A program made the translations under genes and the position numbers. A stretch of 64,000 bases of DNA from an uncultured SAR86 cluster bacterium (GTDB lineage Bacteria > Pseudomonadota > Gammaproteobacteria > Magnimaribacterales > AG-339-G14), in assembly GCA_902578495.1 (NCBI GenBank), contig CACHCY010000001.1:187975-251974 (forward strand), written 5' to 3'. This document shows, in pieces, positions 1-64,000 of the stretch. How positions within the stretch are numbered: position 1 is the first letter of the stretch; every line of letters starts with the position of its first letter. A model generated the notes under the pieces. The model made no database searches. It saw only the letters and a list, made by a program, of their open reading frames with translations, and had not been told where the DNA came from.

Positions 1-2
1 TC

Positions 3-842
3 TCTATAAGAAAGAAAGGTGATAAAAAATTAGGTACAAGAACAGAACTTAAAAATATAAATTCTTTCAAATTTGTCGAAAAAGCAATTAATTTTGAAAT
101 AAAACGCCAAATTTCTTGTTTGGAAAAAGGAGAAGAAATTGTTCAGGAAACTAGGCTGTATGATGCTACAAATAATACTACTAGATCAATGAGATCGAAA
201 GAGGAAGCTAACGACTATAGATATTTTCCTGAACCAGACATAATTCCTATTCAAATTACATCTGATCAAATCCAGAGGATCAAAAATGAACTGCCAGAAC
301 TACCTGATGAAAAAAAAGAAAGGTTTATAAATGAATTAGGTCTATCAGAATATGATGCGAGGAATCTTACATATGATCTAGGACTTGCAGATTTCTTTGA
401 AAAAACCTTGGTTAATATTGATGATCCGAAGCTTGTAGTCAATTGGATATTAGGAGACTTTTCAGCCATATTAAATAAATTTGACGTAGAAGCTAAAAAC
501 TCAAAAGTTGATGCAGTCAAATTTGCTGAACTACTTACTTATCTTAAAGAAGAAAAAATCTCTGGACAAGCTACGAAAAAGGTTCTGGAAAACATATGGG
601 AAAATCCAGATTTATCAGTTTCCAAAAGCATTCAAGACCTGGGTTTGGAACAAATATCAGACGACAACGAGATTGAAGAGATAATAGAAAAAGTTATAAG
701 TAATAACCCTGATCAAAAAGAACAGTATCTTTCTGGAAAAGATCGTTTATTCGGATTTTTTGTGGGCCAGGCAATGAAAGAATCCAAAGGCAAGGCCAAT
801 CCTAAGCTAGTAAATGAGATTCTAAAAAAGAAATTAGTCTAA
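3..842 (+). CDS. gatB: Asp-tRNA(Asn)/Glu-tRNA(Gln) amidotransferase subunit B, C-terminal part (5' end outside window)
   Basis: Frame 3 is open from the window edge (SIRKKGDKKLGTRTELKNINSFKFVEKAINFEIKRQ) and runs into listed ORF 120..842. It has a GatB/YqeY-type tail, LFGFFVGQAMKESKGKANP. Confidence 0.9.
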   Translation, partial: SIRKKGDKKLGTRTELKNINSFKFVEKAINFEIKRQISCLEKGEEIVQETRLYDATNNTTRSMRSKEEANDYRYFPEPDIIPIQITSDQIQRIKNELPELPDEKKERFINELGLSEYDARNLTYDLGLADFFEKTLVNIDDPKLVVNWILGDFSAILNKFDVEAKNSKVDAVKFAELLTYLKEEKISGQATKKVLENIWENPDLSVSKSIQDLGLEQISDDNEIEEIIEKVISNNPDQKEQYLSGKDRLFGFFVGQAMKESKGKANPKLVNEILKKKLV

Positions 843-1291
843 GTTACATACATAGTGAGTGCTTCAGCTACATATGCTGGCTTTTCTTGCCCCTCAATTT
901 CCATTTTTATTTCATTTTTAACTAGATATCTTCCATCCCCTTTATCATCTACCGATAACAAAGTAGCTTTTGTTCGAACCTTTGAACCAACATTTACAGG
1001 CGTAAGAAATCTAACCTTATCTAAACCATAATTAAAAGCCATTTTCATGTTCTCTGGAGCTACTTGAGGAGCAGGCATTCCAGCCATCAATGATAATGAG
1101 AGAAAACCATGAGCAATGGTGGAACCGAATAGTGGTGTTGCCTTTTCTTCATCGACATGAATGAATTGATGATCTAACGTTACATCAGCAAATTGATTTA
1201 TTCTTTCTTGATCAATTTCCAACCAATCTGATGTACCCATATATTTTCCTATGTAATCTTTTAAAGTATCTGCTGGTACTAATCCCGCCAT
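839..1291 (-). CDS. MaoC-like (R)-specific enoyl-CoA hydratase / hot-dog fold dehydratase
   Basis: 150 aa. Shows the NodN/MaoC pattern (DQERINQFADVTLDHQFIHVDEEKA...STIAHGFLSLSL). Lies directly downstream of an acyl-CoA synthetase. Confidence 0.8.
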   Translation of the reverse strand: MAGLVPADTLKDYIGKYMGTSDWLEIDQERINQFADVTLDHQFIHVDEEKATPLFGSTIAHGFLSLSLMAGMPAPQVAPENMKMAFNYGLDKVRFLTPVNVGSKVRTKATLLSVDDKGDGRYLVKNEIKMEIEGQEKPAYVAEALTMYVT

Positions 1292-1301
1292 TTCAATCTC
1301 C

Positions 1302-2918
1302 TTATGTAATTAAATGATTTTTATAATCTTCTCTTAAACCTGTTTTTAATAGTTTTCCGGTTGCACCGTGAGGTAACTCATCAATGAAGATCACATCATC
1401 AGGCAACCACCACTTTGCAACTTTATCAGAAAGATACTCTAAAACAGATTCTTTTGTACATTCATCAGAATTTTTAACTACAAACAGTAGAGGTCTCTCA
1501 TCCCATTTTTCATGAGCAACTCCAACGACACAAGCTTCTAAAACTCCGGGGCATCCAAGGGCAGTATTTTCTAGGTCAATAGAACTTATCCACTCACCTC
1601 CAGACTTGATTACATCCTTACTCCTATCTACTATCCTCATATATCCATCTGGCGAAATAGTTGATACATCACCAGTATCAAACCAACCATTTTCTAAAGC
1701 GCTTTCTAATGACTTATAATATCTTTCAATTATTGCTGGTCCTTTAACCATTAACCTGCCAAAAGTTTTCCCATCGTTAGGCAAAGTATCTCCTTCGTCA
1801 TTAACAATTTTAATTTGGCATCCATATATTGCTCTTCCTTGACTGGTTTGAAGCTCATAACGATCTTCTAACTCCATTAAATCCATCTCTGCTGTATCTT
1901 GATTTAATGTTCCTAAAGGACTCATTTCAGTCATTCCCCACCCATGCAAAAGGAAAACGTTATGTTTTTCTTGAAAGTCTTTTATCATCGACTTGGGAGC
2001 AGCAGATCCACCTACCAATACTGAATTTACATTTTTTAGAGTAATTTTCTTTTCATCTAAATAATTAAGTAACCCGAGCCATACTGTGGGAACACCTAGT
2101 AAATTATTCACTCCCTCATCGTTAATCAAGTTGTAAATAGACTCTCCATCAGTGAAAGGACCAGGGAATACCAATTTACACCCAAGCATACTAGCTGCAT
2201 AAGGAACTCCCCAAGCATTAACATGAAACATTGGAACTACTGGGAGGACAACACTTTTTGAAGTTAAATTCATTGCATTTCCTGCGCTTGAGTACCATGC
2301 ATGAAGTATTGTAGACCTATGAGAATATAGAACACCTTTTGGATTTCCTGTTGTGCCAGATGTATAACATAAGGAAGATGCTGTGTTTTCATCAAAAGTT
2401 GGCCAATCAAATTCTTCACTTTCTTCTTTAATTAACTCTTCGTAACACATCAAATTTTCTAACTTTGAATCTTTGGGAAGGTTTTCTTTGTCACATAAAA
2501 CAATAAAGCCTTTCACATTTTTCAAATTTTTAGAAACTGCCTCAATTATTGGTATAAAAGGAAGATCAATAAAAAGATACTTATCTTCAGCATGATTAAC
2601 TATGAAATCTATCTGCTCTGGAAAAAGTCTAGGGTTTAAAGTATGCAATACTGCTCCAATTCCAGAGATTCCAAAATAAAGTTCAAAATGTCGGTAGCCA
2701 TTGACAGCCATTGTGCCGAGAACATCGCCTTCTTTAACTCCTAAGTTAACTAAGGCATTGGCAAGCTGCTTTGATCTTTTTGCAGCATCTAAAATAGAAT
2801 ATCTATGAATGTCTCCTTCAACTCTCTTGCTTACTATTTCAGTTTTAGAATTATTTTGAATTGCATGCTCAAGGATTCCTGAGATGAGCAAAGGTTCAGT
2901 CATCATATTACCCAGCAT
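1302..2918 (-). CDS. fatty-acid--CoA ligase (AMP-binding enzyme family)
   Basis: 538 aa. AMP-binding motif [18 protein letters not shown] block, DTGD, and C-terminal GKLLK lysine. Confidence 0.85.
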
Positions 2919-2934
2919 AATTACCTCTTTATGA

Positions 2935-3993
2935 TTAATATTTATTAAAAGTCTGACTAACTAATGGAGAATATCTTCGATGTAAGTAAGTTTCAATAGT
3001 CTGCTTAGATTTAAAATTTTTTATTAGTTCTATATCATTTAAGGCTTGCACTAAATAAGGTTTCCATTCCAAAAACAAATTATCATCTGTAGTCTCAAAA
3101 ATTGCTTTCTTAATATCTTTTGAACTTCTAATCATTTTATTGATTTCAGATTTATTGAGATTTTTGAAAGGACTATCAAACAAAGGCAGTAGTTCACTGG
3201 GTAAATTTATCTTTTTTTTCTTATCAAAAACCTTGCTTATTAAAAATTCATCAGTGTTTATTAGGCCAGTGCCATTAATAGCGTGTCCATAAGGATTACC
3301 TCTAAAAAAATCCCTACCCGTAATGTCACCTAAAAAAAGCCTTGTGGGACAATAATCGTTTGCATAAAAATTATCCCAAATAACCACAGGATTCTTTATT
3401 ACTTGGCCTAACTCTTTGAGGTGATCTTGAGAAATAAAATCACTAATTACTTTTGGACCCGTCCAAAGAAAAAATAAATCATTATTTATGGTTTCTGATA
3501 CTCCTTCGAGATACTTATCATTTTGAATTCCTTTTTTAGAAAAGCTTTGGCAATAAATTGATGGACAAAACCATCCATTACTAAGGCCCAACTTAGTAGT
3601 TACCTCTGAAATTAATTCGCCGTGAAATTTACCTAAATCCTTGTCATCAGATTCTATTCCAATATTATTTATATCAATATCATCAAATAATAAACCCGCC
3701 TCGGAAAATCCTTTATCAATGGCAAAATTAAACTTTGACAGCAGAAGGTTTAAATCCTTCTTAGATTTTCTATTAAAGTCTGCTCCTGGAGATAATGTAT
3801 ATACTTGAGCTATATTTTTTGGAATGCTTCGTGCTTCAAGAGATTTATCTTCAATTCGCCATTTTTGCCTGATGTAAGCATCTTCTTTTGGCGCATAAAT
3901 GTAATGGGTAATATTACTATTCTTAAAACCATAATCATTTTTTTTTGGCTTTCTATTATAGAAACCTTCTATAAATCCTCTGATTTTCATCAT
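2935..3993 (-). CDS. GH84 family beta-N-acetylhexosaminidase (O-GlcNAcase-like), no signal peptide
   Basis: Blocks GFIEGFYNR, YIYAPKED, LLFDDID, FCPSIYC, LWTGPKVIS and VIWDNFYANDY..RLFLG match human OGA/bacterial GH84 catalytic-domain blocks. The track ORF starts at a TTG (3999). I prefer the ATG at 3993, which forms TAATG with the moeB stop. Confidence 0.7.
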   Translation of the reverse strand: MMKIRGFIEGFYNRKPKKNDYGFKNSNITHYIYAPKEDAYIRQKWRIEDKSLEARSIPKNIAQVYTLSPGADFNRKSKKDLNLLLSKFNFAIDKGFSEAGLLFDDIDINNIGIESDDKDLGKFHGELISEVTTKLGLSNGWFCPSIYCQSFSKKGIQNDKYLEGVSETINNDLFFLWTGPKVISDFISQDHLKELGQVIKNPVVIWDNFYANDYCPTRLFLGDITGRDFFRGNPYGHAINGTGLINTDEFLISKVFDKKKKINLPSELLPLFDSPFKNLNKSEINKMIRSSKDIKKAIFETTDDNLFLEWKPYLVQALNDIELIKNFKSKQTIETYLHRRYSPLVSQTFNKY

Positions 3994-4763
3994 TAACAAT
4001 CACCACAAATTTTACATAGGTTATTTTTTTTAAAAGAAATTTCCCTACTTAAATTATCTTTAAAATCATAATCTTGGAAAATTTGGCAGTTCTTGGATAT
4101 CTTAGTAATAGTTTTTATTGATTCTGAAGCTAACATTGACCCAATTATTCCTACTATTGGAGAAAATATTGCTGATTCTGTACAGCTTAAGTCTTCAGAA
4201 GATGTATCTTCAAATAAGCATTCATAACATGCACTATCCTTTTGAAAATCAAATTTCATAAACTGCCCTTTCCACTGAATGCATGAACCAGAAATTAAGG
4301 ATATTTTATTTTTATAACAGTATTTATTTGTATACCTTCTGGTTTCAAAATTATCAGAACAATCTATAACAATTTCGCTCTTTGTTATTTCATCAGGAAC
4401 ATTATTTTTTTTAAAACTTTGTCTGAATTTTTTTATATTCACATCAGGATTAAGCCTCAATAAAGATGTAACTGCAGCATCGACTTTGAAAGCATTCAAG
4501 TCCTCTTCGCGGAATAAAATTTGTCTTTGTAAGTTGCTTAGATCAACTTGGTCAGGATCAAAGAGGTTTAAGTTGCCAATTCCGCTTGCAACTAAATACT
4601 GCGAGCAGGCGCATCCCAAACCACCAACTCCAATAATCGTGACAGTAGAATTTTTTAGTAGCCTTTGTCCCTCTACCCCTATATCTGCAAGCATGATGTT
4701 TCTACTGTATTTCATCATCTCTTTTTCACTAAAGTTCACTTGGTTAGGCACGCTACTCTCCAT
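3993..4763 (-). CDS. moeB: MoeB/ThiF-family adenylyltransferase (molybdopterin-synthase adenylyltransferase-like)
   Basis: 256 aa. YSRNIML, the IIGVGGLGCACSQYL nucleotide-binding loop, LSNLQRQ, and CYEC plus CKIC zinc-type Cys pairs. Sits immediately after prmC, as in Pseudomonas. Confidence 0.75.
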   Translation of the reverse strand: MESSVPNQVNFSEKEMMKYSRNIMLADIGVEGQRLLKNSTVTIIGVGGLGCACSQYLVASGIGNLNLFDPDQVDLSNLQRQILFREEDLNAFKVDAAVTSLLRLNPDVNIKKFRQSFKKNNVPDEITKSEIVIDCSDNFETRRYTNKYCYKNKISLISGSCIQWKGQFMKFDFQKDSACYECLFEDTSSEDLSCTESAIFSPIVGIIGSMLASESIKTITKISKNCQIFQDYDFKDNLSREISFKKNNLCKICGDC

Positions 4764-5542
4764 TTTCTATTAAAATCTTTTAAAAAAGAAACATCACTAT
4801 AGTCATTTTGATTTGCCATCTTATTGATAGGATCCTTCTGATCAAATCCATGCTCTAAAAGCAACTTCCCATTTTCTTTCAAAAAAGTAACACTATTTTT
4901 TATGATTGTACTAATGTCAGCCAATCCCTTTTTCTCTGAAAAAAGTGCAGACGGTGGCTCAAACCAAATTCCATCCTCACCTCCATCTAAATCATTGCGA
5001 TAAATATATGGTGGATTAGAAATTATCAAATCCATCGGCTCAAAAAGCCATCTTTTATCCCAATCATGCTGAATTAGAACAGAATTTTTTAGATTTAGAG
5101 CTTTCATGTTTTCTCTCGCAACAGAAAGAGCTTCAAAACTTTTATCTGTAAAGGTGCAAGTCCAAAAAGGCTTTTCTTTGGCTATAGACATACCTATAGC
5201 TCCTGATCCTGTTCCAAGCTCAAGAAGTGAACAATTCTCTAAATCAATAGAGATGGCTGTTTCCACTAATAATTCTGACTCTGGTCTAGGGATTAACGTA
5301 CTTTGATTAACCTGAAATTCATCATCCCAAAAAGGTTTTATTCCTGTTATGTATGCCAAAGGGAACCCTTCTTCTCTCTTCTTTACAAGATGGATGAAGG
5401 CTTTATTTGTTGTATCTTGAATTTCAATATCGATTTTTTTATAAAGATCAACTCTTTCAATTTTAAGGATGTGGCACAAAATTAGTTCCTTATCTAATGT
5501 TGGCAGGTTAGAAATTGAAAATAACTTTCGGAGATTTGTCAC
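4736..5542 (-). CDS. prmC: release-factor glutamine N5-methyltransferase
   Basis: 268 aa. LELGTGSGAI SAM motif and the NPPY motif (IISNPPYI). ATGA overlap with the prfA stop. Confidence 0.9.
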   Translation of the reverse strand: MTNLRKLFSISNLPTLDKELILCHILKIERVDLYKKIDIEIQDTTNKAFIHLVKKREEGFPLAYITGIKPFWDDEFQVNQSTLIPRPESELLVETAISIDLENCSLLELGTGSGAIGMSIAKEKPFWTCTFTDKSFEALSVARENMKALNLKNSVLIQHDWDKRWLFEPMDLIISNPPYIYRNDLDGGEDGIWFEPPSALFSEKKGLADISTIIKNSVTFLKENGKLLLEHGFDQKDPINKMANQNDYSDVSFLKDFNRKWRVACLTK

Positions 5543-6630
5543 GAGAGTGTTTTTTCAAGGTTTGATAATAATCTAGCCTGATTTTCTTCTAATAACGTTG
5601 AAATCATGATTTCCATTTCACCATCTAAGAAACCATCCAGATTATGAACTGAAAATTCAATTCTATGGTCAGTGATTCTACTTTGAGGAAAATTGTAAGT
5701 CCTAATTTTCTCAGATCGATCTCCTGACCCAACCATATTTTTTCTTTTTTCAGCTTGCTCTTTAGATAGTTCTTCTTCTGCCATTGCTTTGAGCTTTGCA
5801 CCGAGCAAAGTAAGTGCCTTTGCTTTATTCTTATGTTGAGACCTATCATCCTGGCACTCAACGACTATTCCGGTCGGAATGTGAGTTAACCTCACCGCTG
5901 AATCTGTCTTATTAACATGCTGTCCTCCTGCACCAGAGGCACGAAAAGTGTCAGTTCTGATTTCAGATTTATCTATCTCAACTTCTTCAACATCTTCTAT
6001 TTCTGCAAGAATAGCTACCGAGCATGCTGAGGTATGAATTCTTCCTTGTGATTCAGTTGAAGGAACTCTTTGAACGCGATGTATCCCAGACTCAAACTTT
6101 AATTTTTTATAAACATTCTCTCCAGAGATTTTAATTACTACTTCTTTAAATCCACCTTGCTCGCTTTCTCTTGATGAAATAAGTTCACTTTTCCATCTAT
6201 TTCTTTCTGCCAGCCTTAGATACATTCTATAAAGATCTCCAACAAAAAGTGCCGCCTCATCACCACCGGTTCCGGCTCTAACTTCAACAAAAACATTCTT
6301 ATCATCATTCTCATCGACAGGTATAAGAAGATTCTTCAGCTCTATTTCAATCTCAGATATTCTTTCGTTATTCTCTTTAATTTCCTCTTTTGCTAACTCC
6401 GCTAAATCTATATCAGACTCATTAAGGACTTCTTCAGCACTTGAAATATTGCTTTCACACTGAATGTATTCTTCGAATTTTTCTACAATAGGTTTTAAAT
6501 TAGAATATTCTTTTGATAAAGAGGCATACTGCTTTTGATCATTGATTACATCTGGCATGCTCAATTTAGTCTGAATATCAGAGAAATTATCTTTAATCTC
6601 AGTTAATCTTGTTTTTATTGAATCTAACAT
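5539..6630 (-). CDS. prfA: peptide chain release factor 1
   Basis: 363 aa. GGQ motif (SGAGGQHVNKTDSAVR) and an RF1-type PxT tripeptide (VPSTE). Confidence 0.95.
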   Translation of the reverse strand: MLDSIKTRLTEIKDNFSDIQTKLSMPDVINDQKQYASLSKEYSNLKPIVEKFEEYIQCESNISSAEEVLNESDIDLAELAKEEIKENNERISEIEIELKNLLIPVDENDDKNVFVEVRAGTGGDEAALFVGDLYRMYLRLAERNRWKSELISSRESEQGGFKEVVIKISGENVYKKLKFESGIHRVQRVPSTESQGRIHTSACSVAILAEIEDVEEVEIDKSEIRTDTFRASGAGGQHVNKTDSAVRLTHIPTGIVVECQDDRSQHKNKAKALTLLGAKLKAMAEEELSKEQAEKRKNMVGSGDRSEKIRTYNFPQSRITDHRIEFSVHNLDGFLDGEMEIMISTLLEENQARLLSNLEKTLS

Positions 6631-6648
6631 TTATAAAATTTTAAAAAG

Positions 6649-7164
6649 ATGAATAAAAATTCAATCCTGAGGTCAATTCTACTTATTTTTATTTTAGTAT
6701 CCTATCTTTCGTCTTGTGCAACTGTTAAAGATGAATTAATTACTTCAAAAAATGATAGAAATTTTTTAACTGCAAGTTTTTCATTTAGAACAAGTGAATC
6801 TTTCCTTAACGGAAAAGTCAGTTTTTTAAAACAAAAAGAAAAAATAACAATAAATTTTAAAAGTAGTAGGTTCTATCCAAAATTCAGCCTTGTGTTCAAA
6901 AACAAAGATACATATCAATTACTAGTCAATAATTCTTTCAGAAACAAAGCAGAAGAAATAATTCAAAGGAATGATAATTTAATTTATACACTTTATGCAG
7001 TTGTAGATTGGTACTACAGAGATTGCTTATCTGGAAATTGCAAACTTCTAAAAATAATAGAAGATTCTATCCTTGTTGAAAAAATATCTGATGGTCAAGA
7101 AGATGCGGATAAATTAGTTGCAACTAATCCATTTTATAAACTTCAGATTCAGATAAATAAATGA
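6649..7164 (+). CDS. lolB: outer-membrane lipoprotein LolB-like
   Basis: 171 aa. Signal peptide with lipobox LSSC. Position immediately upstream of and overlapping ispE (ATGA) matches the conserved lolB-ispE-prs order. Sequence similarity to LolB is only loose by eye. Confidence 0.55.
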   Translation: MNKNSILRSILLIFILVSYLSSCATVKDELITSKNDRNFLTASFSFRTSESFLNGKVSFLKQKEKITINFKSSRFYPKFSLVFKNKDTYQLLVNNSFRNKAEEIIQRNDNLIYTLYAVVDWYYRDCLSGNCKLLKIIEDSILVEKISDGQEDADKLVATNPFYKLQIQINK

Positions 7165-7961
7165 AAGTTTCCTGTCCAGCGAAGTTAAACATTGGCTTGA
7201 AAATAAATTCAAAGAGACCTGACGGATATCATGATCTTGAAACCGAGTTCAGATTAATATCTTTGTATGATTATCTTGAAATAAAAGAAAGTAAAAATTT
7301 CCAACTTAATATTAATAATGATGAGATTGAAACTGAAGATAATCTAATTACAAAAGCTTATTTTTTGATGAAAAGCTTATGTAATGAAAAATCTGAATTC
7401 TCTTTTAAAGTACAAAAAAATATACCAATAGGTGCAGGCTTAGGAGGCGGAAGTTCAAATTGTGCTTCTGCATTGATCGTTCTTAATAGACTTTTTAAAT
7501 TAAATCTAACGGACAATAAGTTATTAAAAATTGGACTTAGTCTAGGAAGCGATGTTCCTTTTTTCATAAAAGGAAGAAATTCTATTGCTAAAGGGAGAGG
7601 CGAATTACTTGAAACTATTGAAAGAGAGGCAAATTATTATTTGATTATCTATCCAGATATAAAAGTATCCACGGCTGATGCATTCAAGTTTTATGAAGAA
7701 AATAAAACAGATTTTCCAAAGCATTTAAAAAATGATTTTGAGTACTTTGCAAGAAAAGTATATCCAGAAATAAATGAAATTTTTAACCTCATGTCTCAAT
7801 ATGGAACTGTAGAATTATCTGGAACCGGCTCTTCAATGTATTTAAATTTTAATTCTTCAGAAGAGGCGTATACAATTGCAACGAAAGTTCCGACTAACTG
7901 TAAGTTTTTTGTAACAAGAAGTTTAGATAAGTCTCCGATATATGATGAACTTAATAAATAA
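7161..7961 (+). CDS. ispE: 4-diphosphocytidyl-2-C-methyl-D-erythritol kinase
   Basis: 266 aa. CPAKLNIGL start and GHMP-kinase motif PIGAGLGGGSSNCAS. Confidence 0.9.
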   Translation: MKVSCPAKLNIGLKINSKRPDGYHDLETEFRLISLYDYLEIKESKNFQLNINNDEIETEDNLITKAYFLMKSLCNEKSEFSFKVQKNIPIGAGLGGGSSNCASALIVLNRLFKLNLTDNKLLKIGLSLGSDVPFFIKGRNSIAKGRGELLETIEREANYYLIIYPDIKVSTADAFKFYEENKTDFPKHLKNDFEYFARKVYPEINEIFNLMSQYGTVELSGTGSSMYLNFNSSEEAYTIATKVPTNCKFFVTRSLDKSPIYDELNK

Positions 7962-8036
7962 TGGGGTGTGGCCAAGCGGTAAGGCAGCGGCTTTTGATGC
8001 CGCCATGCGTAGGTTCGAATCCTACCACCCCAGCCA
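7962..8036 (+). tRNA. tRNA-Gln (anticodon UUG)
   Basis: TGGGGTG...CACCCCA acceptor stem plus GCCA. Anticodon arm GCGGC-TTTTGAT-GCCGC. T arm TAGGTTCGAATCCTA. Near-identical architecture to E. coli tRNA-Gln. Confidence 0.9.
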
Positions 8037-8042
8037 GATAAA

Positions 8043-8999
8043 ATGTTAAAGCCTGCTAAAAATCTTATTTTATTTTCAGGTAATGCTAACAATGTATTAG
8101 CTGGAAAGATTGCTAAAAAACTTGGTAAAAATCTAGGAAAAGCTGAAGTAGAGAGATTCAGCGACGGCGAGTCAGATGTAAGGATAAACGTTAATGTCAG
8201 AGGAAAGGATGTGTTCATAGTCCAATCAACTTGTTCTCCTGCAAATGAAAATCTTATGGAGTTATCAATTATGATAGATGCTTTAAGGAGAGCATCTGCA
8301 TCCAGAATTACTGCAGTGATTCCCTATTTTGGTTATGCCAGACAGGATCGAAGAGTTAGATCTGAAAGAGTGCCTATTTCAGCAAAACTAGTTGCTGAAA
8401 TTCTTCAAATTGCTGGCGCAAATAGAATCATGACTCTGGATTTGCACTCAGACCAAATACAGGGTTTCTTCAATATACCTGTGGATAATATCTATGTTAC
8501 AAAAGCATTCTTAAATCATATAAATAGATCAAAATATCCCAACCAAATTGTAGTTTCTCCTGATGTAGGAGGCGTTGTAAGAGCAAGAGCACTAGCAAAA
8601 TATATGGGGGACACTGATTTAGCTATCATTGATAAAAGAAGAGAAAAAGCGAATGAATCTGAAGTCATGAATGTTATTGGGGACGTTAAGAACAAAACAT
8701 GCATTATTATAGATGACATAATTGATACAGCGGGAACTCTGTGCAACGCTGCTGATGCATTGAAAAAAGAAGGTGCTCATGAAGTTTATGCTTATATTTC
8801 TCACCCAGTTCTTTCTGGCTCTGCAATTAAAAAAATATCTAAATCAAAACTAGACTCATTGATAGTAACTGATACAATTCCGCTCTCAAAAGAGGCTGAA
8901 AATTGTAAGAAAATAATGATTGTCTCTATGGATTCAACATTAGCAGGCGCTATAACAAGAGTGAATAGAGAAGAATCAATCAGTGAAATGTTTTTATAA
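8043..8999 (+). CDS. prs: ribose-phosphate pyrophosphokinase
   Basis: 318 aa. [28 protein letters not shown], and PRPP-binding loop [12 protein letters not shown]. Confidence 0.95.
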
Positions 9000-9002
9000 A
9001 AA

Positions 9003-9704
9003 ATGAGTGAAAAAATAACTATATCTGGTGAATCCAGACAAGAAACAGGTAAGGCAAATTCAAGAAGCTTAAGATCTTCTGAAATAGTCCCCGGGGTTAT
9101 ATACGGAGAAGAAAAATCTTCAAATATTAAACTCTTGGAGAAAGATCTTAAGAAAATCCTTGAAAACCCAAGTATTTTTTCCCAAGTTATCGATTTGAAT
9201 ATTGATGGATCTCCTTTCGAGGTTCTATTGAAAGATATTCAAAGAAACCCGAGGAATGATAGACCTTCACACGTTGACTTCCTTGTTGTTTCAAAAGATA
9301 CCAAAGTGACTGTTAATGTCCCGTTAAAATTTATCAATGAGGATATTTGTATTGGCGTCAAACAAGAAGGCGGTATGATTTCTCACCTCAGAAACGAAGT
9401 AGAAGTTTTATGCTCTGCAGCCTCTCTTCCAGAATTTATTGAAATCGACACTCAAAACATAGAATTGAATCAATCTGTGATGATGTCAGAAATTTCCTTA
9501 CCCGAAGGTGTCGAACTGACTAGCGTATTGAATGATCTCCAAGATCAACCTGTTCTCTCTTGTGCTGTTACGAGGGCTTCTCTTGAAATTGATGATGAGC
9601 CTGTGATTGGAGAAGATGGTGAAGAAGTTACAGACGATGCTGAAGCTTCTGCCGATTCATCTCAAACAGACGAATCTCAAGAAGAAGAATCTAACGACAA
9701 CTAA
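9003..9704 (+). CDS. rplY: 50S ribosomal protein L25 / general stress protein Ctc form, acidic C-terminal tail
   Basis: 233 aa. GK.NSR.LR...VPGVIYG start. Position between prs and pth. Confidence 0.9.
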   Translation: MSEKITISGESRQETGKANSRSLRSSEIVPGVIYGEEKSSNIKLLEKDLKKILENPSIFSQVIDLNIDGSPFEVLLKDIQRNPRNDRPSHVDFLVVSKDTKVTVNVPLKFINEDICIGVKQEGGMISHLRNEVEVLCSAASLPEFIEIDTQNIELNQSVMMSEISLPEGVELTSVLNDLQDQPVLSCAVTRASLEIDDEPVIGEDGEEVTDDAEASADSSQTDESQEEESNDN

Positions 9705-9707
9705 TTT

Positions 9708-10286
9708 ATGGAAACCTTTTTAGTGGTTGGGTTAGGAAATCCTGGCTCAAGGTATGCTAATACAAGACATAATGCTGGAACTGATTTCGTTCATATGCTT
9801 TGTGAAAAGTATGATGTTGAGTTAACAGAAAAGAAAAAATATAAAGCTTCTATAGGAAAATTTCTATTGAAGGATATGGAAGTCATACTTTCTATCCCTA
9901 CCCTGTTTATGAATCAAAGCGGGAAAAGCGTCGCTCCAACTATAAAAGGGGAAAATATAAAATTAAAAAATCTTCTTGTTGTTCATGATGATCTTGATCT
10001 TCCTCCTGGAGTATCAAAATTAAAATTCTCTGGAGGAGATGGAGGTCACAATGGTTTAAAAGATATTATGCAAAGCTTATCTGGTAAAAAAGATTTTAAG
10101 AGGCTAAGAATTGGTATAGGTCATCCAGGCGACACAAATAAAGTGAATTCCTTTGTCGTAAAAAAAGGATCTTCAAGCGAAAGAAAAAATAAACTTTTGG
10201 CGATGCATAATGCTTTGGAAGTTTTTGAACTTGTTGCCTTTGATGATTGGGAAAAAGCTTTGACGCAATTACATTCAAAAAAATAA
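9708..10286 (+). CDS. pth: peptidyl-tRNA hydrolase
   Basis: 192 aa. LVVGLGNPG..Y..TRHNAG and HNGLKDI motifs. Confidence 0.95.
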   Translation: METFLVVGLGNPGSRYANTRHNAGTDFVHMLCEKYDVELTEKKKYKASIGKFLLKDMEVILSIPTLFMNQSGKSVAPTIKGENIKLKNLLVVHDDLDLPPGVSKLKFSGGDGGHNGLKDIMQSLSGKKDFKRLRIGIGHPGDTNKVNSFVVKKGSSSERKNKLLAMHNALEVFELVAFDDWEKALTQLHSKK

Positions 10287-11371
10287 TGGGACTTAAATGT
10301 GGGATTGTTGGATTGCCTAACGTAGGAAAATCTACTTTATTTAATGCATTAACATCATCCGGCATACAAGCTGAAAATTTTCCATTCTGCACAATTGATC
10401 CTAATGTTGGAATAGTAAATCTACCTGACAGCAGACTGAACAAAATAGCTGAAATTGTTGATCCTGAAGAAATAATTCAATCTACTGTTGAGTTTGTTGA
10501 TATAGCCGGTCTTGTTGAGGGAGCTTCCAAAGGAGAGGGTTTAGGTAATAAGTTTCTTGCCAATATCAGAGAAACAGATGCGATAATTCACGTGGTTAGA
10601 TGCTTTGAAGATGAAAGCATAATTCATGTCAAAGATAAAATATCTCCTCTAGATGATATAAAAACTATTGAACTAGAACTAATCCTTGCTGACATGGAAG
10701 TTCTTGAGAACGCCATCGAAAATGTTAAGAGGAAAGCAAAAAGTGGCGACAAAAAGCTTCTCTTTACCTTAGAAGTTTATGAAAAAACATTGGAATTTCT
10801 AAACAAAGAAGAAAATTTAAGAAATATAAACTTTGAAAATAACGATTTAGCTGAACTTAAAGGCTTAAATCTTATTTCAATCAAACCTGTTATTTATGTT
10901 GCAAACATAGATGATAGCCTTGAAGAAAATGAATTTTATTCATCCGTTAAAGAATTTGCCTCTGAAAATAATTCTCAAGTCATTGGTCTATGCAATCAGC
11001 TAGAAGCTGAAATAGCTGAACTTGGAGATGACAAAGATGATCTTCTGAGAGATATAGGTCTGGAAGAACCTGGATTAAACATCATGATCAGGGCAGCGTT
11101 TAATAGTTTAGGTCTTCAAACTTTTTTTACAGCCGGGAAAAAAGAAGTTAGAGCTTGGGAAATAAAAAAAGGATGTCTTGCTCCTCAAGCTGCAGGAACA
11201 ATTCATACAGACTTTGAAAAAGGTTTTATAAGAGCTGAAACTATTTCCTATGAAGACTATATTGAGTTTAATGGTGAGTTAGGAGCTAAAGAGGCTGGAA
11301 AATTAAGATCCGAGGGTTCTGAATACATCATTAAAGATGGAGACGTAGTTCTCTTCAGATTCAATGTCTAG
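10286..11371 (+). CDS. ychF: ribosome-binding ATPase YchF
   Basis: The canonical N-terminus [23 protein letters not shown] begins at the ATG at 10286, forming TAATG with the pth stop. The track ORF start at 10247 is an upstream in-frame extension inside pth. Confidence 0.95.
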
Positions 11372-11379
11372 CTTGTTGC

Positions 11380-11408
11380 TTGACTTTTAATGATCAGACT
11401 AAGAGAAT
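11380..11408 (+). promoter_or_regulatory. candidate sigma70 promoter for tRNA-Met (TTGACT-17 nt-GAGAAT)
   Basis: -35 TTGACT at 11380..11385, 17-nt spacer, -10-like GAGAAT at 11403..11408, 12 nt before the tRNA 5' end. Sequence match only. Confidence 0.3.
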
Positions 11409-11419
11409 TCTCTTTCTTT

Positions 11420-11496
11420 GGCTATGTAGCTCAGCTGGTTAGAGCGCTGCACTCATAACGCAGAGGTCGGTAGTTCAAGTCTACCCATAGCCACCA
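11420..11496 (+). tRNA. tRNA-Met (anticodon CAU), elongator type
   Basis: Acceptor GGCTATG/CATAGCC plus ACCA, D arm GCTC..GAGC, anticodon loop CTCATAA, T arm GGTAG-TTCAAGT-CTACC. The acceptor stem resembles E. coli metT (GGCTACG). There is one A-C mismatch at the base of the anticodon stem. Confidence 0.85.
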
Positions 11497-11499
11497 GAT

Positions 11500-13605
11500 T
11501 TATTCTTCGGTAGTTTGTTCAGGTGAATTTACTGCTTTGATGCTGAGTTTTACCCTGCCTCTGTCATCAATACCAATGACTTTAACATCGACTTCTTCTC
11601 CTTCAACAAGGTAGTCAGAAACTTTCTCAACCCTTTCTTCCATGATTTCTGAGACATGAACTAGACCTTCTTTGCCGCCATCTATTGAAACAAAAGCTCC
11701 GAACTCGACAATTTTAACTACGGTTCCGGTATAAATCTGACCCACTTCAGGATCAGCTACAATTTGATTAATGAGATCTACGGCTGTTTGTCTAGATTCA
11801 GGTGAATCGCCAAATATTTTAATCTCTCCATTATCATTAATATCGACATTTGAACCAGATTTTTCGGTAATACTTTTAATAACCGAACCACCCTTTCCAA
11901 TCACTTCTCTAATTTTATCTTTTGCAATAGTCATATTTACGGCTTGAGGTGCATTTGGTGAAAGTTCTTTTCTTGGAGAGTCTAATACTGAGTTCATTTT
12001 TTCGAGGATATGAGTTCTTGCTGTTTGAGCTTTCTCAAGAGCTACCTCCATTATTTCTTCTGATATTCCTTTAACTTTAATATCCATTTGAAGCGCAGTG
12101 ACTCCATCAGAAGTTCCTGCTACTTTAAAATCCATATCCCCCAGATGATCTTCATCTCCTAAAATATCAGTTATGACGCAGAAATTATCCCCCTCGAGTA
12201 CAAGTCCCATGGCTACTCCTGCCACAGCTTTCTTAATCGGAATTCCTGCATCCATCAATGATAAACTTGAAGAGCAAACTGTTGCCATGGAACTAGAACC
12301 ATTAGACTCAGTTATTTCAGATACAACTCTTATTGTGTAAGGAAATTCTTCTTGAGATGGCAAAACTGCTTCCAAAGCCCTACGGGCTAATTTTCCATGA
12401 CCAATTTCTCTTCTTTTTGGCGCTCCTATAAAACCAGCCTCGCCAACCGAATAAGGAGGAAAGTTATAATGAAGCATAAATGGATCATTTGTTGTGCCCT
12501 CTAAGGCATCAATTAATTGAGCATCCCTGGACCCACCAAGTGTCGCTACACCAATAGATTGAGTCTCTCCTCTAGTAAATAAACAAGAACCGTGAGATTT
12601 ATTTAGAAAGCCAACTTCTATATCTATTGGTCTTACTGTTTCAAGATCTCTTCCGTCTATTCTTGAGTCTCCGTTAAGAAGTCTTGATCTCACTATTTCT
12701 GATTCTATTGATTTGAAGTATCCAGAAATAACATTTTCGTCTTCTAAATCTTCATCATTTAAGCTCTCTTTCATCTTATCTCGAGCAATAGAAAGTGATT
12801 CCTGTCGTTTAGCTTTTTCTGGAATAGAATAAGCATTCACTAAGTCATCTTTTACGATATTTATAATTTTTTCTTTTAATTCAGAATTATCTTCTCTTAT
12901 AGAATATTCAATTTCAGGGATAGAGGTTTTGGATGCAAGTTCTTCAATTAAAGAAATAGTTTTTTGCATTTCTTGATGAGCAAATAAAACAGCTCCGAGC
13001 ATTTGATCTTCTGAAAGTTCTTTTGCCTCAGATTCAACCATTAAAATAGCATCTTTTGTTCCAGCAACAACCATATCCAACATTGATTTTTCTTGAGATT
13101 CATTATCAGGATTGAGCACATATGATCCATCAACAAATCCGACTCTTGCAGCAGAAATTGGACCCTCGAAAGGAAGACCGGATATCGCTAAAGCAGCAGA
13201 TGCTCCAATGAGAGAAATAATCTCCGGACTTTCATTCTTATCAGCAGATAAAACTGTGCATATTACCTGGACTTCTTGAAAATAACCCTTCGGAAACAAA
13301 GGCCTCAAAGGTCTATCAATAAGCCTTGAGACGAGTGTTTCTTTTTCGGTTGGCCTGCCCTCTCTTCGAAAGAAACTGCCTGGAATCTTTCCTGCGGCAT
13401 AATATTTTTCTGTGTAATTTACTGTTAGTGGAAAAAAAGATTGCCCTTCTGGCTCTCTTCCAGCAACGACAGTTACAAGAACTTGATTATCGCCAGAAGA
13501 CGCAATAATAGATGCTGTGGCTTGTCGTGCTATTTTTCCTGTTTCTAATTTTATTTCTCTACCAGCTACATTTGTTGTAACTGACGCATAAGTTTCTTCA
13601 AACAT
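11500..13605 (-). CDS. pnp: polyribonucleotide nucleotidyltransferase (PNPase)
   Basis: 701 aa. Two RNase PH domains, then KH and S1 domains (GQIYTGTVVKIVEFGAFV). Confidence 0.97.
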   Translation of the reverse strand: MFEETYASVTTNVAGREIKLETGKIARQATASIIASSGDNQVLVTVVAGREPEGQSFFPLTVNYTEKYYAAGKIPGSFFRREGRPTEKETLVSRLIDRPLRPLFPKGYFQEVQVICTVLSADKNESPEIISLIGASAALAISGLPFEGPISAARVGFVDGSYVLNPDNESQEKSMLDMVVAGTKDAILMVESEAKELSEDQMLGAVLFAHQEMQKTISLIEELASKTSIPEIEYSIREDNSELKEKIINIVKDDLVNAYSIPEKAKRQESLSIARDKMKESLNDEDLEDENVISGYFKSIESEIVRSRLLNGDSRIDGRDLETVRPIDIEVGFLNKSHGSCLFTRGETQSIGVATLGGSRDAQLIDALEGTTNDPFMLHYNFPPYSVGEAGFIGAPKRREIGHGKLARRALEAVLPSQEEFPYTIRVVSEITESNGSSSMATVCSSSLSLMDAGIPIKKAVAGVAMGLVLEGDNFCVITDILGDEDHLGDMDFKVAGTSDGVTALQMDIKVKGISEEIMEVALEKAQTARTHILEKMNSVLDSPRKELSPNAPQAVNMTIAKDKIREVIGKGGSVIKSITEKSGSNVDINDNGEIKIFGDSPESRQTAVDLINQIVADPEVGQIYTGTVVKIVEFGAFVSIDGGKEGLVHVSEIMEERVEKVSDYLVEGEEVDVKVIGIDDRGRVKLSIKAVNSPEQTTEE

Positions 13606-13623
13606 TTAATTTCCTTTATAAAT

Positions 13624-13652
13624 CTGAATCTAAGTTACTTTCTTAGATTCAG
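13624..13652 (-). promoter_or_regulatory. rpsO-pnp intercistronic stem-loop (perfect 11-bp stem, 7-nt loop containing the rpsO stop codon)
   Basis: CTGAATCTAAG (13624..13634) is the exact reverse complement of CTTAGATTCAG (13642..13652). On the minus-strand RNA the hairpin is followed by AUUUAUAAAGGAAAUUAAAUG, which holds the pnp SD and start. Confidence 0.5.
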
Positions 13653-13904
13653 TGCTTCTAGAACAGAAGAATAAGCCTCAGAATCTTTTACTTTGAGATA
13701 ATCTAATAACTTTCTCCTAGAATTCACCATTCTTATGAGTCCCTGACGGGAATGATGATCCTTTGCATGATCTTTAAAATGCTTTTGTAACGATTCAATA
13801 TTCGCAGTTAATAAAGCTATTTGAACCTGAGGTGAACCAGTGTCTCCATCCGCCACGGCAAATCTACTTACAATTTCATTTTTCTGTTCTGTTTTTAAAC
13901 TCAA
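13635..13904 (-). CDS. rpsO: 30S ribosomal protein S15
   Basis: 89 aa. [17 protein letters not shown]...HKKDHHSRRGL-type sequence. AGGAGG SD upstream. Confidence 0.95.
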
Positions 13905-13920
13905 TGAGTCCTCCTAGTTT

Positions 13921-14805
13921 TTAAGATAAAGATAGAAAATTTTCTAGGAATCGTTTTGGTTTAAGTAAACCTTCGTTATATTCTACCAATCCAATGAATC
14001 CCCTTTTGGAATCCCTTAGCCTTAAAATAGTCGAAGAATCGTATTTCAAGTTAGATTCGACGAATTGGCCGTTTCTTAATTTATCTACTATATCTGGCGC
14101 GCATTGTATCTCATTAAAGCAATTTAGTGCATCATTTGGTGAAATTATTTTATCGATAGGTAAACGGTCTTCAGGGAGCTTGATTGCATTTTTCAGATAG
14201 AAATTCCCAGATCTGGTTCTTCTAAGATCTTTCAAATAAGCAGGACAATTAAATAGTTCACCGATATCTTGTGCTAAGGATCTGATGTAAGTTCCAGAAC
14301 TACAAGAGACTTCAATATTAATTTCATTTTCCATTATGGATAAAAGTTTTATTGAAGATATGAAAATTTCTCTTTCATCTTTATCTATTTTTATGCCTTT
14401 TCTTGCGTATTCATAAAGAGATTTTCCTTTGTGTTTCAAGGCTGAAAATGCTGGAGGTTTTTGTTTAGATTTGCCCAGGAATTTTTGAATTGTGTTTTCT
14501 ACGTCTTTTGAAGAGAAATCTAAAAATGAAAATTCTTTTGAATCGATTATTTCTCCCTCAGAGTCACCAGTGCTAGTCTTTTTTCCAAAATATATGCATG
14601 CTTCATAAGTTTTTTCAGACAAGCTCAGATATGAAGCAAATCTGGTCATTTGATTGAGGCAAACTACCAATATTCCAGTAGCCATTGGATCAAGAGTTCC
14701 ACAATGTCCAATTTTTAGTTTTGGTTCTAATTTAGAAAGTCTTCTTATATGAGAAGCAGACGACTCAGCTTTTGGCTTATCAATTTGAAGTACGCCATTA
14801 ATCAT
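13921..14805 (-). CDS. truB: tRNA pseudouridine(55) synthase
   Basis: 294 aa. GHCGTLDPMATGILVV catalytic Asp motif. Confidence 0.9.
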   Translation of the reverse strand: MINGVLQIDKPKAESSASHIRRLSKLEPKLKIGHCGTLDPMATGILVVCLNQMTRFASYLSLSEKTYEACIYFGKKTSTGDSEGEIIDSKEFSFLDFSSKDVENTIQKFLGKSKQKPPAFSALKHKGKSLYEYARKGIKIDKDEREIFISSIKLLSIMENEINIEVSCSSGTYIRSLAQDIGELFNCPAYLKDLRRTRSGNFYLKNAIKLPEDRLPIDKIISPNDALNCFNEIQCAPDIVDKLRNGQFVESNLKYDSSTILRLRDSKRGFIGLVEYNEGLLKPKRFLENFLSLS

Positions 14806-15115
14806 AAATGCTTAGCTCGTCATAAATAAAAATCAGACTTGGAACTCTTTTCAAAGATAAATTTCTTGCCAGACTTGATCTTAAGAAGCCTGATGCATTT
14901 TTAAAACCTTTTTCTAAGTCTGCTTGATCGGAAGAAGATATCAAATTTCTGTAGAAGATTTTGGCTATCTTCATATTCTCAGACATTTCTACTTTAGTAA
15001 TGACAGTATTTTCTAGTCGGGGATCTTTTACCTGCGTTTGAACTAGATTAGATATTTCCCTGAATATGAGATCTGCGATCCTATCAGACCTCTTAAATGA
15101 GTATTTATTTGTCAA
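14798..15115 (-). CDS. rbfA: ribosome-binding factor A
   Basis: 105 aa. RSDRIADLI.REIS......KDPR pattern. Position between infB and truB. Confidence 0.9.
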   Translation of the reverse strand: MTNKYSFKRSDRIADLIFREISNLVQTQVKDPRLENTVITKVEMSENMKIAKIFYRNLISSSDQADLEKGFKNASGFLRSSLARNLSLKRVPSLIFIYDELSIYD

Positions 15116-17466
15116 GATTCAAGTTTTCTGGCTATTTCTTCTCTTTCATATACTTCAATGACATCGCCAACTTTTGCATCGGTATAATTAGTAATCCCTA
15201 TCCCACATTCTGTACCGCTTTTGACTTCTGAAGCCTCATCTTTGAATCTCCTTAGTGAGTCTAATTTTCCTTCATGAATTACAATATTATCTCTGAGGAC
15301 TCTTACGAGTTTATTTGCCATAATGCTTCCATCAGTAACCATTGAGCCTGCAATAAGACCGAATTTGGGTGATTTGAATAATTCTTTAACTTCTGCGATG
15401 CCTAATTGTCTTTCTTTTATTTCTGGTTCTAAAGAACCTTCTATCAAAGCTTTAATTGAATCCAATAAATCGTAAATTATGCCGAAATACTTTATTTCTA
15501 TTCCTTCGCTTTCTGCTAAATTGAGTGCAGTGGTATCGGCTCTCACGTTGTAACCAAAAATAGTTGCCTCTGATGCAATTGCTAAGTTGACATCATTTTC
15601 GGTAATAGAGCCTACTCCATCGAGAACGATCTTTAAATTAACCTCATCTATTTTCATATTGAGAACTGAACCAGATAGAGCTTCTAATGTTCCATTAGAA
15701 TCAGATTTAAGAATAAGATTTATTGAAGGTTTAGTCCCATCAGCATTTGCAAATATATTTTCAGAATTTAGAGAGCCCATTCTGGAAAGTCTTTTTTCTC
15801 TCTCTTTTGTAGCTCTTTCTTCTGACAGATTTTTTGCTGTTTTTTCATCTTTCAATACATAAAACTGATCCCCAGCTGATGGAGGATATTCCAGACCTGA
15901 TATAGATACAGGTGAGGAAGGTTTTGCAGTTTTAATTGGTTTATCATTAAAATCTTTTAGAGCCCTAATTTTTCTGGTTTGATCGCCTACAAGAATGAAG
16001 TCACCTGTATTTAGGCTACCTTGTTGAATTAATAGTGTTGCAACTGCACCTTCGCCTCTTTTTACTCCAGATTCTAAAACTACTCCTGTTGCAGGCCCTT
16101 CAAAAGATGCCTTTAAGTCCATGATTTCTGCTACTAGGAAAATTGTTTCTAACAATTCAGGGATTCCTTCTCCGGATTGAGCTGATACAGGAACCATTTG
16201 AATGTCACCGCCCCAATCTTCTGCAACAAGTTCTTCCTTAGCTAAATCCCCTTTTATTTTGTCTACATCAGCCTCTGGTTTATCAATTTTATTTATTGCA
16301 ACCACAATTTGCACGCCAGCAGCTTTGGCATGATTTATGGCTTCAACTGTTTGGGGTTGGACGCCGTCATCAGCAGCAACAACAAGAACAACAATATCTG
16401 TAGAATTTGCTCCTCTTGCTCTCATTTTTGAGAATGCAGCGTGGCCTGGTGTATCAATAAACGTGAGATTGTTATCCTCAATTGATACTTGATAAGCACC
16501 TATGCTTTGAGTGATGCCTCCCTCTTCTTTATCTGCAACTGAGGAATTTCTTATGTAATCAAGAAGTGAAGTTTTTCCATGATCAACATGTCCTAGGACA
16601 GAGACGATGGCATCTCTTCCAATTTGCTCTCCTTCTTGAGCAAATCCCTCAAGCATTTTTTCCTCTGCTTCGTTTTCTTGTATCAGATTACCCACATGAC
16701 CCAGCTCGGTAGTTATAAGAACTGCGGTTTCTTGATCAAGAGACTGATTCACTGTAGCCATAATTCCATTATTCATAAGAGCTTTAATAAGGTCAGAAGA
16801 TTTCACGGAAAGTTCTTTAGCTAATTCAGCTACAGAAATAGTTTCAGGAATTGATATCTCTTTCTGTACAAATTCAGTTGGCTTCTCAAATTTTTGGACT
16901 GATGCAAGCTGGGATTCTAAAAACTTTTCACCTTCTTGTTCTTTTTTATCCAGCTTTGAATCTTTAGAAGGACTTTTGAGATCCTTTCTTTGAGTTTTTG
17001 TTGGTTTTTTTGCTGAAGAACTTCCTTTGCTTTGTTTTGCTTGTTCTTGTTTTGTCTTCCTAATTACCTTGGTTGAAGAATCTTTTATTCTTTTTTCTCT
17101 TTCTTCGTCTTGAGCTTTCTTATCACTAGATGCCTGAACTCTCCTCTTTTCTGCAGCCTCAAAATCAATTGCTCCAGATAAATCTCCTGATGAACCTTTT
17201 TCTTTATCAGATTGACTCTCAGATTTAAACCTAGTGATAGAGATTTGACCTTCATCATTCTTAGTCTCAGTTTTTGTTTTCTTAGCAATAGAAATAGTTT
17301 TCTTAGATCCTTTCTTTGAACTCTTAATATGTTCGAGAATTTTTTTTCTATCTTCTTTAGAAATATTATCATCGGCAGATGATTGGGATAGGCCCGCTTG
17401 ATTTATTGCTTCTAACAAAGAATCTACTTCGTATCCTATGACTTTTGCTAAATCACTTACATCCAT
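15112..17466 (-). CDS. infB: translation initiation factor IF-2
   Basis: 784 aa. Lys/Glu-rich N-terminal region. G domain [19 protein letters not shown] and NKID. Confidence 0.97.
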
Positions 17467-17471
17467 ATTTT

Positions 17472-18932
17472 TTATTCCTCAAACCAATCAGATCTTGCAT
17501 CCATAATAATTTTTGCAGCTAATTCTTCATCTATTTTGGTCATTTCTACTAATTCATCAACAGATAGGTCAGCTAGCTCATCCTTGCTAGATAAATTATC
17601 TGAAAGAACTTTTGCAATTTCCTGATCAACATCTTCTAGAGAATTAAAGTCAAATGCTTCCTCCATATCTGAAAGAGCAATTTCAATCAGCGCATCAGAG
17701 GCTCTTTCAATTAATGTTTCAGCAATTTCTTCTGTTATCTCCTCTATTTCACAAAGCTTAGATATTTCAGCTTCTGCAATGGAGTTGACTGATTCAAAAC
17801 CATTAGAAATTAAAATTTCTGATGTTGAAGTATCAATATCTAAGTATTTTTCAAGAATATTTGAAGCTTGATCAGACCCAGAAGATTCTTTATCTTCATT
17901 TTCTCCTCTAATCTGGATATCCCATCCAATGAGTTCAGAAGATAATCTTATATTTTGACCATTTCTTCCTATTGCTTGAGCCAAACTTTCATCTTTGACC
18001 TGAACTTCCATTTTATCTGCATCTTCATCTAAAACTATTGAAGTAACTTCAGCTGGAGACAAAGTATTTATTAATAATTTTGCTGGATCATCTTCCCAGA
18101 CAATAATATCAATTCTCTCATTACCTAATTCATTTGAAACTGCTTGAACTCTCGCTCCTCTCATTCCCACACATGCTCCAACAGGATCAATTCTTGTATC
18201 GTTTGTTTTGACTGCGATTTTAGATCTTCCTCCAGGTTCTCTAGCCACGGCTCTTATCTGAACTACTTCTTCAGCTATCTCAGGAACCTCAAGCTTAAAT
18301 AATTCAACTAGCATCTCTTTTGACCCTCGAGATAAAGTTAATTGTGATCCTCTATTTTCACGAACGGTTTCTTCAAGAATAGCCCTGACCCTATCACCGA
18401 TGCGATATATCTCTCCTTGAATTAAATCTGACCTAGGTAGAATGGCATCAGCTCCTTCACCGAGATCAACAATGATTGTTTCTCTTGTAACTTTCTTTAC
18501 TGTCCCTGTAACTAGAAGACCTAAGGAGGATCTGAATTTTTTTATTGTTTCAAGTCTCTCAGCATCTCTTACTTTTTGAACAATGACTTGTTTGGCAATT
18601 TGGGCAGCAATTCTTCCAAACTCAACATTTTCAATTTTTTCTTTCACTAAGTCACCAAGAGAAAGGTTTTTTTCCTCCGCATGATCGCTATCGATAAGAA
18701 TATGCATCTCAGGAGTTTCATAATCATCAACCTCTACTACCTCCCAACATCTAAAAGTTTCATAATCTCCTGTCTTATGATCTATATCCACTCGTATATC
18801 TACATCATCTGCATATTTTTTCTTAGCAGCGCTAGCCAAAGCAATTTCAATTGCTTCAAAAATAGTATCTTTTGGTAGATCTTTTTCATTCGAAACTGAT
18901 TCTGCAACCATTAATATTTCTTCATTATTCAT
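17472..18932 (-). CDS. nusA: transcription termination/antitermination factor NusA
   Basis: The canonical N-terminus MNNEEILMVAESVSNEK starts at the second in-frame ATG (18932), preceded by GAGGT 6 nt upstream. S1 and two KH domains, plus an acidic C-terminal repeat region. Confidence 0.93.
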   Translation of the reverse strand: MNNEEILMVAESVSNEKDLPKDTIFEAIEIALASAAKKKYADDVDIRVDIDHKTGDYETFRCWEVVEVDDYETPEMHILIDSDHAEEKNLSLGDLVKEKIENVEFGRIAAQIAKQVIVQKVRDAERLETIKKFRSSLGLLVTGTVKKVTRETIIVDLGEGADAILPRSDLIQGEIYRIGDRVRAILEETVRENRGSQLTLSRGSKEMLVELFKLEVPEIAEEVVQIRAVAREPGGRSKIAVKTNDTRIDPVGACVGMRGARVQAVSNELGNERIDIIVWEDDPAKLLINTLSPAEVTSIVLDEDADKMEVQVKDESLAQAIGRNGQNIRLSSELIGWDIQIRGENEDKESSGSDQASNILEKYLDIDTSTSEILISNGFESVNSIAEAEISKLCEIEEITEEIAETLIERASDALIEIALSDMEEAFDFNSLEDVDQEIAKVLSDNLSSKDELADLSVDELVEMTKIDEELAAKIIMDARSDWFEE

Positions 18933-19389
18933 TTGATACCTCGAAAATTGGTTCAAGTCTTGCAACTATAATTTTGTCAAAATTAATAAAAAGATCGTTT
19001 TCCTCTTTTAAAAAAATTCCTTCCTCGTTAGCATTCAGCAAAAGAGAAACTTTGGTTACCTTTTTGTTTCCATCGTAGAATTTAACTTTAATTTCATGCC
19101 CAATAAATTCGTGAAATTGCTCTAATTTAAAGAATTTTCTATCCAATCCTGGAGAGGATACTTCTAAAGTATAATCAAATGATACAAGCTCTATATTGGT
19201 GAGCAATTCATTTACTTGATTGCTTACTTTCTGACAATCATCTATATCTACGCCGTTTTTTTTATCTATAAAAATTCTTATTAATTTTGATCTTGAATTA
19301 CCTGATAATTCAATTCCCCAAAGAGAAAGTCCAAAAGATTCAATATCTTTTGTAATGTTTATTTCTAACTTTTCTATCGTACTTGTCAT
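18925..19389 (-). CDS. rimP: ribosome maturation factor RimP
   Basis: MTSTIEKLEINITKDIESFGLSLWGIEL aligns with the E. coli RimP N-terminus. The ATG at 19389 is preferred over the upstream GTG at 19395. Position upstream of nusA. Confidence 0.85.
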   Translation of the reverse strand: MTSTIEKLEINITKDIESFGLSLWGIELSGNSRSKLIRIFIDKKNGVDIDDCQKVSNQVNELLTNIELVSFDYTLEVSSPGLDRKFFKLEQFHEFIGHEIKVKFYDGNKKVTKVSLLLNANEEGIFLKEENDLFINFDKIIVARLEPIFEVSNE

Positions 19390-19406
19390 AACCACATATA
19401 AAAGAA

Positions 19407-19419
19407 GCCCATAAAGGGC
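19407..19419 (-). terminator. weak hairpin between initiator tRNA and rimP (possible attenuator)
   Basis: Minus-strand RNA reads GCCC-UUUAU-GGGC, followed by UUCUUUUAUAU. The GC stem is only 4 bp (extendable by G-U pairs), so this is a weak call. Confidence 0.25.
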
Positions 19420-19427
19420 CCAAAAAA

Positions 19428-19504
<77 letters not shown>

Positions 19505-19522
19505 ATATTCTTAAACTGCGCG

Positions 19523-19551
19523 AGTATAGGTTTTTAAAGCTTGTTTTTCAA
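19523..19551 (-). promoter_or_regulatory. candidate sigma70 promoter for tRNA-fMet/rimP-nusA-infB (TTGAAA-17 nt-TATACT, then a CGCGC discriminator)
   Basis: On the minus strand, -35 TTGAAA is at 19551..19546, the spacer is exactly 17 nt, and -10 TATACT is at 19528..19523. A GC-rich CGCGC follows immediately, and the tRNA 5' end lies 18 nt after the -10. Confidence 0.45.
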
Positions 19552-19557
19552 GTAAAT

Positions 19558-19644
19558 TGGTGCCGAAGAGAGGATTCGAACCTCCACGGACAGTTGTCCA
19601 CTACCCCCTCAAGATAGCGTGTCTACCAGTTCCACCACTTCGGC
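19558..19644 (-). tRNA. leuU: tRNA-Leu (anticodon GAG), long variable arm
   Basis: The reverse complement GCCGAAGTGGTGGAACTGGTAGACACGCTATCTTGAGGGGGTAG...GGTTCGAATCCTCTCTTCGGCACCA is very similar to E. coli leuU. It lies 2 nt after the secG stop, as in the E. coli secG-leuU operon. Confidence 0.9.
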
Positions 19645-19646
19645 CC

Positions 19647-19961
19647 TTATTCTGGTAATTCTTGAATGATTTCTTCTTCAATCTGTTCAATATTATTTTG
19701 ATCAATAAGAAAATCAAATTCATTATTTATTTCATTTTTTTGAACTATTGATATAGAAATAGTTACAACAAAAAATATTGCTACTAAAACCCAAGTGACT
19801 TTTGTCAATAAATTGGTTGAATCAATGGGGCCAAGCATTGGATTTGAAGAACCGGAACCAAATGCAGAGCCAATATCCGCTCCTTTACCGTGTTGCAACA
19901 AAATTATTCCCACCAATAATATGGCGGAAATCACTTGGAATATAATCAAAAAAAGAATCAT
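19647..19961 (-). CDS. secG: preprotein translocase subunit SecG
   Basis: 104 aa. Two TM segments with LLQHGKGADIGSAFGSG between them. Confidence 0.9.
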   Translation of the reverse strand: MILFLIIFQVISAILLVGIILLQHGKGADIGSAFGSGSSNPMLGPIDSTNLLTKVTWVLVAIFFVVTISISIVQKNEINNEFDFLIDQNNIEQIEEEIIQELPE

Positions 19962-20689
19962 TACTCTAAACTCAGCGCGATATTAGCAAATTCTTTAGGG
20001 TCAAGAGAAGCATTTCCTACTAAAAATCCATCGATATCATCTACTTTGGCAAGATTCTTAGCACTTTCAGAAGTTACGCTGCCACCATAAATCAATGTCA
20101 AATCTGCTCCTAAATTGTCTTTAACTAAATCTTTTATAAGAAGAGAAACCTCTTGTAAATGCTCGTTTTGGACAGCTATTCCAGAACCAATAGCGTAAAT
20201 AGGCTCGTAGGCGATCAAAATTTTATTTGATGTGTTTTGAAGAGGAAATAAATTTTTAGTTAATTGATGTTTTATTTTTTTTTCTGTTCTGCCTTTGGAA
20301 TATTCATCCTGATTTTCACCAATGCATAAAATAGGCATGAGATCACAATCAAAGGCTGTCTGAACTTTATTTAGAATAGTTTCATCGTCTTCGCCTTGAA
20401 GCCTGCTTTCGGAGTGGCCTACTATTGAGTGAGAAACTCCAATGTTTTTAAGCATTTTTCCTGATATTTGACCAGTAAATGCGCCCCCAGTCTCTGAAGA
20501 TAAATTTTGAGCACCGATTAAAATTTTTTTGTGATTTTTTGATGATGTTTTATAAAAATCTTTTATATCCAAATAGTTGGGGCAAATTACTACCTGAATT
20601 TCTTCTGAGATATTATTTAGATCAAAATCTTTCAGCCATGCGTCCAGATTAACAAGATTCATTTTCCAATTTGCAATCAAATGCTTCAT
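19961..20689 (-). CDS. tpiA: triose-phosphate isomerase
   Basis: 242 aa. ANWKMN start, VGHSE(S)R, AYEPIYAIGSG. Confidence 0.9.
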   Translation of the reverse strand: MKHLIANWKMNLVNLDAWLKDFDLNNISEEIQVVICPNYLDIKDFYKTSSKNHKKILIGAQNLSSETGGAFTGQISGKMLKNIGVSHSIVGHSESRLQGEDDETILNKVQTAFDCDLMPILCIGENQDEYSKGRTEKKIKHQLTKNLFPLQNTSNKILIAYEPIYAIGSGIAVQNEHLQEVSLLIKDLVKDNLGADLTLIYGGSVTSESAKNLAKVDDIDGFLVGNASLDPKEFANIALSLE

Positions 20690-22035
20690 GAAATTGATTC
20701 TACAAGATCAGTTAATAAAGCTGAGTGCTCAATAGTCGCTTCTTCAGAATTACTTTCAACCATTATTCTAATCTTGTGTTCTGTTCCAGATTTTCTTATA
20801 AGTACTCTGCCATCAAAAGTTTCTAATAACTCCTCTGATTTTTTTTGAGCTTTCTGCAATTTTTTATTCTTTAAAACTTTATTTCCATCCTTAACTTTTA
20901 CATTGGTAAGAATTTGAGGATATTTTTTAAACTCTGAAAGTAATTCGGGTATTGTTTTATTTAAAACTACAATCGACTGAAGAAACTGAATCGCAGCGAT
21001 TATTCCATCTCCAGTATTTGATTTATCTAGGCAAAGTATATGCCCAGACTGCTCTCCTCCAAGAGTCCAATTAAGTTCATTTAATTTTTGTAAAACATAC
21101 TTATCCCCAACATCTGATCTCACCAACTCAATCCCCTCATCATTAAAAGCTTTTTCTAATCCTTTGTTTGTCATAAGAGTACCAACTACCCCTTTAACTC
21201 CAAGATGGATTTTTGACTCAAATTTATTTTTTGCGATGACATATAAAATATCGTCTCCATCTAATTCTCGACCATTTGAATCAATAATAATTAATCTATC
21301 TCCATCGCCATCAAGAGCAATACCAAAATCTGCATTTTTGCTTAAAACTTCATCTTTTAAAAAATCTATGTTGGTACTTCCACAATCTTTATTAATATTT
21401 AAACCATCCGGACTATCAGCAATCGAATAAACTTCAGCTCCTAACTCTTTAAAAACTTTAGGTGCAACTTCATAGGCGGCGCCATTAGCAGAATCAATAA
21501 CAAGAGTTAAACCTGAAAAAGAGATGTCATCACTTAAAGTATTCTTACAAAATTCAATGTATCTGCCTTTTGCATCACTAATCCTTGCTGCCTTGCCAAG
21601 GTTTTCAGGATGAACGAATTCATAAGCTTCTTCAGCAAATTTCTCAATTTCTCTTTCATCCTCAATTGATAACTTTTCTCCATTTTCATCAAAAAATTTA
21701 ATGCCGTTATCTTCAAATGAATTATGTGAAGCACTGATTACCACTCCAGCATGTCCTTTGAAAGTAGAAACCAGATATGAAATTGCCGGCGTTGGCATAG
21801 GGCCTACTAATCTAACATTTACTCCAGATGAAATAATTCCAGCTTGAAGAGCAGACTCCAGCATGTATCCGGAAATTCTTGTATCTTTTCCGATTACTAA
21901 AGTGTTAATTCCCCTCTTTTTGAAATGTCTTCCTGCAGCATGGCCAAGTTTGAGGACTGACTCTGGATTAACTTCATTATCTATAGATCCCCTTACACCG
22001 TCGGTACCAAAAAATATTAGTTTTCTATCTCTCAT
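20686..22035 (-). CDS. glmM: phosphoglucosamine mutase
   Basis: 449 aa. FGTDGVRG, active-site SASHNSFEDNGIKFF, DGDGDR. Confidence 0.95.
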   Translation of the reverse strand: MRDRKLIFFGTDGVRGSIDNEVNPESVLKLGHAAGRHFKKRGINTLVIGKDTRISGYMLESALQAGIISSGVNVRLVGPMPTPAISYLVSTFKGHAGVVISASHNSFEDNGIKFFDENGEKLSIEDEREIEKFAEEAYEFVHPENLGKAARISDAKGRYIEFCKNTLSDDISFSGLTLVIDSANGAAYEVAPKVFKELGAEVYSIADSPDGLNINKDCGSTNIDFLKDEVLSKNADFGIALDGDGDRLIIIDSNGRELDGDDILYVIAKNKFESKIHLGVKGVVGTLMTNKGLEKAFNDEGIELVRSDVGDKYVLQKLNELNWTLGGEQSGHILCLDKSNTGDGIIAAIQFLQSIVVLNKTIPELLSEFKKYPQILTNVKVKDGNKVLKNKKLQKAQKKSEELLETFDGRVLIRKSGTEHKIRIMVESNSEEATIEHSALLTDLVESIS

Positions 22036-22837
22036 AAATATCTAATTTTTCTAATTCCTCTCGAAGGTGTTTAACTTCATGAGTTCTTATTATATTGCTC
22101 CCGCCTAGAGCACAAATTATACCACTCAGTAAGCTAGCTGATAGTTTAGTTTTTGAGGTATCTTTGAAGAAATCTGCAAAAGATTTCTTCCTTGAAGTTC
22201 CAGTAAGTATTTTCCTATTTTCTTTTTTTAAAAAACTTATATTAGTCATCATAAATATATTCTCCAGGGATGTTTTCCCATAACCAAATCCGGGGTCAAA
22301 AAAACATTTTTTAATATTTATGCCTTTAGAAAGATATGATTTTTCTTTAGCTTGAAAAAAGTTATCCACATCCATAAGAATATTTGATGTCTTTTTTGTT
22401 TTATTTCCATGATGAGTTGTGCATATGAAAAGTTCTTTTTCTTTTGCTAACTTTAACTTCTTTTGAGATATATTCTTTGATACATCGTTTATAAATTTCA
22501 TTCCAAATTTTGAAGCTTCGTAAAGGACTTTATAATCCCTTGAGTCAACAGAAATCATAATATCTTCATCCTTAATTTGTTCTAGTATCGGGATCAATCT
22601 ATCAATTTGGATTTGTGGAGGAATTTTTGTGAATCCTGGCCTTGTAGACTCGGCTCCAAAATCTAGAATATCAGCGCCTTCATTAATAAGTTTTTCAACT
22701 TTTCTAAGAGCTTTTGATAAATCTAATTTGTTACCAGAGAATAGGTGACCACCATCTGAAAATGAGTCAGTAGTTAGATTTATTACCCCCATTAATCTGG
22801 GAGACTCTTTTAAGAGACTCCCAGAAATAGATGACAT
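22025..22837 (-). CDS. folP: dihydropteroate synthase
   Basis: 270 aa. MGVINLTTDSFSDGG, ADILDFGAESTRPG, DPGFGYGK. Confidence 0.9.
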   Translation of the reverse strand: MSSISGSLLKESPRLMGVINLTTDSFSDGGHLFSGNKLDLSKALRKVEKLINEGADILDFGAESTRPGFTKIPPQIQIDRLIPILEQIKDEDIMISVDSRDYKVLYEASKFGMKFINDVSKNISQKKLKLAKEKELFICTTHHGNKTKKTSNILMDVDNFFQAKEKSYLSKGINIKKCFFDPGFGYGKTSLENIFMMTNISFLKKENRKILTGTSRKKSFADFFKDTSKTKLSASLLSGIICALGGSNIIRTHEVKHLREELEKLDIYER

Positions 22838-22838
22838 T

Positions 22839-24743
22839 TTAAGTTTGATTTGCAGGCTCTTCTATTGAAGAACTTTTTTTACCTGTATTCTTTGGCGCAG
22901 AATCGTCGTCTGACTCTCTTCTTGGTTTAGCCCCTGCCATAATATCCTCAATTTGTGATGTATCAAGAGTTTCCAGCTCGACCAAGGACTCAGACATTAA
23001 ATGAAGTTTATCGATATTATCCTTAAGAATTTTGGTTGCTCTTTTGTAACAATCATCAATGATTTTCTTGATCTCTTTATCTATCTTCTCTGCTGTTTGA
23101 TCAGAAATTCCTTTTGGTTGTGAACTAGCAGATCTTCCAAGGAAAGGTTCGTCAGATTCTTCGTCGTATTTCATTGGCCCTATTGCAGTTGATAAACCCC
23201 ATTTTGTAACCATGTTTCTCGCTAAATCTGTAGCTCTTTCAATGTCATTGGATGCGCCAGTTGTAATACCCTTATCCCCATAAATAAGCTCTTCTGCTAT
23301 CCTGCCGCCAAACAACCCGCAAATTCTGTCGAGAATTTCTTGTTTGCTGTTACTATATTTATCCTCTTCAGGAAGAAAGACGGTCACTCCTAAAGCTCTT
23401 CCGCGAGGAATGATAGACACCTTATAAACTGGATCATGCTCTTCAAGCAATTTTCCTACTATTGCATGGCCGGATTCATGATAAGCCGTCTTAATTTTAT
23501 CGGCTTCGCTCATAACCATGGACTTTCTTTCCGCACCCATCATGACTTTGTCTTTAGCCAATTCAAGTTCTTCCATGGTGACTTTCTTTTTTCCTGCTCG
23601 AGCAGAAAATAAAGCTGCTTCGTTGACCAAGTTAGCTAAATCAGCTCCTGAAAATCCTGGAGTACCTCTTGCAATAAAGGATACATCCACATCTTTGTCT
23701 ACTGGAACTTTTCTTATATGTACTTTTAGTATTTGCTCTCTACCTTTGATATCTGGCAAAGGAACGACAACCTGCCTATCAAATCTACCAGGTCTTAAAA
23801 GTGCTGGATCAAGAACATCAGGTCTATTTGTTGCAGCAATGATAATAATTCCTTCATTGGCTTCAAAACCATCCATCTCCACAAGCAATTGATTCAGAGT
23901 TTGTTCTCTTTCATCATGCCCTCCTCCAAGACCCGCACCACGATGCCTTCCAACAGCATCAATTTCATCTATGAATACAATGCAAGGTGATTGTCTTTTT
24001 GCTTGTTCAAACATATCTCTTACTCTAGAAGCACCAACTCCAACAAACATTTCGACAAAGTCAGAACCTGATATTGAGAAAAATGGAACTTTTGCTTCAC
24101 CTGCTATAGCACGAGCTAGTAAAGTTTTTCCCGTTCCTGGCGATCCAACCATTAAAATTCCTCTAGGAATCTTTCCTCCTAATTTTTGAAATTTTGATGG
24201 ATCTCTAAGGAAATCAACTAATTCTTGCACTTCTTCTTTAGCTTCTTCGACACCAGCTACATCTACAAATGTAGTTTTAACTTTGCCGCCTTCAAGAAGT
24301 TTAGCTTTACTTCGACCAAAGCTCATAGGGCCCCCTCTACCGCCCATTCCGCCTTGCATCTGCCTCATAAAAAACATGAAAATTGCAATAATTATTAGAA
24401 TTGGAAAACTTGCAACCAATAATTGAGTCCAAATGCTTTCCTGTTGTGGTTCTTCTCCTAATACTTGAACTCTGTGTTCAAAAAGATCATCCATCAATTG
24501 ATTGTCTTGCACATAGACAGGACGAGTTGTTTTAAATTGAGAGCCATCTTGAAGTGTGCCTTCAAGTGTATATCCATCTCCTTTGAACTCTACAGATGAA
24601 ACTTGATCTGAATTTACAAGAGATACAAACTCAGAATAATTCATCGAAGCAGAAGTTGCGGGGCCTGAAAAACTTTGAATAACAAAAAAGGTAGTACCAG
24701 CAATTGCCAACCAAAGGAAAATATTTCTTAGAAAATCTGACAT
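22839..24743 (-). CDS. ftsH: ATP-dependent zinc metalloprotease FtsH
   Basis: 634 aa. Walker [12 protein letters not shown] region, and Zn site HESGHA. Confidence 0.97.
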
Positions 24744-24746
24744 AAC

Positions 24747-25319
24747 TTATTTCAATTTATTTAGTGCAATAACATAAATTTCTTTAGATGTTTTTCTTGA
24801 TGCATCTGGCTTATAAAAAGTTACGTTACTGAAGTGGTTTAATAAAGATCTTTTTAGATCATTTTTTGAATTTTCAAAACATTTTGCTATCAAAGAACCT
24901 CCCTTCATCAAAGAGGAGTTGCAGAAATCAACGACATTATTTAATAGTTCAAGCATGTTTTCTTTATCTGTAATAGCTATACCACTTATATTGGGCGCAA
25001 TATCAGAAATTACAACATTAAAATCGAGATTAATATATTTCTTTATATCTTTATCCCTAAAATCAAATTCTATAAATTCAACCCCATTTATCGGTTTCAT
25101 TGGAATGATATCTAAAGCAAATACTTTTCCTGAATTGCCTACTAATTCTTTTGCTACTTGACTCCAGCCGCCTGGAGAACTGCCTAAATCCATCACAGAG
25201 CAACCTTTTTTGAGAAGATTGAATTTGTTATTTATTTGATGAAGCTTAAAGGCTGCTCTCGATCTATATCCCCTAGATTTAGCAAGCTTATTAAAGTGCT
25301 CGCCTCCTGAATATGACAT
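24747..25319 (-). CDS. rlmE: 23S rRNA (uridine2552-2'-O)-methyltransferase
   Basis: 190 aa. GYRSRAAFKL..I, DLGSSPGGWSQV. Position upstream of ftsH. Confidence 0.9.
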   Translation of the reverse strand: MSYSGGEHFNKLAKSRGYRSRAAFKLHQINNKFNLLKKGCSVMDLGSSPGGWSQVAKELVGNSGKVFALDIIPMKPINGVEFIEFDFRDKDIKKYINLDFNVVISDIAPNISGIAITDKENMLELLNNVVDFCNSSLMKGGSLIAKCFENSKNDLKRSLLNHFSNVTFYKPDASRKTSKEIYVIALNKLK

Positions 25320-25796
25320 TTAGATGTGAGAAACCTCTAGGATCTCATACTCTTTGATGCCGGAGGGACTTTCGAATTTTGTAGCTTCTCCTTCTTCTTT
25401 CCCCATGAGAGATCTTGCCAAAGGGGAAGAATAAGATATTTTTCCATTTTTCACGTTTGCTTCATCCTCACCTACAATTTGATAGCTGATTTTTTCATCG
25501 TTTTGCATATCCAAAAGTGAAACCGTAGATCCAAAAATAACCCTTCCTGTGCATTCAATTTTTTTGATGTCTATAATTTGAGATGCACTCAATTTTCCTT
25601 CAATTTCTCTTATCCTCGCTTCGGTAAGACCTTGCTGTTCTTTGGCGGCATGATATTCGGCATTTTCTTTGAGATCGCCAAATTCTCTTGCTTCGGCAAT
25701 TTTTTTGGTAATGTTTGGTCTAACATCTGTAATAAGATGCTGTAATTCCGTTCGAAGGCTTTCTTCTCCTTCGACTGTCATTGGCTCTCTGTTCAA
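25320..25796 (-). CDS. greA: transcription elongation factor GreA
   Basis: 158 aa. [20 protein letters not shown] and [13 protein letters not shown]. Confidence 0.95.
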
Positions 25797-25798
25797 TT

Positions 25799-28700
25799 TT
25801 ATTCAATACTTTTATGAATATCTTGAATGTTTTGGACAGACCAATCAAGTCTCTTTTCCAATACTTCGCATATGGCTAAACCGCCTTGCAAAGTTGTCGT
25901 ACATGGAATTTTATTATCTAGAGCAGTTCTTCTGATTGAAGAAGAATCTTGGATAGATTCTTTGCCTTCCGTCGTATTAATTAACAAAGAAATTTCATTG
26001 TTTTTAATTAAATCAACAACATGGGGTCTTCCTTCTGCTACTTTATTTATTATTCTTGCCTTAATCCCCATGTTTTGAATTTCTCTGGCTGTTCCTTTAG
26101 TAGCAACAATGGATAAGTTTAATTGATCTAGTCTTGTTGCTAGCTCTTTAAGATGGGGTTTATCATTCTCTCTAACGCTAAGAAATACCGAACCTCCATC
26201 TGGGATAATTGTTCCGGCTGAGATTTGAGATTTATCATATGCCTCAGCAAATGATGTACCTATACCCATTACCTCTCCAGTGGATTTCATTTCTGGACCT
26301 AAAATGGGATCAACGTTTTGGAATCTATCAAAAGGAAGTACTGCTTCTTTAACCGAGAAATGATTTAAATTTGAAGGATTTTTTATTTTTTGTTGCTTAA
26401 TAGACTTTCCAATCATTGTCTTGGAAGCTATTTTTGCCAAAGGAAGTCCAATAGCCTTGGAAACAAATGGTATTGTCCTTGAAGCTCTGGGGTTAACTTC
26501 TAAGAGAAATATTTCCTCGTTGGCATATGCCATTTGAACGTTCATTAATCCTATAATATCCATCTCCTTTGCAATGACTCTTACTTGTTCCTTGATTATC
26601 TTAATCACTTTGTCTGGAAGACTGTAAGGAGGAAGAGAACAAGCTGAATCGCCTGAATGGATTCCTGCTTGCTCAATGTGTTGCATAACTCCATAAATTT
26701 CAACTTGGCTTCCATCGGATATCGCTTCAATATCCAACTCAGTAGCAATATCTAGAAATCTATCCAAAAGTACGGGGTTAGAATCAGAAGCTTGTATGGC
26801 TTCATCCAGATATTTTTCTAAATCATTATCGTTATGCACAATCTCCATGGCTCTTCCGCCAAGGACATATGAAGGTCTTACAACTATGGGGTAACCTATT
26901 TTATGTGCGATAGATTTAGCTTGAGACTTATTTGAGGCCATCCCATTTGGAGGCTGCTTTAATTTATTTTCATTAACGAATTGTTGAAACCTTTCTCTGT
27001 CCTCTGCAAGGTCTATTTTATCTGGTGAAGTTCCAAGAATTGGTACATTATTTTTTTCAAGCTCTTTTGCTAGTTTTAATGGAGTTTGTCCTCCAAATTG
27101 AATGATTACACCAAAGGGATTTTCTAATTCAATTATTGCAAGAACATCTTCAAGAGTAATTGGTTCAAAATACAATCTATCGGAAGTATCGTAGTCAGTT
27201 GAAACAGTTTCAGGATTACAATTAACCATTATTGTTTCATACCCTTCTTCTTTCATTGCCATTGATGCATGAACGCAGCAGTAATCAAATTCTATGCCCT
27301 GACCGATCCTATTTGGCCCTCCCCCTAGAACAACTACTTTTTTATCTTTAGTTGGGTTTGATTCACATTCGTCTTGATATGTTGAGTACATATAAGCTGT
27401 GGTAGTTTCAAACTCTCCTGCACATGTATCAACTCTCTTAAAGACAGGTTTAATATTTAGTTTTTGTCTTAAAGATCTTATTTTTTCTTCTGACTGAGCT
27501 GAAAGAGCCGCTAAACGCTGATCAGAAAAACCCATTTTTTTGAGATTCAAAAAGAAGCCTCTAGAAGACAAAGACTTTTTATTTATCTTTTTCTCAGTAG
27601 AAATAATCTCCTCAATGATTTGAAGAAACCACTTATCTATTTTGGTTAAATCATGCACTTCATGCAAAGAACTGCCTTGTCTGAAAGCTTCGCCAATGAA
27701 CCAAAGTCTTTCTGGAGAGGGAGATATTAGTTTTGATCTTAAACTAGTCTTTGTTAACTCTTCCTCTATGTTGTCAAAACCAGTCTTTCCGTTCTCCATT
27801 CCTCTAATTGCTTTTTGCAAAGACTCTGCAAAATTACTGCCTATTGCCATCACCTCACCGACAGATTTCATTTGAGAAGTTAGAGTGGAATCTGCTTGAG
27901 GGAATTTTTCAAAATTAAATCTAGGTATTTTAGTAACTACATAATCGATAGTCGGCTCAAAAGAAGCAGGAATTTTTCCTCCACTGATATCGTTATTTAA
28001 TTCGTCCAAGGTAAACCCAACTGCTAATTTTGCTGCAATTTTAGCTATGGGGAATCCTGTTGCTTTCGATGCCAGAGCCGAAGACCTTGAGACTCTTGGA
28101 TTCATCTCAATTACCACCATTTCTCCATCTTCTGGATTTATAGCGAACTGAACATTTGAGCCGCCGGTTTCAACTCCTATTTCTCTGAGAATGGCAAAAG
28201 AAGCATTTCTCATTTCTTGATATTCCTTATCCGTTAATGTTTGTGCAGGTGCAACTGTAATGGAGTCACCAGTGTGCACTCCCATAGGATCGAAGTTTTC
28301 TATGCTACAAATAATTATGCAGTTATCCACTTTATCCCTTACAACCTCCATTTCGTATTCTTTCCAGCCAGAAAGGTACTGGTCTATATATAGCTCAGAA
28401 GTTGGCGATAAATCCAAACCTCTCAAACATATAGATTCGAATTCTTCAGAGTTATAAGCTATTCCGCCGCCCATGCCGCCGAGAGTGAAATTTGGTCGCA
28501 GAATGCAAGGGAAACCAATTTCCTGTTGGATTTTTAGTGCTTCCTCTAGATTATGTGCTAATCCAGCTTTTGGAGTCTTTAAACCTATTTTTTTAATCGA
28601 TTTTGCAAACAGTTCTCTGTCTTCTGCCTTATCGATAGCTTCTTTTGTGGCACCTATCAACTCGACATTATGTTTTTTCAAAATACCCTTTTGATCTAGA

Positions 28701-29002
28701 TCTAAAGCAGTATTTAAGGCTGTTTGTCCTCCCATTGTCGGTAGAAGAGCTGAAGGTTTTTCTTTTTCGATTATCTTTTCTAGTGTCTTCCAATTAATGG
28801 GCTCTATATAGGTTGAGTCAGCAGTCTCAGGATCGGTCATTATTGTTGCAGGATTAGAATTCACCAAAATCACTCTATATCCCTCTTCTCGAAGAGCTTT
28901 GCATGCTTGCACGCCAGAGTAATCAAATTCACATGCCTGACCAATCACAATTGGACCAGCTCCAATAAGCAAAATAGAATCTAAATCATTTCTTTTTGGC
29001 AT
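25799..29002 (-). CDS. carB: carbamoyl-phosphate synthase large subunit
   Basis: 1067 aa. Duplicated ATP-grasp halves ([17 protein letters not shown] / [16 protein letters not shown]) and a C-terminal MGS-like domain. Confidence 0.97.
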
Positions 29003-30107
29003 TGCTTTTGACCACTGTTAAAAATTTATCAAATAATTCTTGTATTTCTTGCGGACCGGGACTGGCTTCGGGATGTCCTTGGAAACTGAAGCATCTTTTA
29101 TCGGACGTTTCTATTCCTTGAATGGTTTCATCAAATAAAGAAACGTGGGTAACTTTTACATCCTCAGGAATTGATTTCGAATCAATGGTAAATCCATGAT
29201 TTTGGCTGGTTATGAAAACTCTATTTGAATGCAAGTCTTTAACTGGATGATTAGCGCCATGATGTCCAAACTTCATTTTGATAGTTTTCATTCCCAAAGC
29301 TAATCCTAAAAGTTGATGGCCTAAACAAATGCCGAACATTGGAATTCTTTTAGTCCTAAGTTCCTTAATGCATTCAATTGCATACTTGCAGGGTTCAGGA
29401 TCACCAGGTCCATTAGACAGAAATACTCCGTCGGGCTTCATCGACATAATCTTCGCAGCGGTTGTTTTAGCTGGAACCACAATCACCTGAAATCCTCTAT
29501 CTTTAAGCATTCGTAAAATGTTGTGCTTTACTCCAAAATCGATCGCAACTATTTTTAAATTATTATCATCAAAATCCTTTCTCCAAGAGGATTCTTTCCA
29601 TTCGTATACTTTTTTTGTGGAAACAACTGAGGCGAGATCTTTTCCTCCTAAAGGCACAAACTCTTCAATTAATTTAAGCGCTTTCTTTTTATGATCTTTG
29701 CCGGAAACGATGGCACCTACTTTTGCACCCTCGTTTCTGATTATTCGAGTGACTTTTCTAGTATCAATCCCATAAATACCTGAAATATTTTTTGTCTTTA
29801 GGAAGTTTGATAAATCATCCTGCTTTCTCCAATTGCTTGTAATTGTTGACGGGTCTCTGATGATGACCCCATTACATCCGTTTGAATCGGACTCTAAATC
29901 ATCATCATTAGTTCCTACATTGCCTATGTGAGGGTAAGTAAAATTAATAATTTGATCGGTATAAGATGGATCAGAAATTATTTCCTGATACCCAGACATG
30001 GAAGTATTAAAAACGATTTCTCCGCAAGTATCACCATTTTTTCCAACGGAAAAACCTTCAAAAAATCTTTCGGAATCCAGATATAAATATGCTTTTTTTT
30101 CTGTCAT
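28986..30107 (-). CDS. carA: carbamoyl-phosphate synthase small (glutaminase) subunit
   Basis: 373 aa. GICLGHQLL catalytic Cys and HPE triad region ([11 protein letters not shown]). Confidence 0.95.
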
Positions 30108-30113
30108 TTAGGC

Positions 30114-30152
30114 AAAAAAAAACGCGGTACTAAATTTTTAGTCTCGCGTTTT
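30114..30152 (-). terminator. terminator-like hairpin plus U9 tract in the carA 5' leader (candidate attenuator)
   Basis: Minus-strand RNA reads AAAACGCG-AG-ACUAA-AAAU-UUAGU-AC-CGCG, followed by nine U (30122..30114), then GCCUAAAUG (carA start). Confidence 0.4.
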
Positions 30153-30160
30153 ATATGTTT

Positions 30161-30181
30161 TCTAATGCAACTGGCATTAGA
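30161..30181. promoter_or_regulatory. perfect palindrome TCTAATGC-N5-GCATTAGA in the carA/map divergent spacer (candidate operator or leader hairpin)
   Basis: 8-bp arms at 30161..30168 and 30174..30181 are exact reverse complements. A consensus TATAAT follows at 30189..30194, 20 nt before the map ATG. Confidence 0.35.
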
Positions 30182-30214
30182 AGGACACTATAATGAAGAG
30201 TACTTAATAAGTCT

Positions 30215-31006
30215 ATGACTTATGATGTAAAATCTCAAAAAATGATTAAAAGTTCTGACGAAATAGCCAAAATGAAGGTTGCAGGAAAGCTTGCAGCTCA
30301 AACTTTGGAAATGATTGAACAACACGTTCAACCAGGGATATCTACAGGAGAGTTGGATAGAATCTGTCACGATTACATTGTCAATCAAATTGACTGTATT
30401 CCTGCTCCCTTAAATTACAATGGTTTTCCAAAATCTATTTGCACTTCAATAAATCAAGTAGTTTGTCATGGAATACCTGATGACAATAGAGTCCTAAAAA
30501 ACGGAGATATTATCAATATTGATGTAACTGTTATTAAAGACGGTTACCACGGAGATACAAGTAAGATGTTTTTTGTTGGAAAAAAACAACCTCATGCAGA
30601 AAGGCTGGTAAGTATTACTCAAGAATGTCTCTATAAGGCCATAGCAATATGCAAGCCGGGAATAAACCTGGGTGACATAGGATATGTGATTCAAAAACAT
30701 GCAGAAGAAAATCACTATTCAGTTGTCAGAGATTACTGCGGGCATGGTATTGGCAAAGTTTTCCATGAAGATCCACAAATTCTTCACTACGGAAATCCTG
30801 GTACTGGAATGGAGTTAAAAGCAGGTATGTGTTTTACCATTGAACCTATGATTAATCTTGGGACTCATAAAACCAAATTATCTAAAAATGATGGCTGGAC
30901 AGTAGAAACTATTGATGGAAGATTGTCAGCCCAGTGGGAGCATACGTTGGCAATAACCGATGATGGCTGCGAAGTTCTTACTGCTAGATCAGAAGAAACT
31001 TTATGA
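30215..31006 (+). CDS. map: methionine aminopeptidase type I
   Basis: 263 aa. VCHGIP, DIINIDVT, GHGIG..FHE, EPM..., WEHT metal-ligand pattern. Confidence 0.95.
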   Translation: MTYDVKSQKMIKSSDEIAKMKVAGKLAAQTLEMIEQHVQPGISTGELDRICHDYIVNQIDCIPAPLNYNGFPKSICTSINQVVCHGIPDDNRVLKNGDIINIDVTVIKDGYHGDTSKMFFVGKKQPHAERLVSITQECLYKAIAICKPGINLGDIGYVIQKHAEENHYSVVRDYCGHGIGKVFHEDPQILHYGNPGTGMELKAGMCFTIEPMINLGTHKTKLSKNDGWTVETIDGRLSAQWEHTLAITDDGCEVLTARSEETL

Positions 31007-32166
31007 ATCATTTACTGTCTAAAATTGGATCTTATCCATTTGAAAAACTTAATCTTCTTCTTAAAGACATAAAGCCATCAAAAGATGTAATCAATCTTTC
31101 CATTGGTGAGCCTAAATTAAATGCTGACTCCAAAGTCCTGGACATTTTGAACAAAGAAACAAATTCTTTTTCAAACTATCCTCCCATGAATGCAGTTCCT
31201 GAATTATCAGATGCATATCGGCAATATTTGAAAAGTCATTTTGGTATAAAGAATGTTGCTGAGGATGAAGTTTGTCTTGTAGCTGGCACAAGAGAAGGAA
31301 CATTCTCAATTATTCAGGCTCTCTTTAATAAAGAGAATGTTAAAGATAAGCCCTATGTTGTAATGCCTAATCCTTTCTATCAAATTTACGGTGGAGCAAC
31401 GACTCTTGCCGGAGGAGAAGCAAAGTTTCTGGATTGTCCTGAAGAAGATAATTTTCAGCCTGATTTAGATTCTCTTAAAAGTGAGGATTGGCAAATGTGT
31501 CAAATTTTAGTTCTCTGCTCCCCAAACAATCCAACTGGGTCTGTCTTACCTCTTAGTAAACTTAAGGATATTTTAGATTTAGCTGTTAAGTATGATTTTT
31601 ATGTTGTTTCTGATGAGTGTTATGTAGATTTATATACATCGGAGGAATCCTGTCCAAGCATCCTGCAAGCTTCGTCAGATAGATCGGATAGATTGGTTGC
31701 TCTTCATAGCTTATCGAAAAGATCTAATTTACCTGGCTTTAGATCAGGTTTTGCTTGCTCCAGTAAAAGAACCATTTCTGCCTACAAGAAGTTTAGGTCT
31801 TTTCATGGGGTCAGCGTTCCATTGCCAATTCAAAAGGCGAGCGTTGAAGCTTGGCTGAATTATGATTTTGTCGCTGAAAATAGAAAGTCTTACAATGATA
31901 AATTTAGTCTGGCATCAGACATGCTTAAAGATAAGGTAAGCAATGTAATTCCTGAAGGTGCTTTCTATCTTTGGCTGGATGTAAGAGACGGTCAATCATT
32001 TTCAAAAAAAATTCTTGAAAAGGAGGGTTTAATTGTACTTCCTGGAAGTTATTTATCCACCGAGGTAAATGGTTTTAATCCTGGAGAAAAATACGTGAGA
32101 ATTGCTTTAGTGTATGATTTTGAAACCACAGAAGAGGCATTGAAAAGAATCAGTAATCTTTTATAA
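31003..32166 (+). CDS. dapC: class-I PLP aminotransferase, probably succinyldiaminopimelate transaminase
   Basis: 387 aa. NPTG block and the SLSKRSNLPGFRSGF PLP-lysine block. ATGA overlap with map and immediately upstream of dapD. The function is assigned mainly from context. Confidence 0.65.
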   Translation: MNHLLSKIGSYPFEKLNLLLKDIKPSKDVINLSIGEPKLNADSKVLDILNKETNSFSNYPPMNAVPELSDAYRQYLKSHFGIKNVAEDEVCLVAGTREGTFSIIQALFNKENVKDKPYVVMPNPFYQIYGGATTLAGGEAKFLDCPEEDNFQPDLDSLKSEDWQMCQILVLCSPNNPTGSVLPLSKLKDILDLAVKYDFYVVSDECYVDLYTSEESCPSILQASSDRSDRLVALHSLSKRSNLPGFRSGFACSSKRTISAYKKFRSFHGVSVPLPIQKASVEAWLNYDFVAENRKSYNDKFSLASDMLKDKVSNVIPEGAFYLWLDVRDGQSFSKKILEKEGLIVLPGSYLSTEVNGFNPGEKYVRIALVYDFETTEEALKRISNLL

Positions 32167-32169
32167 AAA

Positions 32170-33057
32170 ATGACGAATCAAAAATGGGTTGGTTTTGGCA
32201 AAGGAACCAAAAATAAAAAAGGTGAATACATTGAAATGTATTTTTCACCTGATGATATATCTACAAGTTCTGCAGAAATTAAAGAAGGATATGAAAAAGT
32301 AGAAGTTTCTGATGATATGCCGCCCTCTTCAGTCCCAGAAGCATACCTGAAGTTACATCTTCTTTCTCTTCGCTTGGTAAAGCCCAACGAAACTAATCTA
32401 GACGGTATTTTTGGCATATTACATACCGTAGCATGGACTTCAGCTGGTCCAATAGATTCAAATGAATTAAAAGAATTTCTTAATGAAAAAAGGAGTAAAG
32501 GCGAATATGTAAAAGTATATTCAGTTGATAAGTTTCCGTGCTTAACAGATTACGTTGCATTGAACGATGTAAGGATTGCAGATGCCAGCAGAGTCAGATT
32601 AGGAGCTTATCTTGGATCAGGAACAACAGTCATGCATGAAGGCTCGGTCAATTTCAATGGAGGAACCCTGGGTGAAGCAATGGTTGAAGGCAGAATTGCT
32701 CAAGGGGTAATAGTTGGGGATAAATCAGATATTGGCGGAGGTGCCTCTACTCTTGGAACTCTATCTGGAGGCAACGAAGTTATCATATCCATTGGAGAAA
32801 GTTGTTTGCTGGGTGCAAATTCTGGTTTGGGCATTCCTCTTGGGGATCGATGCACAATTGAATCAGGCCTATATGTTACTGGTTCATCAAAAGTTCAAGT
32901 AATAGAAAACGGAAAAGTAAAAGAAACTGTCAAAGCGATGGAATTGGCGCATAAGTCCGATCTCTTGTTCATTAGAAATTCAATCACCGGCTCTATTGAA
33001 TGCCGAGACAACCGAAACGTGAACGAATTAAACGAAGACCTTCACGATAATAATTAA
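32170..33057 (+). CDS. dapD: 2,3,4,5-tetrahydropyridine-2,6-dicarboxylate N-succinyltransferase (Pseudomonas-type long form, shortened N-domain)
   Basis: 295 aa. PEAYLKLHLLS.RLVKP, VDKFP..TDYV, RIADASRVRLGAYLG.GTTVMHEG.VNFN.GT, and hexapeptide repeats closely match Pseudomonas DapD. Confidence 0.9.
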   Translation: MTNQKWVGFGKGTKNKKGEYIEMYFSPDDISTSSAEIKEGYEKVEVSDDMPPSSVPEAYLKLHLLSLRLVKPNETNLDGIFGILHTVAWTSAGPIDSNELKEFLNEKRSKGEYVKVYSVDKFPCLTDYVALNDVRIADASRVRLGAYLGSGTTVMHEGSVNFNGGTLGEAMVEGRIAQGVIVGDKSDIGGGASTLGTLSGGNEVIISIGESCLLGANSGLGIPLGDRCTIESGLYVTGSSKVQVIENGKVKETVKAMELAHKSDLLFIRNSITGSIECRDNRNVNELNEDLHDNN

Positions 33058-33218
33058 TGGTCATTAATCTTCTTCTAACTTGGCTGGCTCTTTATGTAAT
33101 TGCGTATGCAACAACTTTTATTTTCAAGGGAATTGATCCCAAGAGAAGGTGGTGGCTGTCTTTGCAATTAAGCTTTTTAGGTTTTCTAGTATCGGTAATT
33201 TGGTATAACTTTTTTTAA
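33057..33218 (+). CDS. small hypothetical two-TM membrane protein (53 aa), absent from the supplied ORF track
   Basis: The ATG overlaps the dapD stop (TAATG). Translation is MVINLLLTWLALYVIAYATTFIFKGIDPKRRWWLSLQLSFLGFLVSVIWYNFF: two hydrophobic helices separated by a K/R-rich loop. It fills the only otherwise unexplained 165-nt gap in this region. Confidence 0.45.
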   Translation: MVINLLLTWLALYVIAYATTFIFKGIDPKRRWWLSLQLSFLGFLVSVIWYNFF

Positions 33219-33222
33219 AGTT

Positions 33223-34086
33223 TTACTCAGAATAAGTAATAGTAACAACGTTTGAACCCGTGCCTTCACCGTATTCATTGGTGCCAAAGACTCTGTACCA
33301 GTATGTATTTCCAGATAAAATAGAATTATCTGAATAAGAGTCAGTATTCATGCTCGCTATGGCTTCATAAGTACCATCCACAGATTGTTTTCTTTTTAAT
33401 ACATAAGCAGTTTGTCTATCATCACCCTTTTGCCAGGTAAGAGAGGCAAAGGAACCTGATATCGAAATTTTCAGATTCAGGGGAGCAGCGGGAGGAATAT
33501 TATTTCTTTTGCAGTTAGTAACTGAGTCATTTATGTTGCCCATCCTGAAGCATTGGTTTGCGACCATTTCAATTGAATAATTTCCTGTGTTATAACATTC
33601 ATTTGTTTCGCCGCCAGAAGGCTCGCTCACAAATATTTTTCCATTGCTTACAATCGCATTACAACTTTGAGCGCCAGTTTCTTGGAAACTTTGTCCTAAA
33701 TTGTGAGGATAAGATAAGTTAACCTTTTTGCCTTCCTCTATCGATGTGATATTGATAGTCTGACTAACAATGTATAAACCTAAAGAATTTTTCCAATATC
33801 CATTAAAAACCCCGCCACCATCTCCACAAGCTCCCGGTCTGCAAGTTGATGTGCAACTCCAATCTCCAACTAAATCTTGTTCAGAATTGATACCTCCTGT
33901 TTGTAAATTATTTATACGAGTTAAAATTTCATTTAAAACATCTGCCGAGATGACATCCCCAGCATTTATATTTATTGGCTCGGGATTACAAACTACCTCA
34001 TCATAAGGACCATAACCTCCAGGCGTAGTGGACTGAGGAAAGACTAAGTTAGTAAAAGATAAAAAAAGTATTAAAAAAAATTTCAT
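33223..34086 (-). CDS. secreted Cys-rich protein with C-terminal fibronectin type III domain, function unknown
   Basis: 287 aa. Signal peptide MKFFLILFLSFTNLVFPQ. 8 Cys in the ~190-aa N-domain. The C-terminal ~85 aa show the Fn3 pattern PAAPLNL..LTWQ..YVLKR..Y.YRVFGTNEYGEG. Confidence 0.7.
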   Translation of the reverse strand: MKFFLILFLSFTNLVFPQSTTPGGYGPYDEVVCNPEPININAGDVISADVLNEILTRINNLQTGGINSEQDLVGDWSCTSTCRPGACGDGGGVFNGYWKNSLGLYIVSQTINITSIEEGKKVNLSYPHNLGQSFQETGAQSCNAIVSNGKIFVSEPSGGETNECYNTGNYSIEMVANQCFRMGNINDSVTNCKRNNIPPAAPLNLKISISGSFASLTWQKGDDRQTAYVLKRKQSVDGTYEAIASMNTDSYSDNSILSGNTYWYRVFGTNEYGEGTGSNVVTITYSE

Positions 34087-34089
34087 CGA

Positions 34090-34308
34090 TTAGTTAAATA
34101 TTGCTTCATCAAATTTAGCATTTTCAAATGTGGGAATTTCTTCAATAACCTTCTCTGTATCCGCTTGGGTATTTTGAGAGCTTGAATCAGTGCTGGCTTG
34201 TGTATTAATTTCTACTTGTACCTCATTTGAATTTGACGATCCGCCTCCACATGAAATTAGCACTGAAGATAAAGAAGCGAAAAATAGGTAGTTTACAAAA
34301 AGTTTCAC
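34090..34308 (-). CDS. small lipoprotein (72 aa), low-complexity Ser/Thr/Gln-rich
   Basis: Signal peptide plus lipobox (SSVLISCGGG). The GTG start overlaps the transporter stop (GTGA). Confidence 0.65.
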   Translation of the reverse strand: MKLFVNYLFFASLSSVLISCGGGSSNSNEVQVEINTQASTDSSSQNTQADTEKVIEEIPTFENAKFDEAIFN

Positions 34309-35798
34309 TCTTCAACCTTGCCTTTAATGAAGAAAGATAAAACAATTAAAACCACCGCTAAAACAAGGTAGTAATAAACTAGCTCTGAAAATATAGGCGT
34401 CATGCTATCTAAGCCAGTTGACGTTGCCTCGCCACCAAACAATCCTGCCAAAACACCTCCTAGGGAAGAAGCAAGAAACCACAATCCCATCATTTGGCCT
34501 AAGTATCTCTTTGGAGAGTATTTGGAAAAAGCTGATAACCCTACCGGAGATAAAGCTAACTCTCCAAAGGTATGGAGTAAATAAGTTAACAGTAACCACT
34601 GAACGCCTACTGGGGATGAAACTAAAGCGTACTCGACTGCTAAGAGCATGATAATGAAACCCAGCGCCATGAAGATTAAACCTATAGCGAATTTAACAGG
34701 TGTATTTGGATTCAGATTCCTTTTACCTAAGAAGACCCAAATATAAGCAAAAAACGGAGCGAACATTACTACGAACAGTGGATTAGCGAATTGAGTCCAA
34801 CTAACAGGTGCAGTAAATGATCCAAAGGTTAGATCAACATAGTCTCTTGTAAAAATAGTCAAGGATCCAGCCGATTGATCGAATCCAGACCAAAAAGCTG
34901 CAGCACCTATGAACAATAATAGAAGCATCAAGACGTTTCTTTTCTCTGCTGAGTTAAGTCCGGCAAAAAAGAAAAGGTAAGCAAAATAAACCATTGAAAG
35001 GATGACAAGGAAATCTCTAAATCTTTCGGCGAAAAATACTGCATCAACCGACCACCACCCTAGAAGGCCTGAGAGGACTATTAAGGAAACTAACACAATG
35101 ATTCCTAAGGAAATATTTCTGAGTTTAATTTTATATTCGTCAGAATTAGGATTAGGATTCAAACCGGCTTCTCCAAGTTGGCCTCTAAAATAAATAAATT
35201 GGATTACTCCAAGAAGCATTCCAAATCCGGCCGCACCAAATCCCCAATGCCATCCTACTTTTTCCCCTAACCATCCGCAGACAGCAAAACCAAGCATGCT
35301 TCCGATGTTGATAGACATGTAGAAAATCGTAAAACCGGAATCTCTTCTATCGTCGTTAGTAGAATAAAGTTGGCCAACAATCGATGATATGTTGGGTTTA
35401 AGTAAACCTGTTCCAGCAGCAACTAAAATTAGCCCTAGAATAAATGTTTGTTCTAATGGAATCGCTAAAGTGAAGTGACCAAGCATTATGATCAAAGCTC
35501 CAAATAAAACCGCTCTTTGATAGCCCAATAGGTTATCTGCTAACCAACCGCCTGGAAGAGCTAGGAAATAGACCATTCCTGCATAGATGCCGTAAATCGC
35601 GTTAGCCTCTGCATTGGACCAATCTAAACCAGGGTTGCCAGTCACCCCTACGGTCATGTAGAGAACCAATAAACCACGCATCCCGTAATAGGACATCCTT
35701 TCCCAAAGTTCGGTAAAAAAAAGTGTTCTTAAGCCTTTTGGATGACCAAAAAATCCTTGGTCGATCGAATCTGTATTTTCTGTATCTGGATTCATCAT
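34305..35798 (-). CDS. proton-dependent oligopeptide transporter (POT/PTR2 family, DtpT-like)
   Basis: 497 aa. GHPKGL..LFFTELWERMSYYGMRGLLVLYM signature and about 14 hydrophobic segments. Confidence 0.9.
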   Translation of the reverse strand: MMNPDTENTDSIDQGFFGHPKGLRTLFFTELWERMSYYGMRGLLVLYMTVGVTGNPGLDWSNAEANAIYGIYAGMVYFLALPGGWLADNLLGYQRAVLFGALIIMLGHFTLAIPLEQTFILGLILVAAGTGLLKPNISSIVGQLYSTNDDRRDSGFTIFYMSINIGSMLGFAVCGWLGEKVGWHWGFGAAGFGMLLGVIQFIYFRGQLGEAGLNPNPNSDEYKIKLRNISLGIIVLVSLIVLSGLLGWWSVDAVFFAERFRDFLVILSMVYFAYLFFFAGLNSAEKRNVLMLLLLFIGAAAFWSGFDQSAGSLTIFTRDYVDLTFGSFTAPVSWTQFANPLFVVMFAPFFAYIWVFLGKRNLNPNTPVKFAIGLIFMALGFIIMLLAVEYALVSSPVGVQWLLLTYLLHTFGELALSPVGLSAFSKYSPKRYLGQMMGLWFLASSLGGVLAGLFGGEATSTGLDSMTPIFSELVYYYLVLAVVLIVLSFFIKGKVEE

Positions 35799-35831
35799 AA
35801 ATTTAGGAATTTAAGATATCATAATTCTAGT

Positions 35832-36230
35832 ATGTTCTTTAGAAGATTATTGGCGTTATTTTATGACCTGCTTTTAATAGCAGGCATATTGCTCAGTTTC
35901 ACCTTATTGATCGTTATCATTAACGGTGGCGCCATTTCATCTTTCCTAGGAAGCAATTTGATGCTTCTCTCGTATTTTTTAATTTCTTTTATTTTTTATG
36001 TTTATTTTTGGCATTTCAACGATGGACAAACCCTTGGAATGCAAGCTTGGAAAATAAAATTAGTTGCAGATGACAATCAAGCAATCTCTATAAAATCTAT
36101 GCTTCAAAGGTTGGTGTTGGGCTTATTATTTGGATCAATAGCAGGTTTAAATTTTTTTGTGATTCTGTTTAGATCAGATAAAAAAAGTCTCAATGATATC
36201 TTCTCAAAGACCAGAATAGTTCGCTCTTAA
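35832..36230 (+). CDS. RDD-family membrane protein
   Basis: MFFRRLLALFYDLLLIAG start and GQTLGMQAWKIKLV motif. The start at 35832 is preferred, because the track start at 35742 would overlap the divergent transporter gene. Confidence 0.75.
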   Translation: MFFRRLLALFYDLLLIAGILLSFTLLIVIINGGAISSFLGSNLMLLSYFLISFIFYVYFWHFNDGQTLGMQAWKIKLVADDNQAISIKSMLQRLVLGLLFGSIAGLNFFVILFRSDKKSLNDIFSKTRIVRS

Positions 36231-37246
36231 AGTCTTTTACTGAATAGAAAAATAAGACTTACAAGCCCAAGAAGAAAAATAAAAGTAGTTATAAGTGGGC
36301 TGAAGCCAAAAACGATGGAGACGTTCCCCGCTATTTTTTCTGTAAAGTTGAAAAATATTGTTAAAACCACCCCTGTGAGTACCTTATAAGTGATGGAATA
36401 ATCTCTTAAGAATGCTTGGCAAAAGATGAGGGCTAACAATATAAAAATTGAAACAGATATTGGCTGTATAATTTTTTTTAAAAACTGCCACAGAAATAAG
36501 TTCTTCTCTCTGGTGCTATCTGAAAATTTAAAATTCTGAAAAAGTAAAGATGGGGGTTGTCTGTTTAACTTAATGTATTTTGAAAGCTCAATTTTAGAAG
36601 GAGCTTTCCATATTTTTTGTATTTGATTATCGGAAGCTCTATCTTTAAATGATGCTTCTTTTTGATCGAGCGAAAGATCAAACTCATCTTTTTTAAAAAC
36701 TGAATCAATATCGCCTTCAGAGTTAAATTCATAAATTCTCAAATTATCAATTTTATCGCTAGATATATCACCTAGATAAATGAGTTCATTCTTTCTCGTT
36801 AACCACTGAGCTTTTTGAGCTTGCTGAGGATTTGTTTTATAAACTTCAGACATCAAATTTGAACTTGGAATAACAAATTCCCCTATCGTGAGCATTATTG
36901 ATAAGAGGATAAATATTGGAAGAAGCATTGAAGAGAAGATTTGTTTGAATGATTTTCCCAAAACCCTTATGGCAATCAGTTCTCCAGACTCTTGAAGTCT
37001 TCCGTATGAAACTATTGCGCCAATCAAACAGGCCAAAGGGACCACATCATAAATTCTTTTAGGCAGACTAAAAGCTAATGAAATTATAAAAGATTCAAAA
37101 TTCTGATAATCGGATATATTTTGTAACTCGCCCACCATCATTAGAATGAAATCAAGAGAAAAAAGGATCAGAAAAACCAAACCTATGCTTTTGAGGATTG
37201 AAAGCTGTATCAGCACACCAGTTATATCAAATAGACTCTTAAACAT
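36227..37246 (-). CDS. lptG: LPS export ABC transporter permease LptG
   Basis: 339 aa YjgP/YjgQ-family permease. Second gene of the pair divergent from pepA, as in E. coli. Confidence 0.85.
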   Translation of the reverse strand: MFKSLFDITGVLIQLSILKSIGLVFLILFSLDFILMMVGELQNISDYQNFESFIISLAFSLPKRIYDVVPLACLIGAIVSYGRLQESGELIAIRVLGKSFKQIFSSMLLPIFILLSIMLTIGEFVIPSSNLMSEVYKTNPQQAQKAQWLTRKNELIYLGDISSDKIDNLRIYEFNSEGDIDSVFKKDEFDLSLDQKEASFKDRASDNQIQKIWKAPSKIELSKYIKLNRQPPSLLFQNFKFSDSTREKNLFLWQFLKKIIQPISVSIFILLALIFCQAFLRDYSITYKVLTGVVLTIFFNFTEKIAGNVSIVFGFSPLITTFIFLLGLVSLIFLFSKRL

Positions 37247-38413
37247 TTAAATTAAAAAGTAAAAAAACATATAAATTACAAAAGCCAGAAGAACTAGATT
37301 AAATATTAATTGAAAGTTATTTATTGAAGTTACTCCACTACTGTAAATATTTATGGGTGACTCTTTATTAAGAAAATAACTTAGGAAAATGCCCGCTAAA
37401 AAAAATACGAAGTGAAAAGCAGCAAAAGAAATAGATGGATTGTACTCAGAAGATAGCGTCCAGTTTTGCATACCTAAATAAATACCAAAATAAAGCAAAA
37501 AGAATAACGATCCAGTAATTAACGATACTGTGAAGCCAATTCTATGATTTGAAATTCCAAAATTTAGAGCAACGAAGGCACTCACAATAATTAATACAAA
37601 AATTGATAGCCTTTTAAAAAGTTCTGATTGTTCTCGATTATTCTCAAAATTTGAGATGAGGCTAGTCATTGAAAGATGACTAAGATCGGTCGAAGAGGTT
37701 TTAATTTTTCTGGGAAAAGTAAATTCTAGGTGCGAGAAGTTCATCAAAAAATCTCCTTCCATCTCTAGGCCAACAATTTTCCCATTCTTAAAAGTTAATC
37801 TGTTGGTAGATTTGTCAGTGGGTATAGAAGAAACTTGATCTGCCGTTAAAATGATCTCCATATCTTCATATTCAATTGATGCAAATATTTCACTGAATCC
37901 AAAATCAAAGTCATTAGATTCTTTGGCAAAAAAGGTAGTATTCACATCCTCAAAATAGGTAGGCTTCCCTGCCCCCATCATTTTGAATCTATCAGAGAAA
38001 GTTTGATTGCTTGTAAGCTTGTACAAAGAGTCAAGAGAATAAGGAGAAACTATCAGAGATATAAAAAGTGCAAAAAAAGACATTAACAGTATTGGTATTG
38101 CAAGGATTTTAAGAAAGTTACCGCTCTTTAACCCCATCTGTCTCATGAAATTTACTTCATTGCTTGTGTTCATTCTTGCAATGCAAATTAAAGTTGAGAG
38201 GAAGATGCTCAAAGGGAGAATAATCTCAATGACACTTGGAATGTTAAAAAATATATAACCCAAGGCAATTTGTGGATACATATCTCCTCTGGCTGCAATC
38301 TCAAGGAAATCAATGCTTCTTAGAAAGAAAAAGGCTAAAAATAGTACTGAGAATATAACTAAAAAAGTCTGTAAGAAGCTTCTGATAATATACTTAGATA
38401 TAATGCTGAACAT
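37247..38413 (-). CDS. lptF: LPS export ABC transporter permease LptF
   Basis: 388 aa YjgP/YjgQ-family permease (MFSIISKYIIRSFL start). Divergent from pepA. Confidence 0.85.
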   Translation of the reverse strand: MFSIISKYIIRSFLQTFLVIFSVLFLAFFFLRSIDFLEIAARGDMYPQIALGYIFFNIPSVIEIILPLSIFLSTLICIARMNTSNEVNFMRQMGLKSGNFLKILAIPILLMSFFALFISLIVSPYSLDSLYKLTSNQTFSDRFKMMGAGKPTYFEDVNTTFFAKESNDFDFGFSEIFASIEYEDMEIILTADQVSSIPTDKSTNRLTFKNGKIVGLEMEGDFLMNFSHLEFTFPRKIKTSSTDLSHLSMTSLISNFENNREQSELFKRLSIFVLIIVSAFVALNFGISNHRIGFTVSLITGSLFFLLYFGIYLGMQNWTLSSEYNPSISFAAFHFVFFLAGIFLSYFLNKESPINIYSSGVTSINNFQLIFNLVLLAFVIYMFFYFLI

Positions 38414-38429
38414 TTTAATTTGTCTATGG

Positions 38430-38438
38430 TGATATTAT
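38430..38438 (+). promoter_or_regulatory. candidate extended -10 promoter for pepA (TGATATTAT)
   Basis: TG-n-TATTAT at 38430..38438, about 34 nt upstream of the pepA ATG. An AAGGAG SD follows. Sequence match only. Confidence 0.3.
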
Positions 38439-38471
38439 CCCACAGAAATTTGGCTTACTAAGGAGTAATAA

Positions 38472-39977
38472 ATGACATCAAATTTAAAAATAAACCTATC
38501 TATAACCTCTCCAAATGAGATGCTTTCTGATAAAAACGAAACTCTTATTATTGGTATTCAAGAAAATGGCAACTCTCAATCCAGTAAAAATATATTCAAT
38601 AAGGCTTCTAAGGGCCTAATGAACACTTTGTCAAAAAGAAAAGAATTCTCAGGAAAAGTTAATACTTCTTGTTATATCCCCGCCTTAGCAGATCAAAAAG
38701 ATAAGAAGTTTTTCTTATTAGGTTTAGGTAATGCTTCAGCTAAATTCAAAGACGATGAAGCGTCAAAGCTGATAACTAAGATTTGCACCTTAGCAAAAAC
38801 TGCAAATACAAAAAAAGTTTCTTTGTTTCTTCCAGAAATTAAATTTGAAAAAAGAGATTTTTCTTGGTTCTTGCAAAACCTTTCAATGCAATTGGAATCA
38901 TCGACTTATAAATATATTTTTGATGGAAAAAAAGAACAAAAAAATAATATTCTTGCATCCGTAAATTTACTTATTAACTCCAAAAAAGATATTTCTGATC
39001 TAAGAAAATCAATATCTATTGGTACTAAGATAGGTGTCGGAATAAACAGAATGAAGGAGCTTGGCAATACTCCTGCAAATATTTGTACGCCCACTTACCT
39101 CGGAAATACTGCTAAAGAGCTTGGCAGAAAATATAAAAATCTATCTGTGAAAGTTCTAGGTGAAAAAGAAATGGAAAAGCTTGGAATGCATTGTCTTTTG
39201 TCTGTTGGAAATGGGAGCGTACAAGAATCTAAGTTCATTATTATCGAATACAAAGGTGGTAAAAAAACGGAACAACCGGAAGTTATTGTTGGAAAAGGTA
39301 TAACTTTTGATACTGGCGGTATAAGTTTAAAGCCAAGCCCAGCGATGGATGAAATGAAGTATGACATGAGCGGGGCTGCGAGCGTTCTAGGAACCATGGA
39401 GGCTATTGCTTTGATAAAACCAAAGTCTAATATCATTGGAGTAGTCGCTTCTGCTGAAAATATGCCTGGCAGCAAGGCAACCAAACCTGGAGATGTTGTT
39501 AAAACAATGTCTGGGCAAACTGTGGAGATACTTAATACAGATGCAGAAGGACGATTAGTTCTTTGCGATGCACTCACTTATGTAGAAAGATTTAAACCCA
39601 AAAATGTCATAGATATAGCGACATTAACTGGAGCAGTGATAGTAGCTTTAGGTCATGTTGCTTCAGGTTTGATGAGTAATAATCAGAAATTAGCCGACAA
39701 AATAATAGATGCTGGTCATGCTTCAATGGACAAAGCATGGCAATTGCCTCTATGGGATGAATATCAAGGTGATTTGGATAGTAATTTTGCTGATATAGCC
39801 AACATTGGTGGGCGAGCTGGAACAATCACTGCTGCGTGTTTCCTTTCAAGGTTTACTAAAAAGTATCCTTGGGCGCATCTTGATGTAGCTGGAACAGCTC
39901 ATGGGTCTGGAAAAGCCAAAGCCTCTAGAGGAAGACCTGTTCCACTCTTAACTAATTACCTATTGTCTCAATCGTAA
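38472..39977 (+). CDS. pepA: leucyl aminopeptidase (M17)
   Basis: 501 aa. VGKGITFDTGGISLKP, NTDAEGRLVLCD, and C-terminal metal-ligand blocks. Confidence 0.95.
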   Translation: MTSNLKINLSITSPNEMLSDKNETLIIGIQENGNSQSSKNIFNKASKGLMNTLSKRKEFSGKVNTSCYIPALADQKDKKFFLLGLGNASAKFKDDEASKLITKICTLAKTANTKKVSLFLPEIKFEKRDFSWFLQNLSMQLESSTYKYIFDGKKEQKNNILASVNLLINSKKDISDLRKSISIGTKIGVGINRMKELGNTPANICTPTYLGNTAKELGRKYKNLSVKVLGEKEMEKLGMHCLLSVGNGSVQESKFIIIEYKGGKKTEQPEVIVGKGITFDTGGISLKPSPAMDEMKYDMSGAASVLGTMEAIALIKPKSNIIGVVASAENMPGSKATKPGDVVKTMSGQTVEILNTDAEGRLVLCDALTYVERFKPKNVIDIATLTGAVIVALGHVASGLMSNNQKLADKIIDAGHASMDKAWQLPLWDEYQGDLDSNFADIANIGGRAGTITAACFLSRFTKKYPWAHLDVAGTAHGSGKAKASRGRPVPLLTNYLLSQS

Positions 39978-39980
39978 TTA

Positions 39981-40418
39981 ATGGAATTTTACAAGGCTGG
40001 AGCTTCCTTAGACGAGGGAGAAAAGTTTTGCTGCCAATTTACAAAAGACCTCTATTGGAAAAATATTGAATCTGACGAAAAAAATTATATTGTCATAAAT
40101 TGTGAAGATCTAAATCAAGCAAAAAAATTAGATGACTTTCTGTGGGAAAATATTTCAGATATTTTTCTACCTCATAAAATCTGTAATGATTTAGATTCAC
40201 CTGATGCTCCAATTTTGATTTCCTTCCCTGGAATAAAGCATCCTTGTAATAAAAATACTTATTTGATTAATTTGAACCCAAAATTGCCTTCGAATTTTCA
40301 AGATTTTAAATCCTCTTATCAATTGGTTATTGAAGATGGCGGTGAATATCAAAAGATTGCGAGAGAGAGTTTTAAAGTTTGTTTAGAATACGGAATTAAA
40401 CCAAACTATATTGGATAA
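39981..40418 (+). CDS. holC: DNA polymerase III subunit chi
   Basis: 145 aa. LDDFLW....FLPH matches E. coli chi LDEALW....FVPH. Conserved pepA-holC-valS order. Confidence 0.8.
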   Translation: MEFYKAGASLDEGEKFCCQFTKDLYWKNIESDEKNYIVINCEDLNQAKKLDDFLWENISDIFLPHKICNDLDSPDAPILISFPGIKHPCNKNTYLINLNPKLPSNFQDFKSSYQLVIEDGGEYQKIARESFKVCLEYGIKPNYIG

Positions 40419-43156
40419 TGGATTCTAAATACCAACCCAAAAAAATTGAGAGATTGTGGTCTTCTAAATGGGAAGAATCTAAATTATTTTCACCAAGCTT
40501 AAAGAAAAATAGCAAAGCTTTCTCCATCATGCTTCCGCCTCCAAATGTGACAGGGGTTCTACACATGGGGCATGGCTTTCAAACATCTATAATGGATTCG
40601 ATTTGTAGATACAAACGAATGAATGGATACGATGTGTTATGGCAACCAGGTACAGATCATGCTGGCATATCAACAGAAATAGTCGTTGAAAGAAATCTTG
40701 AAAAGGAAAATAAAAGTAAAAATAAATTAGGGAGAGATAGATTTATAAAGGAAGTCTGGAAGTGGAAAAGCAAGTCAGGAAATACCATCACAAGCCAATT
40801 AAGAAGGTTAGGTGCATCTTTAGACTGGGAAAATGAAGCTTTCACCATGGATGAAGATTATGCGCATATTGTAAGAAAAGTATTCATTGAACTTTATGAA
40901 AAAGGACTGATTTATAAGAAGAATAGATTGGTTAATTGGGATCCCAAAAATGAGACTGGCTTATCCGACTTAGAGGTAACCACGAGGGAAGAAAACGGGA
41001 ATATTTGGCATATCAAATACGAAGTTGGAGATGGCTTTATTATTGTTGCTACAACTCGGCCTGAAACAATGTTTGGTGATCAGGCAATAGCTGTTCATCC
41101 CAAAGACAAAAGATATAAAAAATTAATAGGTTTAAAAGCAAAAATACCTTTTACCGATAAATATATCCCCATCATTGCTGATCCGTACGTCGATAAAGAT
41201 TTTGGTACTGGTTGTTTGAAGATCACTCCTGGTCATGATTTTAATGATTATGAACTAGGCATAAAACATGGACTAGAACCTGTAAATATTTTGAATCCTG
41301 ATGGCACTTTGAATGCTGAGACTCCGGCCCCTTTCTCAGGCATGGATCGTTTTGATGCTAGGAGAGAAATTATTAAATCTTTAAAAGAGATCCAGATGCT
41401 AGAGAGAATTGAACCGCATAAATTATCTATTCCAAGAACAGAAAGATCCGACACGATACTAGAGCCTTATCTAACAGATCAATGGTATTTAAATACAGGC
41501 CTTATTGGGAAGGAAGCCTTGAGCTTGGTCAAAAAAAAGTCAATCAATTTCATTCCTGATAATTGGAAAAAAACCTATTTCTCTTGGATGAACGAGCTTC
41601 AAGATTGGTGCATCAGTAGGCAATTGTGGTGGGGTCATCAAATCCCAATTTGGTATGATCAAGATGGAGGTGAATATTGCGGAGAAAACGAGAAAGATAT
41701 TAGAAAAAAATATAAATTAGATAAAAAAATATCTTTGGTTCAAGATCAAGATGTTCTGGATACGTGGTTTTCTTCCTCTTTGTGGACTTTTGCTACCCTT
41801 GGTTGGCCCCAACAAACAAAAAGATTAGATAAGTATCACCCTACCTCATTATTAGTGACTGGTTTCGATATCATCTTTTTTTGGGTTGCCCGGATGATAA
41901 TGATGACAAAGCATTTCACAAAGGCAATACCGTTTAAAGAAATCTACATTACTGGGCTAATCAGAGATAGTGAAGGCCAAAAAATGTCTAAGTCAAAAGG
42001 AAATGTTCTTGATCCTTTGGATATTATTGATGGAATAAATTTAGAAGCTCTTATTTCAAAAAGAATTTCTGGTCTGTTAAATCCAGACGACGAGCAGAAG
42101 ATAATCAAACAGACAAAGAAAGATTATCCTCAAGGAATAAAAGCTCACGGTACTGATGCTTTGAGATTTACTTTTTTGTCTCTTGCTTCTGGAAGTAGAG
42201 ATATTAATTTTGATATGAAGCGCGTAGAAGGTTATAGAAACTTTTGTAACAAACTATGGAATGCCTCTAGATTCATTGAATTAAATAAGCCAGCTAGTTT
42301 CAAAAAGACTAATCAATTTATAAAAACTCCCGAAGATAAATGGATCGTGGAGAAATTAAATAACACGATAGTTTCTATGAATACGCATATGGATAATTAT
42401 AGATTTGATTTAGCTACTCAAAGTGTTTATGAATTCGTATGGAATGATTTTTGTGATTGGTACATCGAGTTTTCAAAAAATCGACTTGATTCAAACAATA
42501 TTAAGAAGAGCGAGGTAGATAGGATCATATCTGGTTTGCTGCACATTCTTGAGTCAATCTTAAAACTTTGCCATCCTTTTATGCCTTTTATTACAGAAGA
42601 AATCTGGAATCAGATTGCTTCCGAAAAAAAACAATCATTCTTGTTAAATCAATCGTTTCCAAAAAAAGTAAGAATTTCAGGATCAAAATTCAAAGAAATA
42701 GAAAATTTGAAAAACTCAATTTCGTCAATAAGAAACATGAAAGCTGAGATGGGTATTGCATCTTTAAAGCTTGAAGAAGTGTTTATATCGGGCAATAAAA
42801 CTTCACTGAATTTTACTCTCGAAAACTCAGATCATTTAAAAAAACTTGCTGGAATAAAAGATTTAAAAGTATTAGAGATAGATAAACCCTGCGCCATAGT
42901 TGTTTCACACGATCTCAAATTTCATATACCTTTTGAAGGAAACGTAGATCCAATATCAGAAAAATTAAGAAATGAGCAAAAATTACAGAAAGTAACCAAA
43001 AATTTGGCCAATATTGAAAATACTTTAAGCAACAAAAAGTTTATTTCAAGCGCTCCTAAAAGCCTTGTAAATGAGAGAAAACGTCAATATAAGCAGGCAC
43101 TTAAAGAATCTAAGTCTATTCAATTACATTTAAAGAACTTAAATAAACTTCACTAA
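40418..43156 (+). CDS. valS: valine--tRNA ligase
   Basis: 912 aa. HIGH-type PPPNVTGVLHMGH, KMSKS, and a C-terminal coiled coil. Confidence 0.97.
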   Translation: MDSKYQPKKIERLWSSKWEESKLFSPSLKKNSKAFSIMLPPPNVTGVLHMGHGFQTSIMDSICRYKRMNGYDVLWQPGTDHAGISTEIVVERNLEKENKSKNKLGRDRFIKEVWKWKSKSGNTITSQLRRLGASLDWENEAFTMDEDYAHIVRKVFIELYEKGLIYKKNRLVNWDPKNETGLSDLEVTTREENGNIWHIKYEVGDGFIIVATTRPETMFGDQAIAVHPKDKRYKKLIGLKAKIPFTDKYIPIIADPYVDKDFGTGCLKITPGHDFNDYELGIKHGLEPVNILNPDGTLNAETPAPFSGMDRFDARREIIKSLKEIQMLERIEPHKLSIPRTERSDTILEPYLTDQWYLNTGLIGKEALSLVKKKSINFIPDNWKKTYFSWMNELQDWCISRQLWWGHQIPIWYDQDGGEYCGENEKDIRKKYKLDKKISLVQDQDVLDTWFSSSLWTFATLGWPQQTKRLDKYHPTSLLVTGFDIIFFWVARMIMMTKHFTKAIPFKEIYITGLIRDSEGQKMSKSKGNVLDPLDIIDGINLEALISKRISGLLNPDDEQKIIKQTKKDYPQGIKAHGTDALRFTFLSLASGSRDINFDMKRVEGYRNFCNKLWNASRFIELNKPASFKKTNQFIKTPEDKWIVEKLNNTIVSMNTHMDNYRFDLATQSVYEFVWNDFCDWYIEFSKNRLDSNNIKKSEVDRIISGLLHILESILKLCHPFMPFITEEIWNQIASEKKQSFLLNQSFPKKVRISGSKFKEIENLKNSISSIRNMKAEMGIASLKLEEVFISGNKTSLNFTLENSDHLKKLAGIKDLKVLEIDKPCAIVVSHDLKFHIPFEGNVDPISEKLRNEQKLQKVTKNLANIENTLSNKKFISSAPKSLVNERKRQYKQALKESKSIQLHLKNLNKLH

Positions 43157-43173
43157 TCCTTTAATATAATTGG

Positions 43174-43551
43174 ATGTGGTTACGCGGACTCACTACTTCA
43201 GCAATCATTTCTCTCTTAGCTACTTTTCTGGTTTTTAACTTCCCCCAATTTTTTTTGTCATTTGGACCTATGTTTTTGGTTCTGTTGATGTCAACTTTTA
43301 TCTCCAGTATGGCGATAGTCTATGGAAGACAAATTACTAGGAGGTTGAAAAGAGAAAAAGGAGCAATCAAATGGTTTGATCCTAGCAAAGGTTACGGTTT
43401 TGTTGAGAGAGATAAAGGCGGTGATCTTTTTGTTCATTTTGCTTCGGTAAATGAAAGTGATAGAAAATTATTAAAAGAAAGTACGAGGGTAAGCTTTACC
43501 GTTACCAATGGTGCAAGAGGACCCCAGGCAGAACAAGTCAAAATTATCTAG
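43174..43551 (+). CDS. cold-shock domain protein with predicted N-terminal two-helix membrane anchor
   Basis: 125 aa. The C-terminal ~70 aa is a CspA-type CSD (GAIKWFDPSKGYGFV RNP1, DLFVHF RNP2). The N-terminal 50 aa form two hydrophobic segments followed by RQITRRLKREK. The start site is uncertain; internal ATG codons exist. Confidence 0.65.
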   Translation: MWLRGLTTSAIISLLATFLVFNFPQFFLSFGPMFLVLLMSTFISSMAIVYGRQITRRLKREKGAIKWFDPSKGYGFVERDKGGDLFVHFASVNESDRKLLKESTRVSFTVTNGARGPQAEQVKII

Positions 43552-44651
43552 AACAGCAACCTTCCTATAAACCATAAGGTAGAGAAGAAAAAAACAATCA
43601 AAGAGATAAAATCTTTTAAAAATAGTCTGCTTTTAAGCCTTGTTTTTGCAATAAGGTTAAGGGCCAAAAGAAGAAAAAAAGCGTATAAAATTTGAGCTGC
43701 TTCTATTCCCAAGTTGAAGAGAATAATAGATGAGACTAGTGATTGAGAATCAAAATTAGATAAGTTTGAAGCAAATCCAAAACCATGCAAAAGTCCAAAA
43801 AATACCGTCGCAACAATTCTAATAAGTGAATTTCTTGTAATTAAATAAGGATAAGAAATTCCAATCAAAGCCATGCCTGAGGATAGAACAGTTATTTCTG
43901 GAAAGAAGACAAGTGAAACGCAGACCAGTGATATCCAAAACATGGAATTTATCTTCATAATTCTATTTTTATTAACTTGTCTAATTATTAAGTACTCCAG
44001 AGCCAATAAAAATATTGAGTAGCCAATAAGGATTTCAATTATTGAAATTTTTACAGAAATAAAGCCTAAGGATGAGAACGTAATGCTGATAGCATGGCCT
44101 AAGGTAAAGCCAGAGAGCAGATAAATTAATTGTTTTATTCCAATTATTAGTAAGGCTAAAAGAGATACAAACGCAATATGATCGTAGCCCCCTAGAAAGT
44201 GGTTTAATCCTAAAGAAAAAAAACTAAAATTCTGATCGGCTTCTTTGAAATCAATTTTACTTTTAGAATTATTTAAAAATGTTTGATTTTGAAGGCTGGT
44301 CTCTTTTTTTATATTCACCAAAATAGTTTGATCTGGATAAAAAGAAAAGAAATTTCTAGCATCAAGTGATCTAGGAAAATTGTTACAAGTAATTTTTTTC
44401 TTGAAAGTTAAGTATCTCGCTGTTGAATTAACTAGATCAAAATCTTTTTCGTTACAGGCATCAAAATTTAATCCATTGTTAAGGTTCTCTTCCAAAGATG
44501 GTCTGTATAAGTTTCGAGGAACTTTAATATCCATCTCAATTTCCTTGGATTCATTTGTTTCAAGAAAGTCTAAGGAGAGGTTAAATTTTTGAAGCTCATG
44601 TGAGCTCAAGAAAGAGGCTGTCAGTAAAAGATACAAAGACAGAAGTCTCAT
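43548..44651 (-). CDS. HupE/UreJ-like membrane protein with N-terminal periplasmic extension
   Basis: 367 aa. Signal peptide, a ~150-aa soluble region, then about 6 TM segments beginning HFLGGYDHIAFVSLLALLI (HupE/UreJ-type GxDH motif). Confidence 0.65.
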   Translation of the reverse strand: MRLLSLYLLLTASFLSSHELQKFNLSLDFLETNESKEIEMDIKVPRNLYRPSLEENLNNGLNFDACNEKDFDLVNSTARYLTFKKKITCNNFPRSLDARNFFSFYPDQTILVNIKKETSLQNQTFLNNSKSKIDFKEADQNFSFFSLGLNHFLGGYDHIAFVSLLALLIIGIKQLIYLLSGFTLGHAISITFSSLGFISVKISIIEILIGYSIFLLALEYLIIRQVNKNRIMKINSMFWISLVCVSLVFFPEITVLSSGMALIGISYPYLITRNSLIRIVATVFFGLLHGFGFASNLSNFDSQSLVSSIILFNLGIEAAQILYAFFLLLALNLIAKTRLKSRLFLKDFISLIVFFFSTLWFIGRLLF

Positions 44652-45397
44652 TACTTATATAGGATAGGGTTTATTTCAACTGGATAACTTTTTTTAAGTT
44701 CATTTATGTATTCTCTAAAAGACCTCTCTCTTTCGCTCCTTATTGCCTCTTGATTTACTATGTCAAATATCGAGTTCAGTGAAGCGGGCTCCCCTTCTAT
44801 CTTATCTACAAGAAAAACACTAAACGGTTGATCATCTTGGATAAATTTAATTTCACTGCCGATCTCAAGAATATCTATATTTATAATTGCATCCGCTCCC
44901 AAATAATCTCTTAGCTTCTGCTTTGTAAGATAATCATTGGGTAAATTAATAAATTCACTATCAGATTTCATTAGATACAAATTATTTTGAGAAAATTTAT
45001 CTAGATTTTCTTTGTAATATTCTTCTACGTCTTCATACTCAATATTCAAGATGGTCTGATTAGAAATGATGTTTATCATGTAATCGATGAGATTATTTTT
45101 CAATATAGGGTCGCTTTGGATAATATCTTCATCAATTGCCTTCATGATCAATAAATGTTCAATGACGAGTTGTTCAATCACTGACTCTTTAAGTTTGGTG
45201 TCTATTTCCCCGTCATTATTAAAATCAAGTTGGCTGATCTGAGCTAAATAACTTTCCATGGAAACGGATTTATCCCCAACTTTTATTGCCCAGTTTGAAG
45301 ACGGAAGAGAAATATCTTCAAAAAAATCAAAAGTTAGGAAAACTATCCCCAGAATAAATGAAAACAAGAATCCGAAATTGAGGTAAGAAATATTCAA
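44651..45397 (-). CDS. hypothetical membrane-anchored periplasmic protein (loosely SurA-N/PpiD-like)
   Basis: 248 aa. A single N-terminal TM helix. The remainder is Ile/Leu/Glu-rich helical sequence with no catalytic motif I can recognise. There is a 1-nt overlap with the downstream HupE-like gene. Confidence 0.55.
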   Translation of the reverse strand: MNISYLNFGFLFSFILGIVFLTFDFFEDISLPSSNWAIKVGDKSVSMESYLAQISQLDFNNDGEIDTKLKESVIEQLVIEHLLIMKAIDEDIIQSDPILKNNLIDYMINIISNQTILNIEYEDVEEYYKENLDKFSQNNLYLMKSDSEFINLPNDYLTKQKLRDYLGADAIINIDILEIGSEIKFIQDDQPFSVFLVDKIEGEPASLNSIFDIVNQEAIRSERERSFREYINELKKSYPVEINPILYK

Positions 45398-45868
45398 TTA
45401 TTTTTCTAGGATCATTTCTATATGAGGAATCCCATCCTCATCATAAATTTTTCCAACTGTTTTGAAGCCGTAACCTTGATAAAAATCTACCAAGGGATGT
45501 TGCGCTGAAATTCTAATATCTTTATCAGGATAAAGAATCTGACATGTATGGATAGATTTATCCATCAAAATTTTACTTAACCCACTGCCACGAGATTTTT
45601 TGTGTAAAACCACTCTTCCTATAGAAGCGTCTTTATACTTTATTCCTGGCGGTATTAGACGACTGTAGCCCTGAAGATTTGATCCTATGTAGGCAAGCAA
45701 GTGAAACGAGTCTTGATCAACATTATCCGCATCTAGATATGAAGTATTTTGCTCTATTAAAAACACTTCTTGGCGAAGATTCATTACGTCATAAAGTTGT
45801 TGAACGCTTAAGTCTTCGAATATTCCTTCTACCCAGGTAATGTCATTCATGGACAAGGATTTGGACAT
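45398..45868 (-). CDS. GNAT-family N-acetyltransferase (ElaA-like)
   Basis: 156 aa. LRQEVFLIEQ..YLDADN.D..S.HL and R.RGSGLSK.LM acetyl-CoA loop pattern, typical of ElaA. Confidence 0.8.
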   Translation of the reverse strand: MSKSLSMNDITWVEGIFEDLSVQQLYDVMNLRQEVFLIEQNTSYLDADNVDQDSFHLLAYIGSNLQGYSRLIPPGIKYKDASIGRVVLHKKSRGSGLSKILMDKSIHTCQILYPDKDIRISAQHPLVDFYQGYGFKTVGKIYDEDGIPHIEMILEK

Positions 45869-46884
45869 CCGTAATGAATTTCTTCAATTTCCTTCAGACA
45901 TTCTTCATCAAGCTTTGTATCAATACTGCCAACAGCAATCTTTAGCTGCTCCATAGTTGTAGCACCAATAATATTCGAAGTGACAAAATCTTGATCATTA
46001 ACAAATGAATTAGCCATCAAAGCAGGATCCATTGAATATTCATTAGCAAGATTTACATACTTCCTTATTATTTCCTCTGCCTGTTCCGTTTCGTATCTTT
46101 GGCCTCGCTCAAATAACGTAGTCCTAGCTCCAGCTGGCCTAGCACCATCAAGGTATTTCCCGGTTAGATATCCCTGTGCAAGAGGTGAATAAGCCAACAA
46201 ACCAACTTGAGCTCTATGATGAAATTCGGACATCCCACTTTCATAAATTCTATTTAACAAGTTATAGGCATTTTGAACGCTCACAACTTTAGGTAAGTCA
46301 TGCATTTCTGCAGCCTTGATAAATTCTGACAGGCCCCATGGAGTTTCGTTGGAAAGGCCAACGTACCTAATTTTTCCTTCTTTCACTAAATCACCCAAAA
46401 CTTTCAAAGTCTCCTCTATGGCTACTGATTCTAAATCGTAATGCTTATAAGAGAGGCCTCCACCAAATAAATTTATTGGCCTATCTGGCCAGTGAAGTTG
46501 ATAAAGATCAACGTAGTCAGTTTTGAGTCTTTTTAGGCTTCCTTCAATAGCCTTTGTAATATTATTGCTATCAAGTCTTGTTTCACCGCCTCGAAACCAT
46601 TTCATGCCGCTTCTTCCAGCAACTTTAGTTGCAAGGATAATTTTTTCTCTGTTACCTCTTTTTTCGAACCAATTGCCAATTATTGTCTCAGTACTCCCCT
46701 GAGTGTCTTCCATTGGTGGAATAGAATATAACTCAGCGGTATCAAAAAAGTTTACACCTTGATCAACGGCGTAATCCATTTGCTCAAAACCTTCTTCTTC
46801 AGTATTTTGCTGTCCCCAAGTCATGGTACCCAAGCAAATAACACTCACATCAATGTCTGTATTGCCTAATTTTCTATATTCCAT
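45847..46884 (-). CDS. NADP(H)-dependent aldo-keto reductase (Tas-like)
   Basis: MEYRKLGNTDIDVSVICLGTMTWG start at 46884 (the track start at 46944 is an extension). FDTAELY, LHWPDR, and 345 aa like E. coli Tas (346 aa). Confidence 0.9.
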   Translation of the reverse strand: MEYRKLGNTDIDVSVICLGTMTWGQQNTEEEGFEQMDYAVDQGVNFFDTAELYSIPPMEDTQGSTETIIGNWFEKRGNREKIILATKVAGRSGMKWFRGGETRLDSNNITKAIEGSLKRLKTDYVDLYQLHWPDRPINLFGGGLSYKHYDLESVAIEETLKVLGDLVKEGKIRYVGLSNETPWGLSEFIKAAEMHDLPKVVSVQNAYNLLNRIYESGMSEFHHRAQVGLLAYSPLAQGYLTGKYLDGARPAGARTTLFERGQRYETEQAEEIIRKYVNLANEYSMDPALMANSFVNDQDFVTSNIIGATTMEQLKIAVGSIDTKLDEECLKEIEEIHYGCPNPCP

Positions 46885-46930
46885 AATAATTACCCTCCAA
46901 AAACATTTGCTTAGTATATAGGGGGAAAAA

Positions 46931-47410
46931 GTGGAACCAAACATCTATTCAATAAATTTTCAGGATTCAAAAGAAACAGAAAAAAACTTAGAAGAATACA
47001 AAGGAAAGTATATTTTGATAGTTAACGTAGCCAGTAAATGTGGTCTTACACCGCAGTACGAAGGCCTTAAACAAATTCAAGATTTATATGGGAAAGATTT
47101 GCAAGTTATTGGTTTCCCTTGCAACCAATTCATGGGTCAAGAACCAGGAACCGATGACGAAATTCAAACTTTTTGTAAAACGAAGTACGATGTTAATTTT
47201 CCTGTTATGAAAAAAATTGAAGTAAATGGGTCAAATACTCATCCACTTTATGAATATTTAAAATCGGAAAAAACTGGAATTTTAACGGAAGCCATTAAGT
47301 GGAACTTTACAAAGTTTTTAGTTGACAGAGATGGGAACGTTATAAAAAGGTATTCACCTCAAACGGAACCTAGCGAGATTGAAGAAGAACTTAAAGACAT
47401 TATCAAGTAG
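46931..47410 (+). CDS. glutathione peroxidase (Cys type)
   Basis: 159 aa. NVASKCGLTPQY, FPCNQF and WNFTKFLV motifs. GTG start preceded by GGGGGA. Confidence 0.9.
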   Translation: MEPNIYSINFQDSKETEKNLEEYKGKYILIVNVASKCGLTPQYEGLKQIQDLYGKDLQVIGFPCNQFMGQEPGTDDEIQTFCKTKYDVNFPVMKKIEVNGSNTHPLYEYLKSEKTGILTEAIKWNFTKFLVDRDGNVIKRYSPQTEPSEIEEELKDIIK

Positions 47411-47869
47411 AAGAATAATTACAGGCTTGCTTAGATTTTTTTGCATAATTAACCCATCTTCTCTACCAAAATTTAATTTGTAATAATTTTTTCTTACTCC
47501 TGCTTCCTCAAAACCATTTCGACTATAAAACTTAATAGCTTTTTGGTTTGATTCTCTAACCTCTAAAAAAATTCTTTTCTTAAAAGTATATTTTGATTGA
47601 TCTACAACCCTTTTTAGCAACTGATAACCAATTGATTTTCCAATAAATTGTGGAGCGACAGAAATATTTAAAAGGTGGATTTCATCCATAACATACTGAT
47701 AGATGACATATCCATTAACTTTACCATCAATAGTAACTACATCAGCTTTACTAAACCTCAGGGCATCATAAAAATTATTTTCAGACCAAGGAGTTTCATT
47801 AGTTAGCGACTCTATGCCATGAACATAGTAGATATCATTTTTATTCATAGGTCTGAAATTAATTTTCAT
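47354..47869 (-). CDS. rimI: ribosomal-protein-alanine N-acetyltransferase
   Basis: 171 aa. GNAT core (LLNISVAPQFIGKSIGYQLL, LEVRESNQKAIKFYSRNGFEE). The ~25-aa C-terminal tail runs antisense into the gpx 3' end. Confidence 0.8.
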   Translation of the reverse strand: MKINFRPMNKNDIYYVHGIESLTNETPWSENNFYDALRFSKADVVTIDGKVNGYVIYQYVMDEIHLLNISVAPQFIGKSIGYQLLKRVVDQSKYTFKKRIFLEVRESNQKAIKFYSRNGFEEAGVRKNYYKLNFGREDGLIMQKNLSKPVIILLLDNVFKFFFNLARFRLR

Positions 47870-48128
47870 TTTTCCAAGCTTGTTTCCTCTTTTGAGAATT
47901 TTCCAATAATTCAGGTAACTTCAATGATTTAGAATTTAGAAAATTTAATGCACTTTCGTTATCTTCAGTGAAATTATTTAGGTAATAATCCAATGACTTT
48001 AAAAACGGATCATTACCTTTGCTTTCATCACTTTTATCGACTGCCTTTACTTTGTTATCTACAAATATAAAATCCTCAATCAATTCATAAGTTGAGATGC
48101 CCATTTTGTTTAAAATCTCTTTATTCAT
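47859..48128 (-). CDS. hypothetical 89-aa protein, possible minimal DNA polymerase III psi subunit
   Basis: Overlaps rimI by 11 nt, matching the holD-rimI order in E. coli. ILNKMGISTYEL resembles QLQQLGITQWSL, DPFLKSL resembles DPLVSDV, and the C-terminal K/Q/W-rich helix resembles the psi C-terminus. Confidence 0.45.
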   Translation of the reverse strand: MNKEILNKMGISTYELIEDFIFVDNKVKAVDKSDESKGNDPFLKSLDYYLNNFTEDNESALNFLNSKSLKLPELLENSQKRKQAWKNEN

Positions 48129-48176
48129 TTATCATTCATTATGAATAGTATAATAATTTATAAATTGGTTATTTAA

Positions 48177-50806
<2,630 letters not shown>

Positions 50807-51757
50807 TTATTCGATGGCTCCGTAGCTCATAATTTTCTTGTGTCTTTCATTAAGAAGATCCGAAATATTAAGGGACGAACATTTTTCAAGCTGCTCAGAA
50901 ATGTGGCCTGAAAGCACGGAACTCATTTTTTGAATATCTCTGTGAGCACCGCCTAAAGGCTCATCGATGATTTTATCTATCAAACTTAACTCTTTAAGAT
51001 TGGAAGCGTCTAATTTCATTGCTTTTGCGGCATCCTCTGCTTTTGAAGAATCTCTCCAAACAATCGACGCACAAGCCTCTGGAGAAGCCACAGAATAAAT
51101 AGAGTACTCTAACATTGATATATTATCTCCCACTCCAATTGCCAAAGCTCCACCAGAGCCGCCCTCTCCGGTAATAATTACAATAATTGGTGTTTTAAGT
51201 TTGGACATAACACTTAAGTTGTACGCTATGGCTTGTGAATTGCCTCTTTCTTCACTTTCTATGCCAGGATAAGCTCCAGGAGTATCGATAAATGTTATGA
51301 CCGGCATAGAAAAATCTTCTGCAAGCTTCATTAACCTGGCTGCTTTTCTATAACCTTCAGGTTGGGACATACCAAAATTTCTTTCTATCTTATCTTTTGT
51401 GTCCTTACCTTTCTCATGACCGATAAGCATCACAGGTTTTCCTTTGAAAGTAGCGGTTCCTCCAATTATTGCCCTATCATCACCAAAATTTCTATCGCCA
51501 TGATGTTCATCAAAATTATGAAATATTTTTTCTATGTAATCGCTAAAATGTGGCCTGTGGGGATGTCTTGCAACTTGGACTTTTTGCCATATGGAAAGAT
51601 TTGAATATAGCTCCTTGGTTATTTTAATAATTTCTTTATTAAGAGAATCAACTTGGCTTTGAATTACATTCGGCTGATCTTGGCTCGAGCGCAGATCTTC
51701 AATCTTTTTTTCTAAAAGGCTAATTGGTTTTTCAAAATCTAAAAAAGAGTAGGACAT
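50807..51757 (-). CDS. accA: acetyl-CoA carboxylase carboxyltransferase alpha subunit
   Basis: 316 aa. LDFEKPI..LE.KI..L start, ITFIDTPGAYPG, GEGGSGGALA. Confidence 0.95.
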   Translation of the reverse strand: MSYSFLDFEKPISLLEKKIEDLRSSQDQPNVIQSQVDSLNKEIIKITKELYSNLSIWQKVQVARHPHRPHFSDYIEKIFHNFDEHHGDRNFGDDRAIIGGTATFKGKPVMLIGHEKGKDTKDKIERNFGMSQPEGYRKAARLMKLAEDFSMPVITFIDTPGAYPGIESEERGNSQAIAYNLSVMSKLKTPIIVIITGEGGSGGALAIGVGDNISMLEYSIYSVASPEACASIVWRDSSKAEDAAKAMKLDASNLKELSLIDKIIDEPLGGAHRDIQKMSSVLSGHISEQLEKCSSLNISDLLNERHKKIMSYGAIE

Positions 51758-54700
51758 TATCTTCTATGATACATAAGTTCTAAATTATCTCTTCCATAAG
51801 TATTTAAAAGAGCTTTCATGGTATTGTTAGTCAACAAAATTCTCCTATCCTCATCGAATTCTATTTCTGCTTCAGATTTTTTTGAAGTATATTTCAGCTC
51901 AACAGGACAACCAATTGAAGATTCTGTATCAAGGTCATCGAGCAATCTTTTGAAACTCTCAATGTTAGACTTTTTTGATTCAATCAAAGATATTCTTAAT
52001 TTTTCTACCATTCTGATTCTTAAGTTTTCTAAAGTATTGATATTAGTAACTTCAATTTTTTTTGCTAATCCGTACAAAACTTCTCGAGAATTATCTACAG
52101 TAACCTTACCGTCCACAATAAAAATATCTTTGTTATTTAATTCAACCTGCATTGATTGCATTACATCAGAACCCAAAATAATCTCTATTTTTTCAGTTCC
52201 GTCATCTAATGTTGCAAACGTTACCGGACCTCTCCTGCCTTGAATTGTCCTTTTGGTAGTTATAACACCTGCACATCTTTGAATATTCTTATCTTCATTA
52301 AGACTAGAAATCCTATTAGGGCAAATCTGCTCAATTTCCCATTTATATTCATCCATAGGATGACATGAGAAATAAAATCCTAAAGAGTTTAGCTCACCCA
52401 GAGACTTATCAAATTCAATGGTTTTTGCTTTTGTGATGGGAATAACATTAGGTAGTTCAACGTCACCGAATAAATCATCAATACCGCTTTTTTTCTCTTC
52501 AGACACCTGTCTTGCAAACTTCAATGCAGATTCAATATTCACAAACATCTCTTCCCTACTAGATTGAAATGAATCCATTGAGCCAGAAGCGATCAGTGGT
52601 TCTAGGGCTCTTTTTCCTACTTTTTCTGTATCGATGCGACTAGAAAAGTCCGAGAGCGTCTTGAAGTTTCCTTTTAAGGTTCTGTTATCAATTATGCTTT
52701 CGATAGCTGACTTACCAACTCCCTTTATTGCTCCCAATCCATACATAAGTGTTTCATTGTCTATATTCCTGAATTCATAAAAACTTGTATTAATATCAGG
52801 CGGCAAAACTTTAAGGCCCAAAAGCTTGCAGTCATCAAGAAGCATCTGAATCTTATCAGTATCGTCCATTTCTGAACTTAAAACAGCAGACATAAACTCT
52901 GCTGGATAGTGTGCTTTTAACCATGCTGTTTGATAAGAAATAAAGGCATAAGCTGCAGAATGAGATCTATTAAAACCATAGCCAGCAAATTTTTCAATTT
53001 GATCAAATAATCCTTCTGCAAATCTTTTATTTTTTCCTTTTTCTGTTGCGCCTGTTATAAAGGGTTCTTTTTGTTCTTCCATCTCAGAAGCTATTTTCTT
53101 TCCCATTGCTCTTCTAAGGATATCTGCCTCACCAAGAGTAAAACCGGAGAATTCCTGAGCCAATTGCATAACTTGTTCTTGATAAACAATCACACCGTGA
53201 GTTTTATCTAGTATTTTTTCAACTGATTCGTCTCCATATGAGAATTCTTCTCTTCCGTGCTTTCTTTCAATATAAGTTTCAACCATGTTCATTTCTAACG
53301 GGCCAGGCCTATATAAGGCAATCAAGGTAATAATATCTTCAAAGTTATTCGGTTTTAGCTTTACTATGTATTCTTTAATACCCCGTGATTCCAGTTGGAA
53401 AACAGCAGTAGTTAAGCCTTTTTGGAGCAGTTGATACGTCTTTGAATCATCGAGAGGAAGATCATCTAAATTAATTGGTTCGAGTTTTAATATCTGCCTG
53501 TTCAGATTAATTAGCTTCAGGGCATTTTTCATTATTGTTAAAGTTTTAAGACCTAAGAAATCGAATTTTTGCAATCCAACAAGTTCAATATCTTTCATAT
53601 CATATTGAGTCGATACTGCACCGGTTTCCTCATCTAGGTAGAGAGCAGAAAAATCTGTTATTTTTGATGGAGCCATGACAACGCCAGCAGCATGCTTTCC
53701 CACATTCCTTGATAAGCCTTCAAGTTTCTGTGACATCTCAATAATTTCTTCTGCATCTTCATCATTTTTAATTGCTTGTTTTAATTCTTTATTTTGCAAT
53801 GCAGTTTTTAGTGTCATATCAGGATGAAAAGGGATTAATTTAGCGAGACGATCTGCTAGGCTATAAGATTTTCCTTGAGCTCTTGCCACATCTCTTACAA
53901 CTGCTCTAGCAGCCATAGTGCCTAGTGTGCTTATTTGAGCGACAGAATCTTGACCGTATTTATTTGTGACGTATTCAATTACTTTTTCTCTACCATCCTT
54001 ACAAAAATCTATATCAAAATCTGGATTGCTAATTCGGTCTGGATTAAGAAATCTTTCAAACAACAGATCATATTTGATTGGATCTAATCCTGTTATTCCT
54101 ATGGCATATGCAACTAATGATCCAGCTCCGGATCCCCTTCCTGGGCCAACAGGAACATCATTCTCTTTAGCCCAGTTAACAAAGTCTGCAACAATTAAAA
54201 AGTAACCTGAATATCCCATCTTTTGAATTACACTTAATTCAAAATCTAGTCTTGAAAAATAATCTTCCTTAACTTCGTCGCCAAAAATTTTATGCAGGCC
54301 TTCGATAGATATTTTTTTTAAGTAATCATCTTCTGTTTCACCGTTAGGTGTTTCAAAGTCAGGAAGAATGTATTTGCCTAGCTCGATTACAAGGTTGCAT
54401 TTTTGAGAAATCAAATAAGAATTTTCTAGAGCTTCTGGTATATCCTCAAATAACTCAAACATTTCATCTGTAGATTTGAAATATTGAGTTGATAAGTAAT
54501 TCTTTTTTCTTGCAGGATCACTTAGAACATTTCCATTTTGAATGCATACCCTAGTTTCATGAGCTTCAAATTCTTCCTCTTCCATGAATCTAACCTGGTT
54601 AGTTGCTACAAGAGGTATTTTTGCTTTGGCCGCCATTGTTGAAACAATATTTATATAATCTTCTTCCCTTTCCCTTCCTAGCCTTGAAATCTCAATAAAG

Positions 54701-55194
54701 AAGTCCTCATTAAATATTTTTTTAAAAAAGTCTATTCTTGCTTCGGCTAGCTCAAAATTATTTTTTAGAATTGCATCAGCGATGTGTCCTTCCATATCTC
54801 CGGATAATAAAATTAATCCTTCATTTAAATCTTTAAGCCACTCCAACTTAAGATGAGGTATCGATCTAATTCTTCCTTCTATATGAGATTGTGAAACTAA
54901 CTTTGTAAGGTTTCTGTAACCTTCAAAATTTTTTGCATAAAGAGTTAATTTGCCAGACTCAGAATTATCGCTAATATCTTTCACTGAATTAAAACTCACC
55001 CCACAAATTGGCTTGATGCCTTTGTCGCGCATTTCTTTATAAAATTTTACAAATCCAAATAAATTCGAATCATCAGTTATTGCAATAGATTCAAAATTTA
55101 AATCTTTTGCTCTGCTTGAAAGCTCATCTAATCTCACTAAGCCGTCAGAAATTGAGTATTGAGAATGTATATTTAAGTGTGAAAATTTATTCAT
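51757..55194 (-). CDS. dnaE: DNA polymerase III alpha subunit
   Basis: 1145 aa. PHP domain (HLNIHSQYS), GPGRGSGAGSLVAY, polymerase core and OB fold. Confidence 0.97.
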   Translation of the reverse strand: MNKFSHLNIHSQYSISDGLVRLDELSSRAKDLNFESIAITDDSNLFGFVKFYKEMRDKGIKPICGVSFNSVKDISDNSESGKLTLYAKNFEGYRNLTKLVSQSHIEGRIRSIPHLKLEWLKDLNEGLILLSGDMEGHIADAILKNNFELAEARIDFFKKIFNEDFFIEISRLGREREEDYINIVSTMAAKAKIPLVATNQVRFMEEEEFEAHETRVCIQNGNVLSDPARKKNYLSTQYFKSTDEMFELFEDIPEALENSYLISQKCNLVIELGKYILPDFETPNGETEDDYLKKISIEGLHKIFGDEVKEDYFSRLDFELSVIQKMGYSGYFLIVADFVNWAKENDVPVGPGRGSGAGSLVAYAIGITGLDPIKYDLLFERFLNPDRISNPDFDIDFCKDGREKVIEYVTNKYGQDSVAQISTLGTMAARAVVRDVARAQGKSYSLADRLAKLIPFHPDMTLKTALQNKELKQAIKNDEDAEEIIEMSQKLEGLSRNVGKHAAGVVMAPSKITDFSALYLDEETGAVSTQYDMKDIELVGLQKFDFLGLKTLTIMKNALKLINLNRQILKLEPINLDDLPLDDSKTYQLLQKGLTTAVFQLESRGIKEYIVKLKPNNFEDIITLIALYRPGPLEMNMVETYIERKHGREEFSYGDESVEKILDKTHGVIVYQEQVMQLAQEFSGFTLGEADILRRAMGKKIASEMEEQKEPFITGATEKGKNKRFAEGLFDQIEKFAGYGFNRSHSAAYAFISYQTAWLKAHYPAEFMSAVLSSEMDDTDKIQMLLDDCKLLGLKVLPPDINTSFYEFRNIDNETLMYGLGAIKGVGKSAIESIIDNRTLKGNFKTLSDFSSRIDTEKVGKRALEPLIASGSMDSFQSSREEMFVNIESALKFARQVSEEKKSGIDDLFGDVELPNVIPITKAKTIEFDKSLGELNSLGFYFSCHPMDEYKWEIEQICPNRISSLNEDKNIQRCAGVITTKRTIQGRRGPVTFATLDDGTEKIEIILGSDVMQSMQVELNNKDIFIVDGKVTVDNSREVLYGLAKKIEVTNINTLENLRIRMVEKLRISLIESKKSNIESFKRLLDDLDTESSIGCPVELKYTSKKSEAEIEFDEDRRILLTNNTMKALLNTYGRDNLELMYHRR

Positions 55195-55744
55195 TTAGAA
55201 ATTGCTTAATTGGTTTGAAAGATTTTCTATGAATATTTGTGACTCCATATTTCTTAATCATACTCTTATGAAGTTTGGTTGAATAACCTTTATGTTTGTC
55301 AAAAAAATAACCTTTAAATTTATTTTCTAGCTCTCTCATGTATTCATCTCTATAGACTTTTGCAATTATAGAAGCGGCCATTACTTCCCTAATTTTAGTA
55401 TCTGCTTTGATTATAAATTCTACAGATTTATCATTAAAGAAATTATCGTTTCCATCAATAATTATTTTTGAGAAAGGTTTTTTTACTTTACTTATTGCCC
55501 TTATCATTGAAAGCTTGGTAGCTTCCCGGATATTATATTTATCTATTTCCTCTACAGAAGATAAACCAATAGACCACTCAAGAGATAGTTCCTTAATTTG
55601 ATTAGAATATTCTTTACGTTTTTTTTCTGAAAGATCTTTAGAGTCCTTAAGCCCAAAGATTTTATTTTCTTCTAAAATAACCGCAGCAGACACAACCGGA
55701 CCAGCAATGGATCCTCTTCCAACTTCGTCTACTCCAAGAATCAT
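55187..55744 (-). CDS. rnhB: ribonuclease HII
   Basis: 185 aa. GVDEVGRGSIAGPVV and DSK.LS motifs. Confidence 0.93.
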   Translation of the reverse strand: MILGVDEVGRGSIAGPVVSAAVILEENKIFGLKDSKDLSEKKRKEYSNQIKELSLEWSIGLSSVEEIDKYNIREATKLSMIRAISKVKKPFSKIIIDGNDNFFNDKSVEFIIKADTKIREVMAASIIAKVYRDEYMRELENKFKGYFFDKHKGYSTKLHKSMIKKYGVTNIHRKSFKPIKQFLNE

Positions 55745-56856
55745 ACTAAATCAAAAAGACAGTTAAATTTATCTTCTTGATTTACTTTCAAAGAATTATG
55801 AATCTTATGGAATTTGCTTTTTATCCGATCTAGGCTTGTTGCCTCACTCATATTAAGCAGCTCTTTTTCTATTTGATCGGCATTTACAAAACCTTGTCTC
55901 AATTCTGGGATTAATTTCTCCTCTGCAAGAATGTTTGGAAGTGAAATGTATTTTGTTTTTAAAAATTGATTTAAAAGAAAGTTATTAAAAAAATTTGTTT
56001 TGTAGCAAACTACTGGAGGAGCCTGATTTAAAAGACACTCAAGAGCAGCAGTGCCAGACACACTAACTGCTAAATCAGTCGCGGCAAGAACTGAATCTGT
56101 CTTATCGATAAATATTTTGTAAGTTTTTGATTTTAAATTACTTAAATTTCTAGAAATTTCGTTTTCATCTTTAAAGGGGATTAAAAATTGATAATCTTCT
56201 TTTTTACTCAGAGAATTAATCGTTTCAATCATCGCGGGTAAATGAGCTTTGATTTCAGATTTTCTGCTACCAGGTAAAAAAGAAAGTGTTTTGAGATCAG
56301 GATCTAAGTCTAATTCCAATTTATATTTTAATTTATCAATATTAGTTGAAATGCGAGATGCTTTAGGGTGACCTACAAAAACTGAATTAACGCTGAAATT
56401 TTGAAGAAAACTTTTTTCAAAAGGGAATAAATTCAAAACAAGATCTAAAAAATCATTAAATTTTTTTGCTCTGTTAGATCTCCACGCCCAAACTTGAGGA
56501 CAAACGTACTGTACTGTTTTGATATTGAGCTTTTTTTTTAAAATTCGTGAAATTCCTAAATTTAATGATGGGCTGTCTATTCCTATAAAAATATCTATTT
56601 TTTTATCTATGAGGTGATTAATTAGCTCGTTTCTCTTTTTAAGAATTCTATTGATTTTAAAGATTGGATCAATCAACCCCATTACTTGAAGTTCTTCATT
56701 TGAATCAAATGAATTAAAACCTTCTTTTTTCATTTCAGATCCACCAAGGCCAAAAAACTCTATTAATGGATCTTTAGATTTAAGGTTTCTAATTAAGTCT
56801 GAACCGAGAATATCTCCAGATGACTCTGTGGCACATAACCCCACTTTTAATGGCAT
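55741..56856 (-). CDS. lpxB: lipid-A-disaccharide synthase
   Basis: 371 aa. Position and length match. GE.SGD..G..L start-region pattern (CATESSGDILGSDL). Confidence 0.9.
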   Translation of the reverse strand: MPLKVGLCATESSGDILGSDLIRNLKSKDPLIEFFGLGGSEMKKEGFNSFDSNEELQVMGLIDPIFKINRILKKRNELINHLIDKKIDIFIGIDSPSLNLGISRILKKKLNIKTVQYVCPQVWAWRSNRAKKFNDFLDLVLNLFPFEKSFLQNFSVNSVFVGHPKASRISTNIDKLKYKLELDLDPDLKTLSFLPGSRKSEIKAHLPAMIETINSLSKKEDYQFLIPFKDENEISRNLSNLKSKTYKIFIDKTDSVLAATDLAVSVSGTAALECLLNQAPPVVCYKTNFFNNFLLNQFLKTKYISLPNILAEEKLIPELRQGFVNADQIEKELLNMSEATSLDRIKSKFHKIHNSLKVNQEDKFNCLFDLV

Positions 56857-57626
56857 TAGCGAACAATTCCTCGATCAGAACTTTGGATTGAATCAAGAAA
56901 AAGTTTTCCTTCATCAAAATCATATACTTCTTTTTCAATCTCAGAGATGGCTTGATCGAGTTTAAGTTTTCTTAAATATACGAGCTTATAGAATTTTTTT
57001 AACAGAGATGAATGTTCTTTTCCAAGATCTAATCTTTGAATTCCAATTACATTCAGTCCTCTTGGTATGGCAGGATTTCCACTAACTCTTACAAAGGCAG
57101 GAATATCTTTTGAAACTGCAGACCCCATTGCACAAAAACTATATGGGCCAATATTGCAAAATTGATGAACTAAAGTATAACCACCTAACCTTGCTCCTTT
57201 TGCAATATTTACAACTCCAGCTAAAGCAACATTATTAACTAAAACAATATCATCATCTAAAGCGCAATCATGAGCCACATGAGAATAAGCCATAAAGAGA
57301 TTATTATTTCCAATTGTTGTTAAACCTTTCTCTTGGGCAGTCCCTCTATTTATAGTAACTCCCTCTCGTATTTGGTTGTTGTTACCAATCTTGAGGAAAG
57401 TTTCTTCGTCTTCGTATTTTAAATCTTGAGGATCTCCTCCAATGCTTGCAAAAGGATATATATGGTTGTTTTTTCCAAGCTTTGAATTTTTATGAATGAC
57501 TACATTCGATTCAATTATAGTTCCTGAACCAATCTCTACATCTTTACCAATAGATGAATACGCACCAACGGAGGCATTTTTAGCAATTTTTGCTGAGGTA
57601 TCAATTATTGCAGTTTCATGAATCAT
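56856..57626 (-). CDS. lpxA: acyl-ACP--UDP-N-acetylglucosamine O-acyltransferase
   Basis: The canonical start MIHETAIIDTSAKIA is at 57626 (ATGA overlap with fabZ). Hexapeptide repeats. The track start at 57662 is an extension into fabZ. Confidence 0.93.
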   Translation of the reverse strand: MIHETAIIDTSAKIAKNASVGAYSSIGKDVEIGSGTIIESNVVIHKNSKLGKNNHIYPFASIGGDPQDLKYEDEETFLKIGNNNQIREGVTINRGTAQEKGLTTIGNNNLFMAYSHVAHDCALDDDIVLVNNVALAGVVNIAKGARLGGYTLVHQFCNIGPYSFCAMGSAVSKDIPAFVRVSGNPAIPRGLNVIGIQRLDLGKEHSSLLKKFYKLVYLRKLKLDQAISEIEKEVYDFDEGKLFLDSIQSSDRGIVR

Positions 57627-58060
57627 TTTGGTCTGTCTGCACATAAAATCGTAGCAGAACAAACTAAATTCTCTTCCAATGATGCCTTGCAGTCAAACTT
57701 CCATATGCCGCGCCTATCCTGAATTTTCTTAGATTCTAATGTCAATATACTTGGAGGAACTACTGGAGATCTAAAACGAACATTATCAGCTCCAACAAAG
57801 TAGTAAATTGAACCCTCTTCAGGGGTCTTATTCATGGTAACAAAACCTAAAATTCCTGATACTTGAGCTAATGCCTCAATAATTATTACTCCAGGAAGTA
57901 TAGGGTTATCAGGAAAATGACCTTTAAAATAATACTCCTCTTCTTTAACCTCTTTGAAACCTTTTATATATTCATCTTTAATTATTTCTGTCACCCCATC
58001 AACAAATAAGAAAGGTTCTCTATGAGGTAAATATCTTTTTATATCTTGCTTTTCAATCAT
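57623..58060 (-). CDS. fabZ: 3-hydroxyacyl-ACP dehydratase FabZ
   Basis: 145 aa. LPHREPFLFVD, HFP..PILPGV, EALAQ. Confidence 0.95.
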   Translation of the reverse strand: MIEKQDIKRYLPHREPFLFVDGVTEIIKDEYIKGFKEVKEEEYYFKGHFPDNPILPGVIIIEALAQVSGILGFVTMNKTPEEGSIYYFVGADNVRFRSPVVPPSILTLESKKIQDRRGIWKFDCKASLEENLVCSATILCADRPK

Positions 58061-59001
58061 TAATCTTTTTTTGATAACTTTTTATAAGTTGCTGAGGCTT
58101 TCAACCATTCTCCTCTAGGCATCAACGGTGCAGAACCTGAGTATTTTCCTGCTTTATTAATTGATTTAAATATGAATGAAACTGGAGACACTATTACCCC
58201 ATCTGCGATAATTAGATTGTCAGCTACTCCACAAAGTCCGCCTATCATGCAATTGTTTCCAATGATTGTGCTTCCTCCAATTGTTGCATTTGCTCCCATT
58301 ATTGTTGCTTTTCCAATTATGCAGTTATGTGCAATATGAACTTGATCATCTAACTTCACATTTTCACCAATGATTGTGTCATCAAGCACGCCTCTGTCGA
58401 TAGTGCAATTAGATCCTATCTCGACATCATTGTTTATCACCACTTTCCCTAAATGATTTATTTTTTTCCATCGATCATTTTCGTCCTTAGCAAAACCAAG
58501 TCCATCTGAGCCAATGACTGTTCCTGAATGAATTATACAATTCTCTCCAATTGAAACATTTGAAAGTACAGTTACATTGGGTAATAAAATAGAACCCTTA
58601 CCTATCTCGACGTTTTTTTCTATCACGCAACCAGGCCCAACATAAACATCATCTGAAATTACGGCTTCTTTATTAATAAATGCTTCCTTAGATAAACCTT
58701 TTTCTTCAGACATAAAAGTTGATTCAGCAAATAAGTCAGTTGCTTTGGCATATGCAAGATGAACGTTATCTATTATTAATTTATTTCCTTTAAAGTATTT
58801 TGAGTTCGCAGTATCTGTAATAACAGCACCTGCGTTGGTTTTTGAGAGGTCTTCTTTGAACTTATTACTGTAAAAAAATGAAATATCTTTATCAGATGCC
58901 GAAGCCAGAGATTTCATGGATGATATCTCAATATCATCTCCATCCAATGAAGCGCCGATATATTTTGCTATGTAACTAAGCTTATAGGCCTTTGAGGACA
59001 A
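58060..59001 (-). CDS. lpxD: UDP-3-O-acylglucosamine N-acyltransferase
   Basis: 313 aa. Left-handed beta-helix hexapeptide repeats. Position between skp and fabZ. Confidence 0.93.
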   Translation of the reverse strand: MSSKAYKLSYIAKYIGASLDGDDIEISSMKSLASASDKDISFFYSNKFKEDLSKTNAGAVITDTANSKYFKGNKLIIDNVHLAYAKATDLFAESTFMSEEKGLSKEAFINKEAVISDDVYVGPGCVIEKNVEIGKGSILLPNVTVLSNVSIGENCIIHSGTVIGSDGLGFAKDENDRWKKINHLGKVVINNDVEIGSNCTIDRGVLDDTIIGENVKLDDQVHIAHNCIIGKATIMGANATIGGSTIIGNNCMIGGLCGVADNLIIADGVIVSPVSFIFKSINKAGKYSGSAPLMPRGEWLKASATYKKLSKKD

Positions 59002-59010
59002 AATTTAATC

Positions 59011-59541
59011 TTATTCTTCGCTTTTTTGATTTATAAGCTCAATTACTTCAGGAGTAATGTTTATCAGCGGATTAGTTCCCTCAAATGCTGCTAAAGCCTC
59101 TCTTCTAAATAATAGCTTGATTTTTTTGGCAATAATAAGCTCATTTACCACTTTTTGAACTGTTTCTGCTTGTTCGGCTTGTAATTTTTGACCTAATTCT
59201 TGCTCGAGTGCTCCTCTCTTTTGAGCTAAAAACTGCAAATCTTGTGTTAACGATTGAATCTTTTTATAAAGATCAGCTTTTTCAGATTCTGACATTGTGG
59301 GTCCATCTTTTTCGAGCTTATCTGCAGCATCCTTTCTTTCTCCATCTTTTAAGGCAATATCATCCGTGATTTCTTTGTATTCATCAGACTCTTGAAGTTC
59401 TTCAAAGGCCTGTCTTGCTACATCAGTTCCAAAAAAGATTGCTTGATAGTCTATAACTGCCATTCCATCGGTATTCGCTAGTAAAGTGCTACCAAAAAAA
59501 AGTTGAGAAACTAAAATTAAAGCGGAAGTAATTTTTTTCAT
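59011..59541 (-). CDS. skp: periplasmic chaperone Skp (OmpH)
   Basis: 176 aa. Signal peptide and a Gln/Glu/Lys-rich coiled-coil body. Position between bamA and lpxD. Confidence 0.8.
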   Translation of the reverse strand: MKKITSALILVSQLFFGSTLLANTDGMAVIDYQAIFFGTDVARQAFEELQESDEYKEITDDIALKDGERKDAADKLEKDGPTMSESEKADLYKKIQSLTQDLQFLAQKRGALEQELGQKLQAEQAETVQKVVNELIIAKKIKLLFRREALAAFEGTNPLINITPEVIELINQKSEE

Positions 59542-59618
59542 AATATGCCTTATATATTAATTTTATAAATTTGACGGCAAGTTTACATGATTGCGGGGCA
59601 AATTATCCAATAAATATT

Positions 59619-61997
59619 TTAGAATTGTGTGCCAATTTCAAATTGAAACTGCTCTATTTCTTCCAGAGGATCCCTGTTAAATACTTGAGAAATTGCAAAT
59701 GACAATGGACCTAGTTGTGTAATCCAAGTCACAGCTAGACCAACGGAGTATCTAAGGTTTTTAGTGTCGAATTTAAAGCAATTTCTTTCGTATGCTTTAC
59801 AGCCATCGCTAAATACATTTCCATAATCAAAGAAGACAGAACTTCTTACAGACCGAGTATCTTGGCTGATAGGTAACGGAAATATCCAGTCTACTCCACC
59901 TTCTAGAGAATATTGTCCGCCGATAGGTCTTCTCTCATAAAAGTAATAAGGATTTGGGATTGGGTTTCCATCTGAATCGGTGACGATTTGGCCATTTGAA
60001 TCAATAACATATTCACTAGCTTCCGACCTTGGTCCTAGGGTATTTGCTCTAAATCCACGAACTGAGTTCATTCCACCGGCATAGAAATGTTCAAAAAATG
60101 GAGGTGTAGAAGTATCTCCGTATGCTGCAAGGATTCCGATCTGATTTCTAAAAGAAAAGACCCAATCATTTCCCATAGGAGCATAATATTTCATTCTATA
60201 AATTAGTTTTCCATAATTTAAGCTACTGCCAGGAAGAGAGGTTTGGATACTTACTGCATGCGATTGACCGGCTGTGGGAAAAATACCTCTATTTAGAGTA
60301 ACTCTAGACCATGTAGTGGTTAATTTATAAGTCTCAAACGTATCTCCTTCCTGATTAACAAAATCATTCAATTGCAAAGAAGAGAAATTACCCGCATCTA
60401 ATTTAGTATTATCGTAGGAGATATTGAGATTTAATCTTTCAATTTCACTTATAGGGAAACCAAATTGAGCTCCTAAACCGTAAGAATCTGTTGAGTAAGA
60501 AGCAAGATTGTAAGAACCAAAATCAGATGATCGGTAAAAGGCGTTATACCCGAGACTTACTGCATCAATGGTGTAATAAGGATCAAAAAAGTTGAAGTTA
60601 TAACTGGTTTGCCAAGCATTCTTATTGATTCCTAATACTAATCTGTTACCCGTTCCAAAAGCATTATTCTCGGAGTAGTTTGCACCCAAGGTAAGACCCC
60701 ATGCACCATATCCAATTGATCCTCCAATAGAACCAGAGAATTCTTCTTCTACGGTGTATTCAATGTCTACTTGATCACTAATCCCTGGCACTGGCTTGGT
60801 TTCAACCTCAACTTGTTTAAAAAAACCTAATCTTTCTAAACGAAGTTTTGAATTTTCAATTAATGCATTAGAAGCCCATGCTCCCTCCATTTGTCGCATC
60901 TCTCTTCTAAGGACAACATCATAAGTCCTTTCGTTTCCAATAAATTCAATCCTTCTCACGTAAGTCCTTTGGCCAGGCTCGACAAAAAAAGTAAGATCTA
61001 CCGCTTGTTCATCTTCCAAGATTTCAGGCACTCCGGATACTTCTGCGAAAGCATATCCTTCATTTCCAAGAGTATTTGTAATAAATTCTTCTGATGCCGT
61101 TACGAGCTCCTGAGAGAATACTGTATCTGGCTTTACGAAAATTAAGTTTCTTAGATTATCTTTTGATAAAGGAAGATCGCCTGCTAATTTTGTTTCTTTT
61201 ACTTTATAAACTCCTCCTTCTCTTACTCCTATAGTTATAAAAACCGATTTTTTATCTGGAGATACGCTGACAACTCTGGAGTCAATTGAGAATTTGACGT
61301 AACCACGATTTTTGTAGAAGGACTCGAGTGATTCTAAGTCTCCTCTCAACTTTTCTTGAGCATATTTATTGTCATTCGTAATGAAAGATAACCAATTTCC
61401 TTTGCTCAGCTCAAAACCTCTCAAAAGTTCTTCATCCGTAAACGTCTGATTACCGACGATATTTATATCTTTAATTTGAGCCACTTCGCCCTCATCAACT
61501 TCGATTAAGATTGCAACTCTGTTCCTTGGTAGATTATTACTTTCTACCTTAACTTTTGCGCCGTATCTACCCTGAGCAACGTATTGTCGTTCTAGCTCTA
61601 CACTTAACCCTTCTACAATTGATCTTCTATAAAGTTGGCCCTCGTATAAATCAGAGTTTCTTAGCCCTTCAAGTAATGCATCAGTCTTTATTGCCTTGTT
61701 ACCTTGAATATCTATAGATGCAATGGAAGGCCTTTCAACCAAGTTAATTAGTAAGGCTCCTCCATCCCTTCCAATTTCTATATCATCAAATTTACCAGTA
61801 TTAAAAATTGACTTTGCAACAAGTTGAATCTCTCTTAGATCTATTTCGTCACCCACAGATACTGGCATCGAGGCAAACACTGATCCTGCTGAAACTCTCT
61901 GAAGGCCAGTAACTCTTATGTCTTCAATTATCCAAGAATCTGCAAAAGTGCCAACAGAATATAAAAATAGAAAAAAGGATAATAATCTTCTCATCAA
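59619..61997 (-). CDS. bamA: outer membrane protein assembly factor BamA
   Basis: 792 aa. Signal peptide, five POTRA-like repeats, and a C-terminal beta-barrel ending FEIGTQF. Confidence 0.95.
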   Translation of the reverse strand: MMRRLLSFFLFLYSVGTFADSWIIEDIRVTGLQRVSAGSVFASMPVSVGDEIDLREIQLVAKSIFNTGKFDDIEIGRDGGALLINLVERPSIASIDIQGNKAIKTDALLEGLRNSDLYEGQLYRRSIVEGLSVELERQYVAQGRYGAKVKVESNNLPRNRVAILIEVDEGEVAQIKDINIVGNQTFTDEELLRGFELSKGNWLSFITNDNKYAQEKLRGDLESLESFYKNRGYVKFSIDSRVVSVSPDKKSVFITIGVREGGVYKVKETKLAGDLPLSKDNLRNLIFVKPDTVFSQELVTASEEFITNTLGNEGYAFAEVSGVPEILEDEQAVDLTFFVEPGQRTYVRRIEFIGNERTYDVVLRREMRQMEGAWASNALIENSKLRLERLGFFKQVEVETKPVPGISDQVDIEYTVEEEFSGSIGGSIGYGAWGLTLGANYSENNAFGTGNRLVLGINKNAWQTSYNFNFFDPYYTIDAVSLGYNAFYRSSDFGSYNLASYSTDSYGLGAQFGFPISEIERLNLNISYDNTKLDAGNFSSLQLNDFVNQEGDTFETYKLTTTWSRVTLNRGIFPTAGQSHAVSIQTSLPGSSLNYGKLIYRMKYYAPMGNDWVFSFRNQIGILAAYGDTSTPPFFEHFYAGGMNSVRGFRANTLGPRSEASEYVIDSNGQIVTDSDGNPIPNPYYFYERRPIGGQYSLEGGVDWIFPLPISQDTRSVRSSVFFDYGNVFSDGCKAYERNCFKFDTKNLRYSVGLAVTWITQLGPLSFAISQVFNRDPLEEIEQFQFEIGTQF

Positions 61998-63325
61998 AAA
62001 ATCCTAGAAAGGTCATTAAAAAAGGTAAAGATCATAAGACATACAATAAATGCAATACCTAGCCTATAGGATATTCCTACAAAGTTTTCAGAAAGAGGTG
62101 AACCTTTTATTTTTTCTAAAGTCATCATTACGGCTTGGCCGCCATCCAGAACAGGAATAGGCAATAGATTGATGATACCTAATCCGATGCTGATAAGAGC
62201 CATCAACATTAAGAAAGAAAAGAGACCCCCATATTTAATTGAATCTCCTGCATATTGACCAATCATAACCGGGCCACCTAGATTTCTAGGCGAAATCAAG
62301 CCTTGCACCATCTTTTTTAGAAAAATTAATGATTCTGCAGATTTGGAATAGGTATCCTTAAAGGCTTTAACTGAACCTTCAAGAAGACCGTACCTTTTTT
62401 TTATAATCGAAGATGGAAGAATCTTCAAATTTGCTGCTATTCCAATTAACCATGCAGCTTCAGGAGATTCTCTATATTCAGGCTGAACAAGATAATCAAG
62501 GTTGGAATTATTTCTTGAAATACTTACCAATATTTCTTTTCCTTCAGATGAATTGATAAAAAATTTAAGATCTTCCCAAGATTGTATTTCATTGAAATCG
62601 ATAGCATTAATTTTATCGCCAATCATTAATCCAGAATTTTCAGCCGGTCCGTTTTCTGTCATTTGAGCAATGATTATTTCCGAAGGTAGATACATTCCTA
62701 GATCTCTCATTAGGTCATTTGGTTCCTGTCCCTTTAGCCACTCAGATATATATATCTGGTGCGATGAAGTAGCGCCTTGAAAATCTACAGTTTCAATATT
62801 TATGATGCCAGTTTCCCCGAGTCGTCTTAACAAGGCAGATTGAACCTCCATTCTGGTTTCAACAAAAGAATCATCAATACGTTTTATCTTGGTTCCTGAT
62901 TCTATTCCAGCGTTATAAGCAGGACTGTCTTTTTTAACCTGCCCGATGTCAGAGGATATTTCTTGAATTCCATAAAGGTTCAAACCGGCAAAGATTATGA
63001 AAGCTAAAATAAAATTAGCCATAGGACCAGCGAGAACTATGAATAATCTCTGATGATATGGTTTTGACTGAAAGGAATCTTTTTCAGAGGAGTCCTCACC
63101 TTCCCCTAGCATTTGTACGAATCCTCCGATTGGTAAAATTCTTATGTTGTAATTTGTCTGATACTTATCCTGTTTCTGTAAGATTGATGGTCCCATACCT
63201 ATTGAGAAATCTAAAACTTTTACTCTGCAAATTCTTGCAGCAAAAAAATGACCAGACTCATGAATAATGGTTATTACCGAAATCAGTACAACAAAGGCTA
63301 TTAAGTAAGTTAGAACAGCTGTCAT
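61994..63325 (-). CDS. rseP: RIP zinc metalloprotease RseP
   Basis: 443 aa. HESGHF zinc motif, PDZ regions, and C-terminal NLLPIPVLDGG. Confidence 0.93.
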   Translation of the reverse strand: MTAVLTYLIAFVVLISVITIIHESGHFFAARICRVKVLDFSIGMGPSILQKQDKYQTNYNIRILPIGGFVQMLGEGEDSSEKDSFQSKPYHQRLFIVLAGPMANFILAFIIFAGLNLYGIQEISSDIGQVKKDSPAYNAGIESGTKIKRIDDSFVETRMEVQSALLRRLGETGIINIETVDFQGATSSHQIYISEWLKGQEPNDLMRDLGMYLPSEIIIAQMTENGPAENSGLMIGDKINAIDFNEIQSWEDLKFFINSSEGKEILVSISRNNSNLDYLVQPEYRESPEAAWLIGIAANLKILPSSIIKKRYGLLEGSVKAFKDTYSKSAESLIFLKKMVQGLISPRNLGGPVMIGQYAGDSIKYGGLFSFLMLMALISIGLGIINLLPIPVLDGGQAVMMTLEKIKGSPLSENFVGISYRLGIAFIVCLMIFTFFNDLSRIF

Positions 63326-63327
63326 GG

Positions 63328-64000
63328 TTAGAAAGTATATATCTCTGCATAAACTTTAGCCTGTTTTTTAGACAAGGCTTCTAAATGCAGGATTTCGTCA
63401 ACAGTATCAAATTTTATATTTATGTCTAGATTATCTTTCGCATCAAAAGCATGACTAATCAATTGAAAGATATCAAGGTAATTTATTTTTTCTTGCAAGA
63501 AAAGATCAACCGCAACTTCATTGAATGAATTTAGAATTAAGGGAAAGCTCCCTCCTAAAGATAAAGCTTTTTTTGCGTAATCTAAAGTTGGAAATTTTTT
63601 ATGGTCAGGCTCAAAAAAATTTAAAGAGAGATCAGAAAAAGATAGTCTTTCTATCCCAGATTCAAGCCTGCTAGGAAATCCTAATCCATATGATATTGAG
63701 GCTTTCATATCGGGTGCTGATAAATTAGAAAGTATAGAGCCATCCTTAAACTCAACCATTGAGTGAACAATATGTTGAGGGTGAATCACAACGTCTATTT
63801 TACTAGCATCTACCCCAAATAAAACCGATGCCTCTATGATCTCTAAAGATTTATTCATCAAAGTTGAAGAATCAATTGATATTTTTTCTCCCATTTTCCA
63901 AATAGGATGATTCAGTGCATCTTGGACAGTTATCTTTTCAAAAGATTCAATTTTTTTATCCCAAAATGGACCACCTGAGCAACATAATATGATTTTATTT
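63328..64000 (-). CDS. dxr: 1-deoxy-D-xylulose 5-phosphate reductoisomerase, C-terminal part (5' end outside window)
   Basis: The reading frame stays open upstream of the listed Met to the window edge (..ILCCSGGPFWDKKIESFEKITVQDALNHPIWKMGEKISIDSSTLMNKSLEIIEA..), which matches DXR motifs. Confidence 0.9.
   Translation of the reverse strand, partial: NKIILCCSGGPFWDKKIESFEKITVQDALNHPIWKMGEKISIDSSTLMNKSLEIIEASVLFGVDASKIDVVIHPQHIVHSMVEFKDGSILSNLSAPDMKASISYGLGFPSRLESGIERLSFSDLSLNFFEPDHKKFPTLDYAKKALSLGGSFPLILNSFNEVAVDLFLQEKINYLDIFQLISHAFDAKDNLDINIKFDTVDEILHLEALSKKQAKVYAEIYTF

What the first reader, a model, noticed from the sequence alone, without database searches (positions are those of the whole stretch)
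2935..3993. Signal-peptide-less GH84 (O-GlcNAcase-like) enzyme translationally coupled to moeB behind prfA-prmC
The product matches, block for block, the catalytic domain of human O-GlcNAcase and bacterial GH84 enzymes. The matches are GFIEGFYNR (hOGA VVEGFYGR), YIYAPKED (YLYAPKDD), LLFDDID with the catalytic Asp-Asp pair (ALLFDDID), FCPSIYC (FCPTEYC), LWTGPKVIS (LWTGPKVVS) and VIWDNFYANDY..RLFLG (VIWDNIHANDYDQKRLFLG). A helical C-terminal region follows. There is no signal peptide or lipobox, so a cytoplasmic location is predicted. The ATG forms TAATG with the moeB stop, and moeB overlaps prmC by 28 nt, so the gene looks co-expressed with translation-termination genes. From memory, murI occupies this slot after moeB in Pseudomonas aeruginosa. 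A cytoplasmic GH84 retained in such a compact genome implies an intracellular beta-linked GlcNAc substrate. No GT41/OGT-like transferase is present in this window.
Basis: partly seen in the sequence, partly recalled or inferred. Interest (0 to 1): 0.55.

Follow-up and report, generated by a model that had tools for sequence, protein, structure and literature searches.

The report
Leaderless GH84 GlcNAc-hydrolase conserved in SAR86
The gene is a real, intact, cytoplasmic relative of human O-GlcNAcase, kept at the same chromosomal spot throughout the abundant, tiny-genomed SAR86 ocean bacteria; its natural substrate is unknown, and the best guess is recycled cell-wall fragments.

Summary
Window 2935-3993 (-) encodes a 352-aa GH84 enzyme (Pfam NAGidase E=6e-37; human OGA E=2e-30). 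It has the Asp-Asp catalytic pair and every sugar-binding residue of hOGA. The AlphaFold model is confident (pLDDT 91): an eight-stranded barrel plus a C-terminal helical bundle, best matching the leaderless OgOGA, hOGA and TtOGA. An in-frame stop two codons upstream of the start leaves no room for a signal peptide, and 97 of 101 homologues are equally leaderless.

The window comes from SAR86 (Magnimaribacterales). In every SAR86 locus retrieved, including the cultured, closed-genome HIMB1674, the gene sits between prfA-prmC and an acyl-CoA synthetase-MaoC pair. It is therefore an old, vertically inherited gene under purifying selection (dN/dS 0.13). The TAATG junction with moeB is real, but moeB is absent from this slot in many SAR86 lineages, so that link is incidental.

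No OGT lies in the window. Published tables show AmpG in nearly all SAR86 genera but NagZ missing from 17 of 22, including HIMB1674. My preferred and unproven role is a NagZ substitute in muropeptide recycling. True O-GlcNAc cycling is not excluded. This is a new member of a known kind, of moderate interest.

The parts
2935..3993 (-). GH84 beta-N-acetylglucosaminidase gene (352 aa plus stop)
   Evidence: ORF. Pfam PF07555 E=6e-37. PDB sequence hits: hOGA 2e-30, OgOGA 1e-25. AF2 model pLDDT 91. Foldseek: OgOGA, hOGA and TtOGA at E about 1e-19 to 1e-20.
3262..3993 (-). Catalytic (beta/alpha)8 barrel, residues 1-244. Eight strands are predicted. No helices are predicted after strands 1 and 2, and this stretch is 13 residues shorter than in hOGA.
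   Evidence: DSSP of the model: strands at 5-9, 30-33, 62-67, 98-102, 140-143, 174-177, 203-207 and 237-240. Gaps against hOGA are seen and against longer homologues.
3679..3684 (-). Codons GAT GAT for the catalytic pair Asp104-Asp105 (hOGA Asp174-Asp175)
   Evidence: Read from the sequence. Aligned to hOGA LLFDDID. Nearly invariant in 35 homologues. Residue positions checked.
2938..3261 (-). C-terminal helical bundle (residues 245-352), like the stalk of OgOGA and hOGA. It carries the family-invariant Glu309 and near-invariant Trp310.
   Evidence: Helices at 245-256, 266-272, 281-300, 305-326, 330-340 and 343-351. Foldseek alignments of about 400 columns to OgOGA, hOGA and TtOGA include this domain. 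Invariant columns.
3991..3995 (-). TAATG junction: the moeB stop overlaps the GH84 start by one base. GGTGA lies 6 nt upstream, inside moeB.
   Evidence: Sequence; ORF coordinates.
3993..4763 (-). moeB/thiF-family adenylyltransferase, upstream neighbour. It is present at this slot only in some SAR86 lineages.
   Evidence: Pfam ThiF E=7e-71. NCBIfam MoeB subfamily 258.7 bits, just below the cut-off of 266. Presence and absence across loci.
4736..5542 (-). prmC (release-factor glutamine methyltransferase), a conserved upstream neighbour in all SAR86 loci
   Evidence: NCBIfam TIGR03534 at 239.5 bits against a cut-off of 199. Synteny.
5539..6630 (-). prfA (release factor 1), first gene of the same-strand array
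   Evidence: PCRF and RF-1 Pfam domains on the identical gene in L001. Synteny.
1302..2918 (-). AMP-forming acyl-CoA synthetase, 16 nt downstream of GH84. A conserved downstream neighbour in all SAR86 loci.
   Evidence: Pfam AMP-binding E=5e-68. Synteny.
839..1291 (-). MaoC-like dehydratase, last gene of the same-strand array
   Evidence: Pfam MaoC_dehydratas E=1.6e-23. Synteny.

Best explanation
The gene encodes an active, cytoplasmic, retaining exo-beta-N-acetylglucosaminidase of family GH84. It should work by substrate-assisted catalysis. Asp104 polarises the substrate's own 2-acetamido group, which attacks C1 to form an oxazoline intermediate. Asp105 acts as the general acid/base. Lys36, Tyr147, Trp206, Asn208, Asp213, Tyr214 and Asn240 hold the GlcNAc in a deep pocket. 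This enzyme-level assignment is shown by sequence and model (confidence about 0.9).

The gene is an ancient, vertically inherited core gene of SAR86 (Magnimaribacterales), probably transcribed with prfA-prmC(-moeB) and translationally coupled to moeB in this lineage.

Its physiological role is inferred, not shown. Most likely it removes the non-reducing GlcNAc from GlcNAc-beta-1,4-(anhydro)MurNAc muropeptides that AmpG brings into the cytoplasm. That is the NagZ step of peptidoglycan recycling, in a clade where the GH3 NagZ has mostly been lost. The released GlcNAc would feed back towards UDP-GlcNAc or central metabolism. The overall confidence given here is for this full statement, role included.
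For: Enzyme identity:
- Pfam NAGidase at 128 bits.
- hOGA, OgOGA and BtGH84 hits at 1e-30 to 1e-21. The family profile hits hOGA at 2.5e-79 and aligns Asn240 with hOGA Asn313.
- Invariant K36, Y147, W206, D207, N208, N212, D213 and N240, and near-invariant D104 and D105, across 35 homologues at 23-95% identity to the window protein.
- AF2 pLDDT 91 and pTM 0.88. Foldseek top hits are OgOGA, hOGA and TtOGA, with TM-scores (query-normalised) up to 0.77.

Functional gene: dN/dS is 0.13, similar to prmC and moeB at 0.11.

Cytoplasmic location:
- The ORF cannot extend more than 2 codons upstream.
- 97 of 101 homologues with a recognisable strand-1 motif start it within 25 residues of the N-terminus.

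Conservation:
- In all SAR86 loci, with GH84 identity from 96% down to 31% and including the closed genome of HIMB1674 (L039), GH84 lies between prfA-prmC(-moeB) and acs-maoC.
- SAR86 sequences form one clade in a rough NJ tree.

Role:
- Ramfelt et al. 2024 (PMC11582366, Table S5) report ampG in 21 of 22 SAR86 genera and in HIMB1674. They report nagZ (K01207) as absent from 17 of 22 genera and from HIMB1674.
- So the muropeptide permease is near-universal, the canonical cytoplasmic GlcNAc-ase is mostly missing, and GH84 tracks AmpG.
- Priest et al. (bioRxiv 10.1101/2022.08.12.503524) already listed GH84 with GH103 as 'peptidoglycan recycling' in a SAR86 MAG that has only 7 CAZymes.
- In the closest non-SAR86 homologues (Fibrobacteria L038, L086, L087), a NamZ-MurU-AmgK cell-wall salvage cluster lies 2.3 kb away.
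Against: - None of the papers found here shows a GH84 enzyme cleaving GlcNAc-beta-1,4-(anh)MurNAc; my own recollection agrees. Characterised members act on O-GlcNAc peptides, aryl glycosides or beta-1,3/1,6-linked mucin glycans.
- The protein is closer to protein-directed OGAs (hOGA, OgOGA, TtOGA) than to glycan-scavenging GH84s. It keeps the hOGA residues Tyr69, Phe223, Val254 and Tyr286 as Tyr12, Phe151, Val182 and Tyr214, which from memory flank the peptide in hOGA (not checked here).
- GH84 seems present in all SAR86 branches, so probably also in the five nagZ-positive genera. There is thus no clean either/or pattern. I could not map my loci onto the published genera.
- The nagZ absence rests on KEGG orthology calls in mostly incomplete genomes. 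A GH3 'bglX' is universal in SAR86.
- The Fibrobacteria neighbourhood is seen in only one sub-lineage and on the opposite strand. Other relatives have housekeeping neighbours.
- ampG is not in this window, and the rest of this genome was not available.
Confidence: 0.42

Rival explanations
1. It is a true protein O-GlcNAcase. SAR86 would modify cytoplasmic proteins with beta-O-GlcNAc (or a related protein-linked GlcNAc) using a transferase encoded elsewhere, and this enzyme would remove it, as in Thermobaculum terrenum and animals.
For: - The best sequence and fold matches are hOGA, OgOGA and TtOGA, including the stalk-like helical bundle.
- The residues that match the hydrophobic residues around the hOGA sugar pocket are conserved in the window protein.
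- The family is leaderless.
- Bacterial intracellular O-GlcNAc systems exist: T. terrenum (PMC4683255) and Yersinia pestis HmwC (PMC11329713, listed).
Against: - No GT41 or TPR-glycosyltransferase is in the 64-kb window or within 10 kb of the gene in any of the SAR86 or Fibrobacterota loci examined.
- A regulatory cycle needing two enzymes and many targets is costly for genomes of 1.0-1.7 Mb.
- OgOGA also cleaves O-GlcNAc proteins in vitro with no known physiological role, so resemblance to OGA does not establish protein substrates.
- No pHAT domain is present.
Confidence: 0.13
2. It is a catabolic cytoplasmic hexosaminidase. It would finish the breakdown of imported GlcNAc-terminated oligosaccharides or glycoconjugates, such as chitobiose, N-glycan cores or GlcNAc-glycolipid head groups. 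These would be taken up by SAR86's many TonB-dependent transporters, and the products would feed carbon and nitrogen metabolism.
For: - The chemistry and location are the same as in the preferred explanation.
- SAR86 relies on TonB-dependent transporters and degrades membrane lipids, including glycolipids (PMC11582366 abstract).
- The gene is always next to an acyl-CoA synthetase and a MaoC dehydratase.
- Bacterial GH84s do act on glycans with several linkage types (PMC10245121).
Against: - The adjacency to acs-maoC is part of a larger collinear block of unrelated housekeeping genes, so it carries little functional weight.
- No GlcNAc or chitobiose transporter, nagA/nagB or chitinase is in the window.
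- The HIMB1674 paper does not mention chitin or GlcNAc use at all.
- A catabolic accessory gene would be expected to be patchy like manB, malZ and nagZ, not universal.
Confidence: 0.22
3. It is a secreted or periplasmic glycan-scavenging enzyme whose start was mis-called.
For: Many characterised bacterial GH84s (BtGH84, CpNagJ, BbhIV) are secreted multidomain enzymes.
Against: - An in-frame stop lies two codons upstream of the ATG, and that space is the moeB coding region.
- Only 1 of 101 homologues with a recognisable strand-1 motif (P0107) has a leader.
- There are no CBM, FN3 or anchor domains, and the protein ends at residue 352.
Confidence: 0.02

Closest known systems
OgOGA, the GH84 of Oceanicola granulosus (PDB 2XSA/2XSB/7KHS)
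   Same: A bacterial GH84 barrel followed by a helical bundle, with no pHAT domain. It is the top Foldseek hit (E=3.5e-20, TM-score 0.74 normalised to the query). It has the Asp-Asp pair and the same sugar-pocket residues. Its physiological substrate is likewise unknown.
   Different: OgOGA has 447 residues against 352 here, with only about 21-22% identity over the structural alignment. The SAR86 protein lacks predicted helices after strands 1 and 2. OgOGA comes from an alphaproteobacterium, not from a streamlined genome, and is not known to be a clade-wide core gene.
Human O-GlcNAcase (OGA/MGEA5), catalytic and stalk domains
   Same: It is the highest-scoring solved relative by sequence (E=2e-30 for the single protein, 2.5e-79 for the family profile). 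All catalytic and GlcNAc-binding residues are conserved. The helical stalk-like domain is shared.
   Different: The SAR86 protein has no N-terminal disordered region, no 150-residue insertion and no pseudo-HAT domain. No partner OGT is known. Protein substrates are not shown.
TtOGA of Thermobaculum terrenum (PDB 5DIY)
   Same: An intracellular bacterial GH84 with a helical bundle and no HAT domain. It is a strong profile hit (253 bits) and a Foldseek hit.
   Different: TtOGA was chosen because its genome also encodes a leaderless GT41 OGT. No such partner has been found for SAR86 so far; only the window and the gene flanks were examined.
NagZ (GH3 cytoplasmic beta-N-acetylglucosaminidase of peptidoglycan recycling)
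   Same: This is the proposed functional analogue: a cytoplasmic exo-enzyme that removes GlcNAc from AmpG-imported GlcNAc-anhMurNAc. NagZ is missing from most SAR86 genera, whereas AmpG is kept.
   Different: It is an unrelated family with a different mechanism. From textbook knowledge, GH3 uses an enzyme nucleophile, whereas GH84 uses the substrate's acetamido group. This is resemblance of role only, and it is inferred.
Secreted bacterial GH84s (BtGH84 BT_4395, Clostridium perfringens NagJ, Bifidobacterium BbhIV)
   Same: The same catalytic domain and mechanism.
   Different: Those enzymes carry signal peptides and extra N- or C-terminal modules (CBM, FN3, FIVAR, anchors) and act on host glycans. 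The SAR86 protein has none of these, and they score lower against it.

Membership tests
Glycoside hydrolase family 84 (Pfam NAGidase PF07555) | Significant match to the family profile above the curated cut-off | tested here: met
   128 bits against a cut-off of 25, E=6e-37, covering profile positions 1-230 of 295. The family profile A1 hits hOGA at 270 bits.
Glycoside hydrolase family 84 (Pfam NAGidase PF07555) | (beta/alpha)8 barrel fold superposable on solved GH84 structures | tested here: met
   AF2 model with pLDDT 91 and eight strands. Foldseek probability is 1.00 to OgOGA, hOGA, TtOGA and BtGH84, and TM-scores (query-normalised) run from 0.61 to 0.77. Atom-level geometry of the catalytic residues could not be measured, because no coordinates were accessible.
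Glycoside hydrolase family 84 (Pfam NAGidase PF07555) | Adjacent catalytic Asp-Asp pair (hOGA D174/D175) | tested here: met
   D104-D105 in LLFDDID, aligned to hOGA LLFDDID. Near-invariant in the family. Codons GATGAT at 3679-3684.
Glycoside hydrolase family 84 (Pfam NAGidase PF07555) | GlcNAc-pocket residues (hOGA G67, Y69, K98, Y219, W278, N280, D285, Y286, N313) | tested here: met
   G10, Y12, K36, Y147, W206, N208, D213, Y214 and N240 align to them. Most are invariant in 35 homologues.
Glycoside hydrolase family 84 (Pfam NAGidase PF07555) | Beta-N-acetylglucosaminidase activity inhibited by PUGNAc or thiamet-G | not testable with these tools
   This needs recombinant protein.
Protein O-GlcNAc cycling system (OGA with OGT) | Intracellular OGA with a stalk-like helical domain | tested here: met
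   No leader is possible. The helical bundle at residues 245-351 aligns with the OgOGA, hOGA and TtOGA stalk regions.
Protein O-GlcNAc cycling system (OGA with OGT) | A GT41 O-GlcNAc transferase without a leader in the same genome | tested here: inconclusive
   Absent from the 64-kb window and from the flanks of related loci. Whole SAR86 genomes could not be scanned.
Protein O-GlcNAc cycling system (OGA with OGT) | O-GlcNAc-modified cytoplasmic proteins that the enzyme deglycosylates | not testable with these tools
   This needs lysates of HIMB1674 or in-vitro assays.
Protein O-GlcNAc cycling system (OGA with OGT) | C-terminal pseudo-HAT domain (eukaryotic OGA only) | tested here: not met
   The protein ends at residue 352 after the helical bundle, and there is no GNAT hit on it.
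NagZ-type step of peptidoglycan recycling (functional class, not homology) | Membership of GH3 (the NagZ family) | tested here: not met
   The only Pfam and NCBIfam hits are GH84. Any NagZ-like role would be non-orthologous.
NagZ-type step of peptidoglycan recycling (functional class, not homology) | Cytoplasmic location together with the AmpG muropeptide permease in the genome | tested here: inconclusive
   The cytoplasmic location is supported. AmpG is reported in 21 of 22 SAR86 genera and in HIMB1674. It is not in this window, and this genome's genus could not be identified.
NagZ-type step of peptidoglycan recycling (functional class, not homology) | Hydrolysis of GlcNAc-beta-1,4-(anhydro)MurNAc | not testable with these tools
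   No papers found here report this for GH84.

The most novel reading that the evidence does not exclude
SAR86, one of the most abundant and most genome-reduced bacterial groups of the surface ocean, might run a genuine intracellular protein-GlcNAc cycle. This human-OGA-like enzyme would be the eraser, and the writer would be an as yet unrecognised transferase. Its conserved position behind prfA-prmC would then hint at translation factors as targets. Nothing here excludes this, because whole genomes could not be scanned for a transferase.
Probability: 0.1. Interest if true: 0.8.

Novelty: new member of a known kind. Interest (0 to 1): 0.4.

Why it matters
Leaderless bacterial GH84 enzymes (OgOGA, TtOGA) have been used as structural stand-ins for human O-GlcNAcase. 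What they do in their own cells is essentially unknown.

Here such an enzyme turns out to be a fixed, vertically inherited gene of an entire order, SAR86. [quoted passage not shown] Retention under those conditions argues that the activity is needed.

The AmpG-present, NagZ-absent pattern gives a concrete hypothesis: a GH84 doing the NagZ step of cell-wall recycling. A cultured strain with a closed genome (HIMB1674) carries the orthologue, which should make the hypothesis testable.

If confirmed, this would be the first physiological role assigned to this branch of GH84 in bacteria, and a case of non-orthologous replacement in a core pathway. If a transferase is found instead, it would extend O-GlcNAc signalling to abundant marine bacteria.

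Tried and rejected
- **Mis-called start or hidden signal peptide.** Rejected. The ORF extends at most 2 codons upstream, and homologues are leaderless.
- **Decaying gene or pseudoenzyme.** Rejected. dN/dS is 0.13, all catalytic residues are intact and the model is confident.
- **Functional link to moeB.** Rejected. moeB is missing from this slot in many SAR86 lineages, while GH84 stays.
- **Functional link to translation termination, or to acs-maoC, from adjacency.** Judged uninformative. The whole ten-gene block is collinear across the order.
- **Conserved partner genes around non-SAR86 homologues.** The recurring neighbours are NUDIX, FolB, an SDR, UbiD, SprT and HisS, with no glycosyltransferase. 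Only one Fibrobacteria sub-lineage has NamZ-MurU-AmgK nearby.
- **Promoter and terminator scan of 700-7300.** Counts were no higher than in shuffled sequence, so the scan supports no operon boundary.
- **Mapping my loci onto the 22 genera of Ramfelt et al., to test whether GH84 and nagZ exclude each other.** This failed. The tables use GCA accessions, my loci carry WGS contig names, and GC content does not discriminate.
- **Literature on GlcNAc or chitin use by SAR86 and on the P. aeruginosa murI arrangement.** Nothing usable was found.
Full report
**What is there.** Window 2935-3993 on the minus strand is a 352-codon ORF beginning MMKIRGFIEGFYNR.
- It hits Pfam NAGidase (GH84, PF07555) at 128 bits against a cut-off of 25 (E=6e-37). 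It has no other domain.
- NCBIfam offers only a sub-threshold match to the secreted NagJ-type equivalog.
- Against solved structures, the best sequence matches are human O-GlcNAcase (E=2e-30), OgOGA of Oceanicola granulosus (1e-25), BtGH84 (4e-21), TtOGA (7e-21) and C. perfringens NagJ.
- By that alignment, hOGA G67, Y69, K98, D174, D175, Y219, W278, N280, D285 and Y286 correspond to G10, Y12, K36, D104, D105, Y147, W206, N208, D213 and Y214. A family profile places N240 on hOGA N313.

**Structure.** I aligned 35 homologues whose identity to the window protein ranges from 23% to 95% (A1).
- K36, R42, W45, Y147, W206, D207, N208, N212, D213, N240 and E309 are invariant. D104, D105, G10, Y12 and Y214 are nearly so.
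- AlphaFold2 on this alignment gives a confident model (pLDDT 91, pTM 0.88). It has eight barrel strands followed by a helical bundle (residues 245-351).
- Foldseek against the PDB ranks OgOGA first (E=3.5e-20, TM-score 0.74), then many hOGA entries (TM-score up to 0.77) and TtOGA. The alignments span about 400 columns and so include the stalk-like bundle. BtGH84 scores lower.
- One peculiarity: no helices are predicted after strands 1 and 2. This stretch is 13 residues shorter than in hOGA, and shorter than in most homologues. The barrel is trimmed.

**Location and coupling.**
- The moeB stop TAA (3995-3993) and the GH84 ATG (3993-3991) form TAATG. GGTGA lies 6 nt upstream.
- The furthest in-frame start is a TTG two codons upstream. 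A signal peptide or lipobox cannot be encoded.
- Of 101 database homologues with a recognisable strand-1 motif, 97 start it within 25 residues of the N-terminus. Only one (P0107) has a leader.
- The array prfA (5539-6630), prmC (4736-5542), moeB (3993-4763), GH84, acyl-CoA synthetase (1302-2918) and MaoC (839-1291) is same-strand, with overlaps or gaps of 16 nt or less.
- A consensus scan found no promoters or terminators above the shuffled expectation. Co-transcription is plausible but not shown.

**Whose gene is it.**
- A scan of one genome per species found 261 loci. The best 13 (93-96% identity) are SAR86 single-cell genomes, so the window is from SAR86 (Magnimaribacterales).
- In every SAR86 locus fetched, GH84 lies between prfA-prmC and acs-maoC. 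GH84 identity falls to 31%, and the set includes the cultured, closed-genome strain HIMB1674 (L039, CP151794). This position sits inside a collinear block prs-ispE-prfA-prmC-(moeB)-GH84-acs-maoC-gatB. A Tara contig shows the same.
- moeB is an indel at this slot. It is present in the window clade, the 47%-identity clade and a few others, and absent from this slot in HIMB1674-like and SAR86B-like genomes. The coupling to moeB is therefore lineage-specific.
- GH84 diverges fast between clades (31-48% identity, against 61-65% for prfA, 65-84% for acs and 62-89% for maoC).
- Among close relatives its dN/dS is 0.13, like prmC and moeB (0.11). That indicates purifying selection.
- A rough NJ tree places all SAR86 sequences in one clade, sister to a Fibrobacterota group, with hOGA outside. 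The tree has no support values.

**What does it act on.** The chemistry is clear: removal of a terminal beta-GlcNAc by substrate-assisted catalysis, inside the cell. The aglycone is not known.
- No GT41 or TPR glycosyltransferase is in the window. I read all 55 ORFs of at least 150 aa and Pfam-checked the ambiguous ones. The only glycosyltransferase is LpxB.
- No glycosyltransferase is a conserved neighbour in Fibrobacterota or other relatives. Their recurring neighbours are NUDIX, FolB, an SDR, UbiD, SprT and HisS.
- The most informative evidence is published. Ramfelt et al. 2024 (PMC11582366, Table S5) report ampG, the permease that imports GlcNAc-anhMurNAc muropeptides, in 21 of 22 SAR86 genera and in HIMB1674.
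- The same table reports nagZ (K01207), the canonical cytoplasmic enzyme for the next step, as absent from 17 of 22 genera and from HIMB1674. The main text says nagZ is confined to the Suzuki family and one RedeBAC7D11 genus.
- HIMB1674 carries the GH84 orthologue.
- Priest et al. (bioRxiv 10.1101/2022.08.12.503524) listed GH84 with GH103 under 'peptidoglycan recycling' in a SAR86 MAG that has only seven CAZymes.
- In the closest non-SAR86 relatives (Fibrobacteria L038, L086, L087), a NamZ-MurU-AmgK cell-wall salvage cluster lies 2.3 kb away on the other strand.
- I therefore favour a NagZ-substitute role. This is an inference.

**Against that role.**
- The papers I found report no GH84 acting on GlcNAc-MurNAc.
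- The enzyme resembles protein-directed OGAs most.
- GH84 probably co-occurs with nagZ in some genera, which I could not resolve.
- The nagZ absence rests on KEGG orthology calls in mostly incomplete genomes, and a GH3 'bglX' is universal in SAR86.
- The rivals are true O-GlcNAc cycling and catabolism of imported GlcNAc-glycans. Neither is excluded.

**Comparison and novelty.**
- This is a member of GH84. The profile, fold, Asp-Asp pair and pocket-residue criteria are all met.
- Within GH84 it belongs to the leaderless 'barrel plus helical bundle' type, exemplified by OgOGA and TtOGA, and by the hOGA catalytic and stalk domains.
- Such enzymes are known, and public annotation already names relatives 'beta-N-acetylglucosaminidase domain-containing protein'.
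- Four things appear to be unreported; the papers found here list GH84 in SAR86 only as a CAZyme count:
  - The gene is a fixed, syntenic core gene of the whole SAR86 order.
  - This clade's version is trimmed.
  - It tracks AmpG where NagZ is missing.
  - A cultured strain carries the orthologue, which opens a route to experiments.
- I rate it a new member of a known kind, with moderate interest (0.4).

Noticed in passing
window 3993-4763 (-); loci L036-L085: The moeB/thiF-family gene is an insertion/deletion at this locus. It lies between prmC and GH84 in the window clade, the 47%-identity clade and L042, L051, L054 and L085. It is absent from this slot in HIMB1674-like and SAR86B-like genomes. 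Its NCBIfam MoeB score (258.7 bits) is just below the subfamily cut-off of 266.
   Followed up: partly
window 3814-3966 (-), GH84 residues 10-60: AlphaFold predicts no helices after barrel strands 1 and 2. This stretch is 13 residues shorter than in hOGA and is also shorter than in the roughly 384-aa SAR86 homologues. The TIM barrel appears trimmed in this and the 47%-identity clade.
   Followed up: partly
window 3064-3069 (-), GH84 residues E309-W310: A Glu-Trp pair in the C-terminal helical bundle is conserved across 35 homologues at 23-95% identity to the window protein (E309 invariant, W310 at least 90%). This suggests the bundle contributes to function, perhaps to the aglycone site. Its position relative to the pocket could not be checked.
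   Followed up: no
L038 4346-7453; L086/L087 2529-5690: In Fibrobacteria relatives, a NamZ (exo-muramidase), MurU-like nucleotidyltransferase and AmgK-like kinase cluster lies 2.3 kb from the GH84 gene on the opposite strand. This is a cell-wall sugar salvage cluster.
   Followed up: partly
protein P0006 (ENA contig, 4.8 kb): It looks chimeric. Its N-terminal half resembles the P0088/VPRIYAD type. From VIIWDNFYANDYCPTRLFLGDITGRDF onward it is almost identical to the window protein. This is probably a chimeric metagenome assembly rather than recombination.
   Followed up: no
window 33223-34086 (-): A 287-aa protein with an N-terminal hydrophobic leader and many Cys and Gly residues has no Pfam hit. 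By eye, its C-terminal part looks fibronectin-III-like.
   Followed up: partly
window 6649-7164 (+): A 171-aa lipoprotein-like ORF (LSSCATV lipobox) sits in the position of lolB, divergent from prfA with only 18 nt between the two starts. It has no Pfam hit. The JGI gene calls also show no domain for it.
   Followed up: partly
window 20686-22035 (-) and 55741-59001 (-): By eye, glmM (phosphoglucosamine mutase, UDP-GlcNAc synthesis) and the lpxD-fabZ-lpxA-lpxB cluster are in the same window. LpxB is confirmed by Pfam. These are the only amino-sugar genes I recognised here, and none is adjacent to GH84.
   Followed up: no
loci L006-L085: GH84, prmC, moeB and ispE diverge much faster between SAR86 clades (31-48% identity) than prfA, acs, maoC and prs (61-89%). 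Within the window clade their dN/dS is still about 0.1.
   Followed up: partly
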